DNA of 64,000 nt from a virus (Duplodnaviria > Caudoviricetes): positions 37,819 through 101,818 of IMG/VR virus record IMGVR_UViG_3300043726_000004, one strand, 5' to 3'. The notes below the pieces were generated by a model. It had not been told where the DNA came from. It did not search any database and saw nothing but the letters and a program-made list of their open reading frames with translations. Below are positions 1 to 64,000 of this stretch, in pieces. Position numbers and translations under genes: made by a program. Numbering within the stretch: position 1 is the first letter of the stretch; each line of letters opens with the position of its first letter.

Positions 1-1
1 C

Positions 2-223
2 ATGCCCAGCGCATTGGAAACACGACTGCTCGAACTGACCGTCGAAGTTGACCAAATGGCGAAGGAGTACCGCGAATCCGGAACGTCTCGCGAACGGCGC
101 GCTCAAATACATGACTACTGTCTGGACCTCTATCGCGCACTGGTGCACATCAAGGACGTCGACGATGAACAAAAGCGGCAGGCCAAAGAAGGCCAAGACA
201 AAGGCGACGAAACCGTCTACTGA
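2..223 (+). CDS. hypothetical protein
   Basis: 73-aa ORF whose stop overlaps the next start (TGATG). Confidence 0.6.
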   Translation: MPSALETRLLELTVEVDQMAKEYRESGTSRERRAQIHDYCLDLYRALVHIKDVDDEQKRQAKEGQDKGDETVY

Positions 224-414
224 TGATGCTGCGAACAACGATGTGGCCACCACTGTGGACAATCCTTACAGGTTGGGTCGTTGCGGCTGTACTGCTGGCC
301 TGGGGGTTCGCCAGGTGGCACCTCATCCAGAGGAAGCTGGACGAGCAGGACGCCGAGAGGCAGACCAGGGCCAAGGAATTGGAGAGAAAAGACGGGACGA
401 GACTGCTTGATTAG
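223..414 (+). CDS. small membrane protein
   Basis: One hydrophobic helix (LWTILTGWVVAAVLLAWGF) followed by a charged coiled tail. Confidence 0.65.
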   Translation: MMLRTTMWPPLWTILTGWVVAAVLLAWGFARWHLIQRKLDEQDAERQTRAKELERKDGTRLLD

Positions 415-436
415 TCCATTGCTAGTATGATATAAT
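407..436 (+). promoter_or_regulatory. sigma70-type promoter
   Basis: TTGATT-N18-TATAAT with TG extended -10. Confidence 0.75.
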
Positions 437-465
437 AGAGGTATGATCAGCAACAGAAGGGTAAC

Positions 466-1707
466 GTGACTACCTTCCTAGACCTCCCTGAAGCACCTTT
501 AGCGCCGCAGCCGAGGGTAAGGAGTCCGTACGATCCGCTGCCCTTCATCCGCTGGGAACCAGACGGGAAGCGAATCGTTCGCGTTCATACTAGCGACCGT
601 ATTACTTATCGGCGTTGTCGTCGACGATGGAACTGGAGCTCCCCAACGCGCGGCTTCCTTGAGGCTGCAGGTTCTCCACCAGCGCCGCTGTGGTTAGGAA
701 CGGGATTCCATTTCAGCTTGGAGGACTTCCACGGCTGGAACATCTTCGGCGACCCAGTCGACGCGCTCAACGCCTACGCGTCGTCCTTCAAACCTGACGA
801 GCTGCCAGAGGATTGGGTAGAGAACGTGGAACTGGGAAGGTCCATGTTGCACTACTACACCCTGTGGTATCCGCGTCGTTCCGAGTTCGAAACACTCTGG
901 CTGAACGACCCTATCACTGGACAACCAGTACCACAGGTCGAAGTCGAGTTCGAGATTCCGCTCTACGACTTGTGGGGGTCATATCACGGTGTTGAAACGG
1001 AGGTCTACTACGTCGGAGCCTTCGATCGAGTATGCGTTGATGCCTTCGGGCGTCTTTGGATTACTGATTACAAGACCGCCAAACGCATCGACACGAACAA
1101 GCTCGAGACCGACCCGCAGATTAGTGCCTATACTTGGGCTGGTTCCAAACTGTATGCCGAGGGACTGGTGGAAGGCGTACTTTACATCCAGTTCGCAAAG
1201 CAACAGTCCGATCAGGTCACAGTCCTGAAAGACGGCAACCTGTCACAGAACAAGCAGATTGCCACGACGTGGGCTTTATACCGAGAGGCACTCATCCAAC
1301 GGTTTGGGTCGGTACCACCTCAGTACGTGAATCACCTGAACTACCTAGCGACACAGGAGAACGCTGAAGGGGACATGTTCATCAAGCGTTCTCTTGTACG
1401 TCGTAACGCGTATGCGATCGCCATGGAGGAAGCCAAGATCATGGCGGAGGTACGCGAGATGGTTGACACAGAGTTGCCGTTGTATCCATCCCCTGATCGC
1501 GACTGCTTCTTCATGTGTCCGTTCCGAGAACCGTGTCTGGCAATGGATGACGGGTCCGATTTCCAGCACTTGATCAACACCATGTTCCAGGAACGAACTA
1601 AGGTGCCAGCATGGCGTAACAGGGTCAAGTGGCCGGCAATACCGCCAAGCCACGTGCTGGCGAAACGCAACCGCATTGACGTCAGCATGAGAGAAGGCTT
1701 GTTGTGA
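466..1707 (+). CDS. PD-(D/E)XK (Cas4/AddB-like) exonuclease
   Basis: GTGFH, FDRV, ITDYKT and QISAY motifs; one N-terminal Cys plus C-terminal CxxxC...C (Fe-S staple pattern). Confidence 0.85.
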   Translation: MTTFLDLPEAPLAPQPRVRSPYDPLPFIRWEPDGKRIVRVHTSDRITYRRCRRRWNWSSPTRGFLEAAGSPPAPLWLGTGFHFSLEDFHGWNIFGDPVDALNAYASSFKPDELPEDWVENVELGRSMLHYYTLWYPRRSEFETLWLNDPITGQPVPQVEVEFEIPLYDLWGSYHGVETEVYYVGAFDRVCVDAFGRLWITDYKTAKRIDTNKLETDPQISAYTWAGSKLYAEGLVEGVLYIQFAKQQSDQVTVLKDGNLSQNKQIATTWALYREALIQRFGSVPPQYVNHLNYLATQENAEGDMFIKRSLVRRNAYAIAMEEAKIMAEVREMVDTELPLYPSPDRDCFFMCPFREPCLAMDDGSDFQHLINTMFQERTKVPAWRNRVKWPAIPPSHVLAKRNRIDVSMREGLL

Positions 1708-2897
1708 CTCAACCACCACCACAGAACCAGCCGGCTCCACAAGGAGCTAACGGTGCAGGCCCCCAACCATCAGTACCGGCCAAACCAGACCCTTCACGTC
1801 CACTACCATCAACGACACCGAACGGCGGCGGTAATCAAGCCGCAGCACAAGTGGCACAGGTCAATGCTCAGGCTACTGCAGTTGCTGCTCAGCAAGCCGC
1901 TCCTCAACCACCCGCCTTCAAGATAGTCAAACCAGCACGTGCTGTTCGCTGGTTCAAGGGTCTGTTTTACGGACCATACGGTGCAGGAAAGACGACTCTT
2001 GCTGCCACGGCCGACGATGTGGATGCAATGCGAGACGTCATCTTGGCCGACGTTGAAGCGGGCGACCTCAGCGTCATCAATCGCGACTTCGACGTCGTGC
2101 CAATGTCGGAGTACCGGCAGATTGCGCGTCTGTACGAGTACCTGAGGGCACATGTCAAAGCACGCGACGAGAACAACGTCGCACAACTCCGCCGCTGGGA
2201 GGCGCATTTCAAGCCAGAGTTCGTCGTACCAGTTGTCGGAGCCCCTCTGCCGTCCCCAGTCGAAGGTGGGCCGCTGGTGGTCACCGAACCGTATCTTGCG
2301 CAATGGTACGAAGAAACGATTCCTACCCCGAAAAAGTACAGGACTCTGATCGTCGACTCCCTCAGTGAGCTCGACAGACTCCTGATGTACCAACTGTTGG
2401 GCATCAAGATCGGTGCTCAGCGGCTCGATGCGGAAACCCAACAGCCTGAATGGGCTGAATGGGGGAGGAACGCGGAGATGATCCGTCTGCTCATTCGTAG
2501 CATGCGGGATCTGCCCATGAACGTCATCTTCGTTTGTTCCGCCAATGTTCAGGAGGACGACCGGAAACGTCAGATTTACCGGCCGAACCTACCAGGTAAA
2601 CTAGGAGGTGAGTCACAAGGCTTCATGGATTGCGTCGGGTACCTCGTAGCGTACCCAGGTGAGAACGGCGTCCTAGCCAGGCGGCTGTACATCACGCCGG
2701 GTCAGACGTTCGATGCCAAGAACCGATTCGTCGGATTCAATGACACGTACATTCAGGACCCAACGATGGCGAAAATGTGGGATCTCGTCATGCGTTACTA
2801 CAAACCGCCCACGCCGACGTTGAATGCCCCAGCAGGGCAAACAACTAGTCCAGCGGCCACGGCTAACAGTGGCCAGCAAGCAACGACAACAACCTAA
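1704..2897 (+). CDS. AAA_24 / Sak4-like recombination ATPase
   Basis: Walker A GPYGAGKT, DVEAG, LIVDSLS, AKNR; lies between the nuclease and the SSB. Confidence 0.85.
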   Translation: MTQPPPQNQPAPQGANGAGPQPSVPAKPDPSRPLPSTTPNGGGNQAAAQVAQVNAQATAVAAQQAAPQPPAFKIVKPARAVRWFKGLFYGPYGAGKTTLAATADDVDAMRDVILADVEAGDLSVINRDFDVVPMSEYRQIARLYEYLRAHVKARDENNVAQLRRWEAHFKPEFVVPVVGAPLPSPVEGGPLVVTEPYLAQWYEETIPTPKKYRTLIVDSLSELDRLLMYQLLGIKIGAQRLDAETQQPEWAEWGRNAEMIRLLIRSMRDLPMNVIFVCSANVQEDDRKRQIYRPNLPGKLGGESQGFMDCVGYLVAYPGENGVLARRLYITPGQTFDAKNRFVGFNDTYIQDPTMAKMWDLVMRYYKPPTPTLNAPAGQTTSPAATANSGQQATTTT

Positions 2898-2920
2898 CTG
2901 CCGAAAGGCCAACCACAATC

Positions 2921-3427
2921 ATGACGCAAGTTCTTCCTGATGATCCAATGGGCACCGCGAATGCGGTTTACGATCCTGACGACGCGGTTGCTGGTGTTGC
3001 CGTCGATGACGACGACGCACTCGTTTTCGACCTTGACTCGGTCGACGAGCGAGGTACGTTCGAGCTGATCCCAGCAGGCATCTACGATGCCACCGTCGAC
3101 AACGTGGAATACACCCGTTCGTCGAAGGGCAACCCGATGCTGACCTGGCAGTTCGCGATTCAGCACGAAGGCAAGGAGCGCCGCCTCTGGCACCACACCG
3201 TCTTCGTCGAGAATGGTCTGCCGCGTGTGAAGCGCACCCTGTCGCGCATTGCACCCGACATGCCGCTGAATCAGTTCCGACCGAAGGATCAAGCGACACT
3301 CAACAGCCTGATGGGTCGTTCTTGCCGCGTGCGTGTCGGCCAGCGCCCTTACGAAGGCCAGATGCGCAACGAGGTTCGAGAGGTTCTGCCGCCGACTCAA
3401 GAAGCGGCGACTTTCCTCCCGAGCTAG
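2921..3427 (+). CDS. DUF669-like single-stranded DNA-binding protein
   Basis: FELIPAGIYDATV...SSKGNPML...NEV pattern and gene context. Confidence 0.8.
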   Translation: MTQVLPDDPMGTANAVYDPDDAVAGVAVDDDDALVFDLDSVDERGTFELIPAGIYDATVDNVEYTRSSKGNPMLTWQFAIQHEGKERRLWHHTVFVENGLPRVKRTLSRIAPDMPLNQFRPKDQATLNSLMGRSCRVRVGQRPYEGQMRNEVREVLPPTQEAATFLPS

Positions 3428-3498
3428 TCGAGGGTGGGAGGTGCCGGCAAAGAGTCAGTCCTTTCCAAACTCTCCGCGTCGGCACCTTCCTTTCGGAC

Positions 3499-4086
3499 AT
3501 GCCAAAGAACAAACCGATAACCATCGAGGTCAACATTGACATAGTTGGCCCCGAACCTAGTAAGCCGAGACGTCAACAACAAAACCCGCAGCGCACAGCA
3601 CGTAGGTTGAAACCAGTAGTGAGTGAGAGGTGCCGCAAGTGTGGCACATCCGGAGAGGTCGAGGTCGAGTACTGTAAGTCCTTGAGCGACGCCTTCGGAT
3701 TCTGGTTTTCGACCGGCGTGTTCGCAATTGAACACCTACATAAGGGCTGTAGGAGGTGCGGATATAGCTGGTTAGCAGAGGTAGTACACACAGATGATCG
3801 AGACCGAGACTCAAGTCGTCGAGTCGCAGTTCCATTCCTTGCGGGAGTTGGCAGCAGCCTTAGGCCTCCACTATATGACAGTCCTAGGATGGGCGCGGTC
3901 AGGCAAGATTCATACCGTCCGGAACCGGTTCGAGAGAAAGTACCGGATTCCTCACGACGAGTGGATCCGCCTAATGGCCCTGCCTCTAGAAAAGGAGACA
4001 GCGGACGGTCCAGCGGATGGCCTTACCTCAGAACCGTCGGGTACGGCGGCATAAAGCCGAAAGGAACTAATGGCAAGCAAGGTTGA
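3499..4086 (+). CDS. zinc-ribbon protein; the C-terminal half overlaps the next gene
   Basis: MPKNK start inside ORF 3322..4086; CRKC and CRRC pairs. Confidence 0.5.
   Translation: MPKNKPITIEVNIDIVGPEPSKPRRQQQNPQRTARRLKPVVSERCRKCGTSGEVEVEYCKSLSDAFGFWFSTGVFAIEHLHKGCRRCGYSWLAEVVHTDDRDRDSSRRVAVPFLAGVGSSLRPPLYDSPRMGAVRQDSYRPEPVREKVPDSSRRVDPPNGPASRKGDSGRSSGWPYLRTVGYGGIKPKGTNGKQG
3794..4054 (+). CDS. excisionase/MerR-like HTH DNA-binding protein
   Basis: SLRELAAALGLHYMTVLGWARSGKI...YRIP (HTH_17-like). Confidence 0.8.
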   Translation: MIETETQVVESQFHSLRELAAALGLHYMTVLGWARSGKIHTVRNRFERKYRIPHDEWIRLMALPLEKETADGPADGLTSEPSGTAA

Positions 4087-4798
4087 TGCAGTAGTCATCG
4101 TCAGTGGCGGCATGGATTCTGTCGTTCTCGCACACTCAGTGCGTGCAACGGGTGCTAGTGTACAGCTGATCACGTTCAATTACGGTCAACGCCACGCAAG
4201 GGCTGAAATCGCCCAGGCAATGTGGCAAGCAGACCATCTGAACCTGCCTCACACGGTGGTCGACCTGAGAACGATCAAACCCTTGCTGGGTGGTTCGTCC
4301 TTGACGGACGACAACGTTGAGGTGCCAGAGGGTCACTACGCCGAAGACAACATGAAAGCCACAGTGGTTCCGAACCGCAATGCGATCATGCTGTCAATCG
4401 CGTACGGCGCTGCAGTCGGTATGGGCGCTGAGACCGTCTACGCCGCAGTTCATGCCGGAGATCACGCAATCTACCCGGATTGCCGGCAAGAGTTCATAGC
4501 TGCACTGAACTCAGCCCTTGTACTCGGCAACCAGTGGGCGGATCCGATCCCGCACATCGAAACACCGTTCATTCACAAGTCGAAGGCCGATATCGTGTCC
4601 ATCGGTACCGCTATGGATGTCGACTTCTCGCACACGTGGTCGTGTTATGTCGGCGGTTCAATCCACTGCGGCGCGTGCGGAACTTGTACGGAGAGGATGG
4701 AAGCCTTCCGCATTGCCGGCGTCAAGGATCCAACAGTCTACGACCCTGCAGGCAAGGAGAAGTACCGAGTACTACAGGAGGCCGGTTCAGTCGCTTGA
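4070..4798 (+). CDS. queC: 7-cyano-7-deazaguanine synthase
   Basis: SGGMDS, YGQRH, VPNRN, YPDCR, TWSCY...HCGACGTC motifs. Confidence 0.95.
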   Translation: MASKVDAVVIVSGGMDSVVLAHSVRATGASVQLITFNYGQRHARAEIAQAMWQADHLNLPHTVVDLRTIKPLLGGSSLTDDNVEVPEGHYAEDNMKATVVPNRNAIMLSIAYGAAVGMGAETVYAAVHAGDHAIYPDCRQEFIAALNSALVLGNQWADPIPHIETPFIHKSKADIVSIGTAMDVDFSHTWSCYVGGSIHCGACGTCTERMEAFRIAGVKDPTVYDPAGKEKYRVLQEAGSVA

Positions 4799-5040
4799 CC
4801 AACACGAACAACCAACCATCGCACCCACCACCCTCATCATGGGCATCACGAGTCCCCTTGGCGCTAGCGGACAAAACGCGAGCGAAATGCGGGACTTGTG
4901 GTGAGCTTGGCGTGCCACAGATGCGGATTACTGGTCCGCATTTAGGTGCTTACTGCACAACGTGCGGTGGGCACATCCAGTGGGTTCAGAAGAAGGGCCC
5001 CTGGCGTGCACTCGCCAATGTTCAGGGTATCAATGTCTGA
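4795..5040 (+). CDS. zinc-ribbon protein
   Basis: TTGA overlap with queC; CGTCG...GPH...CTTCG. Confidence 0.6.
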   Translation: MTNTNNQPSHPPPSSWASRVPLALADKTRAKCGTCGELGVPQMRITGPHLGAYCTTCGGHIQWVQKKGPWRALANVQGINV

Positions 5041-5353
5041 GAGTGAAGAACTAGAGCCACAACAGCCCCTCCCAGAACCAGAACCCGCTCGGACCGAAGA
5101 GATAACCGTCGCGACAGAAGTCCAAACCGTATCCTACATCAAGGGACAAGTCCAAATCCCAGCCCAACCACAATATGTATCTCGGCTGGCTGAGCCTCCG
5201 GCAAGGGTGCGGTACGTCAAGCCGAGTTGGGTTTTCTGGATCAGGGAATCAAGGGGCGTAACGTATTCGTATGACATACTCGAATGGGCGTTCCGAGTGG
5301 GACTCTTCGCCTTGGGACTCCTTCTTGGATGGCTTATTTGGCACGTGCACTGA
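5033..5353 (+). CDS. membrane protein with C-terminal TM helix
   Basis: MSESEE start; C-terminal VGLFALGLLLGWLIW. Confidence 0.6.
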   Translation: MSESEELEPQQPLPEPEPARTEEITVATEVQTVSYIKGQVQIPAQPQYVSRLAEPPARVRYVKPSWVFWIRESRGVTYSYDILEWAFRVGLFALGLLLGWLIWHVH

Positions 5354-5357
5354 GAAT

Positions 5358-5621
5358 ATGCCCAACACATCAACACCCGACAGAGCAACAGCAGCCGCGT
5401 TCTCCGCAATGGAAACCCTGCTGGAGAAAGAACGACACGCCACGTCTTGTCAGCAGTGCAAACACGATCCGTCGTGGTGCAACACGTCGCAGCAGTACGA
5501 CAAGAACTTCCTGCGCGACTACAGGACGTGGAAAGCAAACCGAGGTTCAGGAGGCGTAACGATACATGGCGGAGCAGGGGCAGGAACAATTGGCCACCAA
5601 CGAGAAGACGCTGCTCGTTAG
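5358..5621 (+). CDS. hypothetical protein, possibly Zn-binding
   Basis: HxxxCxxC...C; packed in operon. Confidence 0.5.
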   Translation: MPNTSTPDRATAAAFSAMETLLEKERHATSCQQCKHDPSWCNTSQQYDKNFLRDYRTWKANRGSGGVTIHGGAGAGTIGHQREDAAR

Positions 5622-5784
5622 GATCCGAATGAAGGGAACGACGTCATCGTCAAGAACGAGTTGGGACGACGATGCAACCCGCAAGGTCATGGATGTGATG
5701 CATAACACATCAGCATTCCTGGCCCCATTGGGCTGGACGGCGTCTATTGAAAGCGTCGAGGTCCTACAAGACGACAAATCATGA
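5566..5784 (+). CDS. hypothetical protein
   Basis: AGGAGG upstream; ATGA overlap with queD. Confidence 0.6.
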   Translation: MAEQGQEQLATNEKTLLVRIRMKGTTSSSRTSWDDDATRKVMDVMHNTSAFLAPLGWTASIESVEVLQDDKS

Positions 5785-6443
5785 CCGTCATCACGAAAGA
5801 GTTCTGGTTCGAGGCAGCCCATCAGCTGCACTACCATGACGGAAAGTGTGCCCGACTCCACGGGCACTCTTACCGGTGCGAGGTCGACATTGAGGGCGAC
5901 ATAATCCTGCCTGACGCAATTCTCAACATGGCAGGCACGTTGAATGGTAGGAAGCGTAAGGGCACAGCCCATCCTGACCACAACCCGAAGATGGGCTTCG
6001 TCATGGACTTTGGCGATGTGTCGGACTTTCTCAAGCGCATCAATGACCAGTTTCTCGACCACTACTTCCTGAACGAGACCCTTGTTGATTCAGGTTATAT
6101 TCCGCGGTCTACTGCTGAATTCATTGCGGCGTGGATCTTCGGAATGGTGTACAGGCATTTCACTGAGGATGTGACGAGCGTACGCGTGTACGAAACGCGT
6201 ACGTCGTGTGCCGATGTCGACTTGGAGGACTTCAAGGAACTAGAAGAGGGAGGATACGTTATTGTCCGAACAGCCTTCACAGACCGCGACACCGACCCTG
6301 GAAAGCTCAAAGCCGGCGGAAGTGGCACTGGCACCAAGCGACGAACATCAGCAACAGCACCACAGGCCGCCAGGCCGGTCAACGCTACCAATACTGGAGA
6401 TATTCGGCCCGACCATTCAAGGCGAAGGACCAGTCGCGGGTAA
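5781..6443 (+). CDS. queD: 6-carboxytetrahydropterin synthase
   Basis: FEAAH, CARLHGHSY, DFG, LDH, STAE, YET motifs. Confidence 0.93.
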   Translation: MTVITKEFWFEAAHQLHYHDGKCARLHGHSYRCEVDIEGDIILPDAILNMAGTLNGRKRKGTAHPDHNPKMGFVMDFGDVSDFLKRINDQFLDHYFLNETLVDSGYIPRSTAEFIAAWIFGMVYRHFTEDVTSVRVYETRTSCADVDLEDFKELEEGGYVIVRTAFTDRDTDPGKLKAGGSGTGTKRRTSATAPQAARPVNATNTGDIRPDHSRRRTSRG

Positions 6444-7068
6444 GCCCTGTCACTTCATCCGACTCGCCATTTGTGACTTCAGGTGTGAGTGGTGTGACAC
6501 CAAAGAGTCCTGGACAGCAGAACACGCCACGCCCACTACTCATCCGGATATCGCCGCAAAGGTGGCAGCTCTAGGGCCCACACAGCTGATCACCATCACA
6601 GGCGGTAACCCTTGCGTTCATCCCAACGTCGGTGAACTCATGAGGACCATTCGGTATATTATGCCGAACGTCGAGTTCAGCGTTGAGACGCAGGGTTCCG
6701 TCTGGCAAGAGTGGGTCACTCGCCTCCGTTACTGCGTCGTGAGCCCGAAGGGACCGAGCAGCGGGCAAATGCCTAAGCTGAAGATGAACGTCCTCGACAG
6801 GTTCATGTTCGAGACCCGCAACCCGTTCCTCAAGGTTGTGGTTTTCGACGAAGAGGACTACAAGTTTGCCCAGTTTATGCATGCTAGGTACCGTATGGTT
6901 CCGTTCTATGTGTCGTCGGGCACGAACGAGCCTTATACGGGCCTAGTCGACATGAGCGAGCGCTATCGCTGGCTCTGCGAACTTGTTGCGCACGACAAGG
7001 ACATGCAGGACACGACTGTTCTGCCGCAGCTGCACAAACTTGCCTGGGGTAACGAAAAAGGCCGGTGA
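6262..7068 (+). CDS. queE: 7-carboxy-7-deazaguanine synthase (radical SAM)
   Basis: EIFGPTIQGEG, CDFRCEWCDT, TGGNP, ETQG, SPK, PQLH; GGAGG before TTG start. Confidence 0.95.
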   Translation: MSEQPSQTATPTLESSKPAEVALAPSDEHQQQHHRPPGRSTLPILEIFGPTIQGEGPVAGKPCHFIRLAICDFRCEWCDTKESWTAEHATPTTHPDIAAKVAALGPTQLITITGGNPCVHPNVGELMRTIRYIMPNVEFSVETQGSVWQEWVTRLRYCVVSPKGPSSGQMPKLKMNVLDRFMFETRNPFLKVVVFDEEDYKFAQFMHARYRMVPFYVSSGTNEPYTGLVDMSERYRWLCELVAHDKDMQDTTVLPQLHKLAWGNEKGR

Positions 7069-7280
7069 CGGCATCGATGACCAAGTGCGAACTGTGCGGT
7101 ACCGAGATGGACCTGCACAAGACGACGGCCCACGTTGTCAAGTGTAAGACCTGTAACCAGTTCGGCTACATTTGTAGTGCGTGCAAGAGGAAGCATCCGA
7201 AACTGCACAATCATCCGTCACCGCTACGCTTGGTACCGCGCCAGTCCTTATTGGAGTCGGAAGAACACCATGACGCTTGA
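7065..7280 (+). CDS. small Cys-rich zinc-finger protein
   Basis: Three CxxC pairs; GTGA coupling to queE. Confidence 0.6.
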   Translation: MTASMTKCELCGTEMDLHKTTAHVVKCKTCNQFGYICSACKRKHPKLHNHPSPLRLVPRQSLLESEEHHDA

Positions 7281-8364
7281 ACGAATCGGTAGCCACTGGC
7301 TCCATCCGGACCGCATACTCTACAACTGTCCGAGCCTCAGCGTTGAACTGCTGTACGCGAGGGATGCATCACCCGGTTTCGATTGGGATGCCGTACGGTC
7401 CCGCATCCAAATGTGCAACGATCGCGGTGTTCCAGTGGCTCTAAGGGTCGACTGGCGACCTAGAAGAGTCCTTCCCTCCATGTATGACGAGAACGGGGTT
7501 AGTGACTATGTCCAAGCCGTTCAGGAAGCAGTAGCCGATTATCACCCTCGTTGGCTTATCGCAGGGAACGAGACGAACCTTCATTCGGAAACCGACGACG
7601 AGGAAATGCAGGCATGGTGGGTTGCTCGTGTTGTTTTTGGCCATGGTACGGACCCGAACGACACAGGCAACGTCTTTCAGTTTGCACGTACTGCCGATCC
7701 TGACGTAATGGTTCTTGCACCTGCTGTCGGCCCGTATTCGCCTGACACTGCCGGAGACACTAACGGCTGTGAGATTCCTGACGGTCGGGGGATACTAGCA
7801 CCGTGGGAATCTTACATGTACGACCTAGCACGTAGTTCGTACAACAACGAATGGCACGTTCCGGAAATTGGTGACGTCAAGTTCGCCATACACACCTACG
7901 GACGTACGGGCGGGGATGGCAGAGCCAACGGGGGCCCGGAGGAGCCGTGGAACGATGTGCGCGAAGGGACATACGGAGCTCAATTCGGGTCCCGATGGCT
8001 TCAGGATGCACTATTCTATTGCCGTCAAGGTCTGCTCAATTCGGCGTACGGCGTCGATTACTACCCGGGTGGGATCCTCATCTCAGAGGCTAACACGCTC
8101 ACAGACGCTATGCCTTGTGACAGTTACCCGAACGGTTGGTGGCAGAATCTCATTCGGTATGTCAACCAATTCCCAAATGTCATGGGACTCGCAGCCTTCG
8201 TCGATCAAGACCTTGGAGGAATGTGGTCCGACACAGCAATGTCCATCCCAAAGGAACAACTGCGTGTCTGGAATCAAGACCACGACTACGCCCTCCAGCA
8301 GGGATGGCGAATTGGTGAGCACAGACGGAGGGGACGCAACAACACTATCGAGGCAGGTGAATGA
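7270..8364 (+). CDS. glycoside hydrolase-like TIM-barrel protein (clan GH-A-like)
   Basis: WLIAGNETN (acid/base NE), AIHTY, ILISEAN (nucleophile-like); start at MTLERI. Confidence 0.6.
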   Translation: MTLERIGSHWLHPDRILYNCPSLSVELLYARDASPGFDWDAVRSRIQMCNDRGVPVALRVDWRPRRVLPSMYDENGVSDYVQAVQEAVADYHPRWLIAGNETNLHSETDDEEMQAWWVARVVFGHGTDPNDTGNVFQFARTADPDVMVLAPAVGPYSPDTAGDTNGCEIPDGRGILAPWESYMYDLARSSYNNEWHVPEIGDVKFAIHTYGRTGGDGRANGGPEEPWNDVREGTYGAQFGSRWLQDALFYCRQGLLNSAYGVDYYPGGILISEANTLTDAMPCDSYPNGWWQNLIRYVNQFPNVMGLAAFVDQDLGGMWSDTAMSIPKEQLRVWNQDHDYALQQGWRIGEHRRRGRNNTIEAGE

Positions 8365-8367
8365 CCG

Positions 8368-8700
8368 GTGAGCTCTGCCAACATCAACATTTACCAGGGA
8401 GACGACTATGCCGCTATAGTCTCTCTAACCGACAACGACACTGGTGGCCCCGCGGACCTAACAGGTTATACGGCAACTGCTCAGATCCGTGACGACTACG
8501 CGGATAACGCCCAAACGGTCGTTGCGACGTTCGTCATTCAGATTCAGGGTAGCGACGTTTACCTGACGCTCGCTCACGACGTTACTGCCCTCTTGAAGGG
8601 TAATTACCGTTGGGACCTGCAGCTAGTGGACTCTAGCGGGCAGTACACCACTCCCATATACGGCAAAATCTTTGTGCTGCAGGAGGTCACCAGACCGTGA
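8368..8700 (+). CDS. BppU-N-like Ig/adaptor structural protein
   Basis: IYQGDD...DLTGYTATAQIR...YRWDLQL...EVT pattern typical of phage structural adaptors. Confidence 0.7.
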   Translation: MSSANINIYQGDDYAAIVSLTDNDTGGPADLTGYTATAQIRDDYADNAQTVVATFVIQIQGSDVYLTLAHDVTALLKGNYRWDLQLVDSSGQYTTPIYGKIFVLQEVTRP

Positions 8701-9014
8701 TTGCTGGCGTTGATCCACAGATACTAAGGGCCGCACTGACGGTTAGTCCTACGCCTCTACGGGCCAGGCTTCAAACACAACCGCCGCGGTTAGGCCCTGC
8801 GTATATTCGTCAACCCCAAACATTCCGTGCCGGGTTGCAACAGCAGCCGACACCCTTAGCGGCACGCCTACAGAAAACGCCTGACAGGTTCGATGCGGTA
8901 CTGAATCCTACCGGAACGGGCGGTGGGCCAAGTGTCGATGTCGAACTGAGGCGGTACGTGCAGAAGATCATGGCCGTTCTCGATCCGAACGGTCCTCCGT
9001 CGCCGAATCCATGA
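8697..9014 (+). CDS. hypothetical protein with internal repeats
   Basis: Repeated PTPL(R/A)ARLQ units; translationally coupled on both sides. Confidence 0.65.
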   Translation: MIAGVDPQILRAALTVSPTPLRARLQTQPPRLGPAYIRQPQTFRAGLQQQPTPLAARLQKTPDRFDAVLNPTGTGGGPSVDVELRRYVQKIMAVLDPNGPPSPNP

Positions 9015-9226
9015 CCAACGAACCGAACGAACGAGGAAGTGGGTTCCACTCGCAGATCCCAGTCGCAGGCAGCTTGAGTGCCAAGATCATCCGTGCCTGT
9101 CGAGTACATACTGACTGCTCACTTGAATGTCCCGACCGCGTAGTTGAGGACAAAGGCGAAATAGCCAGTTTCGACAACCGCCCGTTGATCGATCGACTCA
9201 AGGAGAAGCTTCCGTGGCATCGCTAG
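9011..9226 (+). CDS. hypothetical protein, possibly the N-terminal part of a split fibre subunit
   Basis: GSLSAKIIRA...VEDKGEI; ATGA coupling. Confidence 0.6.
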   Translation: MTNEPNERGSGFHSQIPVAGSLSAKIIRACRVHTDCSLECPDRVVEDKGEIASFDNRPLIDRLKEKLPWHR

Positions 9227-9609
9227 TTCCGAACGTTGGTAAGGCGATCATCAGTGGTCGCATGATTGGTGCTACTCCGACCCAAGCTGAACCACACTTC
9301 ATCGGTTGGGGAACTGGTGCAGGTGCCGGTGCTGCAACCTCGACCGACTTGAGCACGCCGGCTGCAGAAGCCCGTGCAAACGGTGTGTCGTCCCAGTTTA
9401 CGACTACGGTCACGAACGACACCCACCAAATCGTCGGTACGATCACCGCCACAGGTGCCAAAACCATTACCAACGTCGGCGTGTTCGACGCAGTTGGTTC
9501 AGGCTCGCCCCCGGCTGGTGGCGTCCTGTACGCAATCTTCGACGGTCTGAGCCAGGCTCTCAACTCAGGCGACTCGATCCAGTTTACCGCCAGGGTGCAG
9601 TTCACATAG
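9214..9609 (+). CDS. stand-alone tail-collar-fibre-like (DUF3751-like) beta protein
   Basis: G...IGWGTG...TDL...EAR...ITNVGVFDA...GGVL pattern; AAGGAG RBS. Confidence 0.65.
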   Translation: MASLVPNVGKAIISGRMIGATPTQAEPHFIGWGTGAGAGAATSTDLSTPAAEARANGVSSQFTTTVTNDTHQIVGTITATGAKTITNVGVFDAVGSGSPPAGGVLYAIFDGLSQALNSGDSIQFTARVQFT

Positions 9610-9627
9610 CCCGAGGTCGAACCCTCC

Positions 9628-11703
9628 ATGGTAATGCAGGAGGTACTGCCAGGTAACGGCCTGGTTAGTACACTCAATGGCGCTATAACAGCCGCTGCAA
9701 CCACACTCGCAATCCAGGCGGCGGACGCGGCGAAATGGCCGAGCTCGGGGCTGTACCGTGCTGTCCTGTTTCAGGATGCCACCAATGGGCCGTGGGAGCT
9801 TGTTCGTGTTACTGGCGGTCAAGGTACTGCGACTCTAACGGTCACTCGAGCCGTCGAACCTTACAATGGGGTCCAGACGGCCCTTGCCTGGCCCAGTGGC
9901 ACCAGCATCTCCGCTATCATCACGCACGATGGCCTAGCGCTCGTCGCCGGGCCGCAGGTTGCCATTCTGGTCTATGAGGCCACAGGTGTCACTGGTTCGA
10001 CAGTAACGTTACCTCAAACACCTCTGTCCGGCGGCATATTGACGGTTGCTGTCAACGGTCAAATCCAGCAGACGCCAAGTGACTATACGGTCTCTGGTGC
10101 CACGGTCACGTTCGTGGTTCCTCTCTCCGCGGACAGCATCCACATCGAGTACCAGGTCAGTCCGTACAACCCCAGCGTCGTTGCGTCCCACTACGAAACG
10201 ACCCTCGGTGTAGGCCAGAACACAATCACGTTACCCGTAGCACCGATTGGCTACCCACTGATCACTCGCGATGGTGTTGCTCAGTACCAGTCAGCGGGCC
10301 ACTACTCCTTGTCCGGTGCCGTCATCACATTTGCCGAACCAATAGCCACTGGTGAAGGTGGACGCATTAGCGTCGACTACACTGCAGGTGGCATCGCTGC
10401 ACCGCCTAACGCTTCTACGGTAAACTTCTTCCCTGCTGTTGCTGCCGTCTCTGCGGCACCAAACTCGTTGGTCGCGACTGATGCCAACGGTAAACTGCCT
10501 GCGTCGGTACTCCCAGCGCAGAACACCGTTTACCACGAAGAATTCTTGCCTGCTGCAGGTATCACGACCGTTACGCTAAGTCAGACGCCTGCTGTTGTCC
10601 TGGACGTGTTTCGTGACGGTGTTGCACAGTCCGTTAGCGATGGGCACTATTCCGTCTCGGGTGCTGTAATCACGTTCACTGACGCCTTGGACGGTAGTAG
10701 TCGCGTCCTAGTCACTTATGTCATTGGACTTGCCGTTGGCGCTGCAAGCACTGTCGGTGGCTTTGCCGCCTATGCAGGTTCCTCTGTACCAGTTCCGAAT
10801 GCGCTCGTCGCTACTGGCTCAGACAGCAAGTACAATAACCGCCTAATCGACGCCTATAGGAACCTGCTGACCAACGGTGGGTTCGAGTTATGGCAGCGAG
10901 GTACGGGTCCGTACACGGCCCACCTTGCATACGGACCTGATCGGTGGCGTATCGCACTCACAGGTACGGATACCTTGTCGGTAAGCAGAAGTACCACAGC
11001 AGACACTGTGTTCGGAAGTCAGTATTCGGCAGCTTGCACATTCGTACTGGGCACAGGTGCCGGTAACACGAACCTCCAACAGTACTTCACTACTGTCGAC
11101 AACGCTCAGACGTACAACCGAGCAATGATGTTCTCGGTACGAGTTCAAACGTCTACGCCTAACGCAGTTCGACTAGGTTACTACAACGGCTCGGCATGGG
11201 TGTACGGTACCCAATATCACACCGGTGACGGCACCTGGCAAACGCTGGTTCTGACTATACCGGCACTCGCGATAACCACGCAATACGTCGCAGTCGTGTT
11301 CGCTGCGTCTTGTACGGCATACGTCGACAGCGCCATGCTGATTGTTGGAACCACGTATGCGGACTTCTATCCATGGCCGCCGGCAGTGGACCTTACCATT
11401 TGTCAGCGGTACTACGAAGAGGTAGGTCCTGCAAACAGCGGCACCCTCATATTACGTACCGCGAACCCTACGGCTGCCACATACTATGCAGATACGGTTC
11501 TACGTTGGGCAGTAAGGAAGCCTGCTTCTCCCACGCTCACTAAGAACGGTACTTGGTCCGCTAATAACTGTACACAGCCGTCGACGGCGAATCTAAGCGT
11601 TGATGGCGCTCGCATGGAAGGCTCCACTGGACCAGCTGCTGGAGACTCCTACGTCTACAATGCCGGTACGGGCTGCAACCTCGTCGTGGAGGCTAATCCC
11701 TAG
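9628..11703 (+). CDS. fibre/adhesin protein with Ig-like repeats and a C-terminal CBM-like module
   Basis: Paralogous to the tail fibre at 32044..34860; NLLTNGGFELWQRG...VEANP. Confidence 0.8.
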   Translation: MVMQEVLPGNGLVSTLNGAITAAATTLAIQAADAAKWPSSGLYRAVLFQDATNGPWELVRVTGGQGTATLTVTRAVEPYNGVQTALAWPSGTSISAIITHDGLALVAGPQVAILVYEATGVTGSTVTLPQTPLSGGILTVAVNGQIQQTPSDYTVSGATVTFVVPLSADSIHIEYQVSPYNPSVVASHYETTLGVGQNTITLPVAPIGYPLITRDGVAQYQSAGHYSLSGAVITFAEPIATGEGGRISVDYTAGGIAAPPNASTVNFFPAVAAVSAAPNSLVATDANGKLPASVLPAQNTVYHEEFLPAAGITTVTLSQTPAVVLDVFRDGVAQSVSDGHYSVSGAVITFTDALDGSSRVLVTYVIGLAVGAASTVGGFAAYAGSSVPVPNALVATGSDSKYNNRLIDAYRNLLTNGGFELWQRGTGPYTAHLAYGPDRWRIALTGTDTLSVSRSTTADTVFGSQYSAACTFVLGTGAGNTNLQQYFTTVDNAQTYNRAMMFSVRVQTSTPNAVRLGYYNGSAWVYGTQYHTGDGTWQTLVLTIPALAITTQYVAVVFAASCTAYVDSAMLIVGTTYADFYPWPPAVDLTICQRYYEEVGPANSGTLILRTANPTAATYYADTVLRWAVRKPASPTLTKNGTWSANNCTQPSTANLSVDGARMEGSTGPAAGDSYVYNAGTGCNLVVEANP

Positions 11704-11712
11704 CAGACTGTC

Positions 11713-14700
11713 ATGCCGTTTCCTGGAAGTACAGGCCTACTTGGCACACCATTCAGCCAACCAGGGAGAGTACTCCTTGGTACGCCGTTTGTTCCTGCCA
11801 TTAGGACCTTCCAGCTAACGGTTACCACAAGTACGGTCACCAGTGCAGCAGCCCGTAAACAGGTAAATCTACCCCGTGCCGTCGCTCAGGCTCAGTTCCT
11901 TGTCGGTGTCCGCAGTATAGGTACTCTCCGCTCTGTGTCACAAACGCAGACCCTGATACTGGCCAAACAAGTACGACCCATCAGAACCGTCCCACAGACA
12001 CAAGCTCTGGCACTGCCTAAGGGCGTCAGCCTGGCACGTGCAGTAACTCAAAGTCAGTCTGCCACTGGTTCCCGAGTCGCATCGTTCTTCCGAACGGTTA
12101 CATCAACCCAGTCACAAGCGCTAGCACTCCAACGTGCTGTCAACCTAATCAGGACAATTGCCGAGCCGCAGAGCAATGCCATCCTTCGCACTGCCAGCTT
12201 CCTTCGCACCGTAACAACGACACAGGCTCAGGTAGTAACCAACCCGAAGCAAGTACGACTGACCAGAGTTCTCACCGAAGGTCAATCCCTAGTTGTTATC
12301 CGTGCAACGTCCCTCTTCCGGAGTGTAACGCAGGGCCAAGCAATTTCCGGCAACAAGTCGGCAATCGAGATCCGTGGTGTTACACAAGGCCAAAGCGTCA
12401 GTCTAGGCAAGAAACCATTTCTGGTCGGAGCCGTAACACAAGGACAGACTTTGTCCGTCGGTCTTATCAGGGCGTACTTGCGGACGGTGACAGCCAGCCA
12501 GGGATCTGCAGTTGCCGCCGCGAAGCAGATTTACGCCCTACGACTAGCGGCTCAAACCCAGACGGCAACGTTGTCCCGCGCTGCGACCCTTTTACGTACC
12601 GTAGCAGCCACGCAGGCTCAAACGGCGAGCCTCCGCAAGGTAGTGTCTCTACCTCGTACCATTAGTCAGGCTCAGAGTGCTGTAGTAACCCGACAACTTG
12701 CACTCCTGAGAACGGTCTCGGCTTCAATTACCGAGAACGTGGTCCTGAATCGTGCTGCTACGTTCCCCAAGGTAGGCGTAATCGCCCAAGCATCCACCCT
12801 AACCTTGGTTAGGTCGATATCCCTTTCGCGCTCCCTCAGCGAAGTTACCCAGGCTTCTCTAATTCGAGGGATCAGCCTGACTCGCGGACTTTTACAACCA
12901 CAAAACGCCACGATCGCGGCACCGCGCTCTCTCGTAAGGCTGGTGACAGCCGCGCAGGGGTCCGCCGTAACGGTCGCACTTCGCCAGTCGTTGTTCCGAT
13001 CAGTCATAGCCACTCAAACAATGGCGCTGACTATCGGTCAGAACGTCGCACTCCGAAGGACAGTAACCGAAGCGACTTCAATTGCCTTCGCTGCCGGTCG
13101 TCAGCTATACCGCACCGTCACTCTGACACAGGGTCAAGCAGTCGCCATGACGCGTATGGCGGCTCAGTCGATCATCCTGTCGACGACTCAGACCCAGACA
13201 GTAGTCCTACGGAAGGCTATCTCGGTTGCTAGGACGGTTCCCGAGACTCTCGCCGCCGGTGGAACGATTCAGGCGCGGCTCGCGAGAAGCATTACACAAG
13301 GCCAGAGTGCGGCATTCTCGTTCACTCGAGTCTTCGCACGTGCAGTAACAGTCGTTCAAGGACAGGGGGTAGCGCTAAACCGTGCAGCATCACTAACTCG
13401 GACGGTTACCCAGTCTCTGTCCCTGACACGAACTCTGGCAGTTTCAGTCACCAGAACGGTTGCACAGGCACAAACGTTCAGTGGGGCAGCCTCACGTGTC
13501 CTCATTCGGATTGTCACGGCAACACAGCCGCAATCCACCACGATCCGCCAGGCAACAACACTCACCCGCAACCTGTTCCAACCTCAGTCCGTTACGAGTC
13601 AACAACAAGTCCGGCTCACGCGTGTAATCGCACAGGCTCAACTTGCTGCCGGAATTGCACAGCGTGCGTACCTCAGAGTCCTGACGACCATAGGTCAAGG
13701 ACAAGCGGCCGCTCTCCAGAAGGGTATTACACTCAGCCGGTCCGTAACACAATCTCAATCTGCTACCGTACGACAACCGTTCCGTGCACTTAGCGGCACT
13801 GCGACCGTAGTAACGCAAGCAACGGTTCTCGCACCGAGAACAATGTCCCGTATAGTCACGACGTCTACGGCGACCGTAGCGACGTTAGGGACCAGACTAG
13901 GACTGCTACGCACTCTTGTTGCGACACAGACCCAGAATGTTGTAGTCGGCCAAGCAGCGAGACTAACGCGCGCAACCACCGAAGTCACTAAGGGCACACT
14001 CGGTGTAGGTCGCGTACTCTTCCGCATAGTAACTGCTACGCAGGGCCAGAGTCTCACGTTGACCTTCACGCGCTCGCTCTTGCGTACGGTTACCACGAAT
14101 CAGAACCAACTGCTCCGTCTGTCCAAGGCCATCAGCGTCAACGTCAGCACTACGGAGCAGATGTACCTGTTCATTCAGCGAACGACGCAGCTCCGACGTT
14201 CCGTAATTCAACCGTACAGTATCAGTCTCAACGTTGCTCGTACAGTACGTGTTTCGGCAACTGCGACAGTGTCCCAGGTCGCTTCACTGACGCTGCCGCT
14301 TCGCAGTATCAGTGTCAGAGCCACTCAGGCAACATCGGCGACCGGTGCGGCCGCCCGAAGGACACTGCGGACCGTTACGACGACTCAAAGTCAAGCGGTC
14401 TCATACGTAACGCACAGGATCGTTCCCGTCTACGGCAGAGCCACGATCGCGGTCAGCATAACACTAGGGCGTCAGATCACACTAACACGCGCCATCGTTC
14501 AGCTGCTCCAAGCACGCCTCAACCGTGCATCAACGATGCTCCTGACGCTGCAGGTTCCACCGCAGATCCTTCATATCGGTCGACGCACTACGGTAACGGT
14601 TTCTGCAATCCAACCTACTCTACTAGGACTTCTGAGAGGGCTTCGCCTCAGGCTGGCAGTCACACAGCCCGTCAAGGCGACGGTGGACGCGGAACGGATT

Positions 14701-14967
14701 TACAGGAACTTCTACATCACGGTCGGCGTCCAACAACGGACTTATGCCAGCGTCGAAACGTACATTCCCACTACGATCACGGTTGTATGGGACTCAAACC
14801 TTGGCACGTTCCGCTCGGTCGGTCCTTATACCCCGGTATTCTGGGCAAATGGCCAGTTCACAGACGACATGATCGCAGTCGACACACCATCGGTCGAGTG
14901 GGATACACAGCGGGAACAGTTTCAACCCATCGTCAATGCACAAACGACGTCGCAGGACCAAAACTAA
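11713..14967 (+). CDS. 1084-aa basic R/T/Q/V/S-rich tandem-repeat protein
   Basis: Long open frame of about 45-50 repeats of 18/20 aa, R-T-V-T-(xx)-Q-x-Q. Confidence 0.85.
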   Translation: MPFPGSTGLLGTPFSQPGRVLLGTPFVPAIRTFQLTVTTSTVTSAAARKQVNLPRAVAQAQFLVGVRSIGTLRSVSQTQTLILAKQVRPIRTVPQTQALALPKGVSLARAVTQSQSATGSRVASFFRTVTSTQSQALALQRAVNLIRTIAEPQSNAILRTASFLRTVTTTQAQVVTNPKQVRLTRVLTEGQSLVVIRATSLFRSVTQGQAISGNKSAIEIRGVTQGQSVSLGKKPFLVGAVTQGQTLSVGLIRAYLRTVTASQGSAVAAAKQIYALRLAAQTQTATLSRAATLLRTVAATQAQTASLRKVVSLPRTISQAQSAVVTRQLALLRTVSASITENVVLNRAATFPKVGVIAQASTLTLVRSISLSRSLSEVTQASLIRGISLTRGLLQPQNATIAAPRSLVRLVTAAQGSAVTVALRQSLFRSVIATQTMALTIGQNVALRRTVTEATSIAFAAGRQLYRTVTLTQGQAVAMTRMAAQSIILSTTQTQTVVLRKAISVARTVPETLAAGGTIQARLARSITQGQSAAFSFTRVFARAVTVVQGQGVALNRAASLTRTVTQSLSLTRTLAVSVTRTVAQAQTFSGAASRVLIRIVTATQPQSTTIRQATTLTRNLFQPQSVTSQQQVRLTRVIAQAQLAAGIAQRAYLRVLTTIGQGQAAALQKGITLSRSVTQSQSATVRQPFRALSGTATVVTQATVLAPRTMSRIVTTSTATVATLGTRLGLLRTLVATQTQNVVVGQAARLTRATTEVTKGTLGVGRVLFRIVTATQGQSLTLTFTRSLLRTVTTNQNQLLRLSKAISVNVSTTEQMYLFIQRTTQLRRSVIQPYSISLNVARTVRVSATATVSQVASLTLPLRSISVRATQATSATGAAARRTLRTVTTTQSQAVSYVTHRIVPVYGRATIAVSITLGRQITLTRAIVQLLQARLNRASTMLLTLQVPPQILHIGRRTTVTVSAIQPTLLGLLRGLRLRLAVTQPVKATVDAERIYRNFYITVGVQQRTYASVETYIPTTITVVWDSNLGTFRSVGPYTPVFWANGQFTDDMIAVDTPSVEWDTQREQFQPIVNAQTTSQDQN

Positions 14968-15005
14968 ATCTGCACTTGAGTTGACCCTGGCAACTATGAT
15001 AAAAT
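14968..15005 (+). promoter_or_regulatory. promoter of the folE-polA operon
   Basis: ATCTGCAC-TTGAGT-N18-TAAAAT with TG; motif shared with 58598 and 61459. Confidence 0.7.
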
Positions 15006-15037
15006 AGATATAGAACCACACGAAGGGGCCCAAGCCG

Positions 15038-15691
15038 ATGACTAATTCCTTTTCGAACCCAAGTCCTCAACAACTGGCGATGAGCGATACGACGGTAGTC
15101 AACGTAACAATCAAGACCCAGCGGGACGCAGTGTATCAGGCAGTGCAGGCCCTACTCAAGGCACTGCCTATCAACATGTCGGCAGAATCACAACGGGAGA
15201 CCCCTAGGCGGTTTACCGACTACCTGTTGGAATTCTGCAACCCTACGGACCCCATGGCGATCTTGAAGGAAGGGTTTGAGACGGGTGGTGGTGAAGGAGG
15301 AATGGTCATCCAGCAGAACATACCGCTTAGGGGGCTGTGTGAACATCACCTGGCACCCTTCTTCGGATATGCGCACATTGCTTACTTGCCTCGTGCGCGA
15401 CAGGTCGGTCTCAGTAAGATGGCTAGGTTGGTTGACGCTATCGGTACTTGTGCGCCATCGATGCAAGAGCACATGTCCGATCACATCGCCGACATCCTCA
15501 ATCGTGGTCTTGAACCTAACGGTGTTATGGTAGTTACTGAGGCGATTCACACATGTATGTCAGTCCGTGGAGTTCACGCGCCAGGTGTGATTACGACCGC
15601 TAGCGCGTTGCGTGGCATCTTTCTCACGAACCCGGCTGCTAAGTCAGAAGCGCTGGCGCTCATGTCGTCTCGACGGATACCGACCATCTAA
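15038..15691 (+). CDS. folE: GTP cyclohydrolase I
   Basis: ETPRR, CEHHLAPFFG, GLSKMAR, QE, HTCMSVRG. Confidence 0.95.
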   Translation: MTNSFSNPSPQQLAMSDTTVVNVTIKTQRDAVYQAVQALLKALPINMSAESQRETPRRFTDYLLEFCNPTDPMAILKEGFETGGGEGGMVIQQNIPLRGLCEHHLAPFFGYAHIAYLPRARQVGLSKMARLVDAIGTCAPSMQEHMSDHIADILNRGLEPNGVMVVTEAIHTCMSVRGVHAPGVITTASALRGIFLTNPAAKSEALALMSSRRIPTI

Positions 15692-15939
15692 TGTCGGCGA
15701 TGCAGGTCAACGGTACGGAATGGGTACCTGTGGAATGTCCGGTCTGCAAGGGCGTATTCATTCTGCTGCGTCGCGGAACCAACCTGAAACAGGTCGAATC
15801 ACGAAACCTTAGGCACAAGGACGGGACAAGCGTGCAAAGAAACGAGGTACGCCGATGTGATACATGTGGCGTTACAGGACTTCCAACGTCAGGCATTATT
15901 CTGCTCATCATCGGTACAGCACAGAGGGCGGTTGCGTAG
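15691..15939 (+). CDS. zinc-ribbon protein
   Basis: CPVC...CDTC; TAATG coupling. Confidence 0.6.
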   Translation: MSAMQVNGTEWVPVECPVCKGVFILLRRGTNLKQVESRNLRHKDGTSVQRNEVRRCDTCGVTGLPTSGIILLIIGTAQRAVA

Positions 15940-16566
15940 GTGCCAATTGTCATCTTCGCGGGCATTGACGGTGTAGGTAAGACTCCTCTGATCGACCTTC
16001 TCCAAGAACGAAACAAGCCTCTCGTACGGACGCATGTAGTGGTCAGAGACCCTAGTATTGCTAAGACTGCACCAGGAAGTACTTTACTGGCGGCGGCTGA
16101 GCAAATCCGACAGTGGGGAAGGATGTCGCAATCCAACTTCCTTCACCTGTATGACAGGTTTCCGTACCCCGACGAGTTCGTGTACGGACCACTGTTCGGC
16201 GGAAGCGCCATACGAGAGCTGGACCTCGACGTGTGGGATAGTATAGTTGAGTCTCACGGTATCAAGTTCGTGTACGTACAGCCGGAAGGTTGGTCCGCCG
16301 GAAAGGGTGGCAACCTTGAGAAGTACTGTACACGGATGGCTGCAGACCTCGACCCGCATGTGAGCGTTCACAACGGTAACGTGGCGCAAGGCATTCTCGA
16401 ACGGTATGACTACATACGCGAGAGGTCTTCAGTGCCATGGTTGTTACTGAACTACAAGTGGTTCACGAACAGCGACGCGTCCAAGGTCCTCAAGTGGATC
16501 TGGCAGCCGCGCCACCGGGATGTGGGTGTCCTTTCCACCAACAAGGGGGTGTTGTCCGAATGTTAG
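15940..16566 (+). CDS. thymidylate-kinase-like nucleoside monophosphate kinase
   Basis: P-loop GIDGVGKT; YDRF...VYG. Confidence 0.8.
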   Translation: MPIVIFAGIDGVGKTPLIDLLQERNKPLVRTHVVVRDPSIAKTAPGSTLLAAAEQIRQWGRMSQSNFLHLYDRFPYPDEFVYGPLFGGSAIRELDLDVWDSIVESHGIKFVYVQPEGWSAGKGGNLEKYCTRMAADLDPHVSVHNGNVAQGILERYDYIRERSSVPWLLLNYKWFTNSDASKVLKWIWQPRHRDVGVLSTNKGVLSEC

Positions 16567-17423
16567 ATGCAGGTCCCGATGGAAGGCCTGAGAACTGGAT
16601 TTACACGCGTATCAAGCACCAGTTCAGTGCGGTTGCGCCGATAGGTCTTATGGAAGACATGAACGACTTCGGCCTGATGGGCACGTATCACTTGCTCATT
16701 GCCGATAAGGTCCTAGGCGATCAGCGTCGTTGGCACGAACTGTTTGCCGAACGACGCCAACAAGGCCTTCATGACTACATCATGATGGACAACAGTCTGA
16801 TCGAGTTAGGACATCCTTTACCCGCACCGGACTTGGTGAGGGCTGTAGAGATCGTTCGTGCGAACACGTTAGTACTGCCAGATAGCTACGGCAACGCGCC
16901 GGAAACTTTGGAACGATCGGTCAACGGCGCCTACGAAATGTGGGACATCCTACCGGATTACTGTTCGTTCCAGCTCGTAGTGCAAGGCCAAACACTGGAG
17001 GAGGCACTACGCCTGGTCGAAGAGATGAAGCTGTGGTCGCCGGAAGGAGCCGACGGCCAGTCAGTATTCGATCGCATTACCCACCTGTCAGTACCACGCG
17101 TCTTCTGCGACACAACCGGAAGCCGTAAACCGCTGATCAAGGAACTGTATCGCAGATACGGGCTGCCGATACACCTTCTAGGGTTCAGCGAGAACGTTGT
17201 CGACGACATTGAATCCGCGAAGATGTTAGGTGTGACAGGTCTGGACAGTGCAATGCCTTTGTGGGCAGGAATGCTACAGCTGGATCTGAACCACGAACCT
17301 CACAACCCTGTTGTCGGCAGGAGACGACCACGCGACTACTGGATGTGGGGCAAAGGTGACTGGTCGCCAGAGATGACGATCAACTTGTTCCGAGTCAACC
17401 AGTGGCTCGGTAATAACCTGTAA
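16560..17423 (+). CDS. TGT-fold guanine transglycosylase (DpdA-like)
   Basis: Ordered motifs MDNS..ELG, LPD, VVQG, HLLG, GLDS match the TGT barrel; que/folE context. Confidence 0.65.
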   Translation: MLDAGPDGRPENWIYTRIKHQFSAVAPIGLMEDMNDFGLMGTYHLLIADKVLGDQRRWHELFAERRQQGLHDYIMMDNSLIELGHPLPAPDLVRAVEIVRANTLVLPDSYGNAPETLERSVNGAYEMWDILPDYCSFQLVVQGQTLEEALRLVEEMKLWSPEGADGQSVFDRITHLSVPRVFCDTTGSRKPLIKELYRRYGLPIHLLGFSENVVDDIESAKMLGVTGLDSAMPLWAGMLQLDLNHEPHNPVVGRRRPRDYWMWGKGDWSPEMTINLFRVNQWLGNNL

Positions 17424-17431
17424 CTGGAATC

Positions 17432-19966
17432 ATGACTCAAACAGCCCTGGCCCAGGCTGCAGCCAAGGAGTATGGCGTCGTACATCCTCCCGTTCGATGC
17501 CCTACATGCCCATACGGTGGTGCGAGAGTTGGTGCCGTTGGCCCCAAAGACGCGGACCTGTGCATCGTCGGTGAAGCCCCAGGTGCGCAGGAGTTAGCTA
17601 ATGGCGTTCCTTTCATTGGACCCAGTGGTCGACTACTCAAAACTTGCCTCCGTCGAGCCGGACTTGAAGCTGATTATCCGGTTTTCATCACCAACAGTCT
17701 TTCATGTAGACCTACTGCTAAGCCTACCGAGCGCGGCTTCAAAACTGCGCTCGGTTGTTGCCGTAGTAGAGTACTGGATGAGGTTTTCGGAATTCGACGC
17801 AAGGTGGTACTGGCTACAGGAGCCAGTGCTCTCAAAACACTCACTGGTGATCTCAACGCGACCATTACCAGTGCCCGCGGTAGGGCTATTGTTCGTGATG
17901 ACGGTACGATCGTCGTCCCTACTCTCCACACTGCTGCTATTCTGCGCAAGCCTCAAGAGTTCCGAAAGCTCACTGCGGACTTCGGATACGCTGTCCACCT
18001 CCTACGTGGAGGAAGCCTCAAGTCAGCTGGAGAAACTGTCCACAGCGTCCTTCTGTCCGAAGACCAGGTTCGACGATTCGCCCAACTTGTTCACTCTCTC
18101 CCACCACACCCCTACACAGGACGGATCACCTTAGTCGCTGACATTGAGACGAGCGGCTACTCCCCTCGGTATGACGACATCCTGTGTATCGGAATAGGAT
18201 GGAAGAAGAACCGCATTATGGTAGTACCAGGCACGTTGTGGGCGTGTCTGAAGGAAGCCCTAGAGGACCTAGACATCTGTTGGGTGTGGCAGAACGGCAA
18301 GTTTGACTCGTCGTTCTTTCAGGAACGTGGTGTGTACTCCCGAGTAGACGAAGACACCATGCTCATGCACTACGCACTGGACGAGACGCGTGGTACTCAC
18401 GACCTGGAACAGCTAGCGTCCGACAACTTGGGTATGCCGAACTACAAACTGGAAATGCGGCATAGGTACCTGAAGAAGAAGTCCGACTCGTTTGCATTAG
18501 TTCCCGCCAACGCACTGTACCGCTACAATGCCGTTGACGTCGATGCGACGTTGCAGGTCTTCGACATTCTGGCCGCTCGACTGCAGAAGGACCCCACCCT
18601 CGAACGTCTGTACCGCCAAACACTGCTACCGGCGAGCGCCTTTCTCCAGAGAGTCGAAAGACGAGGCTTCTACGTCGACCAAACGACTCTGAACCGACTG
18701 GACGAAGAGCTAGGCAGTCAGCTAGGTACTGCCAGAAGCGGACTCCAGAAGTTCGTGGGCGACACAGGCATTTGGGATCCTGCTGCATATGTACGTTCCA
18801 CAGGCCACAAAAAGGAACCGACCTTCTTCAATCCAGGCAGTCCCGAACAAGTAACCTGGATTCTGTACAACCGTCTTCGACTGAAGTCAGCCAAGAACCT
18901 CCCTCAGGACAGCCGTGCAGAAACTCTCAAGAGCCTACCGCAGGTTCCGTTTGTTACGGAACTGCTCAAGTTCCGTGGCGTCGAGAAGCAGTACGACACC
19001 TACATCAAGGGTACCCGACGAGCTATACAGCCCGACGGCCGTGTACATTCCACTTACCTTATCCACGGGACAGTCACAGGACGTCTTTCTTCTCGCAACC
19101 CAAACATGCAGAACATCCCGCGGGAAGGAAGCATCAAGCTGGTATTTGCAGCACCTCCTGTCGGAAGTGATGGTCGTCCGAGAATCCTTATCGAGGTCGA
19201 CTACAATCAGGCTGAATTGCGGGTGCTTGCTGCATTTAGTCGAGATCCCTTCCTCGTTCAGTGTTACGTAGAAGGCCGGAAACTCCACGACGAAATGGCG
19301 CGGTACCTATACGGATACCCGTACACGAAGTTCCAGTATATCCGCACTAAGGCTGTGAACTTCGGCATTCCGTATGGACGTACAGCACCAAGCATCGCAC
19401 TGGAGCACAATATCCCGATACCAGAAGCCCAGCGCATGATTGATGACTGGTTCAAACGTGCTCCAGGTGCCTACAAGTACATCATGTCTTGTAGGCAAGC
19501 ACCAGTGCAAGGGAAAGCCCTTGTAACGCCTTTCGGTAGAAAACGTCGCTTCGGCCTCGTGACTCCCGAAACACTCCACGATCTGCAGAACGAAGCATCC
19601 AACTTCCCGATCAGTTCGACGGCGTCAGACTGCACGCTGCACTCGGGGATGAGAACTGACCGCAAGCTGGAAGCAATGGATTGCAAGGTCGTAAACCTCG
19701 TCCACGACTCGATCATCATTGAGGCACCGTACGATCGGTCGGTAGTCGAGGACGCAATCGGTTACATGTCCGAGACGATGACCCAGGTCCCCAGGGAGTT
19801 CATCGGCGGACTCGTACCGTTTGCAGCTGACGCCAAGGTCGGCTTCGCATGGGGCGCGATGCATCCTTGGGACGATCCTAGCGACGAGGACAACTTGAAC
19901 CACGAACTCCCACCACTCGAGCTATACCATGTCCCGCAGGAGAAGGAATTAGCCTGGGTGGCGTAG
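17432..19966 (+). CDS. family A DNA polymerase with N-terminal family-4 UDG and 3'-5' exonuclease domains
   Basis: GEAPG..E...PFIGPSG; DIET, KFD, YNAVD; TGRLSS, DYNQAELR, KAVNFGIPYG, VHDS. Confidence 0.95.
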   Translation: MTQTALAQAAAKEYGVVHPPVRCPTCPYGGARVGAVGPKDADLCIVGEAPGAQELANGVPFIGPSGRLLKTCLRRAGLEADYPVFITNSLSCRPTAKPTERGFKTALGCCRSRVLDEVFGIRRKVVLATGASALKTLTGDLNATITSARGRAIVRDDGTIVVPTLHTAAILRKPQEFRKLTADFGYAVHLLRGGSLKSAGETVHSVLLSEDQVRRFAQLVHSLPPHPYTGRITLVADIETSGYSPRYDDILCIGIGWKKNRIMVVPGTLWACLKEALEDLDICWVWQNGKFDSSFFQERGVYSRVDEDTMLMHYALDETRGTHDLEQLASDNLGMPNYKLEMRHRYLKKKSDSFALVPANALYRYNAVDVDATLQVFDILAARLQKDPTLERLYRQTLLPASAFLQRVERRGFYVDQTTLNRLDEELGSQLGTARSGLQKFVGDTGIWDPAAYVRSTGHKKEPTFFNPGSPEQVTWILYNRLRLKSAKNLPQDSRAETLKSLPQVPFVTELLKFRGVEKQYDTYIKGTRRAIQPDGRVHSTYLIHGTVTGRLSSRNPNMQNIPREGSIKLVFAAPPVGSDGRPRILIEVDYNQAELRVLAAFSRDPFLVQCYVEGRKLHDEMARYLYGYPYTKFQYIRTKAVNFGIPYGRTAPSIALEHNIPIPEAQRMIDDWFKRAPGAYKYIMSCRQAPVQGKALVTPFGRKRRFGLVTPETLHDLQNEASNFPISSTASDCTLHSGMRTDRKLEAMDCKVVNLVHDSIIIEAPYDRSVVEDAIGYMSETMTQVPREFIGGLVPFAADAKVGFAWGAMHPWDDPSDEDNLNHELPPLELYHVPQEKELAWVA

Positions 19967-19990
19967 ATGACGAGACCGGGAGACTAACTC

Positions 19991-20179
19991 ATGGCAGGCT
20001 CAGGCTCACAGTCCACGTTCCAGAAGTTCACAGCACGCGGCGGTTCTCCCCAACAGTTCTACCAGCTGGTTGTGTCCGGAAAGATTCCGGCCAACAAAGG
20101 CTCGAACAAGGGTTCAGTACTGCGCAAAGGAGCTGCCACGTTCGCCAAACGACGTAAGGGCAAGAAGGCGAAGGCCTAG
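19991..20179 (+). CDS. small basic Gly/Lys-rich protein
   Basis: GGGAG RBS; no acidic residues; KRRKGKKAKA tail. Confidence 0.7.
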   Translation: MAGSGSQSTFQKFTARGGSPQQFYQLVVSGKIPANKGSNKGSVLRKGAATFAKRRKGKKAKA

Positions 20180-20182
20180 TGG

Positions 20183-21076
20183 GTGAACGCAGAACCAGAA
20201 GCACAAGAACAACTGCCAGGAACGCCGGAGGAAGCGATCAGACAGGCGTGTCAGACTGCTGATACGGCTGTCGAAGCCTTCTACGACCTCCGCCAGCGAA
20301 TATTCGACCAGTTGTTTCCGAACAACGACGGCAACCTATACAACCACGCAGTGCGTGAGATGGAACTTGCCGGACTTGACAAAGAGGACGCGGATTATGA
20401 CGGAGACATCTACAAGCACGTTCTACAACTAATCCGCGTCTTCGTATGCCAAGGCCACTCAGGTGGGAGTGCCCAGCTGACATCGGACCTCTTCTGTAAG
20501 TTGGCCCGATATGAGACCCTCACGCCAAATGACCACAGCATGAATAAGGACGTCAGTGACCATGTTGATAAGGCCCCAGGGTCGCTACTCCAAGACGTCC
20601 GAGACTCCCGCTGGTTCAGCGAGGACGGAGGTAAAACTTGGTATTCGGTTGACGACGAGGGCCTCAAGGTGGGGACAGCGAACTACCGTACCAGTTCAAC
20701 AGTGAAGGAACGACAACACATGTCCACAGATCCGAACGCCGAACCCGAAGAGGAAGACGAAGACAATGCCGCGGAGGAACCCGCAGAGCCGGTGGCGGCA
20801 ACGCCCGAAGGCAGCGCGGGAGCAACTGGACAAAATCCTGAACCCAGTGGAGAAAAGACTCCGCCAGGCCAAGAAGGCTCGAGAGGCCAGGGAGTTCCAG
20901 GACAATCAGGAGCTCCACCCCGAGTCGAACAACCAGTAAGCGGACCTCCTGGTCAGACAGGTACCCACCCACAAGGCGGCCCTCCAGGGCAGCAGAACCA
21001 ACCTCAGAACCCGAACCAGCCACAAGTGAACCCGCTTGACGAAGGAGGACAAGCGGCGTCCGAGCAGAAGGAATAG
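20183..21076 (+). CDS. conserved phage protein (GHSGGSA motif) with low-complexity P/Q/G/E tail
   Basis: Globular N-terminal half; possible internal start MSTDP at 20720. Confidence 0.7.
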   Translation: MNAEPEAQEQLPGTPEEAIRQACQTADTAVEAFYDLRQRIFDQLFPNNDGNLYNHAVREMELAGLDKEDADYDGDIYKHVLQLIRVFVCQGHSGGSAQLTSDLFCKLARYETLTPNDHSMNKDVSDHVDKAPGSLLQDVRDSRWFSEDGGKTWYSVDDEGLKVGTANYRTSSTVKERQHMSTDPNAEPEEEDEDNAAEEPAEPVAATPEGSAGATGQNPEPSGEKTPPGQEGSRGQGVPGQSGAPPRVEQPVSGPPGQTGTHPQGGPPGQQNQPQNPNQPQVNPLDEGGQAASEQKE

Positions 21077-21151
21077 GCCCGCCTCCGCCTACACCTCTTA
21101 CCACCTGGCAACCTAGGGGGGTACCCCACCACCTCCCTTAGTCAAGGACTT

Positions 21152-21607
21152 ATGACTGAGCAATCGTCAGCCGTGACCGAACCTACACGTACGCGTGAGG
21201 GCGACCAAGTTCTACCATCCGATGGTCTGCAAGACGTTGGACCTGAAGTCATCAAAGATGTCGACGCTACCGGCCTATACTCAGAACGGGTGCGCACTGC
21301 GGTCATTCTTGACCTTCACAGGCGTATTGAGTTGGGCACTCAGCGTTATGGTCATCCACTGCAGACGTTCAACAACCGTAACGCCATTCAAGACCTCTAC
21401 GAGGAACGCCTCGACGCTGCACACTACTCCAAGCAGGTCATGATGGAGAACCGACTCCTCGGCCTGCAGATGACACCGTACGACAGGATGTATCGTGATG
21501 CGATCCGTGACATTCTCGAGTTGCGAGAAATCCTGCTTGGCGAACCTCGTGCGATCCCAGGTGCCGAGGCGATGCGCTCTGCACTCGCTTCGACCCCGGA
21601 CAACTAG
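21152..21607 (+). CDS. MazG-like all-alpha nucleotide pyrophosphatase (putative)
   Basis: R..LG..RYG..L...DLYEERLDAAHY acidic helix. Confidence 0.5.
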   Translation: MTEQSSAVTEPTRTREGDQVLPSDGLQDVGPEVIKDVDATGLYSERVRTAVILDLHRRIELGTQRYGHPLQTFNNRNAIQDLYEERLDAAHYSKQVMMENRLLGLQMTPYDRMYRDAIRDILELREILLGEPRAIPGAEAMRSALASTPDN

Positions 21608-21636
21608 GTTACAATAGTAACATAGGCAATGTAACC

Positions 21637-22140
21637 ATGCAGTTTGTAACCGGGAACATGTGGGAAGTTGGGCGGGACACTGCCACAGCTGTGTGGGTAG
21701 TTCCGACCAACGGATCCACAAATGGTCGTGGTCACGCAGTGATGGGCGCCGGCGTGGCCAAGCAAGCGTCCTCGATGTACAAGGAGCTGCCAGAAGTCCT
21801 AGGACGACTCATTCAGGCGTGGGGCAATCACTGCTTGTTGTTGCCCCATCGTCTGGTCGCGTTCCCAGTCAAGAACCTATGGGAAGAGGATGCGGACCTC
21901 GAACTCATCGAGCGTTCCGCCTACGAGTTGGCACTCCTCACCTCGGTATACAGATGGCGCCCTGTGATCCTACCAGCCGTTGGGACGGGAAACGGAAATA
22001 GGACATGGAACGAAGTGGGCCCAATACTCCTCGAGAACCTGGAGAGCGATCGTTACCTACTGGTAGCCAACAGACCGCTGATCGTACGACCGAATCCAGT
22101 GGTTCAACCATCAGCACCATCAAACCCCACCGCTACTTGA
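21637..22140 (+). CDS. macrodomain (ADP-ribose binding or hydrolase) protein
   Basis: GNMW, VPTN, VMGAGVA, FPVK, LPAVGTGNG..W. Confidence 0.85.
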   Translation: MQFVTGNMWEVGRDTATAVWVVPTNGSTNGRGHAVMGAGVAKQASSMYKELPEVLGRLIQAWGNHCLLLPHRLVAFPVKNLWEEDADLELIERSAYELALLTSVYRWRPVILPAVGTGNGNRTWNEVGPILLENLESDRYLLVANRPLIVRPNPVVQPSAPSNPTAT

Positions 22141-22156
22141 AGGCAGCAACAGGGAA

Positions 22157-22429
22157 GTGCCGAATATGTTCGAAGGGACCAGGTGCGCACGACCTGCCAG
22201 TGAGGTCGAGGTCGCGATAGAGAAGATGGCCGCCACAGTCGTGGCCGAACAACTACGTGACGCCCGAGAGTCGTGGGAAATCTACACCCTGTGGCGTGAC
22301 ATATTCATCCGCCTTTGGACTACGCGGAAACCTCTTACCATTCCTGAACGTAACTACATCCGGCAATTCATGGCTGAGGGGTTATTCCCTGCGGGGCCAA
22401 TTCACGGTTTCTGGAGCTCACCCCCATGA
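22157..22429 (+). CDS. hypothetical protein
   Basis: Fills the operon; ATGA coupling to the next gene. Confidence 0.55.
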   Translation: MPNMFEGTRCARPASEVEVAIEKMAATVVAEQLRDARESWEIYTLWRDIFIRLWTTRKPLTIPERNYIRQFMAEGLFPAGPIHGFWSSPP

Positions 22430-22668
22430 GTAATGGTTCGTACATCGACGACGTCCTCTGGAAGGCTGTCATTCCCGATTTGTCGTTCAATCCTGATGCC
22501 GCCATCTACAAGTTCTGGCGCGAATTACGCAACGATCCCTCCACGGTGAATCCAGGGTTGCCTGTAACGCCTGAGATCGAGACCGAGGTCGGCATCCAGC
22601 AAGGCTTCTCAGGTGGCGTTGTACTCGGTTGGAATGAAACAGACGGAGCCTACATCGCCAATGGCTAA
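22426..22668 (+). CDS. LGFP-repeat-like small protein
   Basis: AIYKFW...PGLPVTPE...QQGFSGGVVLGW resembles one LGFP repeat. Confidence 0.55.
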   Translation: MSNGSYIDDVLWKAVIPDLSFNPDAAIYKFWRELRNDPSTVNPGLPVTPEIETEVGIQQGFSGGVVLGWNETDGAYIANG

Positions 22669-23209
22669 CGTAGCCGCGATCGCGCCTCCGGGCTTCACAC
22701 TCGCACAGCCTGAACCACCGCCAGAGCCATTCACGCCCACTCGTGGTTGGTACGACTACTTTGATCGCCATCGTGACCTGTACATGGCACCCCAGGTCTA
22801 CGACTGGACTTGTTCGGTCTGTTCTACGACCTGGACCCTACAGGCCACAGGGCTTGACGTGAACGCTGCACGCGAAAGTGTCGCCTATGCAATCGGTTAC
22901 CCGCAGTGCATCAACCCCGACTACGGACTGATGGACACCAACTGCCTCGAACGCGTGTTCCAGTCTTACGGTGTTGGTGTCTACACACTATGGCCATCCT
23001 TCGACCAGATGTACGAGCTCGCACAACAGACCGCAGGAATCCTGAATTCGACGCGTTGGTACCACTTCGTCGCCATCCGAGGCGTTAGCGGCCCCAACAT
23101 CTGGATTGCCAACTCCGCCAGTGGCTACAAGGGTATCTACGACCTAGTGTCACGCGGCCAGTGGGACGCTTGGGCGGGATCCTGGAAAACAGTTCTTCTT
23201 GAACCCTAG
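22661..23209 (+). CDS. C39-like papain-fold peptidase
   Basis: QVYDWTCS, HFVAIRG, IWIANS (Q/C/H/N). Confidence 0.75.
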   Translation: MANVAAIAPPGFTLAQPEPPPEPFTPTRGWYDYFDRHRDLYMAPQVYDWTCSVCSTTWTLQATGLDVNAARESVAYAIGYPQCINPDYGLMDTNCLERVFQSYGVGVYTLWPSFDQMYELAQQTAGILNSTRWYHFVAIRGVSGPNIWIANSASGYKGIYDLVSRGQWDAWAGSWKTVLLEP

Positions 23210-23380
23210 CTGGCTGGCTAACTCAACCCTCCGCTTATGAGAGAAATGGACCTACAGGGACACAGTAGGGTGAATCGTATTGAAAAGGCCCGCCAATTCG
23301 ACGTAGTGGCGACACAGATGAGTGGGGCGGTTGACTGCGGGCCTCAGTTCGCCCTTAGCGGAGGGTCAAAAGCCAGCCAG
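23210..23380. ncRNA. candidate structured RNA or long inverted-repeat element
   Basis: Nested stems: CTGGCTGGCT/AGCCAGCCAG, ACCCTCCGCT/AGCGGAGGGT, GGGTGAA/TTCGCCC, AGGCCCGC/GCGGGCCT. Confidence 0.5.
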
Positions 23381-23463
23381 GGCCCTTGTATCCGGAGTGA
23401 TTTCCGGAGGTTCGGATTTGACGCGCAAGGGGTAACCACATAAACCACGTAGGCACACAGGGG

Positions 23464-23543
23464 AAGAAAAACCCCGCTCAAGCACCTGTTCACGGCGGAG
23501 GGGTAAAGACCGTGGGAGAAGGGTGTTCGAGCGGGGTTTTCTT
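23464..23543. terminator. long bidirectional terminator-like hairpin
   Basis: AAGAAAAACCCCGCTC...GAGCGGGGTTTTCTT between convergent operons. Confidence 0.75.
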
Positions 23544-23559
23544 TACGTGCGTACGGCCG

Positions 23560-23952
23560 TTAGGCCGTGTCGGTTGTTTGCCTTGGCTGGGTGCGTTTCG
23601 ATGCTAACCGGTCTAATTCGGCCTTGAGTTCCTCAAGTTCTTCGTCGGTTGCCTCTTCGATGTGCCGGCGTACCAGTTCAGTACGGGCTTGAGGCATTGC
23701 ACGAATGACCTCGTCCAGCTTGAGGTTGACTGCAGCGTTGTTACGGTTCTGCGTGTTCTGCACGACAAACAACAGTAGGTAGGTAATTACCGTTGTTCCC
23801 GTGTTGATGACCAACTGCCACGTGTCGGAGAAATTGAAGATAGGACCCGTGATCGCCCAGACAATGACTGCTACCAGGCTAATTATGAACGCCAGGTGAT
23901 GACCAGTTACGACACCGGCGATGTTCGCAAATCGTGCAAAGGCCGCGTTCAC
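23560..23952 (-). CDS. low-affinity iron permease family protein (Fet4-like)
   Basis: VWAITGPIFNFSDTWQLVINTGTT...QNTQNR....LKLDE signature. Confidence 0.9.
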   Translation of the reverse strand: MNAAFARFANIAGVVTGHHLAFIISLVAVIVWAITGPIFNFSDTWQLVINTGTTVITYLLLFVVQNTQNRNNAAVNLKLDEVIRAMPQARTELVRRHIEEATDEELEELKAELDRLASKRTQPRQTTDTA

Positions 23953-23953
23953 T

Positions 23954-24259
23954 TTAGGAAGTCGAAGCCGGCGGAACCGTTTCGGGAGAGATAGTCTTGG
24001 CCATGAAGTCGAGAAGTTCCTTGATGTTCTGCTGTTGCTGGATAGTGATGAAGAGGATTACCCCGATGACGATCCAGAGGAGGACTATCTGACGCCGGAT
24101 AGCGCGATCGGCGGGGCTCTCATCCTTCTTGCGCGAGGAGATGAACCAGGCCAGGAATTGACTAAGGCAACCGCCCAGAAACCCTGCGAGAACCGGTGGA
24201 GAATGTTCGCCAAGGAACCCGCCGAGCAGATATAGGAACTGAGCAATACCGTTGGCCAT
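23954..24259 (-). CDS. membrane protein, holin-like
   Basis: 2-3 hydrophobic segments; at the end of the late operon. Confidence 0.55.
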   Translation of the reverse strand: MANGIAQFLYLLGGFLGEHSPPVLAGFLGGCLSQFLAWFISSRKKDESPADRAIRRQIVLLWIVIGVILFITIQQQQNIKELLDFMAKTISPETVPPASTS

Positions 24260-24273
24260 TGCAAGGAGTTGAG

Positions 24274-24402
24274 GTGGGATATGCTCTGGCAGTACTCATA
24301 GCCGTTGTGCTAGGTACGGTAATCACAGTCGGTATTATGGTCTGGGTAGTGCTTTCTTTCCTAGCTATCGCCCTTGCTCCCAGGGTTGGGGTCGGCAGGT
24401 AA
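24274..24402 (+). CDS. 42-aa hydrophobic peptide
   Basis: AAGGAG then GTG; MGYALAVLIAVVLGTVITVGIMVWVVLSFLAIALAPR. Confidence 0.4.
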   Translation: MGYALAVLIAVVLGTVITVGIMVWVVLSFLAIALAPRVGVGR

Positions 24403-24554
24403 GATGGACGACGCGTGGACGACAAGTGGCAGTTGATATGGGCAGTGGTACTCACCATCTGCTGGATTCTGCTACGGTGGCTCACCTCAGGTCGAAGGTA
24501 AGCCACTAAAGTACGGCGGGTTGGGCCCAACCGTCAAGAGCGGAACCAGTGGTG

Positions 24555-24782
24555 TTAGCCGACCCTGCCTGGACCGGTCAGGCCGCCCTTGTAGTAGTAC
24601 GACTTGAGGCCCTTGCGGCCGGTGCTCTTGATCGTCGGCGCAGCACCAGGGCGATGAGTGATACCACCGGACATCGGCATCGTCTGGCTCAGAGACGGAC
24701 CTGTACCGTGGGGCGCGATGAGCGCGGCGTTGCCAACGCCGGTACCCTTGTGGCCCTTATACATTGTAATGACGCGAACCAT
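24555..24782 (-). CDS. small basic Gly-rich protein
   Basis: GGGAGG RBS; no acidic residues. Confidence 0.7.
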   Translation of the reverse strand: MVRVITMYKGHKGTGVGNAALIAPHGTGPSLSQTMPMSGGITHRPGAAPTIKSTGRKGLKSYYYKGGLTGPGRVG

Positions 24783-24805
24783 GTTGTTGACCTCCCTGTG
24801 GCCTG

Positions 24806-25021
24806 TTAGATTTGCACCCTCACACCACCTGGTGTGGACTTGGTGATAGCGTTCCAGGTAGGCGACGCCGGACCGCTAGTAGTGCGAGTACGAGTGTTAC
24901 CCTTGCCGGTGTCGTGATGGACAAACTCACTCGCACCGTTGCTGCCGGCGTCGGCCGTTGCCTTCGAGACGTTTGTGGCGCCGGCCATCCTACCGGCTGT
25001 GAGGCTTCCTGGCATTCTCAC
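24806..25021 (-). CDS. small Gly/Thr-rich protein
   Basis: AGGAG RBS; the true start may be MPGSL. Confidence 0.65.
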   Translation of the reverse strand: MRMPGSLTAGRMAGATNVSKATADAGSNGASEFVHHDTGKGNTRTRTTSGPASPTWNAITKSTPGGVRVQI

Positions 25022-25033
25022 TCCTGCCTTTCG

Positions 25034-25180
25034 TTACTTGCCCTTTGGGTTACCCATTCGGGCTTTGAACTTGGGGTGTAACGACCCCTTGGTCGTCTTC
25101 TTCCCGCCGGCTTTCTTGCCACCACCACTCTTGTTCCGCGCCTTGAGCATGGCCTTGACGCTAGCTGGCATTCCCGCCAT
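25034..25180 (-). CDS. 48-aa Lys/Gly-rich protein (not in the ORF track)
   Basis: AAGGAGGAG RBS; MAGMPASVKAMLKARNKSGGGKKAGGKKTTKGSLHPKFKARMGNPKGK. Confidence 0.75.
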   Translation of the reverse strand: MAGMPASVKAMLKARNKSGGGKKAGGKKTTKGSLHPKFKARMGNPKGK

Positions 25181-26156
25181 TAGGTACTCCTCCTTTCCCT
25201 TGGATAGGGTCTTCGATCACGGTGTCGAACCGTGTCGCGGTATAAATGTCTTGTACCACGGCAGCTCTCGTCTCTGGCGGGAACTGAGGCCCGACACCGT
25301 AGGCTCGAGCGGCAGCCATCAGAGTCCATACCTGACCACCATACTTGGCGGTGGTGTCCCAGTCCGTGAGTTGAGAGGCCATGCTACCGTCAGTTTGTGG
25401 TGCCATAATACCTGTAACGCGTTTAGCTGGCGGACCACCGAAACCTAGACTCTCGGCGTAGGACATTAGCCACGGAATATCTCTAGCAGGGTCCATTGCA
25501 GTCCCTGAACTGCCGTAGGTCTCCGCCAGAAAGAATCCGACCGTTTCCATGACTGCGAAGTCGAACTCTATGGTCGAAGCCTGCATCATCGAGCCATAGT
25601 TCCCCTCACTATCGGCGTCGATGACGAATGTTGCGCCTACTCGTGCCGACGATCCGCCCAGACGTTGGGACATGCCTGCGTCGCGGATGGCATCCCAGAA
25701 CCCCATGGCGAAACCTTCCCAGGTTGCAGCGTCACGCGGCGTTGTCCAGAACCCGTGCCAACCCCACTCGGTGTTGAGAATGAACCCGTGCGGGAATTGA
25801 CTAGCACACTGGCCATGCTTGTAGCCCTCGGAGTAGTTGTCGCCAGTATCGCCTCGTGGAACACTTGTCCCCCACACGTTGATGCCTTGCGTCTCGATCG
25901 CGGCCCGCAGTTCGGCAAGTCCTTCGAAGGTTCGGGGTGCTAACTCGTCAGACATCAGTCGCTGTGTAGGGTTCTCAAGTTCGCCTTGGAAATAACCGCC
26001 ATACACCACCGGCAGTCCGATGCACGGAACAAATCCTGGTGTCACCTGTGCAAGACCCTTGGCCATCGTCACTATTTCGGCCACGGACTCGTACGGTTCC
26101 AGAGGATTCATCAGGTAGACTACGGGGTGTATACTTGTCCGAGGAGTGGATGTCAA
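25161..26156 (-). CDS. hypothetical protein, possibly a glycosidase-like barrel (lysis?)
   Basis: 331 aa; WG, FILNTEWG and ETY motifs; lysis-region position. Confidence 0.55.
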   Translation of the reverse strand: MTSTPRTSIHPVVYLMNPLEPYESVAEIVTMAKGLAQVTPGFVPCIGLPVVYGGYFQGELENPTQRLMSDELAPRTFEGLAELRAAIETQGINVWGTSVPRGDTGDNYSEGYKHGQCASQFPHGFILNTEWGWHGFWTTPRDAATWEGFAMGFWDAIRDAGMSQRLGGSSARVGATFVIDADSEGNYGSMMQASTIEFDFAVMETVGFFLAETYGSSGTAMDPARDIPWLMSYAESLGFGGPPAKRVTGIMAPQTDGSMASQLTDWDTTAKYGGQVWTLMAAARAYGVGPQFPPETRAAVVQDIYTATRFDTVIEDPIQGKGGVPNGGNAS

Positions 26157-27017
26157 CTAAGGACCCCATTGGGCTATGAAGTTGACGATGTCCTTGCGGT
26201 CACCATCTTCGTCGATCCATGCCTGGTGTTGGAAATCTGGAACTGCCGAGCCCAGCAACCATATAGTGACTGCATGTGCCATCGACGTACTGGAAATTCC
26301 CAACCCTCGAGACCCGAACCGTTCGACGATCTCGTCGCCGTACGATCCTTCGATGCCTAGGGGTTCGTTGTAGAACCTTCCGGCCTCAACAATGAGGGTT
26401 TTAGCCTTCGTGGTGCTGTCTTCAAGGACATCCGACAGCCATTGGGGCATATCGAACTCGGCAAGGCGCTTATGGTCTAGCGCGTGCCAGTACGAGTACC
26501 AGCTGAAACCGTCTCCTCCGTCCAACCACCGCTCTATGGGACTTCGCAGCATGTCCCAGCCGACACGGTGGCCTTTGTCGCCACCCATGTCCTGTGCTAA
26601 AGGCGGGAAGAACATCAGGAATGAGGTACCCGACGTGCGTCGTTGTGTGTTGACGTGACTGTAGAGTTCCTCTACCCAGTAGATGACGTCTGACCATGAG
26701 AACCGTGCCCATTGATTTGGCTCGCTGGCAGGCAACCAGCCCCGAATCCAAGGATAGTTTTGGGCCAGGTTGACAAGTCTCAGAGCCGTTACAACAGGTT
26801 CGGGACCTTGAACAGGTATCAACCGACAGTAGACCTCGACGTCTTCCGTCTCGACCTCGTGGTGCAGAAACGACACGAACGCTTCATCCTTGAGCAGGTC
26901 CTCGAAGATGGCTATCGAACCTGGTCGCATCAGTTGTAACGCACCCATCTCATCTGGCCGGACCTTACGGAGCCCGTTGGTTAGAGGAGCGTGGATACCA
27001 CGTTGTGGATTGCGCAT
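26157..27017 (-). CDS. glycoside hydrolase-like protein
   Basis: WLPASEPNQ, FPPLA, SWYSYW, LIVEAG; GH-A-like spacing. Confidence 0.55.
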   Translation of the reverse strand: MRNPQRGIHAPLTNGLRKVRPDEMGALQLMRPGSIAIFEDLLKDEAFVSFLHHEVETEDVEVYCRLIPVQGPEPVVTALRLVNLAQNYPWIRGWLPASEPNQWARFSWSDVIYWVEELYSHVNTQRRTSGTSFLMFFPPLAQDMGGDKGHRVGWDMLRSPIERWLDGGDGFSWYSYWHALDHKRLAEFDMPQWLSDVLEDSTTKAKTLIVEAGRFYNEPLGIEGSYGDEIVERFGSRGLGISSTSMAHAVTIWLLGSAVPDFQHQAWIDEDGDRKDIVNFIAQWGP

Positions 27018-27034
27018 AATGACGCTAGCAACGG

Positions 27035-27397
27035 TCAGTGTGCCACACTGTTCGCATGGTTGGGATCCCGTACGGCTTCGGTTGCTTGGACGATGTCCTC
27101 ATAGAACCGAAGGAAGCGACGGTCAACTGCTGCCCAAGGCATCTTCTCAACCTTGGTCTTCAAGAACTCCCAGTCTGCGTCCTCTAGTTCCAGAACGTCG
27201 TTCGTCGTTGCGTCGAGCCTGTCCAACACACGGATAGACTTTCGCATCTCGTCGATTGTTGCACCTTCCTTACGGTCCAAGGGGATCCGAAGGCACTGTT
27301 CAATTGCCTGACGGTAATCGAACATGTTGACGTTGTACTCCTCTGTTCCCGGCTGGAACCGAGGATCCGGAACGTCGATTAGGGCAATCCGTTTCAT
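27035..27397 (-). CDS. hypothetical protein, possibly a fibre assembly factor
   Basis: GAAGGAG RBS; directly after a fibre gene. Confidence 0.65.
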   Translation of the reverse strand: MKRIALIDVPDPRFQPGTEEYNVNMFDYRQAIEQCLRIPLDRKEGATIDEMRKSIRVLDRLDATTNDVLELEDADWEFLKTKVEKMPWAAVDRRFLRFYEDIVQATEAVRDPNHANSVAH

Positions 27398-27419
27398 GAG
27401 TTCTCCTTCCCCTCTCCTC

Positions 27420-29009
27420 TCAGGCCGCTGGTAGCTGTGCTGCCTGTGGCGGCTGACCGCGGAGCTCTTGAACCTGTTGATCTAATTCCTGCACAGCAGC
27501 CCACAGTACCGCGAGCAGTCGATACGGATCGATTGTAGTCAGTTCACCCTCCAACTGGGTGGTTGACGCTTCAGGAACGTGTTGTTCGACATTGGACGAA
27601 GCGAACCCATACGTCCATGTCGACTCGATGGCGCCCTTAGTCCTTCTAGGTCGCATGTGAGACGGCTTATGCGTCACGGGGTCGTATTCTGTGTCCTGGT
27701 GTACCTGCTGGTAGTAAACAGGCTTGATTCCGCGTACTTTCGTCAGCGGGTCTTCGACGTCTTGAATCTCAAGACCAAGTGCCGCAGCATGGTCCACGCT
27801 GGAGTATGTACTCCACGCCCAACCAAGGCCTGTGCCGCCCGCGTTGGCCGCCTGTGGTAGTGAGATCCCTTGGTAGTCCTGTCTGTCCTGTGCAGACGCG
27901 ATTCCCGCACCAACGCGAAAATTCTGGCCGGAAATGTTTGTGTACGTCGCCGTCTGCATGTACGTCCCGGTGAAGTTCCAGTAAATGGCGGCGTTACTCT
28001 GGAAGTAAATGCCTGTCCCGCCAATTAGAATGGAATGACTCGTCCAGATGTAGCCGCTACCGTGCCATGCAACCCAGATACTACCGCTATTGGCGAAGTA
28101 GTAGTTGGACCCGTTGTTGATGATCGGGTGGCTCGTATGGATATTGGCCCCGTCCCAGTACAGGTAAACGCCGGAGTTGCTGGCGAAGAAGTAGTACGAA
28201 CCGTTGATTGACATCCCTCCGGCGTTGAGATGACCGTACTCAGTGAAGCTGGCGGCAGAGTTCCTCCAGAAGAATGTCGCAGCGTACGTGTCGAAGTACA
28301 CGTTCCGGCCCGAGTCGACAAGGACGCGCGTGTTCGAGTCGATAAACGTGTACCCCTGGTTCGCTGCAGGCACGATGTAGCTAGTTGCCTGCACGGTGCC
28401 GTTGGCCTGAAGGACGTTGACGCCAGTCGCTGGAAATATGCACCGACTGGTCAGTGATGTCGCACCAGCGGCACCAAACTCGAAGGAGATACAGCCGTTG
28501 GAGTACGCGGCAGAGAATACGGCTCGACCCCACGACCTAGACGTATCCCAGGACTGACCTGTAGTGAAGTTGTAGTTCCAGAACAGGATGTCTGCCTCTG
28601 TGGCGTTGAGGTTGAGATATCCTTGTGTCGCACCGGACGAGGATCCTGACATGTTCGCGATCGTTAGCTGGTCGAGACCGGGCGTAGCTGACCTGAGGAT
28701 AGTGAAGTTACCAGTGCCAAACAGACTAATTACGCCGGCGGTTGTGATACGCATACGTTCGGCACCGCCAACGACAATGGTCAATGGTAGAGCCGTACCA
28801 GTTCCAACAGCGTCAGTGATGAGATTCGCCGACGTGTTGTCGATCGACAGAAACACGCGGGCAGTGTTGGTGATATCGCTGACTGCTGTGGCGTAGAACG
28901 CAGAACCGATACCAGACCCGGCAGGCGAAACAGCCAAATTGGAGATGCCACTTGCCTGCCGGGTAGTCAGTACGCCTTCAGAGGCGATCTGACTCATTTT
29001 GGTCTTCAT
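27420..29009 (-). CDS. tail fibre with C-terminal peptidase-S74-like intramolecular chaperone
   Basis: Beta repeats; PLTKVRGIKPV..YGF...VPE...AVQEL coiled end. Confidence 0.8.
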   Translation of the reverse strand: MKTKMSQIASEGVLTTRQASGISNLAVSPAGSGIGSAFYATAVSDITNTARVFLSIDNTSANLITDAVGTGTALPLTIVVGGAERMRITTAGVISLFGTGNFTILRSATPGLDQLTIANMSGSSSGATQGYLNLNATEADILFWNYNFTTGQSWDTSRSWGRAVFSAAYSNGCISFEFGAAGATSLTSRCIFPATGVNVLQANGTVQATSYIVPAANQGYTFIDSNTRVLVDSGRNVYFDTYAATFFWRNSAASFTEYGHLNAGGMSINGSYYFFASNSGVYLYWDGANIHTSHPIINNGSNYYFANSGSIWVAWHGSGYIWTSHSILIGGTGIYFQSNAAIYWNFTGTYMQTATYTNISGQNFRVGAGIASAQDRQDYQGISLPQAANAGGTGLGWAWSTYSSVDHAAALGLEIQDVEDPLTKVRGIKPVYYQQVHQDTEYDPVTHKPSHMRPRRTKGAIESTWTYGFASSNVEQHVPEASTTQLEGELTTIDPYRLLAVLWAAVQELDQQVQELRGQPPQAAQLPAA

Positions 29010-29018
29010 GACGTCTCC

Positions 29019-29582
29019 TTAGACTCGCAGTGTCGGGACTTCGAGCCCCATGTCCTTCAGTGCCCAATCGTTGGCAACACGAGGCTGAATCGGGACATGC
29101 TGCTTGACGTGTTCGCGCAGACGATCGATTGCCGTCGGCGGAGGTGCTTCGCCTTCTGCCAACGGTTCGCTACGCGCCATCTTCTGCAGAATTGCCTGGT
29201 CATTGTCCGAAATTGGCACCTGCGGCTTACCACGACCGATGTGCATGTCGTAGTGCTTATGTAGCTGGCGGGCATCAGGGTCCCCGTTTGACGGGTAAGA
29301 CGATGTGGCCCCACAGTCAGGATCCGGACAAATAACGTCGACGACCTTCGTCGGACGAGGAAACCCTCCAGCGGCTGCCATGTTCAGTTCCTGCGGCATC
29401 GGGTCGCGCCATGTGGCCAGTGCCACCGGATTCGGCAACTCGGCCATGACCTCGACAACGTGGTTGTTATCAGGGTTGAAGTCGTCGTCATCAGGGTCGT
29501 CGTGATAGACGACGTGCGCGTGGTAGGCAAAGTACTTGGTATTGCCGTCCGCGTCTGTTTGCTCAATGATACGGATCGTCAC
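29019..29582 (-). CDS. hypothetical protein
   Basis: GGAGG RBS; CPDPDC motif. Confidence 0.65.
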   Translation of the reverse strand: MTIRIIEQTDADGNTKYFAYHAHVVYHDDPDDDDFNPDNNHVVEVMAELPNPVALATWRDPMPQELNMAAAGGFPRPTKVVDVICPDPDCGATSSYPSNGDPDARQLHKHYDMHIGRGKPQVPISDNDQAILQKMARSEPLAEGEAPPPTAIDRLREHVKQHVPIQPRVANDWALKDMGLEVPTLRV

Positions 29583-29591
29583 ATGTCCCTC

Positions 29592-31118
29592 CTACGGGTT
29601 GTACTCTGCAACGAAGGTGGCCGGACTACTAACACCAGCAACAACGAAGGATGTAGCGTTGCCTCCGACTAATCCACCACCACTTGACGTTGTCTGGATT
29701 TCAACAGATACACCTGGATTCCAGATCCCTGTACCAGGAATCCCACCAGTATTCGGAGCTACTCCTTGAGCCGCTGTTCGAAGGCCGCTGGCTCCTGTAG
29801 CGCCAGTCAAGGTCATCGTGGGATAACCCATCATACCTGGAATCGGGACCAATACATCAGCTTGCTGAGTGCTGATACATTGACCAGGAAATTGCGAGCT
29901 CGCTGGGTGGACAATGCAGTACCGCCTACAACGAGCTAAGTCGTCAGCAGGAGCCAGCTGCACGAAGTCCGGCGGAATGGTACCAACTGTCAGCATGGCA
30001 TTACAGATGTAGTAACTGGCCGTAACCATGCAGTTGACGATGAGGTACAGGACTTGGCAGCCCGATGGCACAGTACCTGTAACCGTGATAGTCTGCCAGG
30101 CACTGCCGCCAGGATGATAAGCACCTGTCGCAATAACTGTACCACCGGTGGCATCGTACAGCACCAGACGTACAGCGTTGGCAGTAGCAGTGCTGATACG
30201 ACAAGATGCGCTAACGGTCCTACTAGCCAAGTTATAGCCGTCTGTCAGCTTGAGAAGCTGTATCAGTCCACTACCGGGAGCCGGAGTTACGACCGTGTGC
30301 GTTGCCTGTCCCTGAACTCCCCAACCGTTATCACTGCCTGTGACTTTGGAGATGGTGTACGTGTCCGATCCTCCAGGGTATACGTGCCAGCGGTCAGCAG
30401 CAATCTGACCATAGGCAGTAAATGGTCCATTGCCTCGCTGCCACTGCTGAAACCCGCCGTTGATCAACAGGTTTGGCCGAGGAACGTCGGTTCCGACACG
30501 TTCGTTCGGAAGGGAATCAGGATAGGATACTTGCGGAACGTAATCGACCGCAATAGTTCCTGCAGCAACCACTGCATTGTCCAGGTAGGCTGTACAAGAC
30601 GCCTCGAACTGGACTGCCACGTAAACACTCGCGACGGTTGCCTGGTTTATAGTTGCCGTCACGGACAACGTTTGGTAGGTGCCGTCTCCCGTGTGGTAAC
30701 TCCCGAAGGTCCAGGAGTTGTTCGTCCAGATGGCTAGGTGAACGGCATTGGCTACGTTTGTGCGTACCCTCACCGAAAATGTGACAGGCTTGAGATGGTA
30801 CGCTACGAGGTTTTCTCCGGATACGAACCTCTGGTTGACTTGTGTTCCGGTTCCACCGGATTTTACGAACGTCGCAGCACAGCAAGAAACACTGCCTATG
30901 TCTCCGTTTACCTGGTCACGAACAACTGACAACGTATCGGAGCCTGTTACAGACAGATACCACGCATCAGCCGTCCACACCGCTGCTGATGCAGACCCGG
31001 CAAACGGTCCGTTACCACGGTGCCACTGCTCGAAGCCACCGTTCTGTATCCAGTTCGGCCTCTGACCGTCAGAGGCTAACGACGCATTGACCAGTTGCTG
31101 TCTGACAGGAGGTGGCAT
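29592..31118 (-). CDS. receptor-binding protein with two CBM-like modules
   Basis: Two copies of N..NGGF..W.RGNGPF; ends AEYNP. Confidence 0.75.
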   Translation of the reverse strand: MPPPVRQQLVNASLASDGQRPNWIQNGGFEQWHRGNGPFAGSASAAVWTADAWYLSVTGSDTLSVVRDQVNGDIGSVSCCAATFVKSGGTGTQVNQRFVSGENLVAYHLKPVTFSVRVRTNVANAVHLAIWTNNSWTFGSYHTGDGTYQTLSVTATINQATVASVYVAVQFEASCTAYLDNAVVAAGTIAVDYVPQVSYPDSLPNERVGTDVPRPNLLINGGFQQWQRGNGPFTAYGQIAADRWHVYPGGSDTYTISKVTGSDNGWGVQGQATHTVVTPAPGSGLIQLLKLTDGYNLASRTVSASCRISTATANAVRLVLYDATGGTVIATGAYHPGGSAWQTITVTGTVPSGCQVLYLIVNCMVTASYYICNAMLTVGTIPPDFVQLAPADDLARCRRYCIVHPASSQFPGQCISTQQADVLVPIPGMMGYPTMTLTGATGASGLRTAAQGVAPNTGGIPGTGIWNPGVSVEIQTTSSGGGLVGGNATSFVVAGVSSPATFVAEYNP

Positions 31119-32044
31119 CAGGGGTTGGCCTCCGCAACTACTGTGGCTGTGTAATTCGCCAGTCCCGCTATGTAAACTCCCGCTCCTACAGTCAACCCAC
31201 TAGCCACGTTAGGACTAATCATTGCCATTCTAGCGTCATTCGTCCAAGTAGTTATACTCGTACACGTTAGAAGCGGACCACCGCTTGGTGAGACACCCCA
31301 CGTTGAAGCAGCAGAGTACGTAATTTGAGGATTGACAGGCTTTATTGCCTTATATTCTTTCGACACGTTTGCGGCTGATGTAGCCGTACCGAAACCCATC
31401 GCAACAACCCATCCAGCAGCCTGACCACCAAACGACTCGTAGTACCGAAGACACCTCAGCAGGTCGTCGGCAGGATGCATTGGATAGTAATCGGGAGCTA
31501 CCGGACCCATCACTACCATTGCATTATCGACGTAGTACGTGCCAGAGACGGTGAAGATGACGTATATGCGAACAAACGTTGCATCAGAAGGTACCGTAGC
31601 ACCGTTTGCGTACAGAGTCACGTACCCGCCTGCTGTATTGTAGGCTGAATAAACGCCACCAGCATTGGTGCCGTCAGAAATCAGGTAGATTCGTGCCCCA
31701 TTGCCTACTGTGGATCGAACACGAACACTGGCGCTCACCGTTTTGCCGCGCAGCTGGTTGATGTCCTTCACGTCCTGGAAGATGGACGAGTTAGAGGCAC
31801 TTCCTGCGGTGAACGTTACTAAGGCGTCTGTTACGGATCCGAGGTCCGGACCGCTCGTATCCTTACTGACAGACAGCGTATCAGTACCGTTCAGAGCAAT
31901 GCTCCACCGGTCTGCGTGGAATCCACCGTTAGCGGAGAACGGTCCGTTACCACGTTGCCAGTACTCGAACCCACCATTGACTAGCAGGTTCGGCCGGGGA
32001 ACGTCGGAGGCTACGTTCTGTGCGTCAACCATTTGTCTAGGCAT
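31118..32044 (-). CDS. receptor-binding protein with one CBM-like module
   Basis: NLLVNGGFEYWQRGNGPF; ends AEANP. Confidence 0.75.
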   Translation of the reverse strand: MPRQMVDAQNVASDVPRPNLLVNGGFEYWQRGNGPFSANGGFHADRWSIALNGTDTLSVSKDTSGPDLGSVTDALVTFTAGSASNSSIFQDVKDINQLRGKTVSASVRVRSTVGNGARIYLISDGTNAGGVYSAYNTAGGYVTLYANGATVPSDATFVRIYVIFTVSGTYYVDNAMVVMGPVAPDYYPMHPADDLLRCLRYYESFGGQAAGWVVAMGFGTATSAANVSKEYKAIKPVNPQITYSAASTWGVSPSGGPLLTCTSITTWTNDARMAMISPNVASGLTVGAGVYIAGLANYTATVVAEANP

Positions 32045-34860
32045 CAGGGGTTAGCCTCCACGGTATAGGAATCGTATTGGGCGTAGGTATCCCCTGCCGC
32101 CGTAACGTTGTAGGTGGCGCCTACGTAGTCTAGTTGTGAATTATCCGCGGATACTGCCGAGACGTTACTACGTGTACCTGCACCGACTGTGACAGTACCT
32201 GCTACCGGTTTTTTCGCCAACAAGAACAGCGTCAACCACAAACCGCCTGCAGGCGCCTGATATCGCCAGGAGAAGTTCTTCTTCTCGTAGTACCGTAGGC
32301 ACCTGGACAGTTCCTCTGACGGGTGAATCGGCACGTAAGGTACGACGTCACTGCCAACCACAGCCATAGCATTGTCAAGGTAGGCGACACAAGTTGCATG
32401 GAACGATACGTAGGCGACGAAGTAAGTGCCGGCAGCTGGCTGATTGAACGTAAGGGACAGTGTCTGATACACGTCCCCGCCTGTGTGGAATGCAGACGAA
32501 ATCAACCCCAACCCCGAGTTGGCGTCCGAGTTGAGATTGAGTCTGACGGCACCAGCAACGTTACACCGTACACGGATACTGACTGTAATCGGTCTCCCTG
32601 TCAACTGGTAACTGTCGTTTACCCACTTGAGCGTTGCTGCGACGTAGGTATTTCCAGCTCCTGTGCCTAACGTGAATGTGCATGCAGCACAGTAGTTGGA
32701 ACCGTTAGCCGCGTCCATGTGGGTTGCGTCTCGCGACACCGAAATCGTATCAGTGCCTGCAGGGCTAATACTCCAACGGTCAGGGCCAAAAGCTGACGTT
32801 GTAAACGGGCCGTTACCTCGCTGCCAAACCTCAAAACCGCCATTGGACAAGAGGTTCTCGCGGCCTACGCTAGGACTGATGATACTCGCCGGCAGCAGTC
32901 CTGTTGTTGGGGATGTTGCGACTAATGTACCTGCTTGCGGCGCAGCAGCGCTGGAGGCACTGAAACCCTTGAGCGTGTTCGAATCACCTGCGACAATGAG
33001 ACCGACGATGTAGGTAATAACAACACGGGTCGTTCCGTCGAAGGCGTCCGAGAAGGTGAATGTCGTCCCCGTCTGCGTGTAGTGGCCGTCGGCTCGGGAC
33101 TGAATAACACCATCGCGTGCGACGTCAAGAACGATGTTAGGTGCCTGTGACACCGTGATCGTTGTCGCACCGTTCGTTGGTAAGAACTCCTCGTGGAAAA
33201 TGGACGAACTTGCGGCAGGGAACACACTGGACGGGAACTGACCCGTAACCGGATCTGTTGCAACCAGGTACCCTGGATTTGAAGCGGCATTTGCGGCACT
33301 AGTAGCACGGAACCCGTTGAGGGTTCCCGCATCACCTGCACCACCGGATGTGACGTAATAGTCCGCCGAAACCGTCCCATCTTCACCGGACGCCATGGGC
33401 TCGGCGAATGTCACTACGTTGCCCGATATGGAGTAATGACCTTTGGAGCGGTACTGAGTAACACCACCACGGGTGATGTTCGGCGTCCCTGCGGGCGTTG
33501 CGCTGAGGGGGAATGTTGTCGCACCTACTGCCAGCGTCGTTTCATCGTGCTGGAGGAAGACGCCAGTATTGAAGGTTGATGTCGTCAAATAAACGACGTG
33601 TACCGAATCGGCATTTAGACCGCCAGGGTACACAGTCGCCGAGAACGTGATAATTTGGCCTGCAATCGTGTAGTCGGTACCAGGCATTTGGCCTTGACCG
33701 TTGACCTCTACGCTGACGACGCCGCTAGGTGCGGGGACTTGGGGCAGTGTTACCGCGGTACCGGTTACGCTAGCATTGTCGTAGGTGATGAGGTTCTGAG
33801 TGCCGCCGCCACCGCCGCCCTTGATGAGCGCAGGAACGGTACCGGCCCCAGCGACTGCTGCCAGTGCAAAGCCAAAAGTACCGCCGGTTTGGAACTGCGA
33901 TGCTTCTGCACGGCGTGCGGTGGCCGACTGGTGTAAGAACGCGCCTTTAGCTACGGCGCTCGCAACACTGACGGTACCGACATAGCCGCCTGTTGCGACC
34001 ATGACGACCGCGCCGTTAGCACCGCCGACGATAACTACACCTGCAACCTTGTTGTCGTCAGGCGTTGTCGAACTCGTAACGGTAGCAGCGGTAGCACTTA
34101 CGGTATCAACGACGACAAGATCGCCTGTGGCCAGAGTAACGCCCGACACATTGGTGAACGGCACAATCGTCGTCTGTGCCATTGCCAACAGCGTCCAAGC
34201 GCTACCTGAATCTAGCCACCAGTGACCTGTATCGGTAGCCCAGTAAATCTTGTTGGCGAGTGCTGGTGCTGGACGTGCAGCTTCAGTGCCTTGCTGTAAC
34301 GCCGGAACGTTACCGGCATTGGAGACCGCACCGACGCGAGACGGTGTCAGGTCCGTATCGAGTGCGTACTGAGGGTGCGGGTCAGAGGCAGCTGCGTGGG
34401 TGTTGAGCTGGTCTTCAACACCCCTGGCATACGTGGTTGGCTCTTGACCTCTCCAGTCAGTAACCGTTAGTGTGGTCAGCGTCCCGCCAACCGCTACCTG
34501 CCAAATCTTCGACCATCCGGCAACAGTACCACCTGTAGTATTGTTGTGCAGTGCCCCGTCATTGCCCACGTAGATGTGATACGTCGTATTGATGCTGGGG
34601 CTATTGATGTAGTACGTTGTTCCGTCAGCGAAGGTGTACAGAACACCTGGGAAACGGATGATACCGTACCCGAACACGAACGCGAATCGACCGTTTGCCG
34701 AGTCATAGGTCACGCTCTTCAGGTACAACGGTTGATCGGCCTGAAGTTGGGATGCGAGGTTAGCGTCCTGGGCATTCCAGTTACTGGTAAAGAACGCCCT
34801 GCTAACAATCTCGTTCCCGGCAGGAATTTGGACCCCTGACTTCGGAAGCAAGGTCGACAT
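32044..34860 (-). CDS. main tail fibre (Ig-like repeats plus CBM-like tip)
   Basis: Follows the baseplate genes; HAAASDPHPQY motif; ends VEANP. Confidence 0.85.
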   Translation of the reverse strand: MSTLLPKSGVQIPAGNEIVSRAFFTSNWNAQDANLASQLQADQPLYLKSVTYDSANGRFAFVFGYGIIRFPGVLYTFADGTTYYINSPSINTTYHIYVGNDGALHNNTTGGTVAGWSKIWQVAVGGTLTTLTVTDWRGQEPTTYARGVEDQLNTHAAASDPHPQYALDTDLTPSRVGAVSNAGNVPALQQGTEAARPAPALANKIYWATDTGHWWLDSGSAWTLLAMAQTTIVPFTNVSGVTLATGDLVVVDTVSATAATVTSSTTPDDNKVAGVVIVGGANGAVVMVATGGYVGTVSVASAVAKGAFLHQSATARRAEASQFQTGGTFGFALAAVAGAGTVPALIKGGGGGGTQNLITYDNASVTGTAVTLPQVPAPSGVVSVEVNGQGQMPGTDYTIAGQIITFSATVYPGGLNADSVHVVYLTTSTFNTGVFLQHDETTLAVGATTFPLSATPAGTPNITRGGVTQYRSKGHYSISGNVVTFAEPMASGEDGTVSADYYVTSGGAGDAGTLNGFRATSAANAASNPGYLVATDPVTGQFPSSVFPAASSSIFHEEFLPTNGATTITVSQAPNIVLDVARDGVIQSRADGHYTQTGTTFTFSDAFDGTTRVVITYIVGLIVAGDSNTLKGFSASSAAAPQAGTLVATSPTTGLLPASIISPSVGRENLLSNGGFEVWQRGNGPFTTSAFGPDRWSISPAGTDTISVSRDATHMDAANGSNYCAACTFTLGTGAGNTYVAATLKWVNDSYQLTGRPITVSIRVRCNVAGAVRLNLNSDANSGLGLISSAFHTGGDVYQTLSLTFNQPAAGTYFVAYVSFHATCVAYLDNAMAVVGSDVVPYVPIHPSEELSRCLRYYEKKNFSWRYQAPAGGLWLTLFLLAKKPVAGTVTVGAGTRSNVSAVSADNSQLDYVGATYNVTAAGDTYAQYDSYTVEANP

Positions 34861-34936
34861 TAGGTTAGCGCCTCCTCAGGGGGTTCGAGTACGAGCCACT
34901 CCGGCATCACTCCGGCAGTTGACATGTATACGTGAA

Positions 34937-35518
34937 TCACGAGGCGACCTCCAGTTGATCCCACGTGAAGTGCATGGCATCAAACTGATCCCACGTCCAG
35001 TTCTTAGCGTCGAGCATGTCCCACGTGAAGTAGGAGAACTGGATCTGGAGTTTCAGATGCGCTGGCTTTTTAGCCATAAGCGCGTTGGTGAGGTCGTTGA
35101 GGTTCGAAGGTACGCCTCTGACGTCCATGATTCGGACGATGAGAAGTCCCTGACCGTAAATCTCCTGGATCTGTGTAGTGCCGAACTCCCACGAGTTGGC
35201 AATCTTCTCCAGTTGTTCGGTCGTAATGGTACCGAGACCACGCATGGCAGCAATAACGGTCGACTGCCGCTCATTGACCGGTGATGCTTGAGCCCACGGC
35301 AGACCTAATTGCTGCTCGTACAGCGTCAGGCCCCATTCCTCTGCTGTGTCAACGTACGCCTGATTGAAAACGTCCTTCAGGTCAGATTCGAACTTGTCGA
35401 ACTCCAGACCTACGACCTGCAGGATCGCCTGAGTCAACTGGTCGTTCTCGTAGAAGTCCGGTGGTAGGTACGAGAACATTTGCAGACCATTTGGGGAGGT
35501 CAACCACCTGAACGGCAT
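34937..35518 (-). CDS. baseplate wedge protein (XkdU/YmfQ-like)
   Basis: YLPPDFY, DTAEEWGL..YE..LG, KPAHL. Confidence 0.85.
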   Translation of the reverse strand: MPFRWLTSPNGLQMFSYLPPDFYENDQLTQAILQVVGLEFDKFESDLKDVFNQAYVDTAEEWGLTLYEQQLGLPWAQASPVNERQSTVIAAMRGLGTITTEQLEKIANSWEFGTTQIQEIYGQGLLIVRIMDVRGVPSNLNDLTNALMAKKPAHLKLQIQFSYFTWDMLDAKNWTWDQFDAMHFTWDQLEVAS

Positions 35519-35528
35519 GGTTAGTGGG

Positions 35529-37160
35529 TCAGAGGAAGGTTACCGTGCCAAGAACGGCCGCTTGTTGTGGACCAACTGTGACATTAGCGATGCCGCCGTT
35601 CATCGTCAGGTTGGAGTAGTCGGCAACACCAGGAGTGTCCAATATGACGGTGCCGACACGAGCGTACCTAACGTCGTTGTCCTGCTTGAGGGAGATCGAC
35701 TGCATGTACGTGTTGAGGCTCGCTGTTACTGCCGATTGGACGTTGGCGACGTCGTAACCCGATACGATCGTTAGTGCCATGGAGATATTGACTACGACTG
35801 GCACTGCCGCAATGACGTTGACAAACGCACCCGTAGGTGAAATCGTCTTACCCGACTGGCCAAACTCCGACTGGTACACAGTTCGGTCAAACCATACCTG
35901 TGCCGTCGCGTCCATGCCTGCAGCACCCTCTCGGATGACTTCCGCATGGAGATAGTCGGTACCGTTGTCGTAGTACCTCAGGATGAAGTCCTGGAAGTTA
36001 GTCGTCAGTTGTGCTGCTGTGATCGCCAACGTCGCATTGGCACCGCCTGGTGTCTGAACCGCCAGGGCAGCAGCCGAATCGTTCCAGATACGGACGGTAA
36101 TACAAGTTCCTGTACCGACGCCCGCACCGCGCTTGAGACGGAACCGTGCATCCCATTGGCCGCCGTGCTGCGGTTTCGCTGCCGTTGGCGACCTTATTGG
36201 GTCGGAGACGATGCCCTGTTGGTTATTCCTGTACTGCATCAGTACTGAATAACCGATGTCGTCCGTCTGGGTCTGGTCGATTGACAGCGTGCCTGTGGAC
36301 GACAGTGTCATGTTCTCGGCTTCGTCTTCAATCTTCCACGGCGGCGCTATGTAGTTCTGGACTGCGTCGATCAGTGACTGGCTGGCTGGCTGCCCGTTGG
36401 TGTCGATGATGGCGACAGTGACCTTGTCGAGACCAGGCCCGCCTGGTTCGTCGCTGCTGAGCACTGCAACTCCGCCAACACCTGCGACACTGAGCGCCCA
36501 GTTCGCATAGTCCGCTTCGGAACCAGATGCAGGAGGTGCCTGTACCAGTCTGAGGTACCGCAACAGGTATTCCTGATCCGACTCAAGGTTGACACCGCCC
36601 GTCGCCGGGTTCGGGTTCGTAACCTGAGTGATTCCAGGCACTGCATCCAAGAGGAATTGAACGGACAGGCTGGCAACGTTACCGTTCGCACCAGGAGTCA
36701 CCGCAGTACATGTCACATCTGCATAGCCCGATTGATTCAGGATCGCAGAACCGTTCGTAGCAAAGACTTGAGCCGGTACGTTAGCGACAACAGGCGTAGA
36801 AACGCGTGTACCAGCAGGAACCGTAACGCCTGGATTACCAAGGAAATGGACGACAACAGTAGCCGCTACTGCAGGATTTCTCGGAATGCCCTTCTCATTA
36901 CCCCCGAGATCCAGGTAAGGAGACCCGCCCGCACCCAGCTGCGGGGCCGTCTGCATGAACATCAACTGGCGTGTCTGGATCGCGACGTCGTTCATCAAGG
37001 ACATCTGGATGGCAATCGTCCGTAGGACGTTCCAGATGAAGGACCCCTCAGCCGCATTGAGGTTGAGGTTCAGAGCACGCCAGTTTACCAGCATCCTGTT
37101 CAGGATGACGTCGGTAGTCTGGCCGTCCGTGGCGTACAGCGGTGGGAAGATGTTGGGCAT
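35529..37160 (-). CDS. baseplate J-like protein with an inserted domain
   Basis: EGSFIW, YLD, GTRVST, GG.NLESD, DY.NWA; start revised to MPNIFP. Confidence 0.9.
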   Translation of the reverse strand: MPNIFPPLYATDGQTTDVILNRMLVNWRALNLNLNAAEGSFIWNVLRTIAIQMSLMNDVAIQTRQLMFMQTAPQLGAGGSPYLDLGGNEKGIPRNPAVAATVVVHFLGNPGVTVPAGTRVSTPVVANVPAQVFATNGSAILNQSGYADVTCTAVTPGANGNVASLSVQFLLDAVPGITQVTNPNPATGGVNLESDQEYLLRYLRLVQAPPASGSEADYANWALSVAGVGGVAVLSSDEPGGPGLDKVTVAIIDTNGQPASQSLIDAVQNYIAPPWKIEDEAENMTLSSTGTLSIDQTQTDDIGYSVLMQYRNNQQGIVSDPIRSPTAAKPQHGGQWDARFRLKRGAGVGTGTCITVRIWNDSAAALAVQTPGGANATLAITAAQLTTNFQDFILRYYDNGTDYLHAEVIREGAAGMDATAQVWFDRTVYQSEFGQSGKTISPTGAFVNVIAAVPVVVNISMALTIVSGYDVANVQSAVTASLNTYMQSISLKQDNDVRYARVGTVILDTPGVADYSNLTMNGGIANVTVGPQQAAVLGTVTFL

Positions 37161-37180
37161 AGGATGAAGAAGGGAGGGGG

Positions 37181-37351
37181 CTAGGGAACGATACCTGCGC
37201 CGAAGCCGAAAGCCAGGCCGAGCGGGATGAGATCCACTCCGCCGAGCGTCACGTGGAACGCTGCCAAGAGGAACAGGATGACTGCAATTGCCAATAGGAT
37301 CCAACGCAAGATGGACCACTGACTAACTGGACGCGGTGTTGCTACTGCCAT
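37181..37351 (-). CDS. 56-aa two-TM membrane protein (not in the ORF track)
   Basis: MAVATPRPVSQWSILRWILLAIAVILFLLAAFHVTLGGVDLIPLGLAFGFGAGIVP fills the gap exactly. Confidence 0.75.
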   Translation of the reverse strand: MAVATPRPVSQWSILRWILLAIAVILFLLAAFHVTLGGVDLIPLGLAFGFGAGIVP

Positions 37352-37352
37352 G

Positions 37353-37826
37353 CTATGCAAACCTCACAGGGAGTTGACCGATACGTCGCGGATCGCCGAT
37401 TGTCGGAACAATGTCGCACGTGACCATCATCGTATCTGGCCCCAAGGACCAGTCGAACTGGAAGTTGGTCACGTCTCTAGTCCGCTTGTCAGACGTCAAC
37501 GAATCACGGATGACGTGCACAGCCATTGCCTCGGCATCCGGCCGTGCGAACATGTGCATTACGAGGTTGAGGTCCGTACCATAGCGTCTCCTAAATACCA
37601 GGAATGCGTACCGCTGGATCATGATGGTCATCATGCACCACTGTTCCCAAGCCGTATATCCGTCGACCATGATCGGATTTCCCGACCCGTCAATCATCCA
37701 TGCCATCTTGACGAAGTCATAACCTGGCGCCGGAAGATAGGTAACGGGTGGCAACAATGCCTGGATTGCGGGAATAACCCGCGGCATTGTGAACGTGCTA
37801 TACAGTGGTTGCGCTGGTTGGGTCAT
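37353..37826 (-). CDS. gp25/XkdS-like (DUF2634) sheath initiator
   Basis: QW.....RY..L.....YGTDL, DKRT..V..F.F. Confidence 0.8.
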   Translation of the reverse strand: MTQPAQPLYSTFTMPRVIPAIQALLPPVTYLPAPGYDFVKMAWMIDGSGNPIMVDGYTAWEQWCMMTIMIQRYAFLVFRRRYGTDLNLVMHMFARPDAEAMAVHVIRDSLTSDKRTRDVTNFQFDWSLGPDTMMVTCDIVPTIGDPRRIGQLPVRFA

Positions 37827-38185
37827 AAGGTGCCCGCTATACCTAGGGATGCTACTACCACACCGATGACCACGGCATAGGAACCAACCCAGGCTACGAG
37901 GAGCACGTCGTTGGCCTGTGCTGGGGTGAATTGAGGTGGCATTGTAACATCATGAGTATGCGCGGTCCCAGTAGTCGGTGGGCCTGACGTCTGGGTCATG
38001 TCCTCCTCTCGTAAGAACGTGCCTCTCAACCAGTAGTACTGCGTATGAGGTATAACCTTGGGGAATACGTGCGTGTGGAGTCCATCGGAGTCGACGTAGC
38101 CCCAATCCAGTACAGGGGGCGTCTCCGCGTGAGCGTTGAATATCTCCTGGAATGCTGCGTGGAACGCTGCTGCTCCTTCCGGCAC
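37823..38185 (-). CDS. baseplate spike-like protein
   Basis: HTHDV, DVLLVAW; position. Confidence 0.65.
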   Translation of the reverse strand: MPEGAAAFHAAFQEIFNAHAETPPVLDWGYVDSDGLHTHVFPKVIPHTQYYWLRGTFLREEDMTQTSGPPTTGTAHTHDVTMPPQFTPAQANDVLLVAWVGSYAVVIGVVVASLGIAGTL

Positions 38186-38187
38186 GG

Positions 38188-39477
38188 CTAAAATCCAGTA
38201 TCTTCATAGGAGGCACCACCAGTGGACTGCTCCACAGAACGGGCTTCCGCAGTCGCTTGAGCCGCAATAGCTGCCGTACCACCTGACTGGACTTTGAGCG
38301 GGATCTCTGGGTACACGCGGACCCTTACGCTTTGATCCTCGTCCGCGGGACCACCGACACCGTTCATGCTCTGACGCTTGACCTTCTTGAAGTTCAACGT
38401 CCCCTTGTTGTTGACGGTCAACGTCATCTTGTGGTTAGCGACGTCTCGAGTGAGTCCAGACACGATGAAGCGACCGTCCAACGTTCCGATGTGGAAGTGG
38501 ATATAGTCTCCACGCCGTAGAAACGGAATGTCAGGCATCTGGACCTTCTGCTGCCGATTAGGCTCACCGCGAGCATCCATCATCAACTGCGCCGTCTCGG
38601 ACATGGCGTTCGGATCGTCAACCGATAACTGTGACGCGGTGTTGAGAACTTCACGTATCTTGCCGAATCGCTGCCGGTACGGACTCGTTATGACTTGACC
38701 TTGAGGTGCAACATCCATTTCACCTGGTTGTGCCAAGTGGTCAGGAGAGTCATCAGCAGGACCAGGAGCAGACACCGATCCAACACGTATCTCAGTGACT
38801 AACTGCGATATATCCTCTTGATCGTCCCACTGTTCGGCAATGAGACCGTCGACGTAGTAGATGGGCTGATTCTGACCCGGCGGCACAATCTCGACTTTGC
38901 CAAGCCGCGAACGAATGTAGAACTCGCCGCCGCCCTTGTTGAACACGTTCTGGAATATAGTGTTGACTAGCTCCGCCATCGAGCCGGTAAACTTGTACTG
39001 CGGTAACGTCGAGTTTGGCCCGAAAGGAAACACGGTGCCCAGCTCGTATTCGTAGTCAGTGAGGACCTGTTTGAGGAACGTCATGGCGTCATCGCCCACG
39101 TTCGTCATGTAGTCGTCCTTAGACTGTGTCAGCCGTCTGAGAGCGTCGTACGCCGTGATTTCCAGACGCATTCCCTCTCGAGCAGTCGAGTGAAGACCTG
39201 TCGTCCAGCAAATACCCTGCCAGATTTCTGTGAAGCCTTCACCCCAGTCAGCCATGAGTTGCAGGTGTGCACCGAGTGCCATAACTTCGTTCAAGTAGCC
39301 CCAAGGCGTCATGGAGTTAGTCATCGACGCTGTGAGCCTAACCGCGACCTCCGTGTCGATCTCTTCGGTGTTGATGCTGTCGATGATGGCGGAGGGGACT
39401 TCGAATATGGAGCCATCAGGCAGAATGACACTAAGCCTGTACCTAATGACTGAGACGTCGAGTCCTGCTTGAGGCAT
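38188..39477 (-). CDS. baseplate hub (XkdQ-like)
   Basis: ITAYD, DIPFLRRGD; position after the LysM gene. Confidence 0.8.
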   Translation of the reverse strand: MPQAGLDVSVIRYRLSVILPDGSIFEVPSAIIDSINTEEIDTEVAVRLTASMTNSMTPWGYLNEVMALGAHLQLMADWGEGFTEIWQGICWTTGLHSTAREGMRLEITAYDALRRLTQSKDDYMTNVGDDAMTFLKQVLTDYEYELGTVFPFGPNSTLPQYKFTGSMAELVNTIFQNVFNKGGGEFYIRSRLGKVEIVPPGQNQPIYYVDGLIAEQWDDQEDISQLVTEIRVGSVSAPGPADDSPDHLAQPGEMDVAPQGQVITSPYRQRFGKIREVLNTASQLSVDDPNAMSETAQLMMDARGEPNRQQKVQMPDIPFLRRGDYIHFHIGTLDGRFIVSGLTRDVANHKMTLTVNNKGTLNFKKVKRQSMNGVGGPADEDQSVRVRVYPEIPLKVQSGGTAAIAAQATAEARSVEQSTGGASYEDTGF

Positions 39478-39480
39478 AGG

Positions 39481-40413
39481 TTACGGTGCGGCTTCCGTTT
39501 CTGTCTGAGTCGCATCAGTGCCAGCACCCACTCCCTGCATGACCTCCGAGCTACCAACAGGTACCGCAGGAGGTAAGGTTAGGAGCATACCGGGCTGAAG
39601 GGAATTAGGATCGGAGATGGTATCCGTGTTGGCGTTGTAGATGTCGCGCCACTTGGACCCGTCTCCGTATGTCGCCTGAGCAATTGCCCAAAGGCTATCG
39701 CCTTCGTTCACGGTGTACTGCTGTGGAGTATCATCCGGACGATCTTCGTCCGAATCTGTCTGGTCAGGAGTTTCAGTCGTGAGTGCGTCGTCGTTACCTA
39801 CGTTCGGCTGATCCTCCGTACGGATGATGATTGGGCGATACTCCTTCAGGGTGAGGTTGATCATCTCATCGCCGATCGGATCCCCAATCTTCCTAGTCCA
39901 CGACTGGATATAGCAGTACCAAGTAATCGGGTAGTACTTACCCGAAATGGTCAGGACGAGAACTTGAGAGTCGTCCTGCCACAGTTCAAGCTGGGCCGCG
40001 ACCTGCTCAGCGGTAAGAACGAAAGGTTCCGGAATCTCGACCTTCCGGCACCAGCCTGGACACCACGCCGTGAAGGACAAGACCTTGGGATTGGGCCCCA
40101 AAGGTTGCGGCGCGTCTCCTTGATCGATCGGTACAAACGCCAACTCCCGTGTGTCACGCTGGATGTTCGCCGTGTCAGGCGCAATGGGCAGTTTGAGGAT
40201 GACACCGCCACCGGTCAGAGTGTAACCAAGACCTGCAGCAGTATTCCAACCTTGTGCAAACGTACCGCCAACCGGTACGTCGGGGTGCGCGTCGCCAGGT
40301 AACGGAGTAGGGATGAATGGCAGTCGGGGATCAACAACAAGGTTGGAGTCCAGAGAGCGACCCGTACCACGAGGCTCTGTCGACAAACGCCGGATTGTAC
40401 CTAACACTGCCAT
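39481..40413 (-). CDS. LysM-domain tail tube initiator (XkdP-like)
   Basis: YTVNEGDSLWAIA...YGDGSKWRDIYNAN...LQPG. Confidence 0.9.
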   Translation of the reverse strand: MAVLGTIRRLSTEPRGTGRSLDSNLVVDPRLPFIPTPLPGDAHPDVPVGGTFAQGWNTAAGLGYTLTGGGVILKLPIAPDTANIQRDTRELAFVPIDQGDAPQPLGPNPKVLSFTAWCPGWCRKVEIPEPFVLTAEQVAAQLELWQDDSQVLVLTISGKYYPITWYCYIQSWTRKIGDPIGDEMINLTLKEYRPIIIRTEDQPNVGNDDALTTETPDQTDSDEDRPDDTPQQYTVNEGDSLWAIAQATYGDGSKWRDIYNANTDTISDPNSLQPGMLLTLPPAVPVGSSEVMQGVGAGTDATQTETEAAP

Positions 40414-40416
40414 GCG

Positions 40417-43400
40417 CTAAGGCCGCCTCACCGGTGTGTTTCCGTGTGCATCGAGCCAGAGTTCACCGATTCGTCCCATCAGGCGGTCGGCCAACCCATT
40501 GACAACATCTCCCGCAACGTCCACTCCGCCGCCTTGGACCACAACCGCTCCAGCAGAGATGGCCCCTGCGTCCAAGTGAAGATGGACACCGCCATCGCCG
40601 CCGCCACCCATACGTGAACGGTACGCTTCGATGTCACCGCCTTCACCAAAGAGGTACGGGAGTCCCGAATGCGACCCCACCCCGAATACGGACTCGAGAA
40701 TCGGACCACCATATTGATACCCCTGATACGGACCACGATTGGCCCACTCAATCAACGAACCGATACCACCGTACCGCTTGTTGATGTAGTTGATGGTCGA
40801 CAAGGCCTGATCGAGTGGGTTAGTGGGGTCTCCATGTCCAGGATCGGCGTAGGCTCTGAACGTGTCGGGCATCTCCTGACCGATACCGAACGCTTTGCCT
40901 GACTGAGCTGCTGCCGCAATGTCCACGTTACCGCCGGCACCGTAGTACGCAGCAGGATTCAACGACGCGTTCTCGTGCTGACGCAGGAAGGACATGATTC
41001 TCGTCAAGTCTTCCATGCTGATGCCCTTCATCTGGGCTGCTAGTCGCAGTGCTTGCTCGCCTGACAGGCTCTTGGTGTCTGCTCCACCGAGCGGTGCGCC
41101 TCCGGGCCCCTGATTCAGGAGGTTCATCGCCGCACCACCTTTAGTGGCTTCGATGAACGTCCTAACTCCGCCACCTGTGATCGGTAACGCCGCCATCTGC
41201 GCCAACGTCATGTCAGCAGCGCCACCTCGCAGTGCGGTGCCTGTAGTTCCTACGTGGTAGGCACCCGTTTCGGGGTTGTATCCAGTTGCCAAGAAGTAAT
41301 GGCCTGGTGTGTCGAGCGTGATTGCTTCACCACGCTGCAACGCCGCCTGTGCCTGCTCCTGAGTGACTTCCTTCGCTGCATAACCCATACCACGCAGGAG
41401 GTCTTCGTAGCCACCAGGACCTGACATGCCACGACCTGCAGCCCAGTCACCGCGGGAGACCGCCATTGTCTGGACGTCAGCAAGTTTGGCCGCATCGCCG
41501 AAGCCGCGAGCTACACCTTGGGCAGCGATGAGCCCGCAAGCATCGGCGACACGGTCCGCTGACAGCCCTGCAGCAGTCAGGGCTTCTACTGTTTGGGGGG
41601 TAGTAAGTTCAGTACCTGCACCGACACCAACTCCACCTCCGCCACCCGTTTTCCAGGCGGCAAGGATGTTACTGGGATCAAGGATATCCTGCATTTCTGT
41701 AACCAGACGATGCAAGTCTTCCATGAGGTCCAGCTTGTTGTCGTCAATACCCTTGATTAGGCCTTGGATGATATCTTGGCCCTGATCGATGAAGTACGGC
41801 GCGGGAGACTGTCCCCAGGTCAATTGATCCTGAATAACGTCATGCGTATCCTGCAGAGACTGCTGTTGTTCCTTCGTTTCACTGGCAGCACCTTCGGCAA
41901 TACCCTGGATAATCGCCTGACCCTGTGTGATACCGTGCCTCTTCTGAATCTCGGCCGCGAAGGCAGGGTCTTCCTGCATCTTCATGGCCAAGTCCTTTTC
42001 CAGCTTGAGGTAGCTGTCACTGATGTAGGACAGCGGAATCTCACCCACGGCGAAGGCCTCTACAATAGCCCTTTGTCTTCCGATAACGCCTCCGCCAAGT
42101 TCTGGAGCATACTTCTCCGCAGCAGCCTGTTGCGCTGCCTGCGCCTCGTTGGAGTACTGCAGCGAGCCAATAGGCGCAGCGTAGGGACTTGCTTCCCAGC
42201 CTGCTACCTGCTGCTTATACGCCTCTCCCGACTTCTGTAGCCAGCCAAGAATGCCACCCTCTTCCTTCAGCCACGGACCAAGTCCTGGGATATCCGTGGC
42301 GGAAGGTACTTTGATGGTGTGCTCGTTTTGCCACTGGATGAACTTGTCCAGCTCTTGGAGTACATCCCTGATGGCGTCGGCGATCGCCTTGAATGCTTCG
42401 GCGACAGTCTTGAGACCCTCAACGAAGTCCTTAGCGTTCTGCTGTACCTGCTCTTGATGAGCACGTTGTTGTTCAGCTTCTTTCGCCCAGCCACCGGTCT
42501 TAGCCAACTCGGCCTCGATCGCTGCCTGCTCCTCAGGTGTTCGACCAGGCGCAACCGGCGCAGGTTGTTGAACTGCATGGCCAAAAATGGAAGCGATCGC
42601 ACCAGCACCTTCAACGATGGACTTAAGGCCTTCGCCAAAGGTCGCGAACACTCCTTGCTTCTCCATCTCACTGTAGACGGTTGTGAGCCAAGTCCAAACG
42701 TCTTGGAGCGTCTTGGAGACTTTGTCCCACCCACCTTGCAGGTCTGGAAGACCCTCATGAGTCAACCAGTCAATTGCCTTCGGGATATTGGTGGCTAGGA
42801 AGTCCCAAAGATCCTGGAATGCACGTCTACCGTCTCTCTCCCACCACTGACCGAACTCGTCCAGTTTCTGGAGGAACGTGGGCCAACCGACAGTACGGAT
42901 CCACTCGATCGCGTCCCGAAGTCTAGGACCGAGCCACTCTGCGAACTGCTGGAGTGCAGGGATACCAGTCATGGCAAGCCAGTCCATAAGTTCGCGAAGG
43001 ACTTCCAGGAATCCGCCTGTAAGTGCATCCACAATCTGTCGGATGACACGACCGAAAGAGCCCATATGGTCAGTCAAGTCGTCGAAGACCTGCCGACCTA
43101 CCATACCCAGCATGTCCAGAAATGAGGTCGACTCTCGGAACTCGCGGGACTTGAAGACGGTATCGAGTGAATGACCAAGAGCACTGACAGCACCTACGAC
43201 GGTTGTGCCAATCGTGTTACCGAACAGTTCCAAGGCATGTGACAATGCTTCGGTAGAAGCACTACCCTGATTGAACCAACTGATCAAGGCCTCCATACCC
43301 TGTTCGAGAGGCTTGGCAATACCTTGACCGAAGCGGACCAGAATGTCGTTGTTGATGATGTCCTCGATGGTTGACCAAAGACCTTCGAGCGTATGCTCTT

Positions 43401-44223
43401 GTTTCTCCATCAAACCACCGAAGCGGGACTCCATACCTTCGGCTAACAGCCGCAACGAACGGTTAGCAGGGAGCACACCGTTCTGCATCCAGTTCTGGAT
43501 CTGCTTCGTCGTAGTACCGTACCCTTCAGCAAGGATCTGAAGGGCAGGAACGCCGACTCGTTGGAGTTCCATCACATCTCTGGCCGTAACCCTACCTTGG
43601 GCAGCGATGCGCTGGAAGTCCAATGAGATGGCCTGAATGCCTGCACGACCTCGACCCAGGCCTGATGCGGCGTCCCCGATAGCGGTCATAAACGGAATGA
43701 TGCGTTCTGCGTTGATGCCTACCGCTAACAGGTTCTCCGCCGCTTCACGTAGTTCGGGGAACGTGAACGGTGTGTAGTTAGCGAAGTCCCTCAACTTGGT
43801 CAGCATTTCATTACCACGCTCTGCCGAACCGAGGAACTGGGTGAAGGCGATCTGGGCCTCTTCAAGGTCGGAGGCAAGCTTCAACGGCCAAGCCATGGCA
43901 CCAACGGCCGCTGCCGCGATAACGCCAGTCCGGTAGTTGATGAACGTTCTCAGAAGGCTGTTGATCGCACCGATGGGCGCGGTCACAGCAGACGTAATGA
44001 AGGAGAACATTCCACCGATCGCGTCGGAGATGCCTTTGATGGCACCACCAAGCACCGGAATCGGCTGCAGGATGCTCGAGACAAACCCACCCCATGCACC
44101 CGTCGCACCATTCACCGCGTTCTGGAAGGAACTGATTTGGTTCAGTGCCTGACCAAACGCCTGTGGCGCCATGTTAGTGGCGTTGATGTTGACGTTGATG
44201 CGATAGGTCGCGCCAGCAGCCAT
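40417..44223 (-). CDS. tape measure protein with C-terminal peptidase-like and lytic transglycosylase-like domains
   Basis: FANYTPF tape domain; Trp-periodic helices; HE...NP, GIGQ, YINKRYG. Confidence 0.92.
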   Translation of the reverse strand: MAAGATYRINVNINATNMAPQAFGQALNQISSFQNAVNGATGAWGGFVSSILQPIPVLGGAIKGISDAIGGMFSFITSAVTAPIGAINSLLRTFINYRTGVIAAAAVGAMAWPLKLASDLEEAQIAFTQFLGSAERGNEMLTKLRDFANYTPFTFPELREAAENLLAVGINAERIIPFMTAIGDAASGLGRGRAGIQAISLDFQRIAAQGRVTARDVMELQRVGVPALQILAEGYGTTTKQIQNWMQNGVLPANRSLRLLAEGMESRFGGLMEKQEHTLEGLWSTIEDIINNDILVRFGQGIAKPLEQGMEALISWFNQGSASTEALSHALELFGNTIGTTVVGAVSALGHSLDTVFKSREFRESTSFLDMLGMVGRQVFDDLTDHMGSFGRVIRQIVDALTGGFLEVLRELMDWLAMTGIPALQQFAEWLGPRLRDAIEWIRTVGWPTFLQKLDEFGQWWERDGRRAFQDLWDFLATNIPKAIDWLTHEGLPDLQGGWDKVSKTLQDVWTWLTTVYSEMEKQGVFATFGEGLKSIVEGAGAIASIFGHAVQQPAPVAPGRTPEEQAAIEAELAKTGGWAKEAEQQRAHQEQVQQNAKDFVEGLKTVAEAFKAIADAIRDVLQELDKFIQWQNEHTIKVPSATDIPGLGPWLKEEGGILGWLQKSGEAYKQQVAGWEASPYAAPIGSLQYSNEAQAAQQAAAEKYAPELGGGVIGRQRAIVEAFAVGEIPLSYISDSYLKLEKDLAMKMQEDPAFAAEIQKRHGITQGQAIIQGIAEGAASETKEQQQSLQDTHDVIQDQLTWGQSPAPYFIDQGQDIIQGLIKGIDDNKLDLMEDLHRLVTEMQDILDPSNILAAWKTGGGGGVGVGAGTELTTPQTVEALTAAGLSADRVADACGLIAAQGVARGFGDAAKLADVQTMAVSRGDWAAGRGMSGPGGYEDLLRGMGYAAKEVTQEQAQAALQRGEAITLDTPGHYFLATGYNPETGAYHVGTTGTALRGGAADMTLAQMAALPITGGGVRTFIEATKGGAAMNLLNQGPGGAPLGGADTKSLSGEQALRLAAQMKGISMEDLTRIMSFLRQHENASLNPAAYYGAGGNVDIAAAAQSGKAFGIGQEMPDTFRAYADPGHGDPTNPLDQALSTINYINKRYGGIGSLIEWANRGPYQGYQYGGPILESVFGVGSHSGLPYLFGEGGDIEAYRSRMGGGGDGGVHLHLDAGAISAGAVVVQGGGVDVAGDVVNGLADRLMGRIGELWLDAHGNTPVRRP

Positions 44224-44340
44224 GGTCTGTTAGTCCTTCACCCCACCTGCGCGCCTAGACGGAGGAGACAAAGCCAGCCAGGCTCGAGCCGCAAAGGTGT
44301 GCCGGAGTGACTAAGGGTGGTTTGCGCGGGAATTTTCACC

Positions 44341-44562
44341 CTAGAAAATCCGCGCACCGGCTTGGGCCTTCATGATCATCATCTGCTCTTCGTCGTAGCC
44401 CATGAACCCGCCTTTCATGAACGCCAACTCACCTTCGGACCAAAGTTCCGTCGATCCTGGTGGGAGTTCGCCTAATAGTTCGCGTGGCCGTTTACCCATC
44501 TGGAAGCACAGTCGCCAAAGTACGTATGCTTCACCGCGCGCCCTAACTAGGTCTTTTAGCAA
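44341..44562 (-). CDS. tail assembly chaperone, second frame (T-like)
   Basis: Overlaps the chaperone end and precedes the tape measure gene. Confidence 0.7.
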   Translation of the reverse strand: MLKDLVRARGEAYVLWRLCFQMGKRPRELLGELPPGSTELWSEGELAFMKGGFMGYDEEQMMIMKAQAGARIF

Positions 44563-45163
44563 CTCCTTCTACTCGTTGGCTCCTCGCGCCTAAGGTTTCA
44601 ATCAGGTTGATGACCCGGTCGATTTCCGGCGCGTAAAGGCAGGCTTGGATGGTTGCAACTGCACGGACGTACTTGTTGAGGTTCTTGTAGTCTCCCGCGT
44701 CGATGAGCCCTTCGCTGTAGAGGGTCTCCTGCGTGCGGGGGTCTTCCCAAATGGACTTGTCAACAGTCGCCGTGTAAATCTGGAGCGCACGCTGATTGGC
44801 AGCACTGGTGCGTCTCATGTCCGGCATGACCATACCGCTAGGGGTCTCGGTGTATTCCATGAACTCGCGTTGCGCCGTCTCACGCTGTTTGTCCGTAAGA
44901 CCGTTTACGTCGAATTCGAGGACTACCACTTCCTCGTCGGTGTCGGACGTCTCGTCAGGTCGAGCGATCTCGATGTGCATCGTCCTTGTCTTGACCTGAC
45001 GTGCGGCCGCAAGCACGCCTTGCAGCAGAGGGCGTTCGTTCCTCAGGATGTCTTTCCGGCGAGACTCGGTCATCGGACCCACACCCGGTTCCGGTGCTTC
45101 CGGTGCAGGTCTCTGAACACCGTTGGTACTTTGCTCGATTACGGTTGTTTCCTGTTCCGGCAT
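44543..45163 (-). CDS. tail assembly chaperone
   Basis: Lies between the tube and tape measure genes. Confidence 0.8.
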   Translation of the reverse strand: MPEQETTVIEQSTNGVQRPAPEAPEPGVGPMTESRRKDILRNERPLLQGVLAAARQVKTRTMHIEIARPDETSDTDEEVVVLEFDVNGLTDKQRETAQREFMEYTETPSGMVMPDMRRTSAANQRALQIYTATVDKSIWEDPRTQETLYSEGLIDAGDYKNLNKYVRAVATIQACLYAPEIDRVINLIETLGARSQRVEGVAKRPS

Positions 45164-45194
45164 GAGTTACCCCTCTCTTGTCGGCCGTTTGGCA

Positions 45195-45228
45195 AGAGTA
45201 ACGAAAGGGGCGGAGTGAGACGCCCCTT
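45195..45228 (-). terminator. terminator-like hairpin after the tube gene
   Basis: AAGGGGCG-N8-CGCCCCTT followed by TCGTT. Confidence 0.55.
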
Positions 45229-45260
45229 CCGGCACGTAGCGCAGCGTGTGGCAGGACAGA

Positions 45261-45716
45261 TTACGTGCAATCCTTTGTCCTGATTGTCCCCTGGAAGTCG
45301 AACGTGAACTGGCACGTGTTGTCCCGAAGGGAGTCCAGAATCGGTTTGAGGAACCGTGCGTCGCTGTAGACCGTTTCGGTGAAGGTCAAGTCGACGGTGT
45401 AGCTGGTGACGTAGCGCCATTCCAACTTACGCCCACCTGGCCTGTACGTGCCGGTGTTGATGGTAACCTGAGCACGCCACCGGTTGACTTCCGCGAAGCG
45501 TGTCCCGTCCAGCGAGTAGAACTCACCGTCCGAGCCCTGAATCAAGTTCGTGGGATCGAACGTAGTCAGGATCAAGCTCTGGAGCTCCGGCGGGTCGTTG
45601 ACCGCGAACGTGTAGCCGCGCTCGAACAGGTTGTTGACGTCGACATTGGCGATGTCGAAGTTGCCCATCGGAGTGCACTTGCGGAAGATGTAAATGCCTG
45701 GGTTAGCGACTGGCAT
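45261..45716 (-). CDS. tail tube protein (XkdM-like, apparently circularly permuted)
   Basis: Follows the sheath; FDP..LIQGSDGEFY...EV..W.AQV core. Confidence 0.85.
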   Translation of the reverse strand: MPVANPGIYIFRKCTPMGNFDIANVDVNNLFERGYTFAVNDPPELQSLILTTFDPTNLIQGSDGEFYSLDGTRFAEVNRWRAQVTINTGTYRPGGRKLEWRYVTSYTVDLTFTETVYSDARFLKPILDSLRDNTCQFTFDFQGTIRTKDCT

Positions 45717-45746
45717 GTCTGGCTCCGTACCTCCTTTCTTCGGGTC

Positions 45747-47189
45747 TCAGGCCGTTGCTTGCCAGCGGAACTGGAGCTTGGCCAACAGGTGCTCGATCAC
45801 GTCGTTGTCGTCGACGCGGATGATGACCTGGAAGGTGTCAGGGGCTGGCTGGACTGGATCTGCCGTTACAGTACCACCAGGGGCAATCAGACCTCGAACG
45901 ATGAAGTCGTTCACGACGCCTTGCGCAGTTCCAAGGACCATTCCTTGCCCTGCGATGTCGTTCAGGATCTTACCGACGAGCTGCAACCACAAACTCTGGA
46001 TCTGGCGGATCATGGCGAAGCGGATCCGTGTGCGGTGGAGCTTCTTCCAGCCTGCGTCCAGTTGCATTGTTGGTGCATTGAACGTAGTCAGGCCTTGCTC
46101 GACGACCATCTGACCCAGGAAGTTCTTGGTCAGTGGGATTGCACCGCTGTTGAGGGCGTTGACGACGTCGGCGTTGACAAGGTTGCCATAGATGCCAACA
46201 GCGTTCTGGATGACCGAGTACGTGAGGGCCTCTTCGAGGTTCTGACTCGCCATCATGCCGCACAGCCGAGCTGCGGCCTTCATGCCTTCTCGGACGGCGC
46301 CGTCGGAACCTGTGAAACCATTGATCACCAGCGCCACGGCCTTGTCGTTCATCGCCTTGGCATTTTGGAGCCGCGTGGCAAATGGGATTGCAGTCGGCTG
46401 ACCCATGATGGAGATGATCCACGAGCCTTCGCTGTTGAGCCGATCGACCCAGGACTGAACTGTGCCCTGCATGACCGAGTCCTCAACGTCGACAGCGACA
46501 ACTTCCCACTCGTGGTCGAGTTCCAGCACACCCAAGGCGGTGGAGTACATCAACGCCGTGATGCTTGCAGGGTCAGTACCGCCCGTCATCGCTGTATTAG
46601 TGACAGGGGCAAACTTGCCAGAACCCTTGACAACGTACTGGTAAGTGACCCACGGACTACCGATCTGCGCCATCGCAGTGACCAAGTTCTGGCCTTCGTC
46701 GTCGGTCGTGGTCACGTACTTCGTGAACGGGATAGTCTGTACCAGTTGGTTCTGGTAGTAGATCACCAACTCTCGCAGTGTGGTGTTGCTCAGGTTGTCA
46801 CGGATGGTGTACGTTATGGAGTTACCATCGGTACCTGGCTGTGCAGCGAACAGGTTACCGATGGTGACCCCCGGCGACGTTGAGTCGTCCTTGACGGCCG
46901 CTGTCGCTTGCGCGCTCACGTCGCCTACCCGGACGGTCTTGACGAGGTTGATCCCGCCTCGAAACATCTCTCGCACGACATCCGTCGTACCGCTGGAGCC
47001 GAAGTAGGCCGTCAGCTGGTCCATCGACTCGAGCTCAACGATCTGGTTCAATGGACCACGAGTGCCACGAATGATCGCAGCACCTGTGCCTTGTGCGTCG
47101 GGGAGCTTCGGTGGCTCCCCGATGTTCATGAAGGCGAATGCTGGACCCGGTCGAACGGGTACAGTGCCGATCGCGTACGTACCAGGCAT
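45747..47189 (-). CDS. contractile tail sheath protein
   Basis: VRPG, GPLNQ, GGTD, VEQGLTT, WKKL..R. Confidence 0.92.
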   Translation of the reverse strand: MPGTYAIGTVPVRPGPAFAFMNIGEPPKLPDAQGTGAAIIRGTRGPLNQIVELESMDQLTAYFGSSGTTDVVREMFRGGINLVKTVRVGDVSAQATAAVKDDSTSPGVTIGNLFAAQPGTDGNSITYTIRDNLSNTTLRELVIYYQNQLVQTIPFTKYVTTTDDEGQNLVTAMAQIGSPWVTYQYVVKGSGKFAPVTNTAMTGGTDPASITALMYSTALGVLELDHEWEVVAVDVEDSVMQGTVQSWVDRLNSEGSWIISIMGQPTAIPFATRLQNAKAMNDKAVALVINGFTGSDGAVREGMKAAARLCGMMASQNLEEALTYSVIQNAVGIYGNLVNADVVNALNSGAIPLTKNFLGQMVVEQGLTTFNAPTMQLDAGWKKLHRTRIRFAMIRQIQSLWLQLVGKILNDIAGQGMVLGTAQGVVNDFIVRGLIAPGGTVTADPVQPAPDTFQVIIRVDDNDVIEHLLAKLQFRWQATA

Positions 47190-47198
47190 GTTTGTGCC

Positions 47199-47549
47199 TT
47201 ACACCTCCCGTCCGAGGAACTGTGGCAGCCACTCTTCGAGGTCGGACTTCGTGAACTCGGTGACTGGCTGTCCGGTTTCCTGCTCTCGCCATCGCAGGAC
47301 ACCCATCAGGATCTCAGGCCTCGCGTCGCCGAAGCCAGAGGACTCCATGATGTCTTCACGGGTATAGACCGACTCGTTCGGATCCCGCTGTCGTGGCTGC
47401 CCTTGCTGCCCTTGCTGGGGCTGCTGTTCAGCAGCGGCGGCACTCTGCGGCTGGGGCGCCGCAACAGGTTCCTGTTGCGCCTCTGCGGGAGGGTTCGTTG
47501 GTGTATCTCCCGAACCTGTGGACGCGCTACGCTGGGCTGGCTGGGTCAT
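47199..47549 (-). CDS. hypothetical protein (YqzN-like C-terminus)
   Basis: AAGGAGG RBS; ends FLGREV; precedes the sheath. Confidence 0.7.
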   Translation of the reverse strand: MTQPAQRSASTGSGDTPTNPPAEAQQEPVAAPQPQSAAAAEQQPQQGQQGQPRQRDPNESVYTREDIMESSGFGDARPEILMGVLRWREQETGQPVTEFTKSDLEEWLPQFLGREV

Positions 47550-47564
47550 TACTCCTCCTTACGG

Positions 47565-48464
47565 TTATGGCGACGGCGGTGCCGTAACTACGAACTGTGG
47601 GACAGTACCCTCCGTTGGCGACGACTGTGCTGTGACAATGTACTGCGGCGATTCGAGAAGGGCGAGCCCTCGTAATACGCCGTAGCGGATGGGAATTCGG
47701 ATCTGTCCCTGTCGCCAAGGGTTGCTTGAGAAGTTGACCACAAGACCTGGTTGGATGTACATCTTTCGACCGTCGTCCATACAGATCCAGGCCTCGATTG
47801 AAAGTGCGTCACGAACATGTGCGGCCCATTCCCATCCAGCCGTTGCCGATTTAGTGATAACGTGACCGACTAGGGTGCCTGTACGCCACTGACACAGATT
47901 CATTTTCTCCGTGTCTGTGGTCTGCTCCATTCGAAAGTATACACCCGGGGAGGTGTCATCAGGCAGCCACTGCGTTACGTCAATCTGAATGGTACCAGCC
48001 GGAAATGCAGCTTGCACGAAGGTTGCCGTCGACCACGCTGGATCTGGAACAACCCCTGTTGGTTTCAGCCACGACAAGTTGATGACTGTAAACCGTTCAC
48101 CTCGGTTTAGGTTGATAAGTTGCGTATCGGTCGTGTCTGCACGCACTCCTGAGTCGAACCACAACTGATACCGTTCGGCAGGAACGTCGCTGGACACAAC
48201 GACGAGCCCGTGAAGACAGCCACGGATCTCACGTCGCAGCATGTCGATGTCGACGTAGGTATTCGGTTCAACAACCGGAACGACCTCAATTTGGGACGCG
48301 TTCGGGATCCACCAGTCTGTGAACGCATCAACGCCTTCACGAACGATGAGGTACGGTCGTTCGGGGTTGATATAGCCTGGGACGTGAGGCTCGAAGACAC
48401 GGCCTTCAACCTCTGGTACGCACGCTATGAGGGCCTTTTCGACCTCTTCGCGAAGGGTGGTCAT
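47565..48464 (-). CDS. tail terminator/completion protein
   Basis: GRVFEP...RPYLIV; position. Confidence 0.7.
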   Translation of the reverse strand: MTTLREEVEKALIACVPEVEGRVFEPHVPGYINPERPYLIVREGVDAFTDWWIPNASQIEVVPVVEPNTYVDIDMLRREIRGCLHGLVVVSSDVPAERYQLWFDSGVRADTTDTQLINLNRGERFTVINLSWLKPTGVVPDPAWSTATFVQAAFPAGTIQIDVTQWLPDDTSPGVYFRMEQTTDTEKMNLCQWRTGTLVGHVITKSATAGWEWAAHVRDALSIEAWICMDDGRKMYIQPGLVVNFSSNPWRQGQIRIPIRYGVLRGLALLESPQYIVTAQSSPTEGTVPQFVVTAPPSP

Positions 48465-48473
48465 TGGATGCAG

Positions 48474-48905
48474 TTACGACCAGTACTTCGCCACGATGTC
48501 ATCGATCTTTGGACCGTAAATGTTGGCCGTAGGACCAACTATGGCGAGGTTACCACCGTCGCCTTCTTCCAGGATGTCACCGTAGTCGCAGATCGAGTCG
48601 TCGTACCCGAACTCCACGTCGATGGAGAAGTACTCCCCATCCATTTCCGGTCCGTTCTTTTGGACCGTGATCTTGCAGTACAGGCTTGCTCTTGCATTAC
48701 CTGTCCTATCCTGCCAAGGCGCGTTTTGCTTCATGTAGGCCGTAGCGTCCTGAGCTAGGTCGTGAAGCTCCTTGGTCATCGCGTGGGTACGATCTTCGAG
48801 TTCCTTATGCCAGGCGTCAGCAAGACCTTGGATCGAGTCGACCTCCACCATCTCGCCGGCGGCTGCGACTAGATCCTCTGCTACTGCTGGGATAAAGAAT
48901 GACAT
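48474..48905 (-). CDS. HK97 gp10-like neck protein
   Basis: MKQNAPWQDRTGNARASL, YG.ILE. Confidence 0.85.
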   Translation of the reverse strand: MSFFIPAVAEDLVAAAGEMVEVDSIQGLADAWHKELEDRTHAMTKELHDLAQDATAYMKQNAPWQDRTGNARASLYCKITVQKNGPEMDGEYFSIDVEFGYDDSICDYGDILEEGDGGNLAIVGPTANIYGPKIDDIVAKYWS

Positions 48906-48945
48906 TGTGACCCCTCACTTTGTCCTTACCTTGAGCGCGACCCCG

Positions 48946-49362
48946 CTACGTGATAACCTCGAGGTCGCACTCGTATCCGAAGACCTGACCTTCCATCTGC
49001 ATGACTGAAACACCCACAATACGCATATGACCGCGTCGTGGGTCATCGAACTCATCGAGTACGTGCGGTCCGTACATTGCATCTAGGCTTGCTTTGCCTG
49101 GGTACAAGTTCTGACCACCATACCCGAACATGCCGAAGACTACTGACACTTGCTGCGTTCCAGCGAGAGTCGTCACTATTCTTGGGCTTGCACCAGCCGC
49201 GCGGATGAAAATACGAACGGGAAACGGACCGTAGTCCGATTCGACGGTTTGGAGTGCGGACCCTGCAGGATTGCGTTGCTTCCGATGGATTACTATATCC
49301 TGCGGGTCGAGTTGGATCATGAAGTCGTGCGCCGTAACGTAGGCGTTGAGGACTGCTCCCAT
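48946..49362 (-). CDS. head closure/stopper protein
   Basis: Position, size and beta-rich composition. Confidence 0.65.
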   Translation of the reverse strand: MGAVLNAYVTAHDFMIQLDPQDIVIHRKQRNPAGSALQTVESDYGPFPVRIFIRAAGASPRIVTTLAGTQQVSVVFGMFGYGGQNLYPGKASLDAMYGPHVLDEFDDPRRGHMRIVGVSVMQMEGQVFGYECDLEVIT

Positions 49363-49377
49363 GTTGGTGTCCGTGTT

Positions 49378-49842
49378 TTACGGGATACCCCCTACGCCTC
49401 CGATGCCACCGACGAGCGGCCAAGGAATACCCGATGCTGCCAACGCGTTCTTGTACTGGGACTCCGTCGTGGTATCGTCGCGGATGACAGTCTGTGCTAC
49501 GACGTAGTAGTCGATAGCGTACGCTGTAGACCCGAAGCCAGGAATCAGACCGCGATAGTACTGCGCCATTCGCATAGCGAAGTCCGCCATGTCCTTCGGT
49601 GTCGCAAACTGGACACGCTCCGACCCTGCGGAAACGGAGAGAATGCCCACATTGTTCGAGACGACTTTCGCCGCCTTCGCCATCCAGGCATTCGCTGCCG
49701 CCTCCTGCAGGGAGTCCGCCGTCTGGAGGTAGACGTCAATCTCCGCATCAGTGAAGCGGGTATCGGTGTCAGTACCCCCAGGGGGAATGACCTCATCGAT
49801 CAATACCCTGAGGGCTTGCTCCAGTTCAGGCGTCGGAGTCAT
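49378..49842 (-). CDS. head-tail adaptor
   Basis: LRVLIDE...FTDAEID..L...AAA..W..KA. Confidence 0.8.
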   Translation of the reverse strand: MTPTPELEQALRVLIDEVIPPGGTDTDTRFTDAEIDVYLQTADSLQEAAANAWMAKAAKVVSNNVGILSVSAGSERVQFATPKDMADFAMRMAQYYRGLIPGFGSTAYAIDYYVVAQTVIRDDTTTESQYKNALAASGIPWPLVGGIGGVGGIP

Positions 49843-49874
49843 GTTCAGTCCGTCCGGTCAGTGGAGGCTCTGAC

Positions 49875-50792
49875 CTAGGCTGACGGCTTCGGTTGCGTCG
49901 GCGGCGCTTGTGGCGTTGTTGGTCCCTGACCTTGCTGCGCCGCAGGGGCAGTTGCCGGGGTGGTTCCTGTAGTAGGAGCCGCCGGTGTCGCTGCAGTACC
50001 CTCCTGGGTAGTAGTACCACTATTCTGGCTCAGACCCTTAGGAGTACCCTCCTCGGCACGAGCCTCGGCGGCTTCCTGCAGGGCTTGCTGCCGCTTTGCG
50101 CGCTTCTCTTCGGCGCTGCCTTCGCCACTGGCTTCCTCTTCGGCGCCGGTGTCAAGGAGTTCCTGAGTCGCGCTGCTGAGACCTGCGGTACCCGTAAGCG
50201 AGCTGGCCATGCCACCAGTTGGCCGTACAGCCTGATGAGCTTCCAGCTTCTCGCCCCAGGTGCCACCGACGCGCTGTCGGTGAGCGTCTCGGGCTTCGGC
50301 GATATCTTCCATGTTCGCACCGCCAGCGGAGAACGTTGCACCTGGCACCGGCGAGTGGATAATGATCTCCTCCCGCGGTTGCTCTGGACCCTTGCCGCCG
50401 ATGACGACCTCGGCTGCCGCCTCCTCGAGGGAGATCGGTGATCCGTTGCCGTACGGAATCGGCTTCGCTTCGAGGTCGGGCTTTTCGGTCACAGGAGTGA
50501 GATACAGCTTGAACAGGTCGGGGCGCGGCTCGAAGTACGGGCAGTTGTGAATTGCCACGTCGCCACCGTCAGACCACCTGCGCTGTGGAAGAGCTGGGTG
50601 ACACCTCTCCACAGGCAGGTAGTCGACGTCTGCACCTGGAAGCCAAGGATACCAGATGCAGCGCGCGCATTGCGCGGTCCCTTCGGCGAGATCGGGAGTT
50701 CCACCCTGACCGCCTGCGGGATCCACTTCGGTCATTGGCGTCTGTGCGTCCTGCTGGGACTGCACTTCTGCCGTGGTTGATGCTTCAGCCAT
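49875..50792 (-). CDS. hypothetical protein with Cys/His cluster and low-complexity tail
   Basis: AAGGAGG RBS; CARC...CH...HNC. Confidence 0.7.
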   Translation of the reverse strand: MAEASTTAEVQSQQDAQTPMTEVDPAGGQGGTPDLAEGTAQCARCIWYPWLPGADVDYLPVERCHPALPQRRWSDGGDVAIHNCPYFEPRPDLFKLYLTPVTEKPDLEAKPIPYGNGSPISLEEAAAEVVIGGKGPEQPREEIIIHSPVPGATFSAGGANMEDIAEARDAHRQRVGGTWGEKLEAHQAVRPTGGMASSLTGTAGLSSATQELLDTGAEEEASGEGSAEEKRAKRQQALQEAAEARAEEGTPKGLSQNSGTTTQEGTAATPAAPTTGTTPATAPAAQQGQGPTTPQAPPTQPKPSA

Positions 50793-50822
50793 TGTGAGTT
50801 TGGATCCTCCTTGGCTTCCTGG

Positions 50823-51884
50823 TTACGGCAGCGTCACCTCATGGGCCATGTACGCGAGCGCGGCGTACACACCGAGACGGCACCGACCGACGATTGCGTT
50901 CTCGATGAGCCTCTTGAGGTCAGCGCCGTCTGCATCGACCCGCAGACCGTGCTTGACAAGGCTTCGGCACCAGCGCTGTGGCTCGATCAGGTACGCCTTG
51001 TTCGTCGGAACTGCAGGGTACGTGTACGTTCGCTCGCCGACCTGGACGGAGTAGCCCGGGTAGTAGATGAACGTAGTGATGCCGGTGGCGAGTGCCGGGT
51101 ACTGGGTACCACTGACCACCAACGCCTGTAGCGCCTCTTCGATGTCCCACCGGTTCGACGGGTGGACGAGCATAACGCTTGGCTGCAGGACGCCGATGCG
51201 GTTGCCGATCGCGTCGAAGATCGGGTTGTTGTTGAGGTTGACCATCGCCTGACGCATGGTCGCACGCATGTTCAGAATGCGTGTGGTCTCCGTCGTGACC
51301 GCGGCGGTCTTGTTCGCGGCAGGGTACGTGTACGAGAAGATGGGGGAGAGGTGCAAATGGTTCATGAGGGCGTTGTACGCCTCACCCATTGCACGAGCCG
51401 ACTCAGCAGCTTCCCACGTCTGGTCGTAGAGGATCATGTCCTCAGTCCACTGGAACCCGGCCGCGTACGTCACGATCGGGACAGTGTCCCTGGCGCCGAA
51501 GATGCGTGCGCCGAACTTGACTTCCTCCAGCTCGATGTGCTCAAGGAAGATGACGCGCGCAGCGGAGAGGATGCCTCCGATGTTGACGTTCATCGTGAAG
51601 TTTGGGTCTTCCATGATCCGATAAATCGGCTCGTACATGGTTGGGACCGCTTCACGACCGATCTCGAGGTCGATGATCGTACGGATGATGATGGAGTCGA
51701 GGGCGGCGCTGGTCGTCAGCAACTCACCCATTGGACGGGTGAATTCGAACGTTTCCATCTCGCCGTTGACCATCTTCTTCTCGGCGTACTTGGTCTGTCC
51801 GTCGAGGGTATACGGAATCTGTTCCGTGATGGTCCTTGAAGCCCGCTCTGCGCGCAGGCCTTCGAGTGTCAGAACGCGTGCCAT
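50823..51884 (-). CDS. major capsid protein
   Basis: 353 aa; strong codon bias; position after the decoration gene. Confidence 0.88.
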   Translation of the reverse strand: MARVLTLEGLRAERASRTITEQIPYTLDGQTKYAEKKMVNGEMETFEFTRPMGELLTTSAALDSIIIRTIIDLEIGREAVPTMYEPIYRIMEDPNFTMNVNIGGILSAARVIFLEHIELEEVKFGARIFGARDTVPIVTYAAGFQWTEDMILYDQTWEAAESARAMGEAYNALMNHLHLSPIFSYTYPAANKTAAVTTETTRILNMRATMRQAMVNLNNNPIFDAIGNRIGVLQPSVMLVHPSNRWDIEEALQALVVSGTQYPALATGITTFIYYPGYSVQVGERTYTYPAVPTNKAYLIEPQRWCRSLVKHGLRVDADGADLKRLIENAIVGRCRLGVYAALAYMAHEVTLP

Positions 51885-51900
51885 GTGTCTGATTCCTCCC

Positions 51901-52269
51901 TTAGTCGCCGCGCTCGGCGGATGAACCGAGGAATACGAACCAGATCACGTTGTTCGCGTCCTTTGCGGAAGTTACGCGACCTGCCTTTCGGCCACCTGCG
52001 ATAGTTGCCGTGCTGAAACGGTTGTTCGCAGGATCCCACCAGAGCAGGTCGCCGACGTTGTACGCCTGCGCGACGTCAATCTGGGAGGTCTCGTACTCCG
52101 CTGACTCGATCGTGAGGATGAGGGGCAGCGTCTGGCCTACGCCAGTCGTCACGCCCACGCCGGCCCATCCGAGCCACCCTTGAACCAATGCGAAACTGTA
52201 CTGCGGAATAGTACTGCTCGCGGGCAGGGTAACTCGAACAGCCCGTCCATCGGAAACCCTACGGCCCAT
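51901..52269 (-). CDS. capsid decoration/cement protein (DUF2190-like)
   Basis: RVSDGRAVRV...VGD.LWWD...GRVT.AKD. Confidence 0.8.
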   Translation of the reverse strand: MGRRVSDGRAVRVTLPASSTIPQYSFALVQGWLGWAGVGVTTGVGQTLPLILTIESAEYETSQIDVAQAYNVGDLLWWDPANNRFSTATIAGGRKAGRVTSAKDANNVIWFVFLGSSAERGD

Positions 52270-52306
52270 TGCCTAGGTCCTCCTTCAGTGTTGGGTGTTC
52301 TGGCGC

Positions 52307-54049
52307 CTAGCTGGCCACCCGAACCGTCTTGCGACGCAGGAACTCATTCTGGGTCGAACCATTCGAACTGCCCGACCCCGTGCCGTTGTTGGCACCGCTC
52401 CCGCTGGAGTTCGTGTGTGCTTGTCCGCCGTTCGGTGTCTGACTGCCTGCCTCGAGCAGGTTGCCAATGGCATCCTTGACGCTCTGACGTCCGAGCATCT
52501 CGCCGACCACACCCTTGATCTGATCGGCGGACATGTCTTTCGTCAAGTGAGGAGTCACCAGGTCGTTGACGAGCGGCCGAGCCTTCTCGTTCACGACCAT
52601 TTCGCCGAGAATGGTGGACACTCTGCCATTGAACTCGGCGTTGGACACGTTGGCTTCTGCCGTGTGCGCTTCCTTGGTGCGCGTGACCAAGGCTTCAGCC
52701 GTGGTCGCACTTGCGTCAAGCCCGAACACGCCCGTCATTTCGCCGAAGGCCTTGTCGCGCGCACTCAGGCGCTCCCACGTGTCCTTGTCAATGATCACGG
52801 CGGCCGTAGGGAGATCAACCTTGAGAACGGGAAGCACTTCAGCAGCGCTCCAACCCATCTCGCCGAGGACCTCTTCAGGCTTCGCCCGACCCTCTTTGAG
52901 GGCTGCTACTGCCTCTGCAACTGTCACCTTGTGACCTCCCTGACCTCCTTGGTTTCCGGTGTGCCCCTCACTGTTCGCGCCGGTTTGCCGGCCGCTTTGG
53001 CCTTGTTCGCCGCCTGCGGCTCCTGCTACCGCTGTACCACGTTGGGATTCGGTCGTCCCCCGTTGCCCTCTGTTCCCGGCACCGGTGGAGCTATCACCCG
53101 AATTTCCGTCCCCGGCCTGATGCTCGTTGCTCCTAGAACCGTCACCTTCTCCATGCGACTCTGTGCTTGAGGAGGAGCCGGCAGTTCCGTGTCGGTTTTC
53201 TGTACTCCCTGACTGGTGATCACCGTCGTTTGAGGTTTGCGACCCCGAACCGCTGCCACCTGACCCGTTTGACCCGTCGGTTGACGACCCGTTGTTGGAC
53301 GATTCTGTCGAATGTTGCTGGTTATTACCTGCTTGACCACTTGCTCCTGTGCCTCCTGTGGTGTCGTCTGTGACGGTGCCGTCGTCGATATGAACGACAT
53401 CGCCGATGTCAGGCCCTGTCTGATCGACCATTTCGCCGAGAGCGACGATACGCGTTTCCATACCGGCTCGCCCTAGAGGCGTCCAGTCGATGGACAGGGG
53501 ATCATAATCAACAACGTCGACCCCGTTGGGTCCTTGCTGGAGCTTCGGAAGGCCGAAGATGGATGTCTGAGTGATTGCTTTCGTGCGGATCCACCGCTTC
53601 AGGTTCTCGGCGGCCTTGTCGACGATGCCTCGGAAGTAGGCTTTACCCTTTCCAACCACCTGGCCGTTCGCGTCCACGATTACGGCTTCTGGGTCGAACT
53701 TTGCTCCGACCCAGTGAGTGACAGGGATTGGGAATTGATGGCTCACATCTTCAGGCTTCTGGTGGCCGAGAAAACCAGGAAGCCCACCGTTGTTGACGGC
53801 GTCGACAACGCGCTGCAGTGCTTGCGCACGATAGTTCCAGCCGCGCTTCGACTTGCCGACTGGAGTTTCAACCACGACTTCCAATGGGTCGTTATCGCCG
53901 TTGCGGAAGCTGTCTACGTTCGCCCATGCAGCTGCTGGAATGTCAGCTACACGGATCTCGCCCGCAGCAGGCGTCTCTGCCGTAGACAGAGGCGACAATT
54001 GCGCGACAAGCGCAACGGGCTTAGACTGGCTGGCAGAGTTGTTCCCCAT
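52307..54049 (-). CDS. prohead protease-scaffold fusion (putative)
   Basis: Globular N-terminal domain (GFLGH, TSIFG, SIDW), G/S linker, helical C-terminal domain; between portal and capsid. Confidence 0.7.
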   Translation of the reverse strand: MGNNSASQSKPVALVAQLSPLSTAETPAAGEIRVADIPAAAWANVDSFRNGDNDPLEVVVETPVGKSKRGWNYRAQALQRVVDAVNNGGLPGFLGHQKPEDVSHQFPIPVTHWVGAKFDPEAVIVDANGQVVGKGKAYFRGIVDKAAENLKRWIRTKAITQTSIFGLPKLQQGPNGVDVVDYDPLSIDWTPLGRAGMETRIVALGEMVDQTGPDIGDVVHIDDGTVTDDTTGGTGASGQAGNNQQHSTESSNNGSSTDGSNGSGGSGSGSQTSNDGDHQSGSTENRHGTAGSSSSTESHGEGDGSRSNEHQAGDGNSGDSSTGAGNRGQRGTTESQRGTAVAGAAGGEQGQSGRQTGANSEGHTGNQGGQGGHKVTVAEAVAALKEGRAKPEEVLGEMGWSAAEVLPVLKVDLPTAAVIIDKDTWERLSARDKAFGEMTGVFGLDASATTAEALVTRTKEAHTAEANVSNAEFNGRVSTILGEMVVNEKARPLVNDLVTPHLTKDMSADQIKGVVGEMLGRQSVKDAIGNLLEAGSQTPNGGQAHTNSSGSGANNGTGSGSSNGSTQNEFLRRKTVRVAS

Positions 54050-54074
54050 TATGAGTCTACGATCCTATATTGGT

Positions 54075-54104
54075 ATTATATGTCAGGTCCACGTGGACTA
54101 TCAA
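54075..54104 (-). promoter_or_regulatory. promoter of the head genes with a palindromic spacer
   Basis: TTGATA-N18-TATAAT; GTCCACGTGGAC at 54087-54098. Confidence 0.7.
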
Positions 54105-54177
54105 TGAGTCCTGCAAAAGTCGAGAGGATAACAGCCGGACCAAATCACACTTCTCCGGCATTCACTCCGGAAGTGGA

Positions 54178-55998
54178 TTAGTGGGCAGTACCGTTAGCTG
54201 GTGGAGTTGCCGGCGTCGTACCGGTGGAACCTGAACGACCTGCTAACGCGCGGCGACTAGCCACGTCACCACCTGCGCCTGTGGTATTTGCCTGACCGGT
54301 TGGTTGTCCTCGTTGTGACGGCTGGGTACCTCCTTGACCTGGTTGATTCGCCGCTTGAACATCCCCTCCGCCGAAGCCTGTTGCGAGTTTGGCACGTGCC
54401 AGAATCTCCAGACCGTCCTGAACGCGACGAATCTCGTCCATGTCGGCACTCGGATCGTTCCAAGGCAGTACCGTCGTGATGTACTGACGCATGAACTCAC
54501 TGGCGGATTCCACACTGACCATGCCAACAGTGACCATTTCGGTCATTGCATCCGCCATAGTCTTCACCGTATCGGCTGTGGCCTTGTCGTCTTTCGACGT
54601 CATCTGGTCCCAACCGATTTGGGTGTCGTACGTTGTCAGCGACACGTTCTCCAACATGGACTTGACCTGCAAGTACATGCCAGCGAAGTTGACGAACGGA
54701 TCCGACATACCCTCGCGCTTGCGGGAAATCTTACGTTCCAGGGGCAGCATCTGCTCCTGAACCGATGCCCGTGAGCTCTTGACCGCAGGCCCAAAAGCGA
54801 ACTCTGGTGTCTCTGAGACCGAGATGATGCAGTAGAACAGCAGCTGCAGCAGTGCTTCCGTGGAACGGGCACCGTTATCGGCCGTGATAAACTGCACGTC
54901 GTCGTCGGTTTGGACCAGGAAGATTTCCTTGTCGGCGAACATCAGCCGCCTGGCGTCGATTTCTTCCTGGGAGAAGTTGTCCTGAAGGAACTTCTCGACG
55001 TTGGCCAGCTTGAACTTGACCTTCGGACGTGTGAAGAGCTTGGAACCCTGGATGGTGAAGAGGGCTACGTCGTGGTACGTCTTGAGGAACGGCTCGATAG
55101 GTTCCAGGTCACTGGCACCGAACAGCGCCGCTTCCTCCATCTCGTTCTTGAAATGCACGATAGGAATGAACCCAAACGGGTTCTCCCGCGTGTAAGTGTA
55201 CCGCTGGGCGTATATCTCGGGCGCTGCGCCCCAGATGTACGAGTTGATGGACAGCGGGGTGATCTCTTCTACGACCGAGAAATTGATAGTTGTGGTCGTA
55301 ACAAACGGGTTGTTCAGCTGGCTGGGATCCACAACCTGCATGGGTTTGACGATCGTGACCTTCTCCCATTCACCGGTATCAGGGTCAATAATCGGCACCA
55401 TCCACTCAGGTGGGATCAAATCACACTGAATTGTACGTGCACCCGTCGTAAACTTGTCAGGAACAACGCGAAACCGCGTGAAAACGTCGCCGTCACGGAA
55501 GCAATTGCGCACAATCCGCGCCATAACTGCGCGGTAACGCAAGTTGAAGTCGTCCAAGAACTTCTGGACGACAACATTTTGCTGGTCCGGCGCGACAAAA
55601 TGCGGCGGACCCATGAAACCAGCCGTGATATTGATGGCAGGACGTGCAAATCCTGCGCCCAACTTGTACTTGTCGTTGGTGTTATAGTACAGTTCGCGGC
55701 ACAACCTGTAGTTGACACGGGACGTGTCGATGTTGTACGCGACGAACGGCCCGATGATGTTGTAGGTACCGCCAAAAAGTGCAGGGTACGTGCGCGCAAC
55801 ACTGATCTCGCCGCTGACTTGCGCGCGTACCCTGTCCCAAATTCCCAGGATTCCGCTCCTGAACGGCTTGGGGAACAGCCGCATCCCGGAGGAGGCCCTG
55901 ATATCGAGGCTCCCGAGGGGATCGGGACGCGACTCGAAGGTCGTTCCAGCGGCGGTGTGGACGCCGTCCGTTATGGAAGGTTGCGACGCCATTAGCAC
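54178..55998 (-). CDS. portal protein
   Basis: NPFGFIPIVHFKNE, GASDLE; follows the large terminase. Confidence 0.9.
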   Translation of the reverse strand: MLMASQPSITDGVHTAAGTTFESRPDPLGSLDIRASSGMRLFPKPFRSGILGIWDRVRAQVSGEISVARTYPALFGGTYNIIGPFVAYNIDTSRVNYRLCRELYYNTNDKYKLGAGFARPAINITAGFMGPPHFVAPDQQNVVVQKFLDDFNLRYRAVMARIVRNCFRDGDVFTRFRVVPDKFTTGARTIQCDLIPPEWMVPIIDPDTGEWEKVTIVKPMQVVDPSQLNNPFVTTTTINFSVVEEITPLSINSYIWGAAPEIYAQRYTYTRENPFGFIPIVHFKNEMEEAALFGASDLEPIEPFLKTYHDVALFTIQGSKLFTRPKVKFKLANVEKFLQDNFSQEEIDARRLMFADKEIFLVQTDDDVQFITADNGARSTEALLQLLFYCIISVSETPEFAFGPAVKSSRASVQEQMLPLERKISRKREGMSDPFVNFAGMYLQVKSMLENVSLTTYDTQIGWDQMTSKDDKATADTVKTMADAMTEMVTVGMVSVESASEFMRQYITTVLPWNDPSADMDEIRRVQDGLEILARAKLATGFGGGDVQAANQPGQGGTQPSQRGQPTGQANTTGAGGDVASRRALAGRSGSTGTTPATPPANGTAH

Positions 55999-56068
55999 TT
56001 ACCTCCGCCTTTACCCTTCTTTGTGGTCTTTCCACCACTACCTTTAGGCATACCGCCTCACCCCCTTC

Positions 56069-56293
56069 CTACGATCCCGCGATCTTGACCTCATAGACCA
56101 TATGGCAGTAGCCACATTCAATAAGGCCAGGGATGAGTAGGACCATAAGGCCTTGTTTGGTATTCGGTCCCAAGCCTGAACAACCGCAATGAATAAGGGC
56201 GATTGGGACAGCCGCAGGGAATTCTGGCTCGGGCGGCGCCTGCTTTGAGGGCTCGGCTGGCTCAGTTCCGGCATTATGCGGCTGATTCGTCAT
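56069..56293 (-). CDS. small zinc-ribbon protein
   Basis: CGC...CGYC between terL and portal. Confidence 0.5.
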   Translation of the reverse strand: MTNQPHNAGTEPAEPSKQAPPEPEFPAAVPIALIHCGCSGLGPNTKQGLMVLLIPGLIECGYCHMVYEVKIAGS

Positions 56294-57737
56294 AGAACGA
56301 CGAGTTCCTGAACACCTGCGCCACCTTGTTATCTACAGGAACACCCTCGTCGCTCAGGAGCAACTCCGTAAGTCCCCAGACCAATGCGTCAACACGGTCA
56401 GGAGAGACGTCCATGTCATCAGTGAACGAACACATCTGGTCTTCCAGCAGAGGCATCGGACCAACGTGATGCACCCATCCCTTCTCATACATGGAGGAAA
56501 TAGGTTCGGCACGAGCCTTTTTGCCTCGGCTCGCGGTGATAGCCTTGAAGGGAATATACTCTCCGCCCTTGATCGTGCGGATAGTATGTTCAACCATGTC
56601 GCCGCCGTTGTTGATTTCACCAACAATCTTGTCTGCCTGCCAGAGTCGGAAGGCGCTAACCGCCTTCGTACCCCACTCGTGAGGTGTCCAGCGGCCCGAT
56701 AGATCGCCTAGGATGTAGGCATGGCCGTCAAGTCCTTTACCTACGACGATCAGACCTGTCTCGTCCACCTTGTCCCGATTGCGGTTCAGGCGGGCAGTAG
56801 TCTTGGCCTTGCCGGCAGGATCGACAGCAACAATGATGCGCTTGAGTGGTGGGTATACACTACGACGGTGCTGATCAATGATTTGGCGTGACCAAAGCGC
56901 TCCCGGTACGTCGTCGAGGATCTCGGCGTGCAGCTCTTGGCGGCCTAACGTCGTACCCTCGTACTTCGTGACGATGTCCTGGAAGAATCCTTCTGCCAGG
57001 TTGTCACGGTTTTCGTACGTAGTACCTTTGGTTGCGTGATTACGAGGCCGAGTATTCTTCTCGTTCAGGTTCGAATCACGCACTAGCGTGCGAACCAGTG
57101 TCTTCGGCTTGGGCGTCGTCGTGGCAACACACTGCGGGTTATTGCCAAGACGCAGTCCAAACATGAGCATATCCCAGGTTTCGGGATACTTCCACGCGGC
57201 AGCCTCATCAGCCCACGCCGCTTCATGTTGAGGACCACGAAGCTGGTCAGGGTCCTCTGCCGAGTACAAAGTAGCAATAGCACCATTCGGCCACGTCAAA
57301 CGCCGTTTTGACGGCTCGTATAACGGCTTGAACCATGGTGGTGAACATGCGAGGATCCCCGACTCGCCTTCGACCATAACGTCACGGGCGTCAGCCGCAG
57401 TCGGGGCAACGAAGGCCAGACGCATCCGCCCCTTCTTCTCGACCTGTTCGCGGATCCACTCCGCACCGGTACGTGTTTTGCCCCAACCGCGACCCGCTAA
57501 GATGAGCCATACACGCCACAACCAGTTAGGCGCGTGTTGGTTCGGCCGTCCCCAGAAACTCCAGTCGTATTGGAGACCGAGCGCTTCCTGGTCCGTCAGG
57601 GAGCGGATGAACTCTGCGAGTTCCTCCACTGATAAGTCGCTGGCGATAACACCCGCACTGCTATCGTCCTCGGCTCCCTGACGTCCAGCCCACTCGGAGT
57701 ACGAAACCGCTGGGATTTCGTCGACGGCAACTGCCAC
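56274..57737 (-). CDS. terL: terminase large subunit
   Basis: GRGWGKT, WADE, VAVDPA, SPDRVDA. Confidence 0.96.
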   Translation of the reverse strand: MAVAVDEIPAVSYSEWAGRQGAEDDSSAGVIASDLSVEELAEFIRSLTDQEALGLQYDWSFWGRPNQHAPNWLWRVWLILAGRGWGKTRTGAEWIREQVEKKGRMRLAFVAPTAADARDVMVEGESGILACSPPWFKPLYEPSKRRLTWPNGAIATLYSAEDPDQLRGPQHEAAWADEAAAWKYPETWDMLMFGLRLGNNPQCVATTTPKPKTLVRTLVRDSNLNEKNTRPRNHATKGTTYENRDNLAEGFFQDIVTKYEGTTLGRQELHAEILDDVPGALWSRQIIDQHRRSVYPPLKRIIVAVDPAGKAKTTARLNRNRDKVDETGLIVVGKGLDGHAYILGDLSGRWTPHEWGTKAVSAFRLWQADKIVGEINNGGDMVEHTIRTIKGGEYIPFKAITASRGKKARAEPISSMYEKGWVHHVGPMPLLEDQMCSFTDDMDVSPDRVDALVWGLTELLLSDEGVPVDNKVAQVFRNSSFYDESAA

Positions 57738-58502
57738 TTAGTTGGTTTCCGTTGTTTCTCTGGTTTCTGGCTCGGACACAGCGGCCTCAGGTTCAGGCAA
57801 CTTAGGAGACTCCATGTCGATGACCATGGGAGTTATTTCAGCCGCAACTGCCTCCATCTCTCTCCTAAGCGTGCCAGGCGCTAGCCCACGCCGTCGTTCG
57901 GCGATCTCGAGCAGCTTACTTTTCACCGCGTTCCGTGCACCCGAGAGGTCGGAGATTTCCGACCGTACAGTCACCTCACCGTCCTCCAGACGCCTCTTAT
58001 CGATAGAGATACCCATAGCGACTGCAAGGTCCTTGAGGTCGCGGGCAGTGAGGTCGTTGTCGTCCAACATCAGCTCGATGCGCTCGAAGGCCAAGTTGAT
58101 GACCCTCAACCGCTCGATTTGGCAGTAGTCAGTTTGTGCCTCGTGGCGTCGGGTTGAGGCAAGAGCGACAGTGTCGATGTTGTGGTCCAAAGCGATCCGG
58201 CGCACGGCCATGAGGTCGAGGCCGAACAGGCGACTCACACGGTTCATCGAGTTGCCGGCCAGCAAAGACTCAACGATGCGCGCCCTGACGTTGTCGGAAA
58301 TCAAGGGCTGCCACCCGCCTTCCTTCTGGCCACCTGCGCCTGGTCCAGCGTAGTAGGCAGGAGCTCCGCCTTGTGTGCCAAGTCGTCCCTTGTAGTACCT
58401 ATTGCCACCGACGCCGTTCCTTCGCGGTACGTAGGTCTTCAGGTTAGTGGGTTCGTTTGCAGGTTCGCTCGTAGGTGCCCCGGTGTTACCGTCCTCTGCC
58501 AT
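57738..58502 (-). CDS. terminase small subunit (HTH)
   Basis: HTH and helical oligomerisation region; directly before terL. Confidence 0.75.
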   Translation of the reverse strand: MAEDGNTGAPTSEPANEPTNLKTYVPRRNGVGGNRYYKGRLGTQGGAPAYYAGPGAGGQKEGGWQPLISDNVRARIVESLLAGNSMNRVSRLFGLDLMAVRRIALDHNIDTVALASTRRHEAQTDYCQIERLRVINLAFERIELMLDDNDLTARDLKDLAVAMGISIDKRRLEDGEVTVRSEISDLSGARNAVKSKLLEIAERRRGLAPGTLRREMEAVAAEITPMVIDMESPKLPEPEAAVSEPETRETTETN

Positions 58503-58537
58503 GGTGGTCCTCTCTCACTCAGACTGGCCTTGACTAT

Positions 58538-58566
58538 ATTATATCACATAACAAGCGGACTGTCAA
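58538..58566 (-). promoter_or_regulatory. consensus sigma70 promoter of the packaging operon
   Basis: TTGACA-N17-TATAAT with TG. Confidence 0.9.
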
Positions 58567-58597
58567 CGGGTCCGTCTCTCCAATTTTTTGACCCCTG

Positions 58598-58636
58598 ATC
58601 TGCACTTGATTTTACCCTGGGTTGGTGTTGTATAAT
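58598..58636 (+). promoter_or_regulatory. divergent promoter
   Basis: ATCTGCAC-TTGATT-N19-TATAAT. Confidence 0.7.
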
Positions 58637-58664
58637 TAGAGTAGAACAAGAGTTCGAGGCAGGT

Positions 58665-58964
58665 GTGGCCGTGCCAGACTTAGACGACGACGATCGCGTG
58701 CAGATTCACTTCCCTGACAACGTCGAGAATGCCAATCCTGGGCAAATTGTCAGGGCATTCAGACTGATCGAGTACTGTGGCCCAAAGGAATGGGTCGCGA
58801 GTCAGCTGCTGAACTCGATTCAAGGACGTAAATCGGTCGGGGCTGACAGATGGATCGAAGGCAAAACGATCATCGGGCACGAATTCTACACGGAACTCGA
58901 CGTCTGCGTCGATCAGATAAGGAAGGCATTGGCGAGGACTGATGACGGACGACAGGAAACCTGA
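58665..58964 (+). CDS. hypothetical protein
   Basis: First ORF after the promoter. Confidence 0.6.
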   Translation: MAVPDLDDDDRVQIHFPDNVENANPGQIVRAFRLIEYCGPKEWVASQLLNSIQGRKSVGADRWIEGKTIIGHEFYTELDVCVDQIRKALARTDDGRQET

Positions 58965-59817
58965 GTTAGACCCAGAATTCGACTACCCCGAAGGGGTCGA
59001 ACACGACTTAGAAGACCCCTACGGCCTAAAAGGCATCAAGTGGGGTTGGCAACCGCACTCCGATACATCACTGGCACGTATTGGCGTTCGCAAGGCTATC
59101 GAGGCAGGCACACTAAACCTGCCAAAGGCTGAGCCCAAGCCGGGACCTGTTGACAATGCAATGGGTGCAGCCCTATATCGGAAGGAAGTGTGGTCGTCGA
59201 GGCCCAAAGAACGAGCCAAACAAGAAGCAGAAGGCAAGCCCTACGTAACTTCATTGTACGCACATGGCGGCTGGCACTGCACTTGCCCAGGCTTCGGTTT
59301 CCGGCGTTGGCAGAAGTGCTCACATGTGGTGGCAGTTGAAGAAGAGTACGCACAGATTCAGCGTCAGCTGCCTGCACCTTCAGCCACACCGGGGCAGGGA
59401 AAGGATCTCGACCCATATGGACGTCCTTATCTGATCGACGAAGATGGGTATGAGTACTTCATGTCCTACACAGGTACCACGCGGTGCTATCGCCTGCCTA
59501 TATGGGATCGCAAGTGGGGTGGTGACTTCAAGAAGTACTATCAGCACTTGATTGACGAAGCGTGGGAAGGAATCCATCGGCGTCAATTTGAAGACCCCAA
59601 CTTCGACCCGACATACGGCGGCCGAATTTACGACTACAGGCGCGACTCTCCTCTCAAGGTTACGACGGGCGTTTGGCAAATGGAGTCTGAGGTCGTGGAG
59701 GGCAACGCTGGAACACCAACCTCACCCAACATTATGAATGCTCACCCGTTCGAACCTGAACTTTCCACCGATACCCTACCACTCGAGGTAGACCCTGATG
59801 CCGCCATCGACGTATAG
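58942..59817 (+). CDS. SWIM zinc-finger protein
   Basis: WHCTCPGF.....KCSHV. Confidence 0.75.
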   Translation: MTDDRKPELDPEFDYPEGVEHDLEDPYGLKGIKWGWQPHSDTSLARIGVRKAIEAGTLNLPKAEPKPGPVDNAMGAALYRKEVWSSRPKERAKQEAEGKPYVTSLYAHGGWHCTCPGFGFRRWQKCSHVVAVEEEYAQIQRQLPAPSATPGQGKDLDPYGRPYLIDEDGYEYFMSYTGTTRCYRLPIWDRKWGGDFKKYYQHLIDEAWEGIHRRQFEDPNFDPTYGGRIYDYRRDSPLKVTTGVWQMESEVVEGNAGTPTSPNIMNAHPFEPELSTDTLPLEVDPDAAIDV

Positions 59818-59921
59818 CGGAGGGAGAAACAGCCAGCCAGGCCTCTGCGTTGGGATTCCGTAGGAATTTCCGGAGGCTTACACATGGGCCGCAAAGGGGA
59901 GGGGTTGCAACCACATTGCCC

Positions 59922-60182
59922 GTGACGCTCCACCTTGTTGAAAAGGTCGGGGATCCGCACTACATCAGGATTGTCGACGTGATACTCGGTACTTCTGGGA
60001 TAGCGCGGTACGATGAGACGACCGTTCAGGAGGGACCGGTCCTAATCATGACGGAGGGCCTGTGGTTACAGTTACGTTACTTGTTCTCTGCACGCGGTTT
60101 TACGACACGAGTCATGTCTTACGCCGAGGAGCAACGGTATGGCGTTAGGTGCAAATGCCGATTCGCCTCAAGACCCTATTGA
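59922..60182 (+). CDS. hypothetical protein
   Basis: Within ORF 59850..60182; start uncertain (59916 or 59922). Confidence 0.45.
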   Translation: MTLHLVEKVGDPHYIRIVDVILGTSGIARYDETTVQEGPVLIMTEGLWLQLRYLFSARGFTTRVMSYAEEQRYGVRCKCRFASRPY

Positions 60183-60606
60183 CAGATCCCCACCTCCACC
60201 ACCTCCACCAGAGGGTGGCAGCCTCATCTTCTGGGAACCTTGGAAACCTTCACCCGGCAGCCGAGTTACGGTTCGACTAGGAGGTGAGTGCAACGTCGAT
60301 TGGGGGAAGATTGGTGACCGTCTTGGAGACAATACCGGTCATCCACCCGAATTTGACTGGAAGGCTGGTACAGTGTTCAGAATCGATGAGGACTACGGCG
60401 CTCACCGCTATGCTGTCCTCTTCGATCGACCTGTACCTGTTGAACGGAAAGCCGGAGCTCCCGCAATGGGCGCCCATTTCGCCGCGATCGAACTGGAACC
60501 TTTAGACCTCCCTGACTCTGCTTCCACCCGACGCTTGCTCCACCGCTTCGAGCACATGAACGGCCGCGTCGGGTTTGGGAGGTACCATGGAGGAGAAACG
60601 GCCTGA
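60139..60606 (+). CDS. hypothetical SH3-like protein
   Basis: GAGGAG RBS; PGSRVTVR...GTV..I...Y.V.FD...ELEP. Confidence 0.6.
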   Translation: MALGANADSPQDPIDRSPPPPPPPEGGSLIFWEPWKPSPGSRVTVRLGGECNVDWGKIGDRLGDNTGHPPEFDWKAGTVFRIDEDYGAHRYAVLFDRPVPVERKAGAPAMGAHFAAIELEPLDLPDSASTRRLLHRFEHMNGRVGFGRYHGGETA

Positions 60607-60796
60607 TTCGGCAGTTTCCTTCGGCATGGCTCTGCTCCTCGTGGCAATGGGACTGCTTATTTCTGGCTTCTACGCCGTGGCAATGCTGGCTCTTGCACAG
60701 GCAACGGGTCCGGCGATACCCATCATCATCTGGGCGTTAGCTTCCATTCTCACTGTCGTGTTTATTTTCTCACTGCGTCACGGAAATCCCCGCTAA
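60587..60796 (+). CDS. two-TM membrane protein
   Basis: GGGAGG RBS; two hydrophobic helices. Confidence 0.7.
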   Translation: MEEKRPDSAVSFGMALLLVAMGLLISGFYAVAMLALAQATGPAIPIIIWALASILTVVFIFSLRHGNPR

Positions 60797-60817
60797 CTAG
60801 CAGGGTTTAGGTTCTGG

Positions 60818-60976
60818 TCAAGGGCGCTTACCGGGGGTGGGTAGGAAGGGATTCTTCTCCACCCCCAAAATTTTGGGTTGTGGTTGGCCGTTGTTCGGGA
60901 GTCGCTTGCCTAACCGATCCACCATTTTGGGCTTCATGCCTACGCTTCCAGCGTCAGGTCTCAGGTACTGAGGCAT
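60818..60976 (-). CDS. 52-aa Pro/Lys-rich protein (not in the ORF track)
   Basis: AGGAGG RBS in the HNH 3' end; MPQYLRPDAG...TPGKRP. Confidence 0.55.
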   Translation of the reverse strand: MPQYLRPDAGSVGMKPKMVDRLGKRLPNNGQPQPKILGVEKNPFLPTPGKRP

Positions 60977-60981
60977 GCGGC

Positions 60982-61386
60982 TTAGATCCTCCTGCGAATG
61001 CGGCCGGCGTTAGTGTTACGTCGCAAGTTACAGGCGCCACACAGCACCCGGATGTTGCTTCGGGCGTTGGTACCACCTTTGCTGAGCGGCTTCTTGTGGT
61101 CGACGTGGGCATTCTTACCTGCTACCAGTTTACCGCAACTGGCACACTTCCGGACGTTTTTGGTGACCGTTCGATGATGAAGGCCCACTTTGCCAACACC
61201 GCGGCCGTAGTTGCGGGCCCTCATCTTCAGGCCCCCGCCGGAGGTTGGGTTGGTCTTACTATACTGAACGGCATTATCCACTTGTTGTGGTCTAATGCCC
61301 AGTCGATTGGCGATTGCCGTCTTTGTCATGCCTTGGCGGTACAGCCGTCGCGCCACTGGCGCCTTACCAGAACCTTTCACGCCCAT
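60982..61386 (-). CDS. HTH-HNH endonuclease
   Basis: CASC, HVDHKKPLSKGG.N...N...LCGACN; N-terminal HTH. Confidence 0.9.
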   Translation of the reverse strand: MGVKGSGKAPVARRLYRQGMTKTAIANRLGIRPQQVDNAVQYSKTNPTSGGGLKMRARNYGRGVGKVGLHHRTVTKNVRKCASCGKLVAGKNAHVDHKKPLSKGGTNARSNIRVLCGACNLRRNTNAGRIRRRI

Positions 61387-61392
61387 ACTTTT

Positions 61393-61421
61393 ATTATATC
61401 ACACCTTTGCTGGACTGGCAA
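61393..61421 (-). promoter_or_regulatory. leaderless promoter of the HNH gene
   Basis: TTGCCA-N17-TATAAT-N6-ATG. Confidence 0.8.
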
Positions 61422-61458
61422 GACGGCCACTCCCTGTCAAAAATTTTGTCTTTGACTG

Positions 61459-61493
61459 GCACTTGATTTACACCAGGGTCGGTGTTATATAAT
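61459..61493 (+). promoter_or_regulatory. divergent promoter
   Basis: GCAC-TTGATT-N19-TATAAT. Confidence 0.7.
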
Positions 61494-61554
61494 AATAGTA
61501 GAGGATACTAGATGCCTCCAAGTACGAAAACCGACAGGAGTAGGAGTAGGACTT

Positions 61555-62025
61555 ATGTCGACGATAGCTGTTACGGCGACCCGTAACGTTCGGCCTGTTG
61601 AACCGCGTATTCATCAGGCTTTCCACGTCATCGCTGCGCAAGGGCTAGTGGACAGAGTTGTTGTTGGTGCATGCAGAGGCGGTGATTGCCAAGCGGCGCA
61701 GGTGGCCAAGGCGGAGGGTTTTTCGGTCCACACAGTCATACCAGGTGACAGGTCTCAACTGTGTGACCACTGGAAGGTCTTTCTCGCCGCACCCGATGAA
61801 GACACGCGTCCAGCGCCGCACACCGACTCGTACGAAGCAATGCCGCCGGAGAAAGGATCGATAGCCTACAGGCACCGAAACGAGCGAATGGTCGAGCTTA
61901 GCGACGCCGGACTGATAGCATTCCCTGATCGCACCGAGCAGCAAGCGTACTCTGGCGTTACAATGACGATCAACATCGCGAGGCGGGTTGGTAAGCCAGT
62001 TCAGTCGGTTATCCTTCATGAGTGA
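61555..62025 (+). CDS. SLOG family (YspA-like) protein
   Basis: IAVTATR, GACRGGD, RNERMV, SG..MTI..A...GKPV. Confidence 0.8.
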   Translation: MSTIAVTATRNVRPVEPRIHQAFHVIAAQGLVDRVVVGACRGGDCQAAQVAKAEGFSVHTVIPGDRSQLCDHWKVFLAAPDEDTRPAPHTDSYEAMPPEKGSIAYRHRNERMVELSDAGLIAFPDRTEQQAYSGVTMTINIARRVGKPVQSVILHE

Positions 62026-62545
62026 CGAGGGACCTCCGCTCTCCAAATCCGAACAGATACGACGGTTAGCTGCACAGGGTATGTCCACGAAGGACATTGC
62101 TACACGGTTGGGCATTCGGTACCAACACGTCTATGGCGTACTCAAAGGGGCGAAGTCTGTGTCGCCTATCCCTGCTGGAATGTCTCGTCGTACTGCTAGA
62201 CCGCCGTCAGCGCAGCAACGTTTACGGAACGAATCTGAGGCTGGAGTGTATGATTCGTTTTGGGATCAGGAGAACAATGTCCATCGCGTCGTAGTTCGAA
62301 TGTACCGCATAGTACCCGGGGAGTCGCCGTTTAGACCATCAATAGCACGGTATATCGGTCCTATGGACGAGAAGCTTATCGACGCTTGGACCGATAGGTG
62401 TGTCTACCACGGCTACATATCTGAGTCCGACTACCAGGAGCAAGTGTCATTGATCAGAGCCGTTCTGCGTAAGAACGAAAAGTCCATGTTCAGCAAGACT
62501 ACGAACGACTGGGACACTCCGCCACCAGACGCACCAAAGAAGTAA
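62018..62545 (+). CDS. HTH DNA-binding protein
   Basis: SKSEQIRRL...DIATRLGIRYQHVYGVL. Confidence 0.75.
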   Translation: MSDEGPPLSKSEQIRRLAAQGMSTKDIATRLGIRYQHVYGVLKGAKSVSPIPAGMSRRTARPPSAQQRLRNESEAGVYDSFWDQENNVHRVVVRMYRIVPGESPFRPSIARYIGPMDEKLIDAWTDRCVYHGYISESDYQEQVSLIRAVLRKNEKSMFSKTTNDWDTPPPDAPKK

Positions 62546-62557
62546 CTCGACCCGACC

Positions 62558-62599
62558 GACGCCCTATTTCGGTTTGTTGCGAAATGGGGCGTTTTGTTG
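62558..62599 (+). terminator. intrinsic terminator
   Basis: GACGCCCTATTTCG...CGAAATGGGGCGTT plus T-rich tail. Confidence 0.75.
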
Positions 62600-63231
62600 T
62601 GCTGGTTGTGGCCCGAAAGGATTCGTAAACCCTGGGGGGGGGGGTATCAGGAATGAGCCCTACCTGGTAGCATTAGGGAATGACCCCTGTGTGGTGGTGG
62701 CGCGCCGTCACGAAAGGAAACACGGGGGCAAAAGATTTCTTGTCGGACCCGGGGGGTTGATGGTGGGGTGGTGTCGGGCGCCACGCGTGGGCAACTCTCC
62801 CACCTCCCTCACAGGCCCGCACGTCCGTCCGGCGGCCCCGGCGAGGCGGTGGCACGGGGGTATTGCCATCCGGACCATAGGTCGACCAAAGGGTACGTAC
62901 CCTCCAGCAGGGCCGGCGACCTCCTCCACCCACGTGCCACACTTGGGCACACGCGCCCACCTCCAGCCCACGTGCCCCACGAGCACGCAGAGCTCACGAG
63001 CACCCGGTAGGGCCCGGCCCCCAGGTGGTGGGGGTATGGTAGACCACCAACGGCCCCGCTAACGTCCGGACCCTTAGTAGGTCCCCTGGGCACGTCCTGG
63101 TGGCTGGAGGGAAGCGCAGTGCGCCAACGGGCGACCCCGTGACGGGGGGGGGGTGCCGGTGGCGGTCAGGGGGTGGACTGGACCAAAACCAAAACCCAAA
63201 CCGTCCGGACCCCAGGCGCCCCCCCCCCCCG

Positions 63232-63687
63232 CTACCGGGTGTGGCGGCGGTACCGGTCTAGGCGGGCTCGCCGGGTCTCGGGGTAGTAACGGAGGGCACG
63301 CTTCGGGTCCTCGGAGGTCACGTACACCGGACCTTCCTCCTCCGTGGCTGGTTCCTCTACCCATCCGGACAGGTGGGTCCATCGTCGGGTGGTGGTCGCC
63401 GGCTGGCTGGGCTCCTCCTCCTGGATGGTGGCTGGGCGCCAAGCCCAGAACTTGGGTCCGGCGTAGATGGCATTGCCCTTCTCACCCAGGGCAGGTCCCT
63501 TCTCCTCTCCACCCTTCCGGGTGACTGCCCAGCACAGGATGCCAATGAGGGCGAGGCCCCCTAGCCACAGGCTGTTGGTGGCGCCCTGGTGGATATCCTT
63601 GGAGGTCTCGGCCGCCGCGATGATGAGGAAGGGCGACCCGATGAGGAGGAGGACGAAGAGCCCAATGGCTGCCGCACCGCGGGTCAT
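63232..63687 (-). CDS. two-TM membrane protein
   Basis: Start MTRGAAAIGLF in ATGA overlap with the upstream gene. Confidence 0.65.
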   Translation of the reverse strand: MTRGAAAIGLFVLLLIGSPFLIIAAAETSKDIHQGATNSLWLGGLALIGILCWAVTRKGGEEKGPALGEKGNAIYAGPKFWAWRPATIQEEEPSQPATTTRRWTHLSGWVEEPATEEEGPVYVTSEDPKRALRYYPETRRARLDRYRRHTR

Positions 63688-63869
63688 CGGAGGACTAGCC
63701 CCCGACGACGTGCCTCGGCGCGGTGCTCGCCAAGGATTTCCCGGTGTGCCCACTTCTCGGACGGGTGGGCTTCGTCGAGGCTGCGCTGCGCCTCGTCATA
63801 GGACCGCTGGAGGTCTTCGTTGGAAAAGGCACTCCAGTCGCCCTGCGCTTCGGTGTAATGCTCTCGCAT
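63684..63869 (-). CDS. small leaderless hypothetical protein
   Basis: TATAAT-N6-ATG (MREHY...). Confidence 0.65.
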   Translation of the reverse strand: MREHYTEAQGDWSAFSNEDLQRSYDEAQRSLDEAHPSEKWAHREILGEHRAEARRRGLVLR

Positions 63870-64000
63870 GCCACAATTATAACCCAACGCCACGCGGAGT
63901 GTAGTAACAAAGTCCTAAATCTTTATTCCGTGTTGTTAGGACCTGAGTTGGAAGAAACGCGGAGGGGCTCCGGGCATGATACATGGGCTTCGCCCTGCCC

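Follow-up and report, generated by a model that had tools for sequence, protein, structure and literature searches.

The window analysed here (64,000 nucleotides, positions 37,819 to 101,818 of the 101.8-kb IMG/VR record IMGVR_UViG_3300043726_000004) comes from an uncultured, contractile-tailed phage of at least 100 kb, and contains an open reading frame, 11713-14967 on the + strand, whose repetitive product of 1084 aa (P0001) raises the question of what such a chain does. Its composition is skewed in the way that the first-pass annotation had described: there is no Cys, the first of the seven Asp is residue 992, and Glu is scarce (13 in all, 9 of them before residue 990). Basic residues (R 101, K 15) give a net charge of +96, and the commonest others are T (15%), A (12%), V (11%), L (10%) and Q (10%).

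In a BLOSUM autocorrelation of residues 51-905, with 300 shuffles as the null, z is 12.8 at lag 18 and 8.1 at lag 20, with z = 12.2 and 10.3 at the longer lags of 38 and 56. With a unit HMM, 42 units are recovered, and successive starts lie 18 residues apart in 22 cases and 20 apart in 10, so that both forms of repeat detection agree with the unit length of mostly 18 or 20 proposed earlier. The previous count of 45-50 units stands only as an upper end: HMM steps of 37-60 residues indicate that ∼7 degenerate units were missed, for a total of 42-49, while a stricter window estimator recognises ∼34 well-kept units, between residues 19 and 665, and by this window statistic the repeats decay from about residue 670 on. 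Tandem Repeats Finder detects no tandem repeat in the DNA of the gene, as expected if the DNA repeats are fully diverged, and P0001 is the only ORF of 120 aa or longer in the window to pass the periodicity threshold (957 null windows). The zones of P0001 are:

11713..11874, + strand: N-terminal 54 residues without repeats (duplicated LLGTPF motif; no family match)
11875..13722, + strand: well-kept repeat zone, residues 55-670 (∼32-34 units of 18 or 20 aa)
13723..14652, + strand: degenerate repeat zone, residues 671-980 (∼10-15 weaker units)
14653..14964, + strand: C-terminal non-repeat tail, residues 981-1084 (all 7 Asp; W/F-D motifs)

Units in the well-kept zone have the form R-[TSA]-[VIL]-[TS]-x-x-Q-x-Q ... 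[RK] ..., and in residues 671-980 matches to the unit HMM are low-scoring or skipped and the window statistic falls below threshold. Neither tblastn nor megablast matched P0001 in 50,697 phage records, Pfam and PHROG gave no family, IMG/VR has no close relative of it, and the PDB has no sequence match to P0001 or to its family profile; a word-indexed search returned two relatives only. The unit HMM trained on P0001 was too specific, missing several true relatives, and a composition-free periodicity test was used instead. For the C-terminal tail, P0004 and P0005 are the only close relatives, and neither a Pfam match nor a useful Atlas lead was obtained.

Our reading is that P0001 is most likely the rope in a virion fibre of the beads-on-a-rope (chain-like) type, strung with dimers of a small bead protein. 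The design has already been described, in GP4, Bas63 and A1002, and this locus is most likely an unusually long member of the group. In the solved chain-like fibres, a single extended chain is surrounded by dimers of a gp80-like bead of ∼140 residues, which bind it by beta-sheet augmentation (PMC12609058, PMC13730344). The other genes that enter the argument are:

8368..8700, + strand: LtfC-like beta-sandwich protein, 110 aa (PF23926 LtfC, 27.1 bits, cut-off 27)
8697..9226, + strand: two small ORFs, 105 aa and 71 aa (no family)
9214..9609, + strand: putative bead, 131 aa, of the Gp80 / Fiber-I / whisker type (Pfam, structural match, co-fold)
9628..11703, + strand: tail-fibre-like protein, 691 aa, between bead and rope (phrog_8469 and phrog_28838 matches)
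40417-44223: tail tape measure, 1268 aa (19 PHROG tape-measure matches; beside baseplate genes, downstream of the sheath gene)

Sequence comparison identifies the 131-residue product of 9214-9609, weakly but consistently, as a relative of Gp80. It matches PF23140 with E 0.003 and 18.2 bits, below the curated cut-off of 27 bits, and 28 of the 29 members of its family match PF23140 at E <= 0.01 (lowest E 1.6e-5). Structurally, its AF2 model comes closest to the whiskers of Sf14 and Bas63 (Z 7.6 and 7.5, 97 aligned), and GP4 Fiber I aligns over 109 residues (Z 6.8, 20% identity); matches to whiskers and Fiber I all lie below Z 8 (Z 6.8-7.8), and unrelated folds reach Z <= 5.4. We therefore assign the bead, with moderate rather than strong confidence, to the Gp80/whisker fold, an incomplete beta-sandwich of ∼110-170 aa. 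Searches of the PDB with the bead sequence or profile returned nothing, nor did Foldseek alone give a match at E <= 0.001; the relationship to Gp80 and the whiskers emerges only through realignment and Pfam. Databases hold 655 bead homologues, and 232 IMG/VR stretches carry a bead; only one bead gene was found in the 101.8-kb record. The charges of the two proteins are complementary, at +1.99 per 19 residues for the rope and -2 for each bead monomer.

When four beads were co-folded with rope residues 73-146 (four repeats), ipSAE was 0.69 (runs 0.68-0.74), compared with 0.42 for the best control, an unrelated 65-residue protein whose score suggests that the bead groove may be open to a wide range of extended peptides. 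Of the solved complexes, 58 of 80 attain this ipSAE mark, as do 2 of 110 mismatched pairs, although, given that similar complexes have already been solved, the pass may reflect likeness to those rather than binding here. The runs have at least 44% of contacts in common, and the pLDDT of the partner is 55 or higher. Rope residues 73-109, a stretch of two units, take up all four beads, implying one dimer per repeat, and contacts run through the C-terminal strand of the bead, one copy lying parallel and the next antiparallel. Contacts of Arg with Asp/Glu are also part of the predicted interface. The bead is thus predicted to dimerise and to clamp the rope by beta-sheet augmentation with residues 119-131. 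The first-pass annotation had suggested that the repeats donate strands to copies of the 9214-9609 product, a proposal to which the co-fold, the Gp80-type bead and the conserved gene pairing described below all lend support.

The structure predictions also bear on an alternative that does without the small protein, in which P0001 is a self-sufficient beta-solenoid or trimeric beta-helical fibre shaft and its units are stacked coils in the style of a left-handed beta-helix, curli or a triple beta-spiral. Such a reading draws on the unit length (18-20 residues is typical of a coil), on a composition rich in T, V and Q, and on the clustering of the gene with fibre-like genes. However, single-sequence AF2 of the rope alone gives a mean pLDDT of 32.6, with no solenoid and no stacked strands; this fits the earlier expectation that the chain is unlikely to fold by itself, although a single-sequence failure is weak evidence of disorder and still compatible with a solenoid fold. 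No Pfam solenoid repeat matches, a regular Gly/Pro turn motif is lacking, the stacking of ∼100 uncompensated Arg would be unfavourable, and the conserved pairing with a Gp80-type bead and the co-fold would be left unexplained. We regard a self-sufficient shaft as improbable.

That P0001 serves a bead is suggested by the company that its rope-like relatives keep in other phages. Rope-like proteins with the 18/20 TQxQ unit lie directly after the bead gene or within a few kb of it (loci L004, L005/L006, L007, L009, L011, L013, L014, L015), and all rope-like relatives examined are beside a bead gene. The IMG/VR survey shows the bead gene to be common and usually followed by a periodic rope gene: at 43 of the 58 bead loci with at least 4 kb downstream, a downstream ORF on the same strand has an 18-22-residue period, by a threshold above all 957 control windows. 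Across the survey the number of rope units next to bead genes runs from ∼6 to ∼40, and the bead is 76-92% identical where the rope diverges almost past recognition. A 50%-identical bead in MW202796.1, an AT-rich relative that uses Lys/Ser/Thr, is directly followed by a K/S/T-rich protein with an 18-residue repeat. In some rope relatives the repeats are fused to lectin-like domains or to a Gp77 domain.

These relatives weigh against a second alternative, that P0001 is a polyanion binder (of DNA, teichoic acid or LPS) with charge-spaced units, either packaged as an internal protein or displayed as a surface adhesin. The net charge of +96 and the want of Asp before residue 992 speak in its favour, but the bead is acidic and, at the predicted stoichiometry, balances the rope charge, the gene stands among fibre and collar genes and not head genes, relatives fuse the repeats to lectin-like or Gp77 fibre-tail adaptor domains, and the AT-rich relative with its Lys/Ser/Thr keeps the 18-residue period beside a bead. 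This alternative is, in our estimation, very improbable. We give as little credence to P0001 as an assembly chaperone or transient template for bead polymerisation, absent from the mature fibre, for while this is the framing of the first-pass annotation, the rope stays as the fibre core in all solved cases and the beads are described as dimers end to end around it.

P0001, first presented as a candidate tape measure, would be a permanent scaffold, like the ropes of such fibres, and not a transient tape measure; the tail tape measure of this phage is a separate protein. Tail tape measure proteins are alpha-helical and occupy the tail tube until they are expelled at infection. What P0001 would share with them is a single long chain whose length sets the polymer length of other subunits. 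As a tail tape measure itself P0001 was set aside, having no tape-measure family match in a phage with a conventional gene at 40417-44223.

Returning to P0001 as the rope of a bead fibre, we propose that the chain stays extended, without a fold of its own. Each 18/20-residue unit would supply two short strand segments, each starting with Arg or Lys and together bringing a charge of about +2 per unit, and these would enter the open beta-sandwich grooves of both subunits of one acidic bead dimer, one subunit pairing parallel and the other antiparallel to the rope. Dimers would sit end to end, so that the number of usable units would set the number of beads and, with it, fibre length; ∼34-49 units would hold ∼70-100 bead subunits per fibre, and at the A1002 spacing of ∼27 A per dimer the fibre would be roughly 90-130 nm long. 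The stoichiometry, length and anchoring of such a fibre we infer; the repeat, the pairing, the bead family and the predicted interface come from the analysis itself. The well-kept units are predicted docking sites for one bead dimer each, and bead occupancy beyond about residue 670 is uncertain. The C-terminal tail is a candidate anchor end, because solved ropes (A1002, Bas63 geometry) are anchored at their C-terminal side, and it probably holds the rope in place, perhaps by way of the LtfC-like 110-residue protein; the N-terminal 54 residues are possibly a distal end or docking peptide. The function of the fibre is probably reversible binding to the host surface. The gene of 691 aa that separates bead from rope at this locus counts against the rope reading.

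Among the known systems, GP4, a Ralstonia podophage, has in its Fiber I five gp80 dimers on a separate rope, with the gp77 fibre-tail adaptor as docking site (PDB 8JOU; Zheng et al., J Mol Biol 2023, as related in PMC12609058 and PMC13730344). Common to GP4 and the present locus are a rope with a gene of its own, a Gp80-type bead and neighbouring genes for bead and candidate rope; unlike GP4, with its five dimers, 34-49 are predicted here, the tail is contractile, and an LtfC-like protein stands in place of a Gp77 match. GP4 gp79, encoded directly downstream of gp80, has a 20/10-residue period; a PDB sequence search with gp79 returned nothing, and by sequence search the ropes of GP4 and P0001 are unrelated. 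This candidate GP4 rope has more 20-residue periods than the fibre has dimers, so occupancy need not equal repeat number.

In the Escherichia myophage Bas63 an Ig-like collar protein contributes the rope as one of its domains, and two whisker dimers enclose this domain 'like beads on a string'; where the rope passes through the grooves of the whisker monomers, it completes their otherwise incomplete sandwiches. Structures of the collar/whisker complexes of Bas63 and Sf14 are PDB 9MT4 and 9C39 (PMC12609058). Our phage resembles these two in being a myophage, in having their whisker monomer among the best structural matches of its bead (Z 7.5-7.6) and in the rope-in-groove arrangement of the co-fold, but the Bas63 rope is a short N-terminal extension of the collar with two dimers, while P0001 is free-standing at 1084 residues. 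The longest solved rope is that of the Pseudomonas podophage A1002, where the nozzle-rope protein gp39 carries 11 dimers of gp40/gp41, ∼226-268 residues spanning ∼300 A in an augmented beta-sheet at ∼20-24 residues per dimer (PMC13730344). Beta-augmentation is common to both, and 20-24 residues per dimer agrees with one dimer per 18/20 unit; the A1002 rope, however, is a domain of the nozzle protein with two bead species and 11 sites, against one bead gene and ∼34-49 sites here. The neck fibre gp82-gp81-gp80 of the Anabaena myophage A-1(L) consists of trimeric beads joined head to tail with no rope (PMC10966104). It is likewise a beaded accessory fibre of ∼100 nm on a myophage, and its genes lie apart from the main structural operon, but a trimeric bead chain of this type was set aside, its construction involving no rope protein.

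Beads-on-a-rope fibres have been described since 2023 only, by cryo-EM of a few phages with short ropes (2 to 11 beads), and the present locus shows that the two-gene principle probably scales to ∼40 docking sites. An 18/20-residue period beside a Gp80-like gene offers an annotation signature for many 'hypothetical' giant phage repeat proteins, and the pair is a simple system for asking whether a single chain is able to dictate how long a protein polymer grows. A wider picture can be sketched, to which we give slightly less than an even chance: the rope would be an evolvable molecular ruler, and the gain and loss of units would directly determine how long a two-component heteropolymeric fibre becomes (here ∼0.1 micrometre, 70-100 subunits); the bead-plus-rope cassette would be a widespread mobile module that tunes host-surface reach across podo-, sipho- and myophages; and the solved cases of 2-11 beads would be the short end of a family of 40 to >100 sites.

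The remaining genes of the module suggest how the fibre might be attached and finished. The 110-aa LtfC-like protein matches phrog_1084 (E 7e-22) and, weakly, BppU_N, with marginal matches only (E 0.13-0.36) in the PDB; if the Ig-like collars of GP4 and Bas63 are taken as the model, it is a candidate collar or adaptor tying the fibre to the virion. No Gp77-type collar (PF23148) matched in the 101.8-kb record, which is 88% complete; among the rope relatives, one has a domain of the Gp77 fibre-tail adaptor type. The 691-aa protein may be the tip or a partner of the rope fibre, forming or decorating its distal end, or may belong to an independent fibre; relatives have lectin-like proteins at the position of its gene or fused to the rope N-terminus. 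The bead gene has a strong Shine-Dalgarno sequence, AAGGAG, 6 nt upstream of its start and the rope gene has none at canonical spacing, as would suit a fibre that requires bead in large excess over rope. Finally, ORFs similar in size and position to those of 105 aa and 71 aa are present in the relative L009.

The repeat protein encoded at 11713-14967 and the small product of 9214-9609 (both plus strand) are explained, as a pair, by the published chain-like fibres, and our conclusion is that the repeat protein, P0001, is most likely a member of this known beads-on-a-rope kind. In GP4, Bas63/Sf14 and A1002 (PMC12609058, PMC13730344), one extended rope chain passes through a series of gp80-like dimers, which bind it by beta-sheet augmentation. 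GP4 has five dimers on a separate rope (Zheng et al., J Mol Biol 2023, as cited in PMC12609058 and PMC13730344), Bas63 has two on a collar extension (PMC12609058), and A1002 has 11 on ~226-268 rope residues over ~300 Å (PMC13730344).

P0001, the rope, translates to 1084 residues, and its composition is as the first-pass annotation described it, with no Cys, few Glu (13) and no Asp before residue 992; it also holds 101 Arg and has a net charge of +96. The 18/20-residue unit length is borne out by autocorrelation against shuffles (lag 18, z 12.8; lag 20, z 8.1; lag 38, z 12.2) and by a unit HMM, which places 42 units, with 22 steps of 18 and ten of 20. No tandem repeat was found in the rope DNA, in keeping with the claim that the DNA copies are fully diverged. 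The count of 45-50 units, however, stands only as an upper bound: gaps between HMM matches bring the total up to ~49, but a stricter estimator finds ~34 clear units (residues 19-665), the repeats decaying past about residue 670. Autocorrelation peaks at 38, 56 and 76 residues, in this rope and in that of another locus, L009 (10427-11542), point to units of 18 and 20 residues alternating in a higher-order pattern.

The rope has no match in Pfam, PHROG, phage records or the PDB. An exhaustive profile-free search with it recovered 49 proteins, nearly all sharing an R-x-V-T-x-x-Q-x-Q unit at 18/20-residue spacing; many carry an N-terminal domain of ~250 residues (Laminin_G_3 in four proteins and, in one, the fibre-tail adaptor domain of GP4 Gp77), and P0002 (1725 aa) and P0006 (3271 aa) exceed P0001 in length. 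Its partner, the 131-aa bead, weakly matches the Pfam family of Gp80, which forms Fiber I in podophage GP4, and 28 of 29 bead family members match that family (PF23140). Foldseek alone gave weak results with the bead's AF2 model (pLDDT 68), and searching the PDB by sequence found nothing. The model's best structural alignment is to the phi812/A511 arm proteins (Z 7.8), followed by the whiskers of Sf14 (Z 7.6) and Bas63 (Z 7.5) and then by GP4 Fiber I, at 20% identity (Z 6.8); unrelated folds score 5.4 or less.

The two genes also travel together. Every locus reached via rope relatives (L004, L005/L006, L007) has a bead gene (hmmsearch E 1e-25 to 7e-72), and every locus reached via bead relatives (L009, L011, L013, L014, L015) has a rope, of 371 aa and ~11 units in L009 and of 818 aa and ~20-22 units in L011. 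Among 80 IMG/VR bead loci, 58 have at least 4 kb downstream, and 43 of these carry a same-strand downstream ORF with an 18-22-residue period (median ~12 units, maximum 39), at a threshold set above all 957 control windows drawn from the other ORFs of our sequence. In L002 (MW202796.1), the bead, annotated 'tail collar fiber protein', shares 50% identity with ours, and directly after it comes an 18-residue-repeat protein (9372-10661) built from Lys/Ser/Thr instead of Arg/Thr/Gln; in this AT-rich relative the period is conserved, the sequence is not. In GP4 itself (L016, MH638294.1), the 325-aa protein directly downstream of gp80 (12948-13925, minus strand; gp79 by gene count) is likewise periodic, significantly so at 20 residues (z 6.6) and 10 residues (z 5.2), making it a candidate for the GP4 rope; its sequence is not among the PDB chains.

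Co-folding four beads with rope residues 73-146 gave an ipSAE of 0.69 (three runs, 0.68-0.74; best control 0.42), passing a mark attained by 58 of 80 solved complexes and by 2 of 110 mismatched pairs. Between runs, 44% or more of the contacts agree, and the pLDDT of the partner is 55 or higher. The four beads are all placed on residues 73-109, a stretch of exactly two units, via bead residues 119-131, one copy parallel and the next antiparallel; in the model, this is the alternation that a two-fold dimer would need in order to sit on a directional rope. It is important to note that, because similar complexes are solved, this pass shows likeness to them rather than proof of binding. Modelled alone by AF2, the rope has a pLDDT of 32.6 and forms no solenoid. 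Confident folding alone as a solenoid, the outcome that by the first-pass annotation's own terms would have refuted its proposal of a beta-strand tape measure, was therefore not seen, although failure of a single-sequence prediction is weak evidence.

On these models each 18/20-residue unit would take one bead dimer, a ratio that agrees with that of A1002 and with the 20- and 10-residue periods of GP4 gp79. The charge is about +2 on each rope unit and -2 on each bead monomer, a match that explains the acid-free, Arg-rich rope with no need for a polyanion ligand. The bead gene has a Shine-Dalgarno sequence (AAGGAG) and the rope gene none at normal spacing, which fits a need for ~70-100 beads per rope. 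At ~27 Å per dimer, the fibre would be ~90-130 nm long. The predicted sites are three to four times as many as in A1002, the longest solved example, and P0001 lies at the long end of the IMG/VR loci (34 units against the maximum of 39, same estimator). Beyond the GP4, Bas63 and A1002 papers, our literature search found neither long ropes nor this repeat family described.

Since solved ropes are anchored C-terminally, the rope's non-repeat acidic tail (residues 981-1084) is a candidate anchor. Gp77 was not found in the 101,818-base IMG/VR source record (estimated completeness 88%); a 110-aa LtfC-like beta-sandwich protein (8368-8700) is a plausible collar. Relatives have lectin-like domains on the rope N-terminus, or a lectin-like gene between bead and rope, in place of which there is here a 691-aa fibre-like gene (9628-11703). 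Its C-terminal region, matching phrog_28838, is common to four fibre-like proteins (the others within 27420-34860, minus strand), so the phage has several paralogous putative receptor-binding tips.

Judged from its genes, the phage is contractile-tailed, and the bead and rope genes form a plus-strand block apart from its minus-strand structural genes.

Features around the fibre block
5781-7068, on one side of the block: QueD-like and QueE-like genes
15038-15691, on the other side: GTP cyclohydrolase I (FolE)
40417-44223, minus strand: conventional tape measure, 1268 aa
45747-47189, minus strand: sheath
Minus strand: terminase, portal, baseplate wedge and several fibre genes

The QueD-like, QueE-like and FolE genes suggest 7-deazaguanine DNA modification, and the fibre cassette appears to have been inserted within this gene set. 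Beads 84-92% identical to ours occur on contigs of ~32-40 kb (L009, L014, L015), which look like small temperate phages: L009 and L015 have recombinase (Resolvase-family) genes, and L009 and L014 have Phage_capsid_4 capsids. The cassette thus seems to be exchanged among widely differing types of phage. Upstream of the bead, a 365-aa ORF (7267-8364, counted from an internal Met) contains the motifs NETN and SEAN, which recall a TIM-barrel glycoside hydrolase; Pfam gives it no significant match, and its product may be a depolymerase or lysin of the fibre module. Downstream lie an 844-aa PolA-UDG fusion (17432-19966) that joins a uracil-DNA-glycosylase-superfamily domain to a 3'-5' exonuclease and a family A DNA polymerase, and a candidate anti-defence gene (20183-21076), whose 297-aa product matches Pfam Tad3, a type I Thoeris inhibitor (E 1.9e-22).
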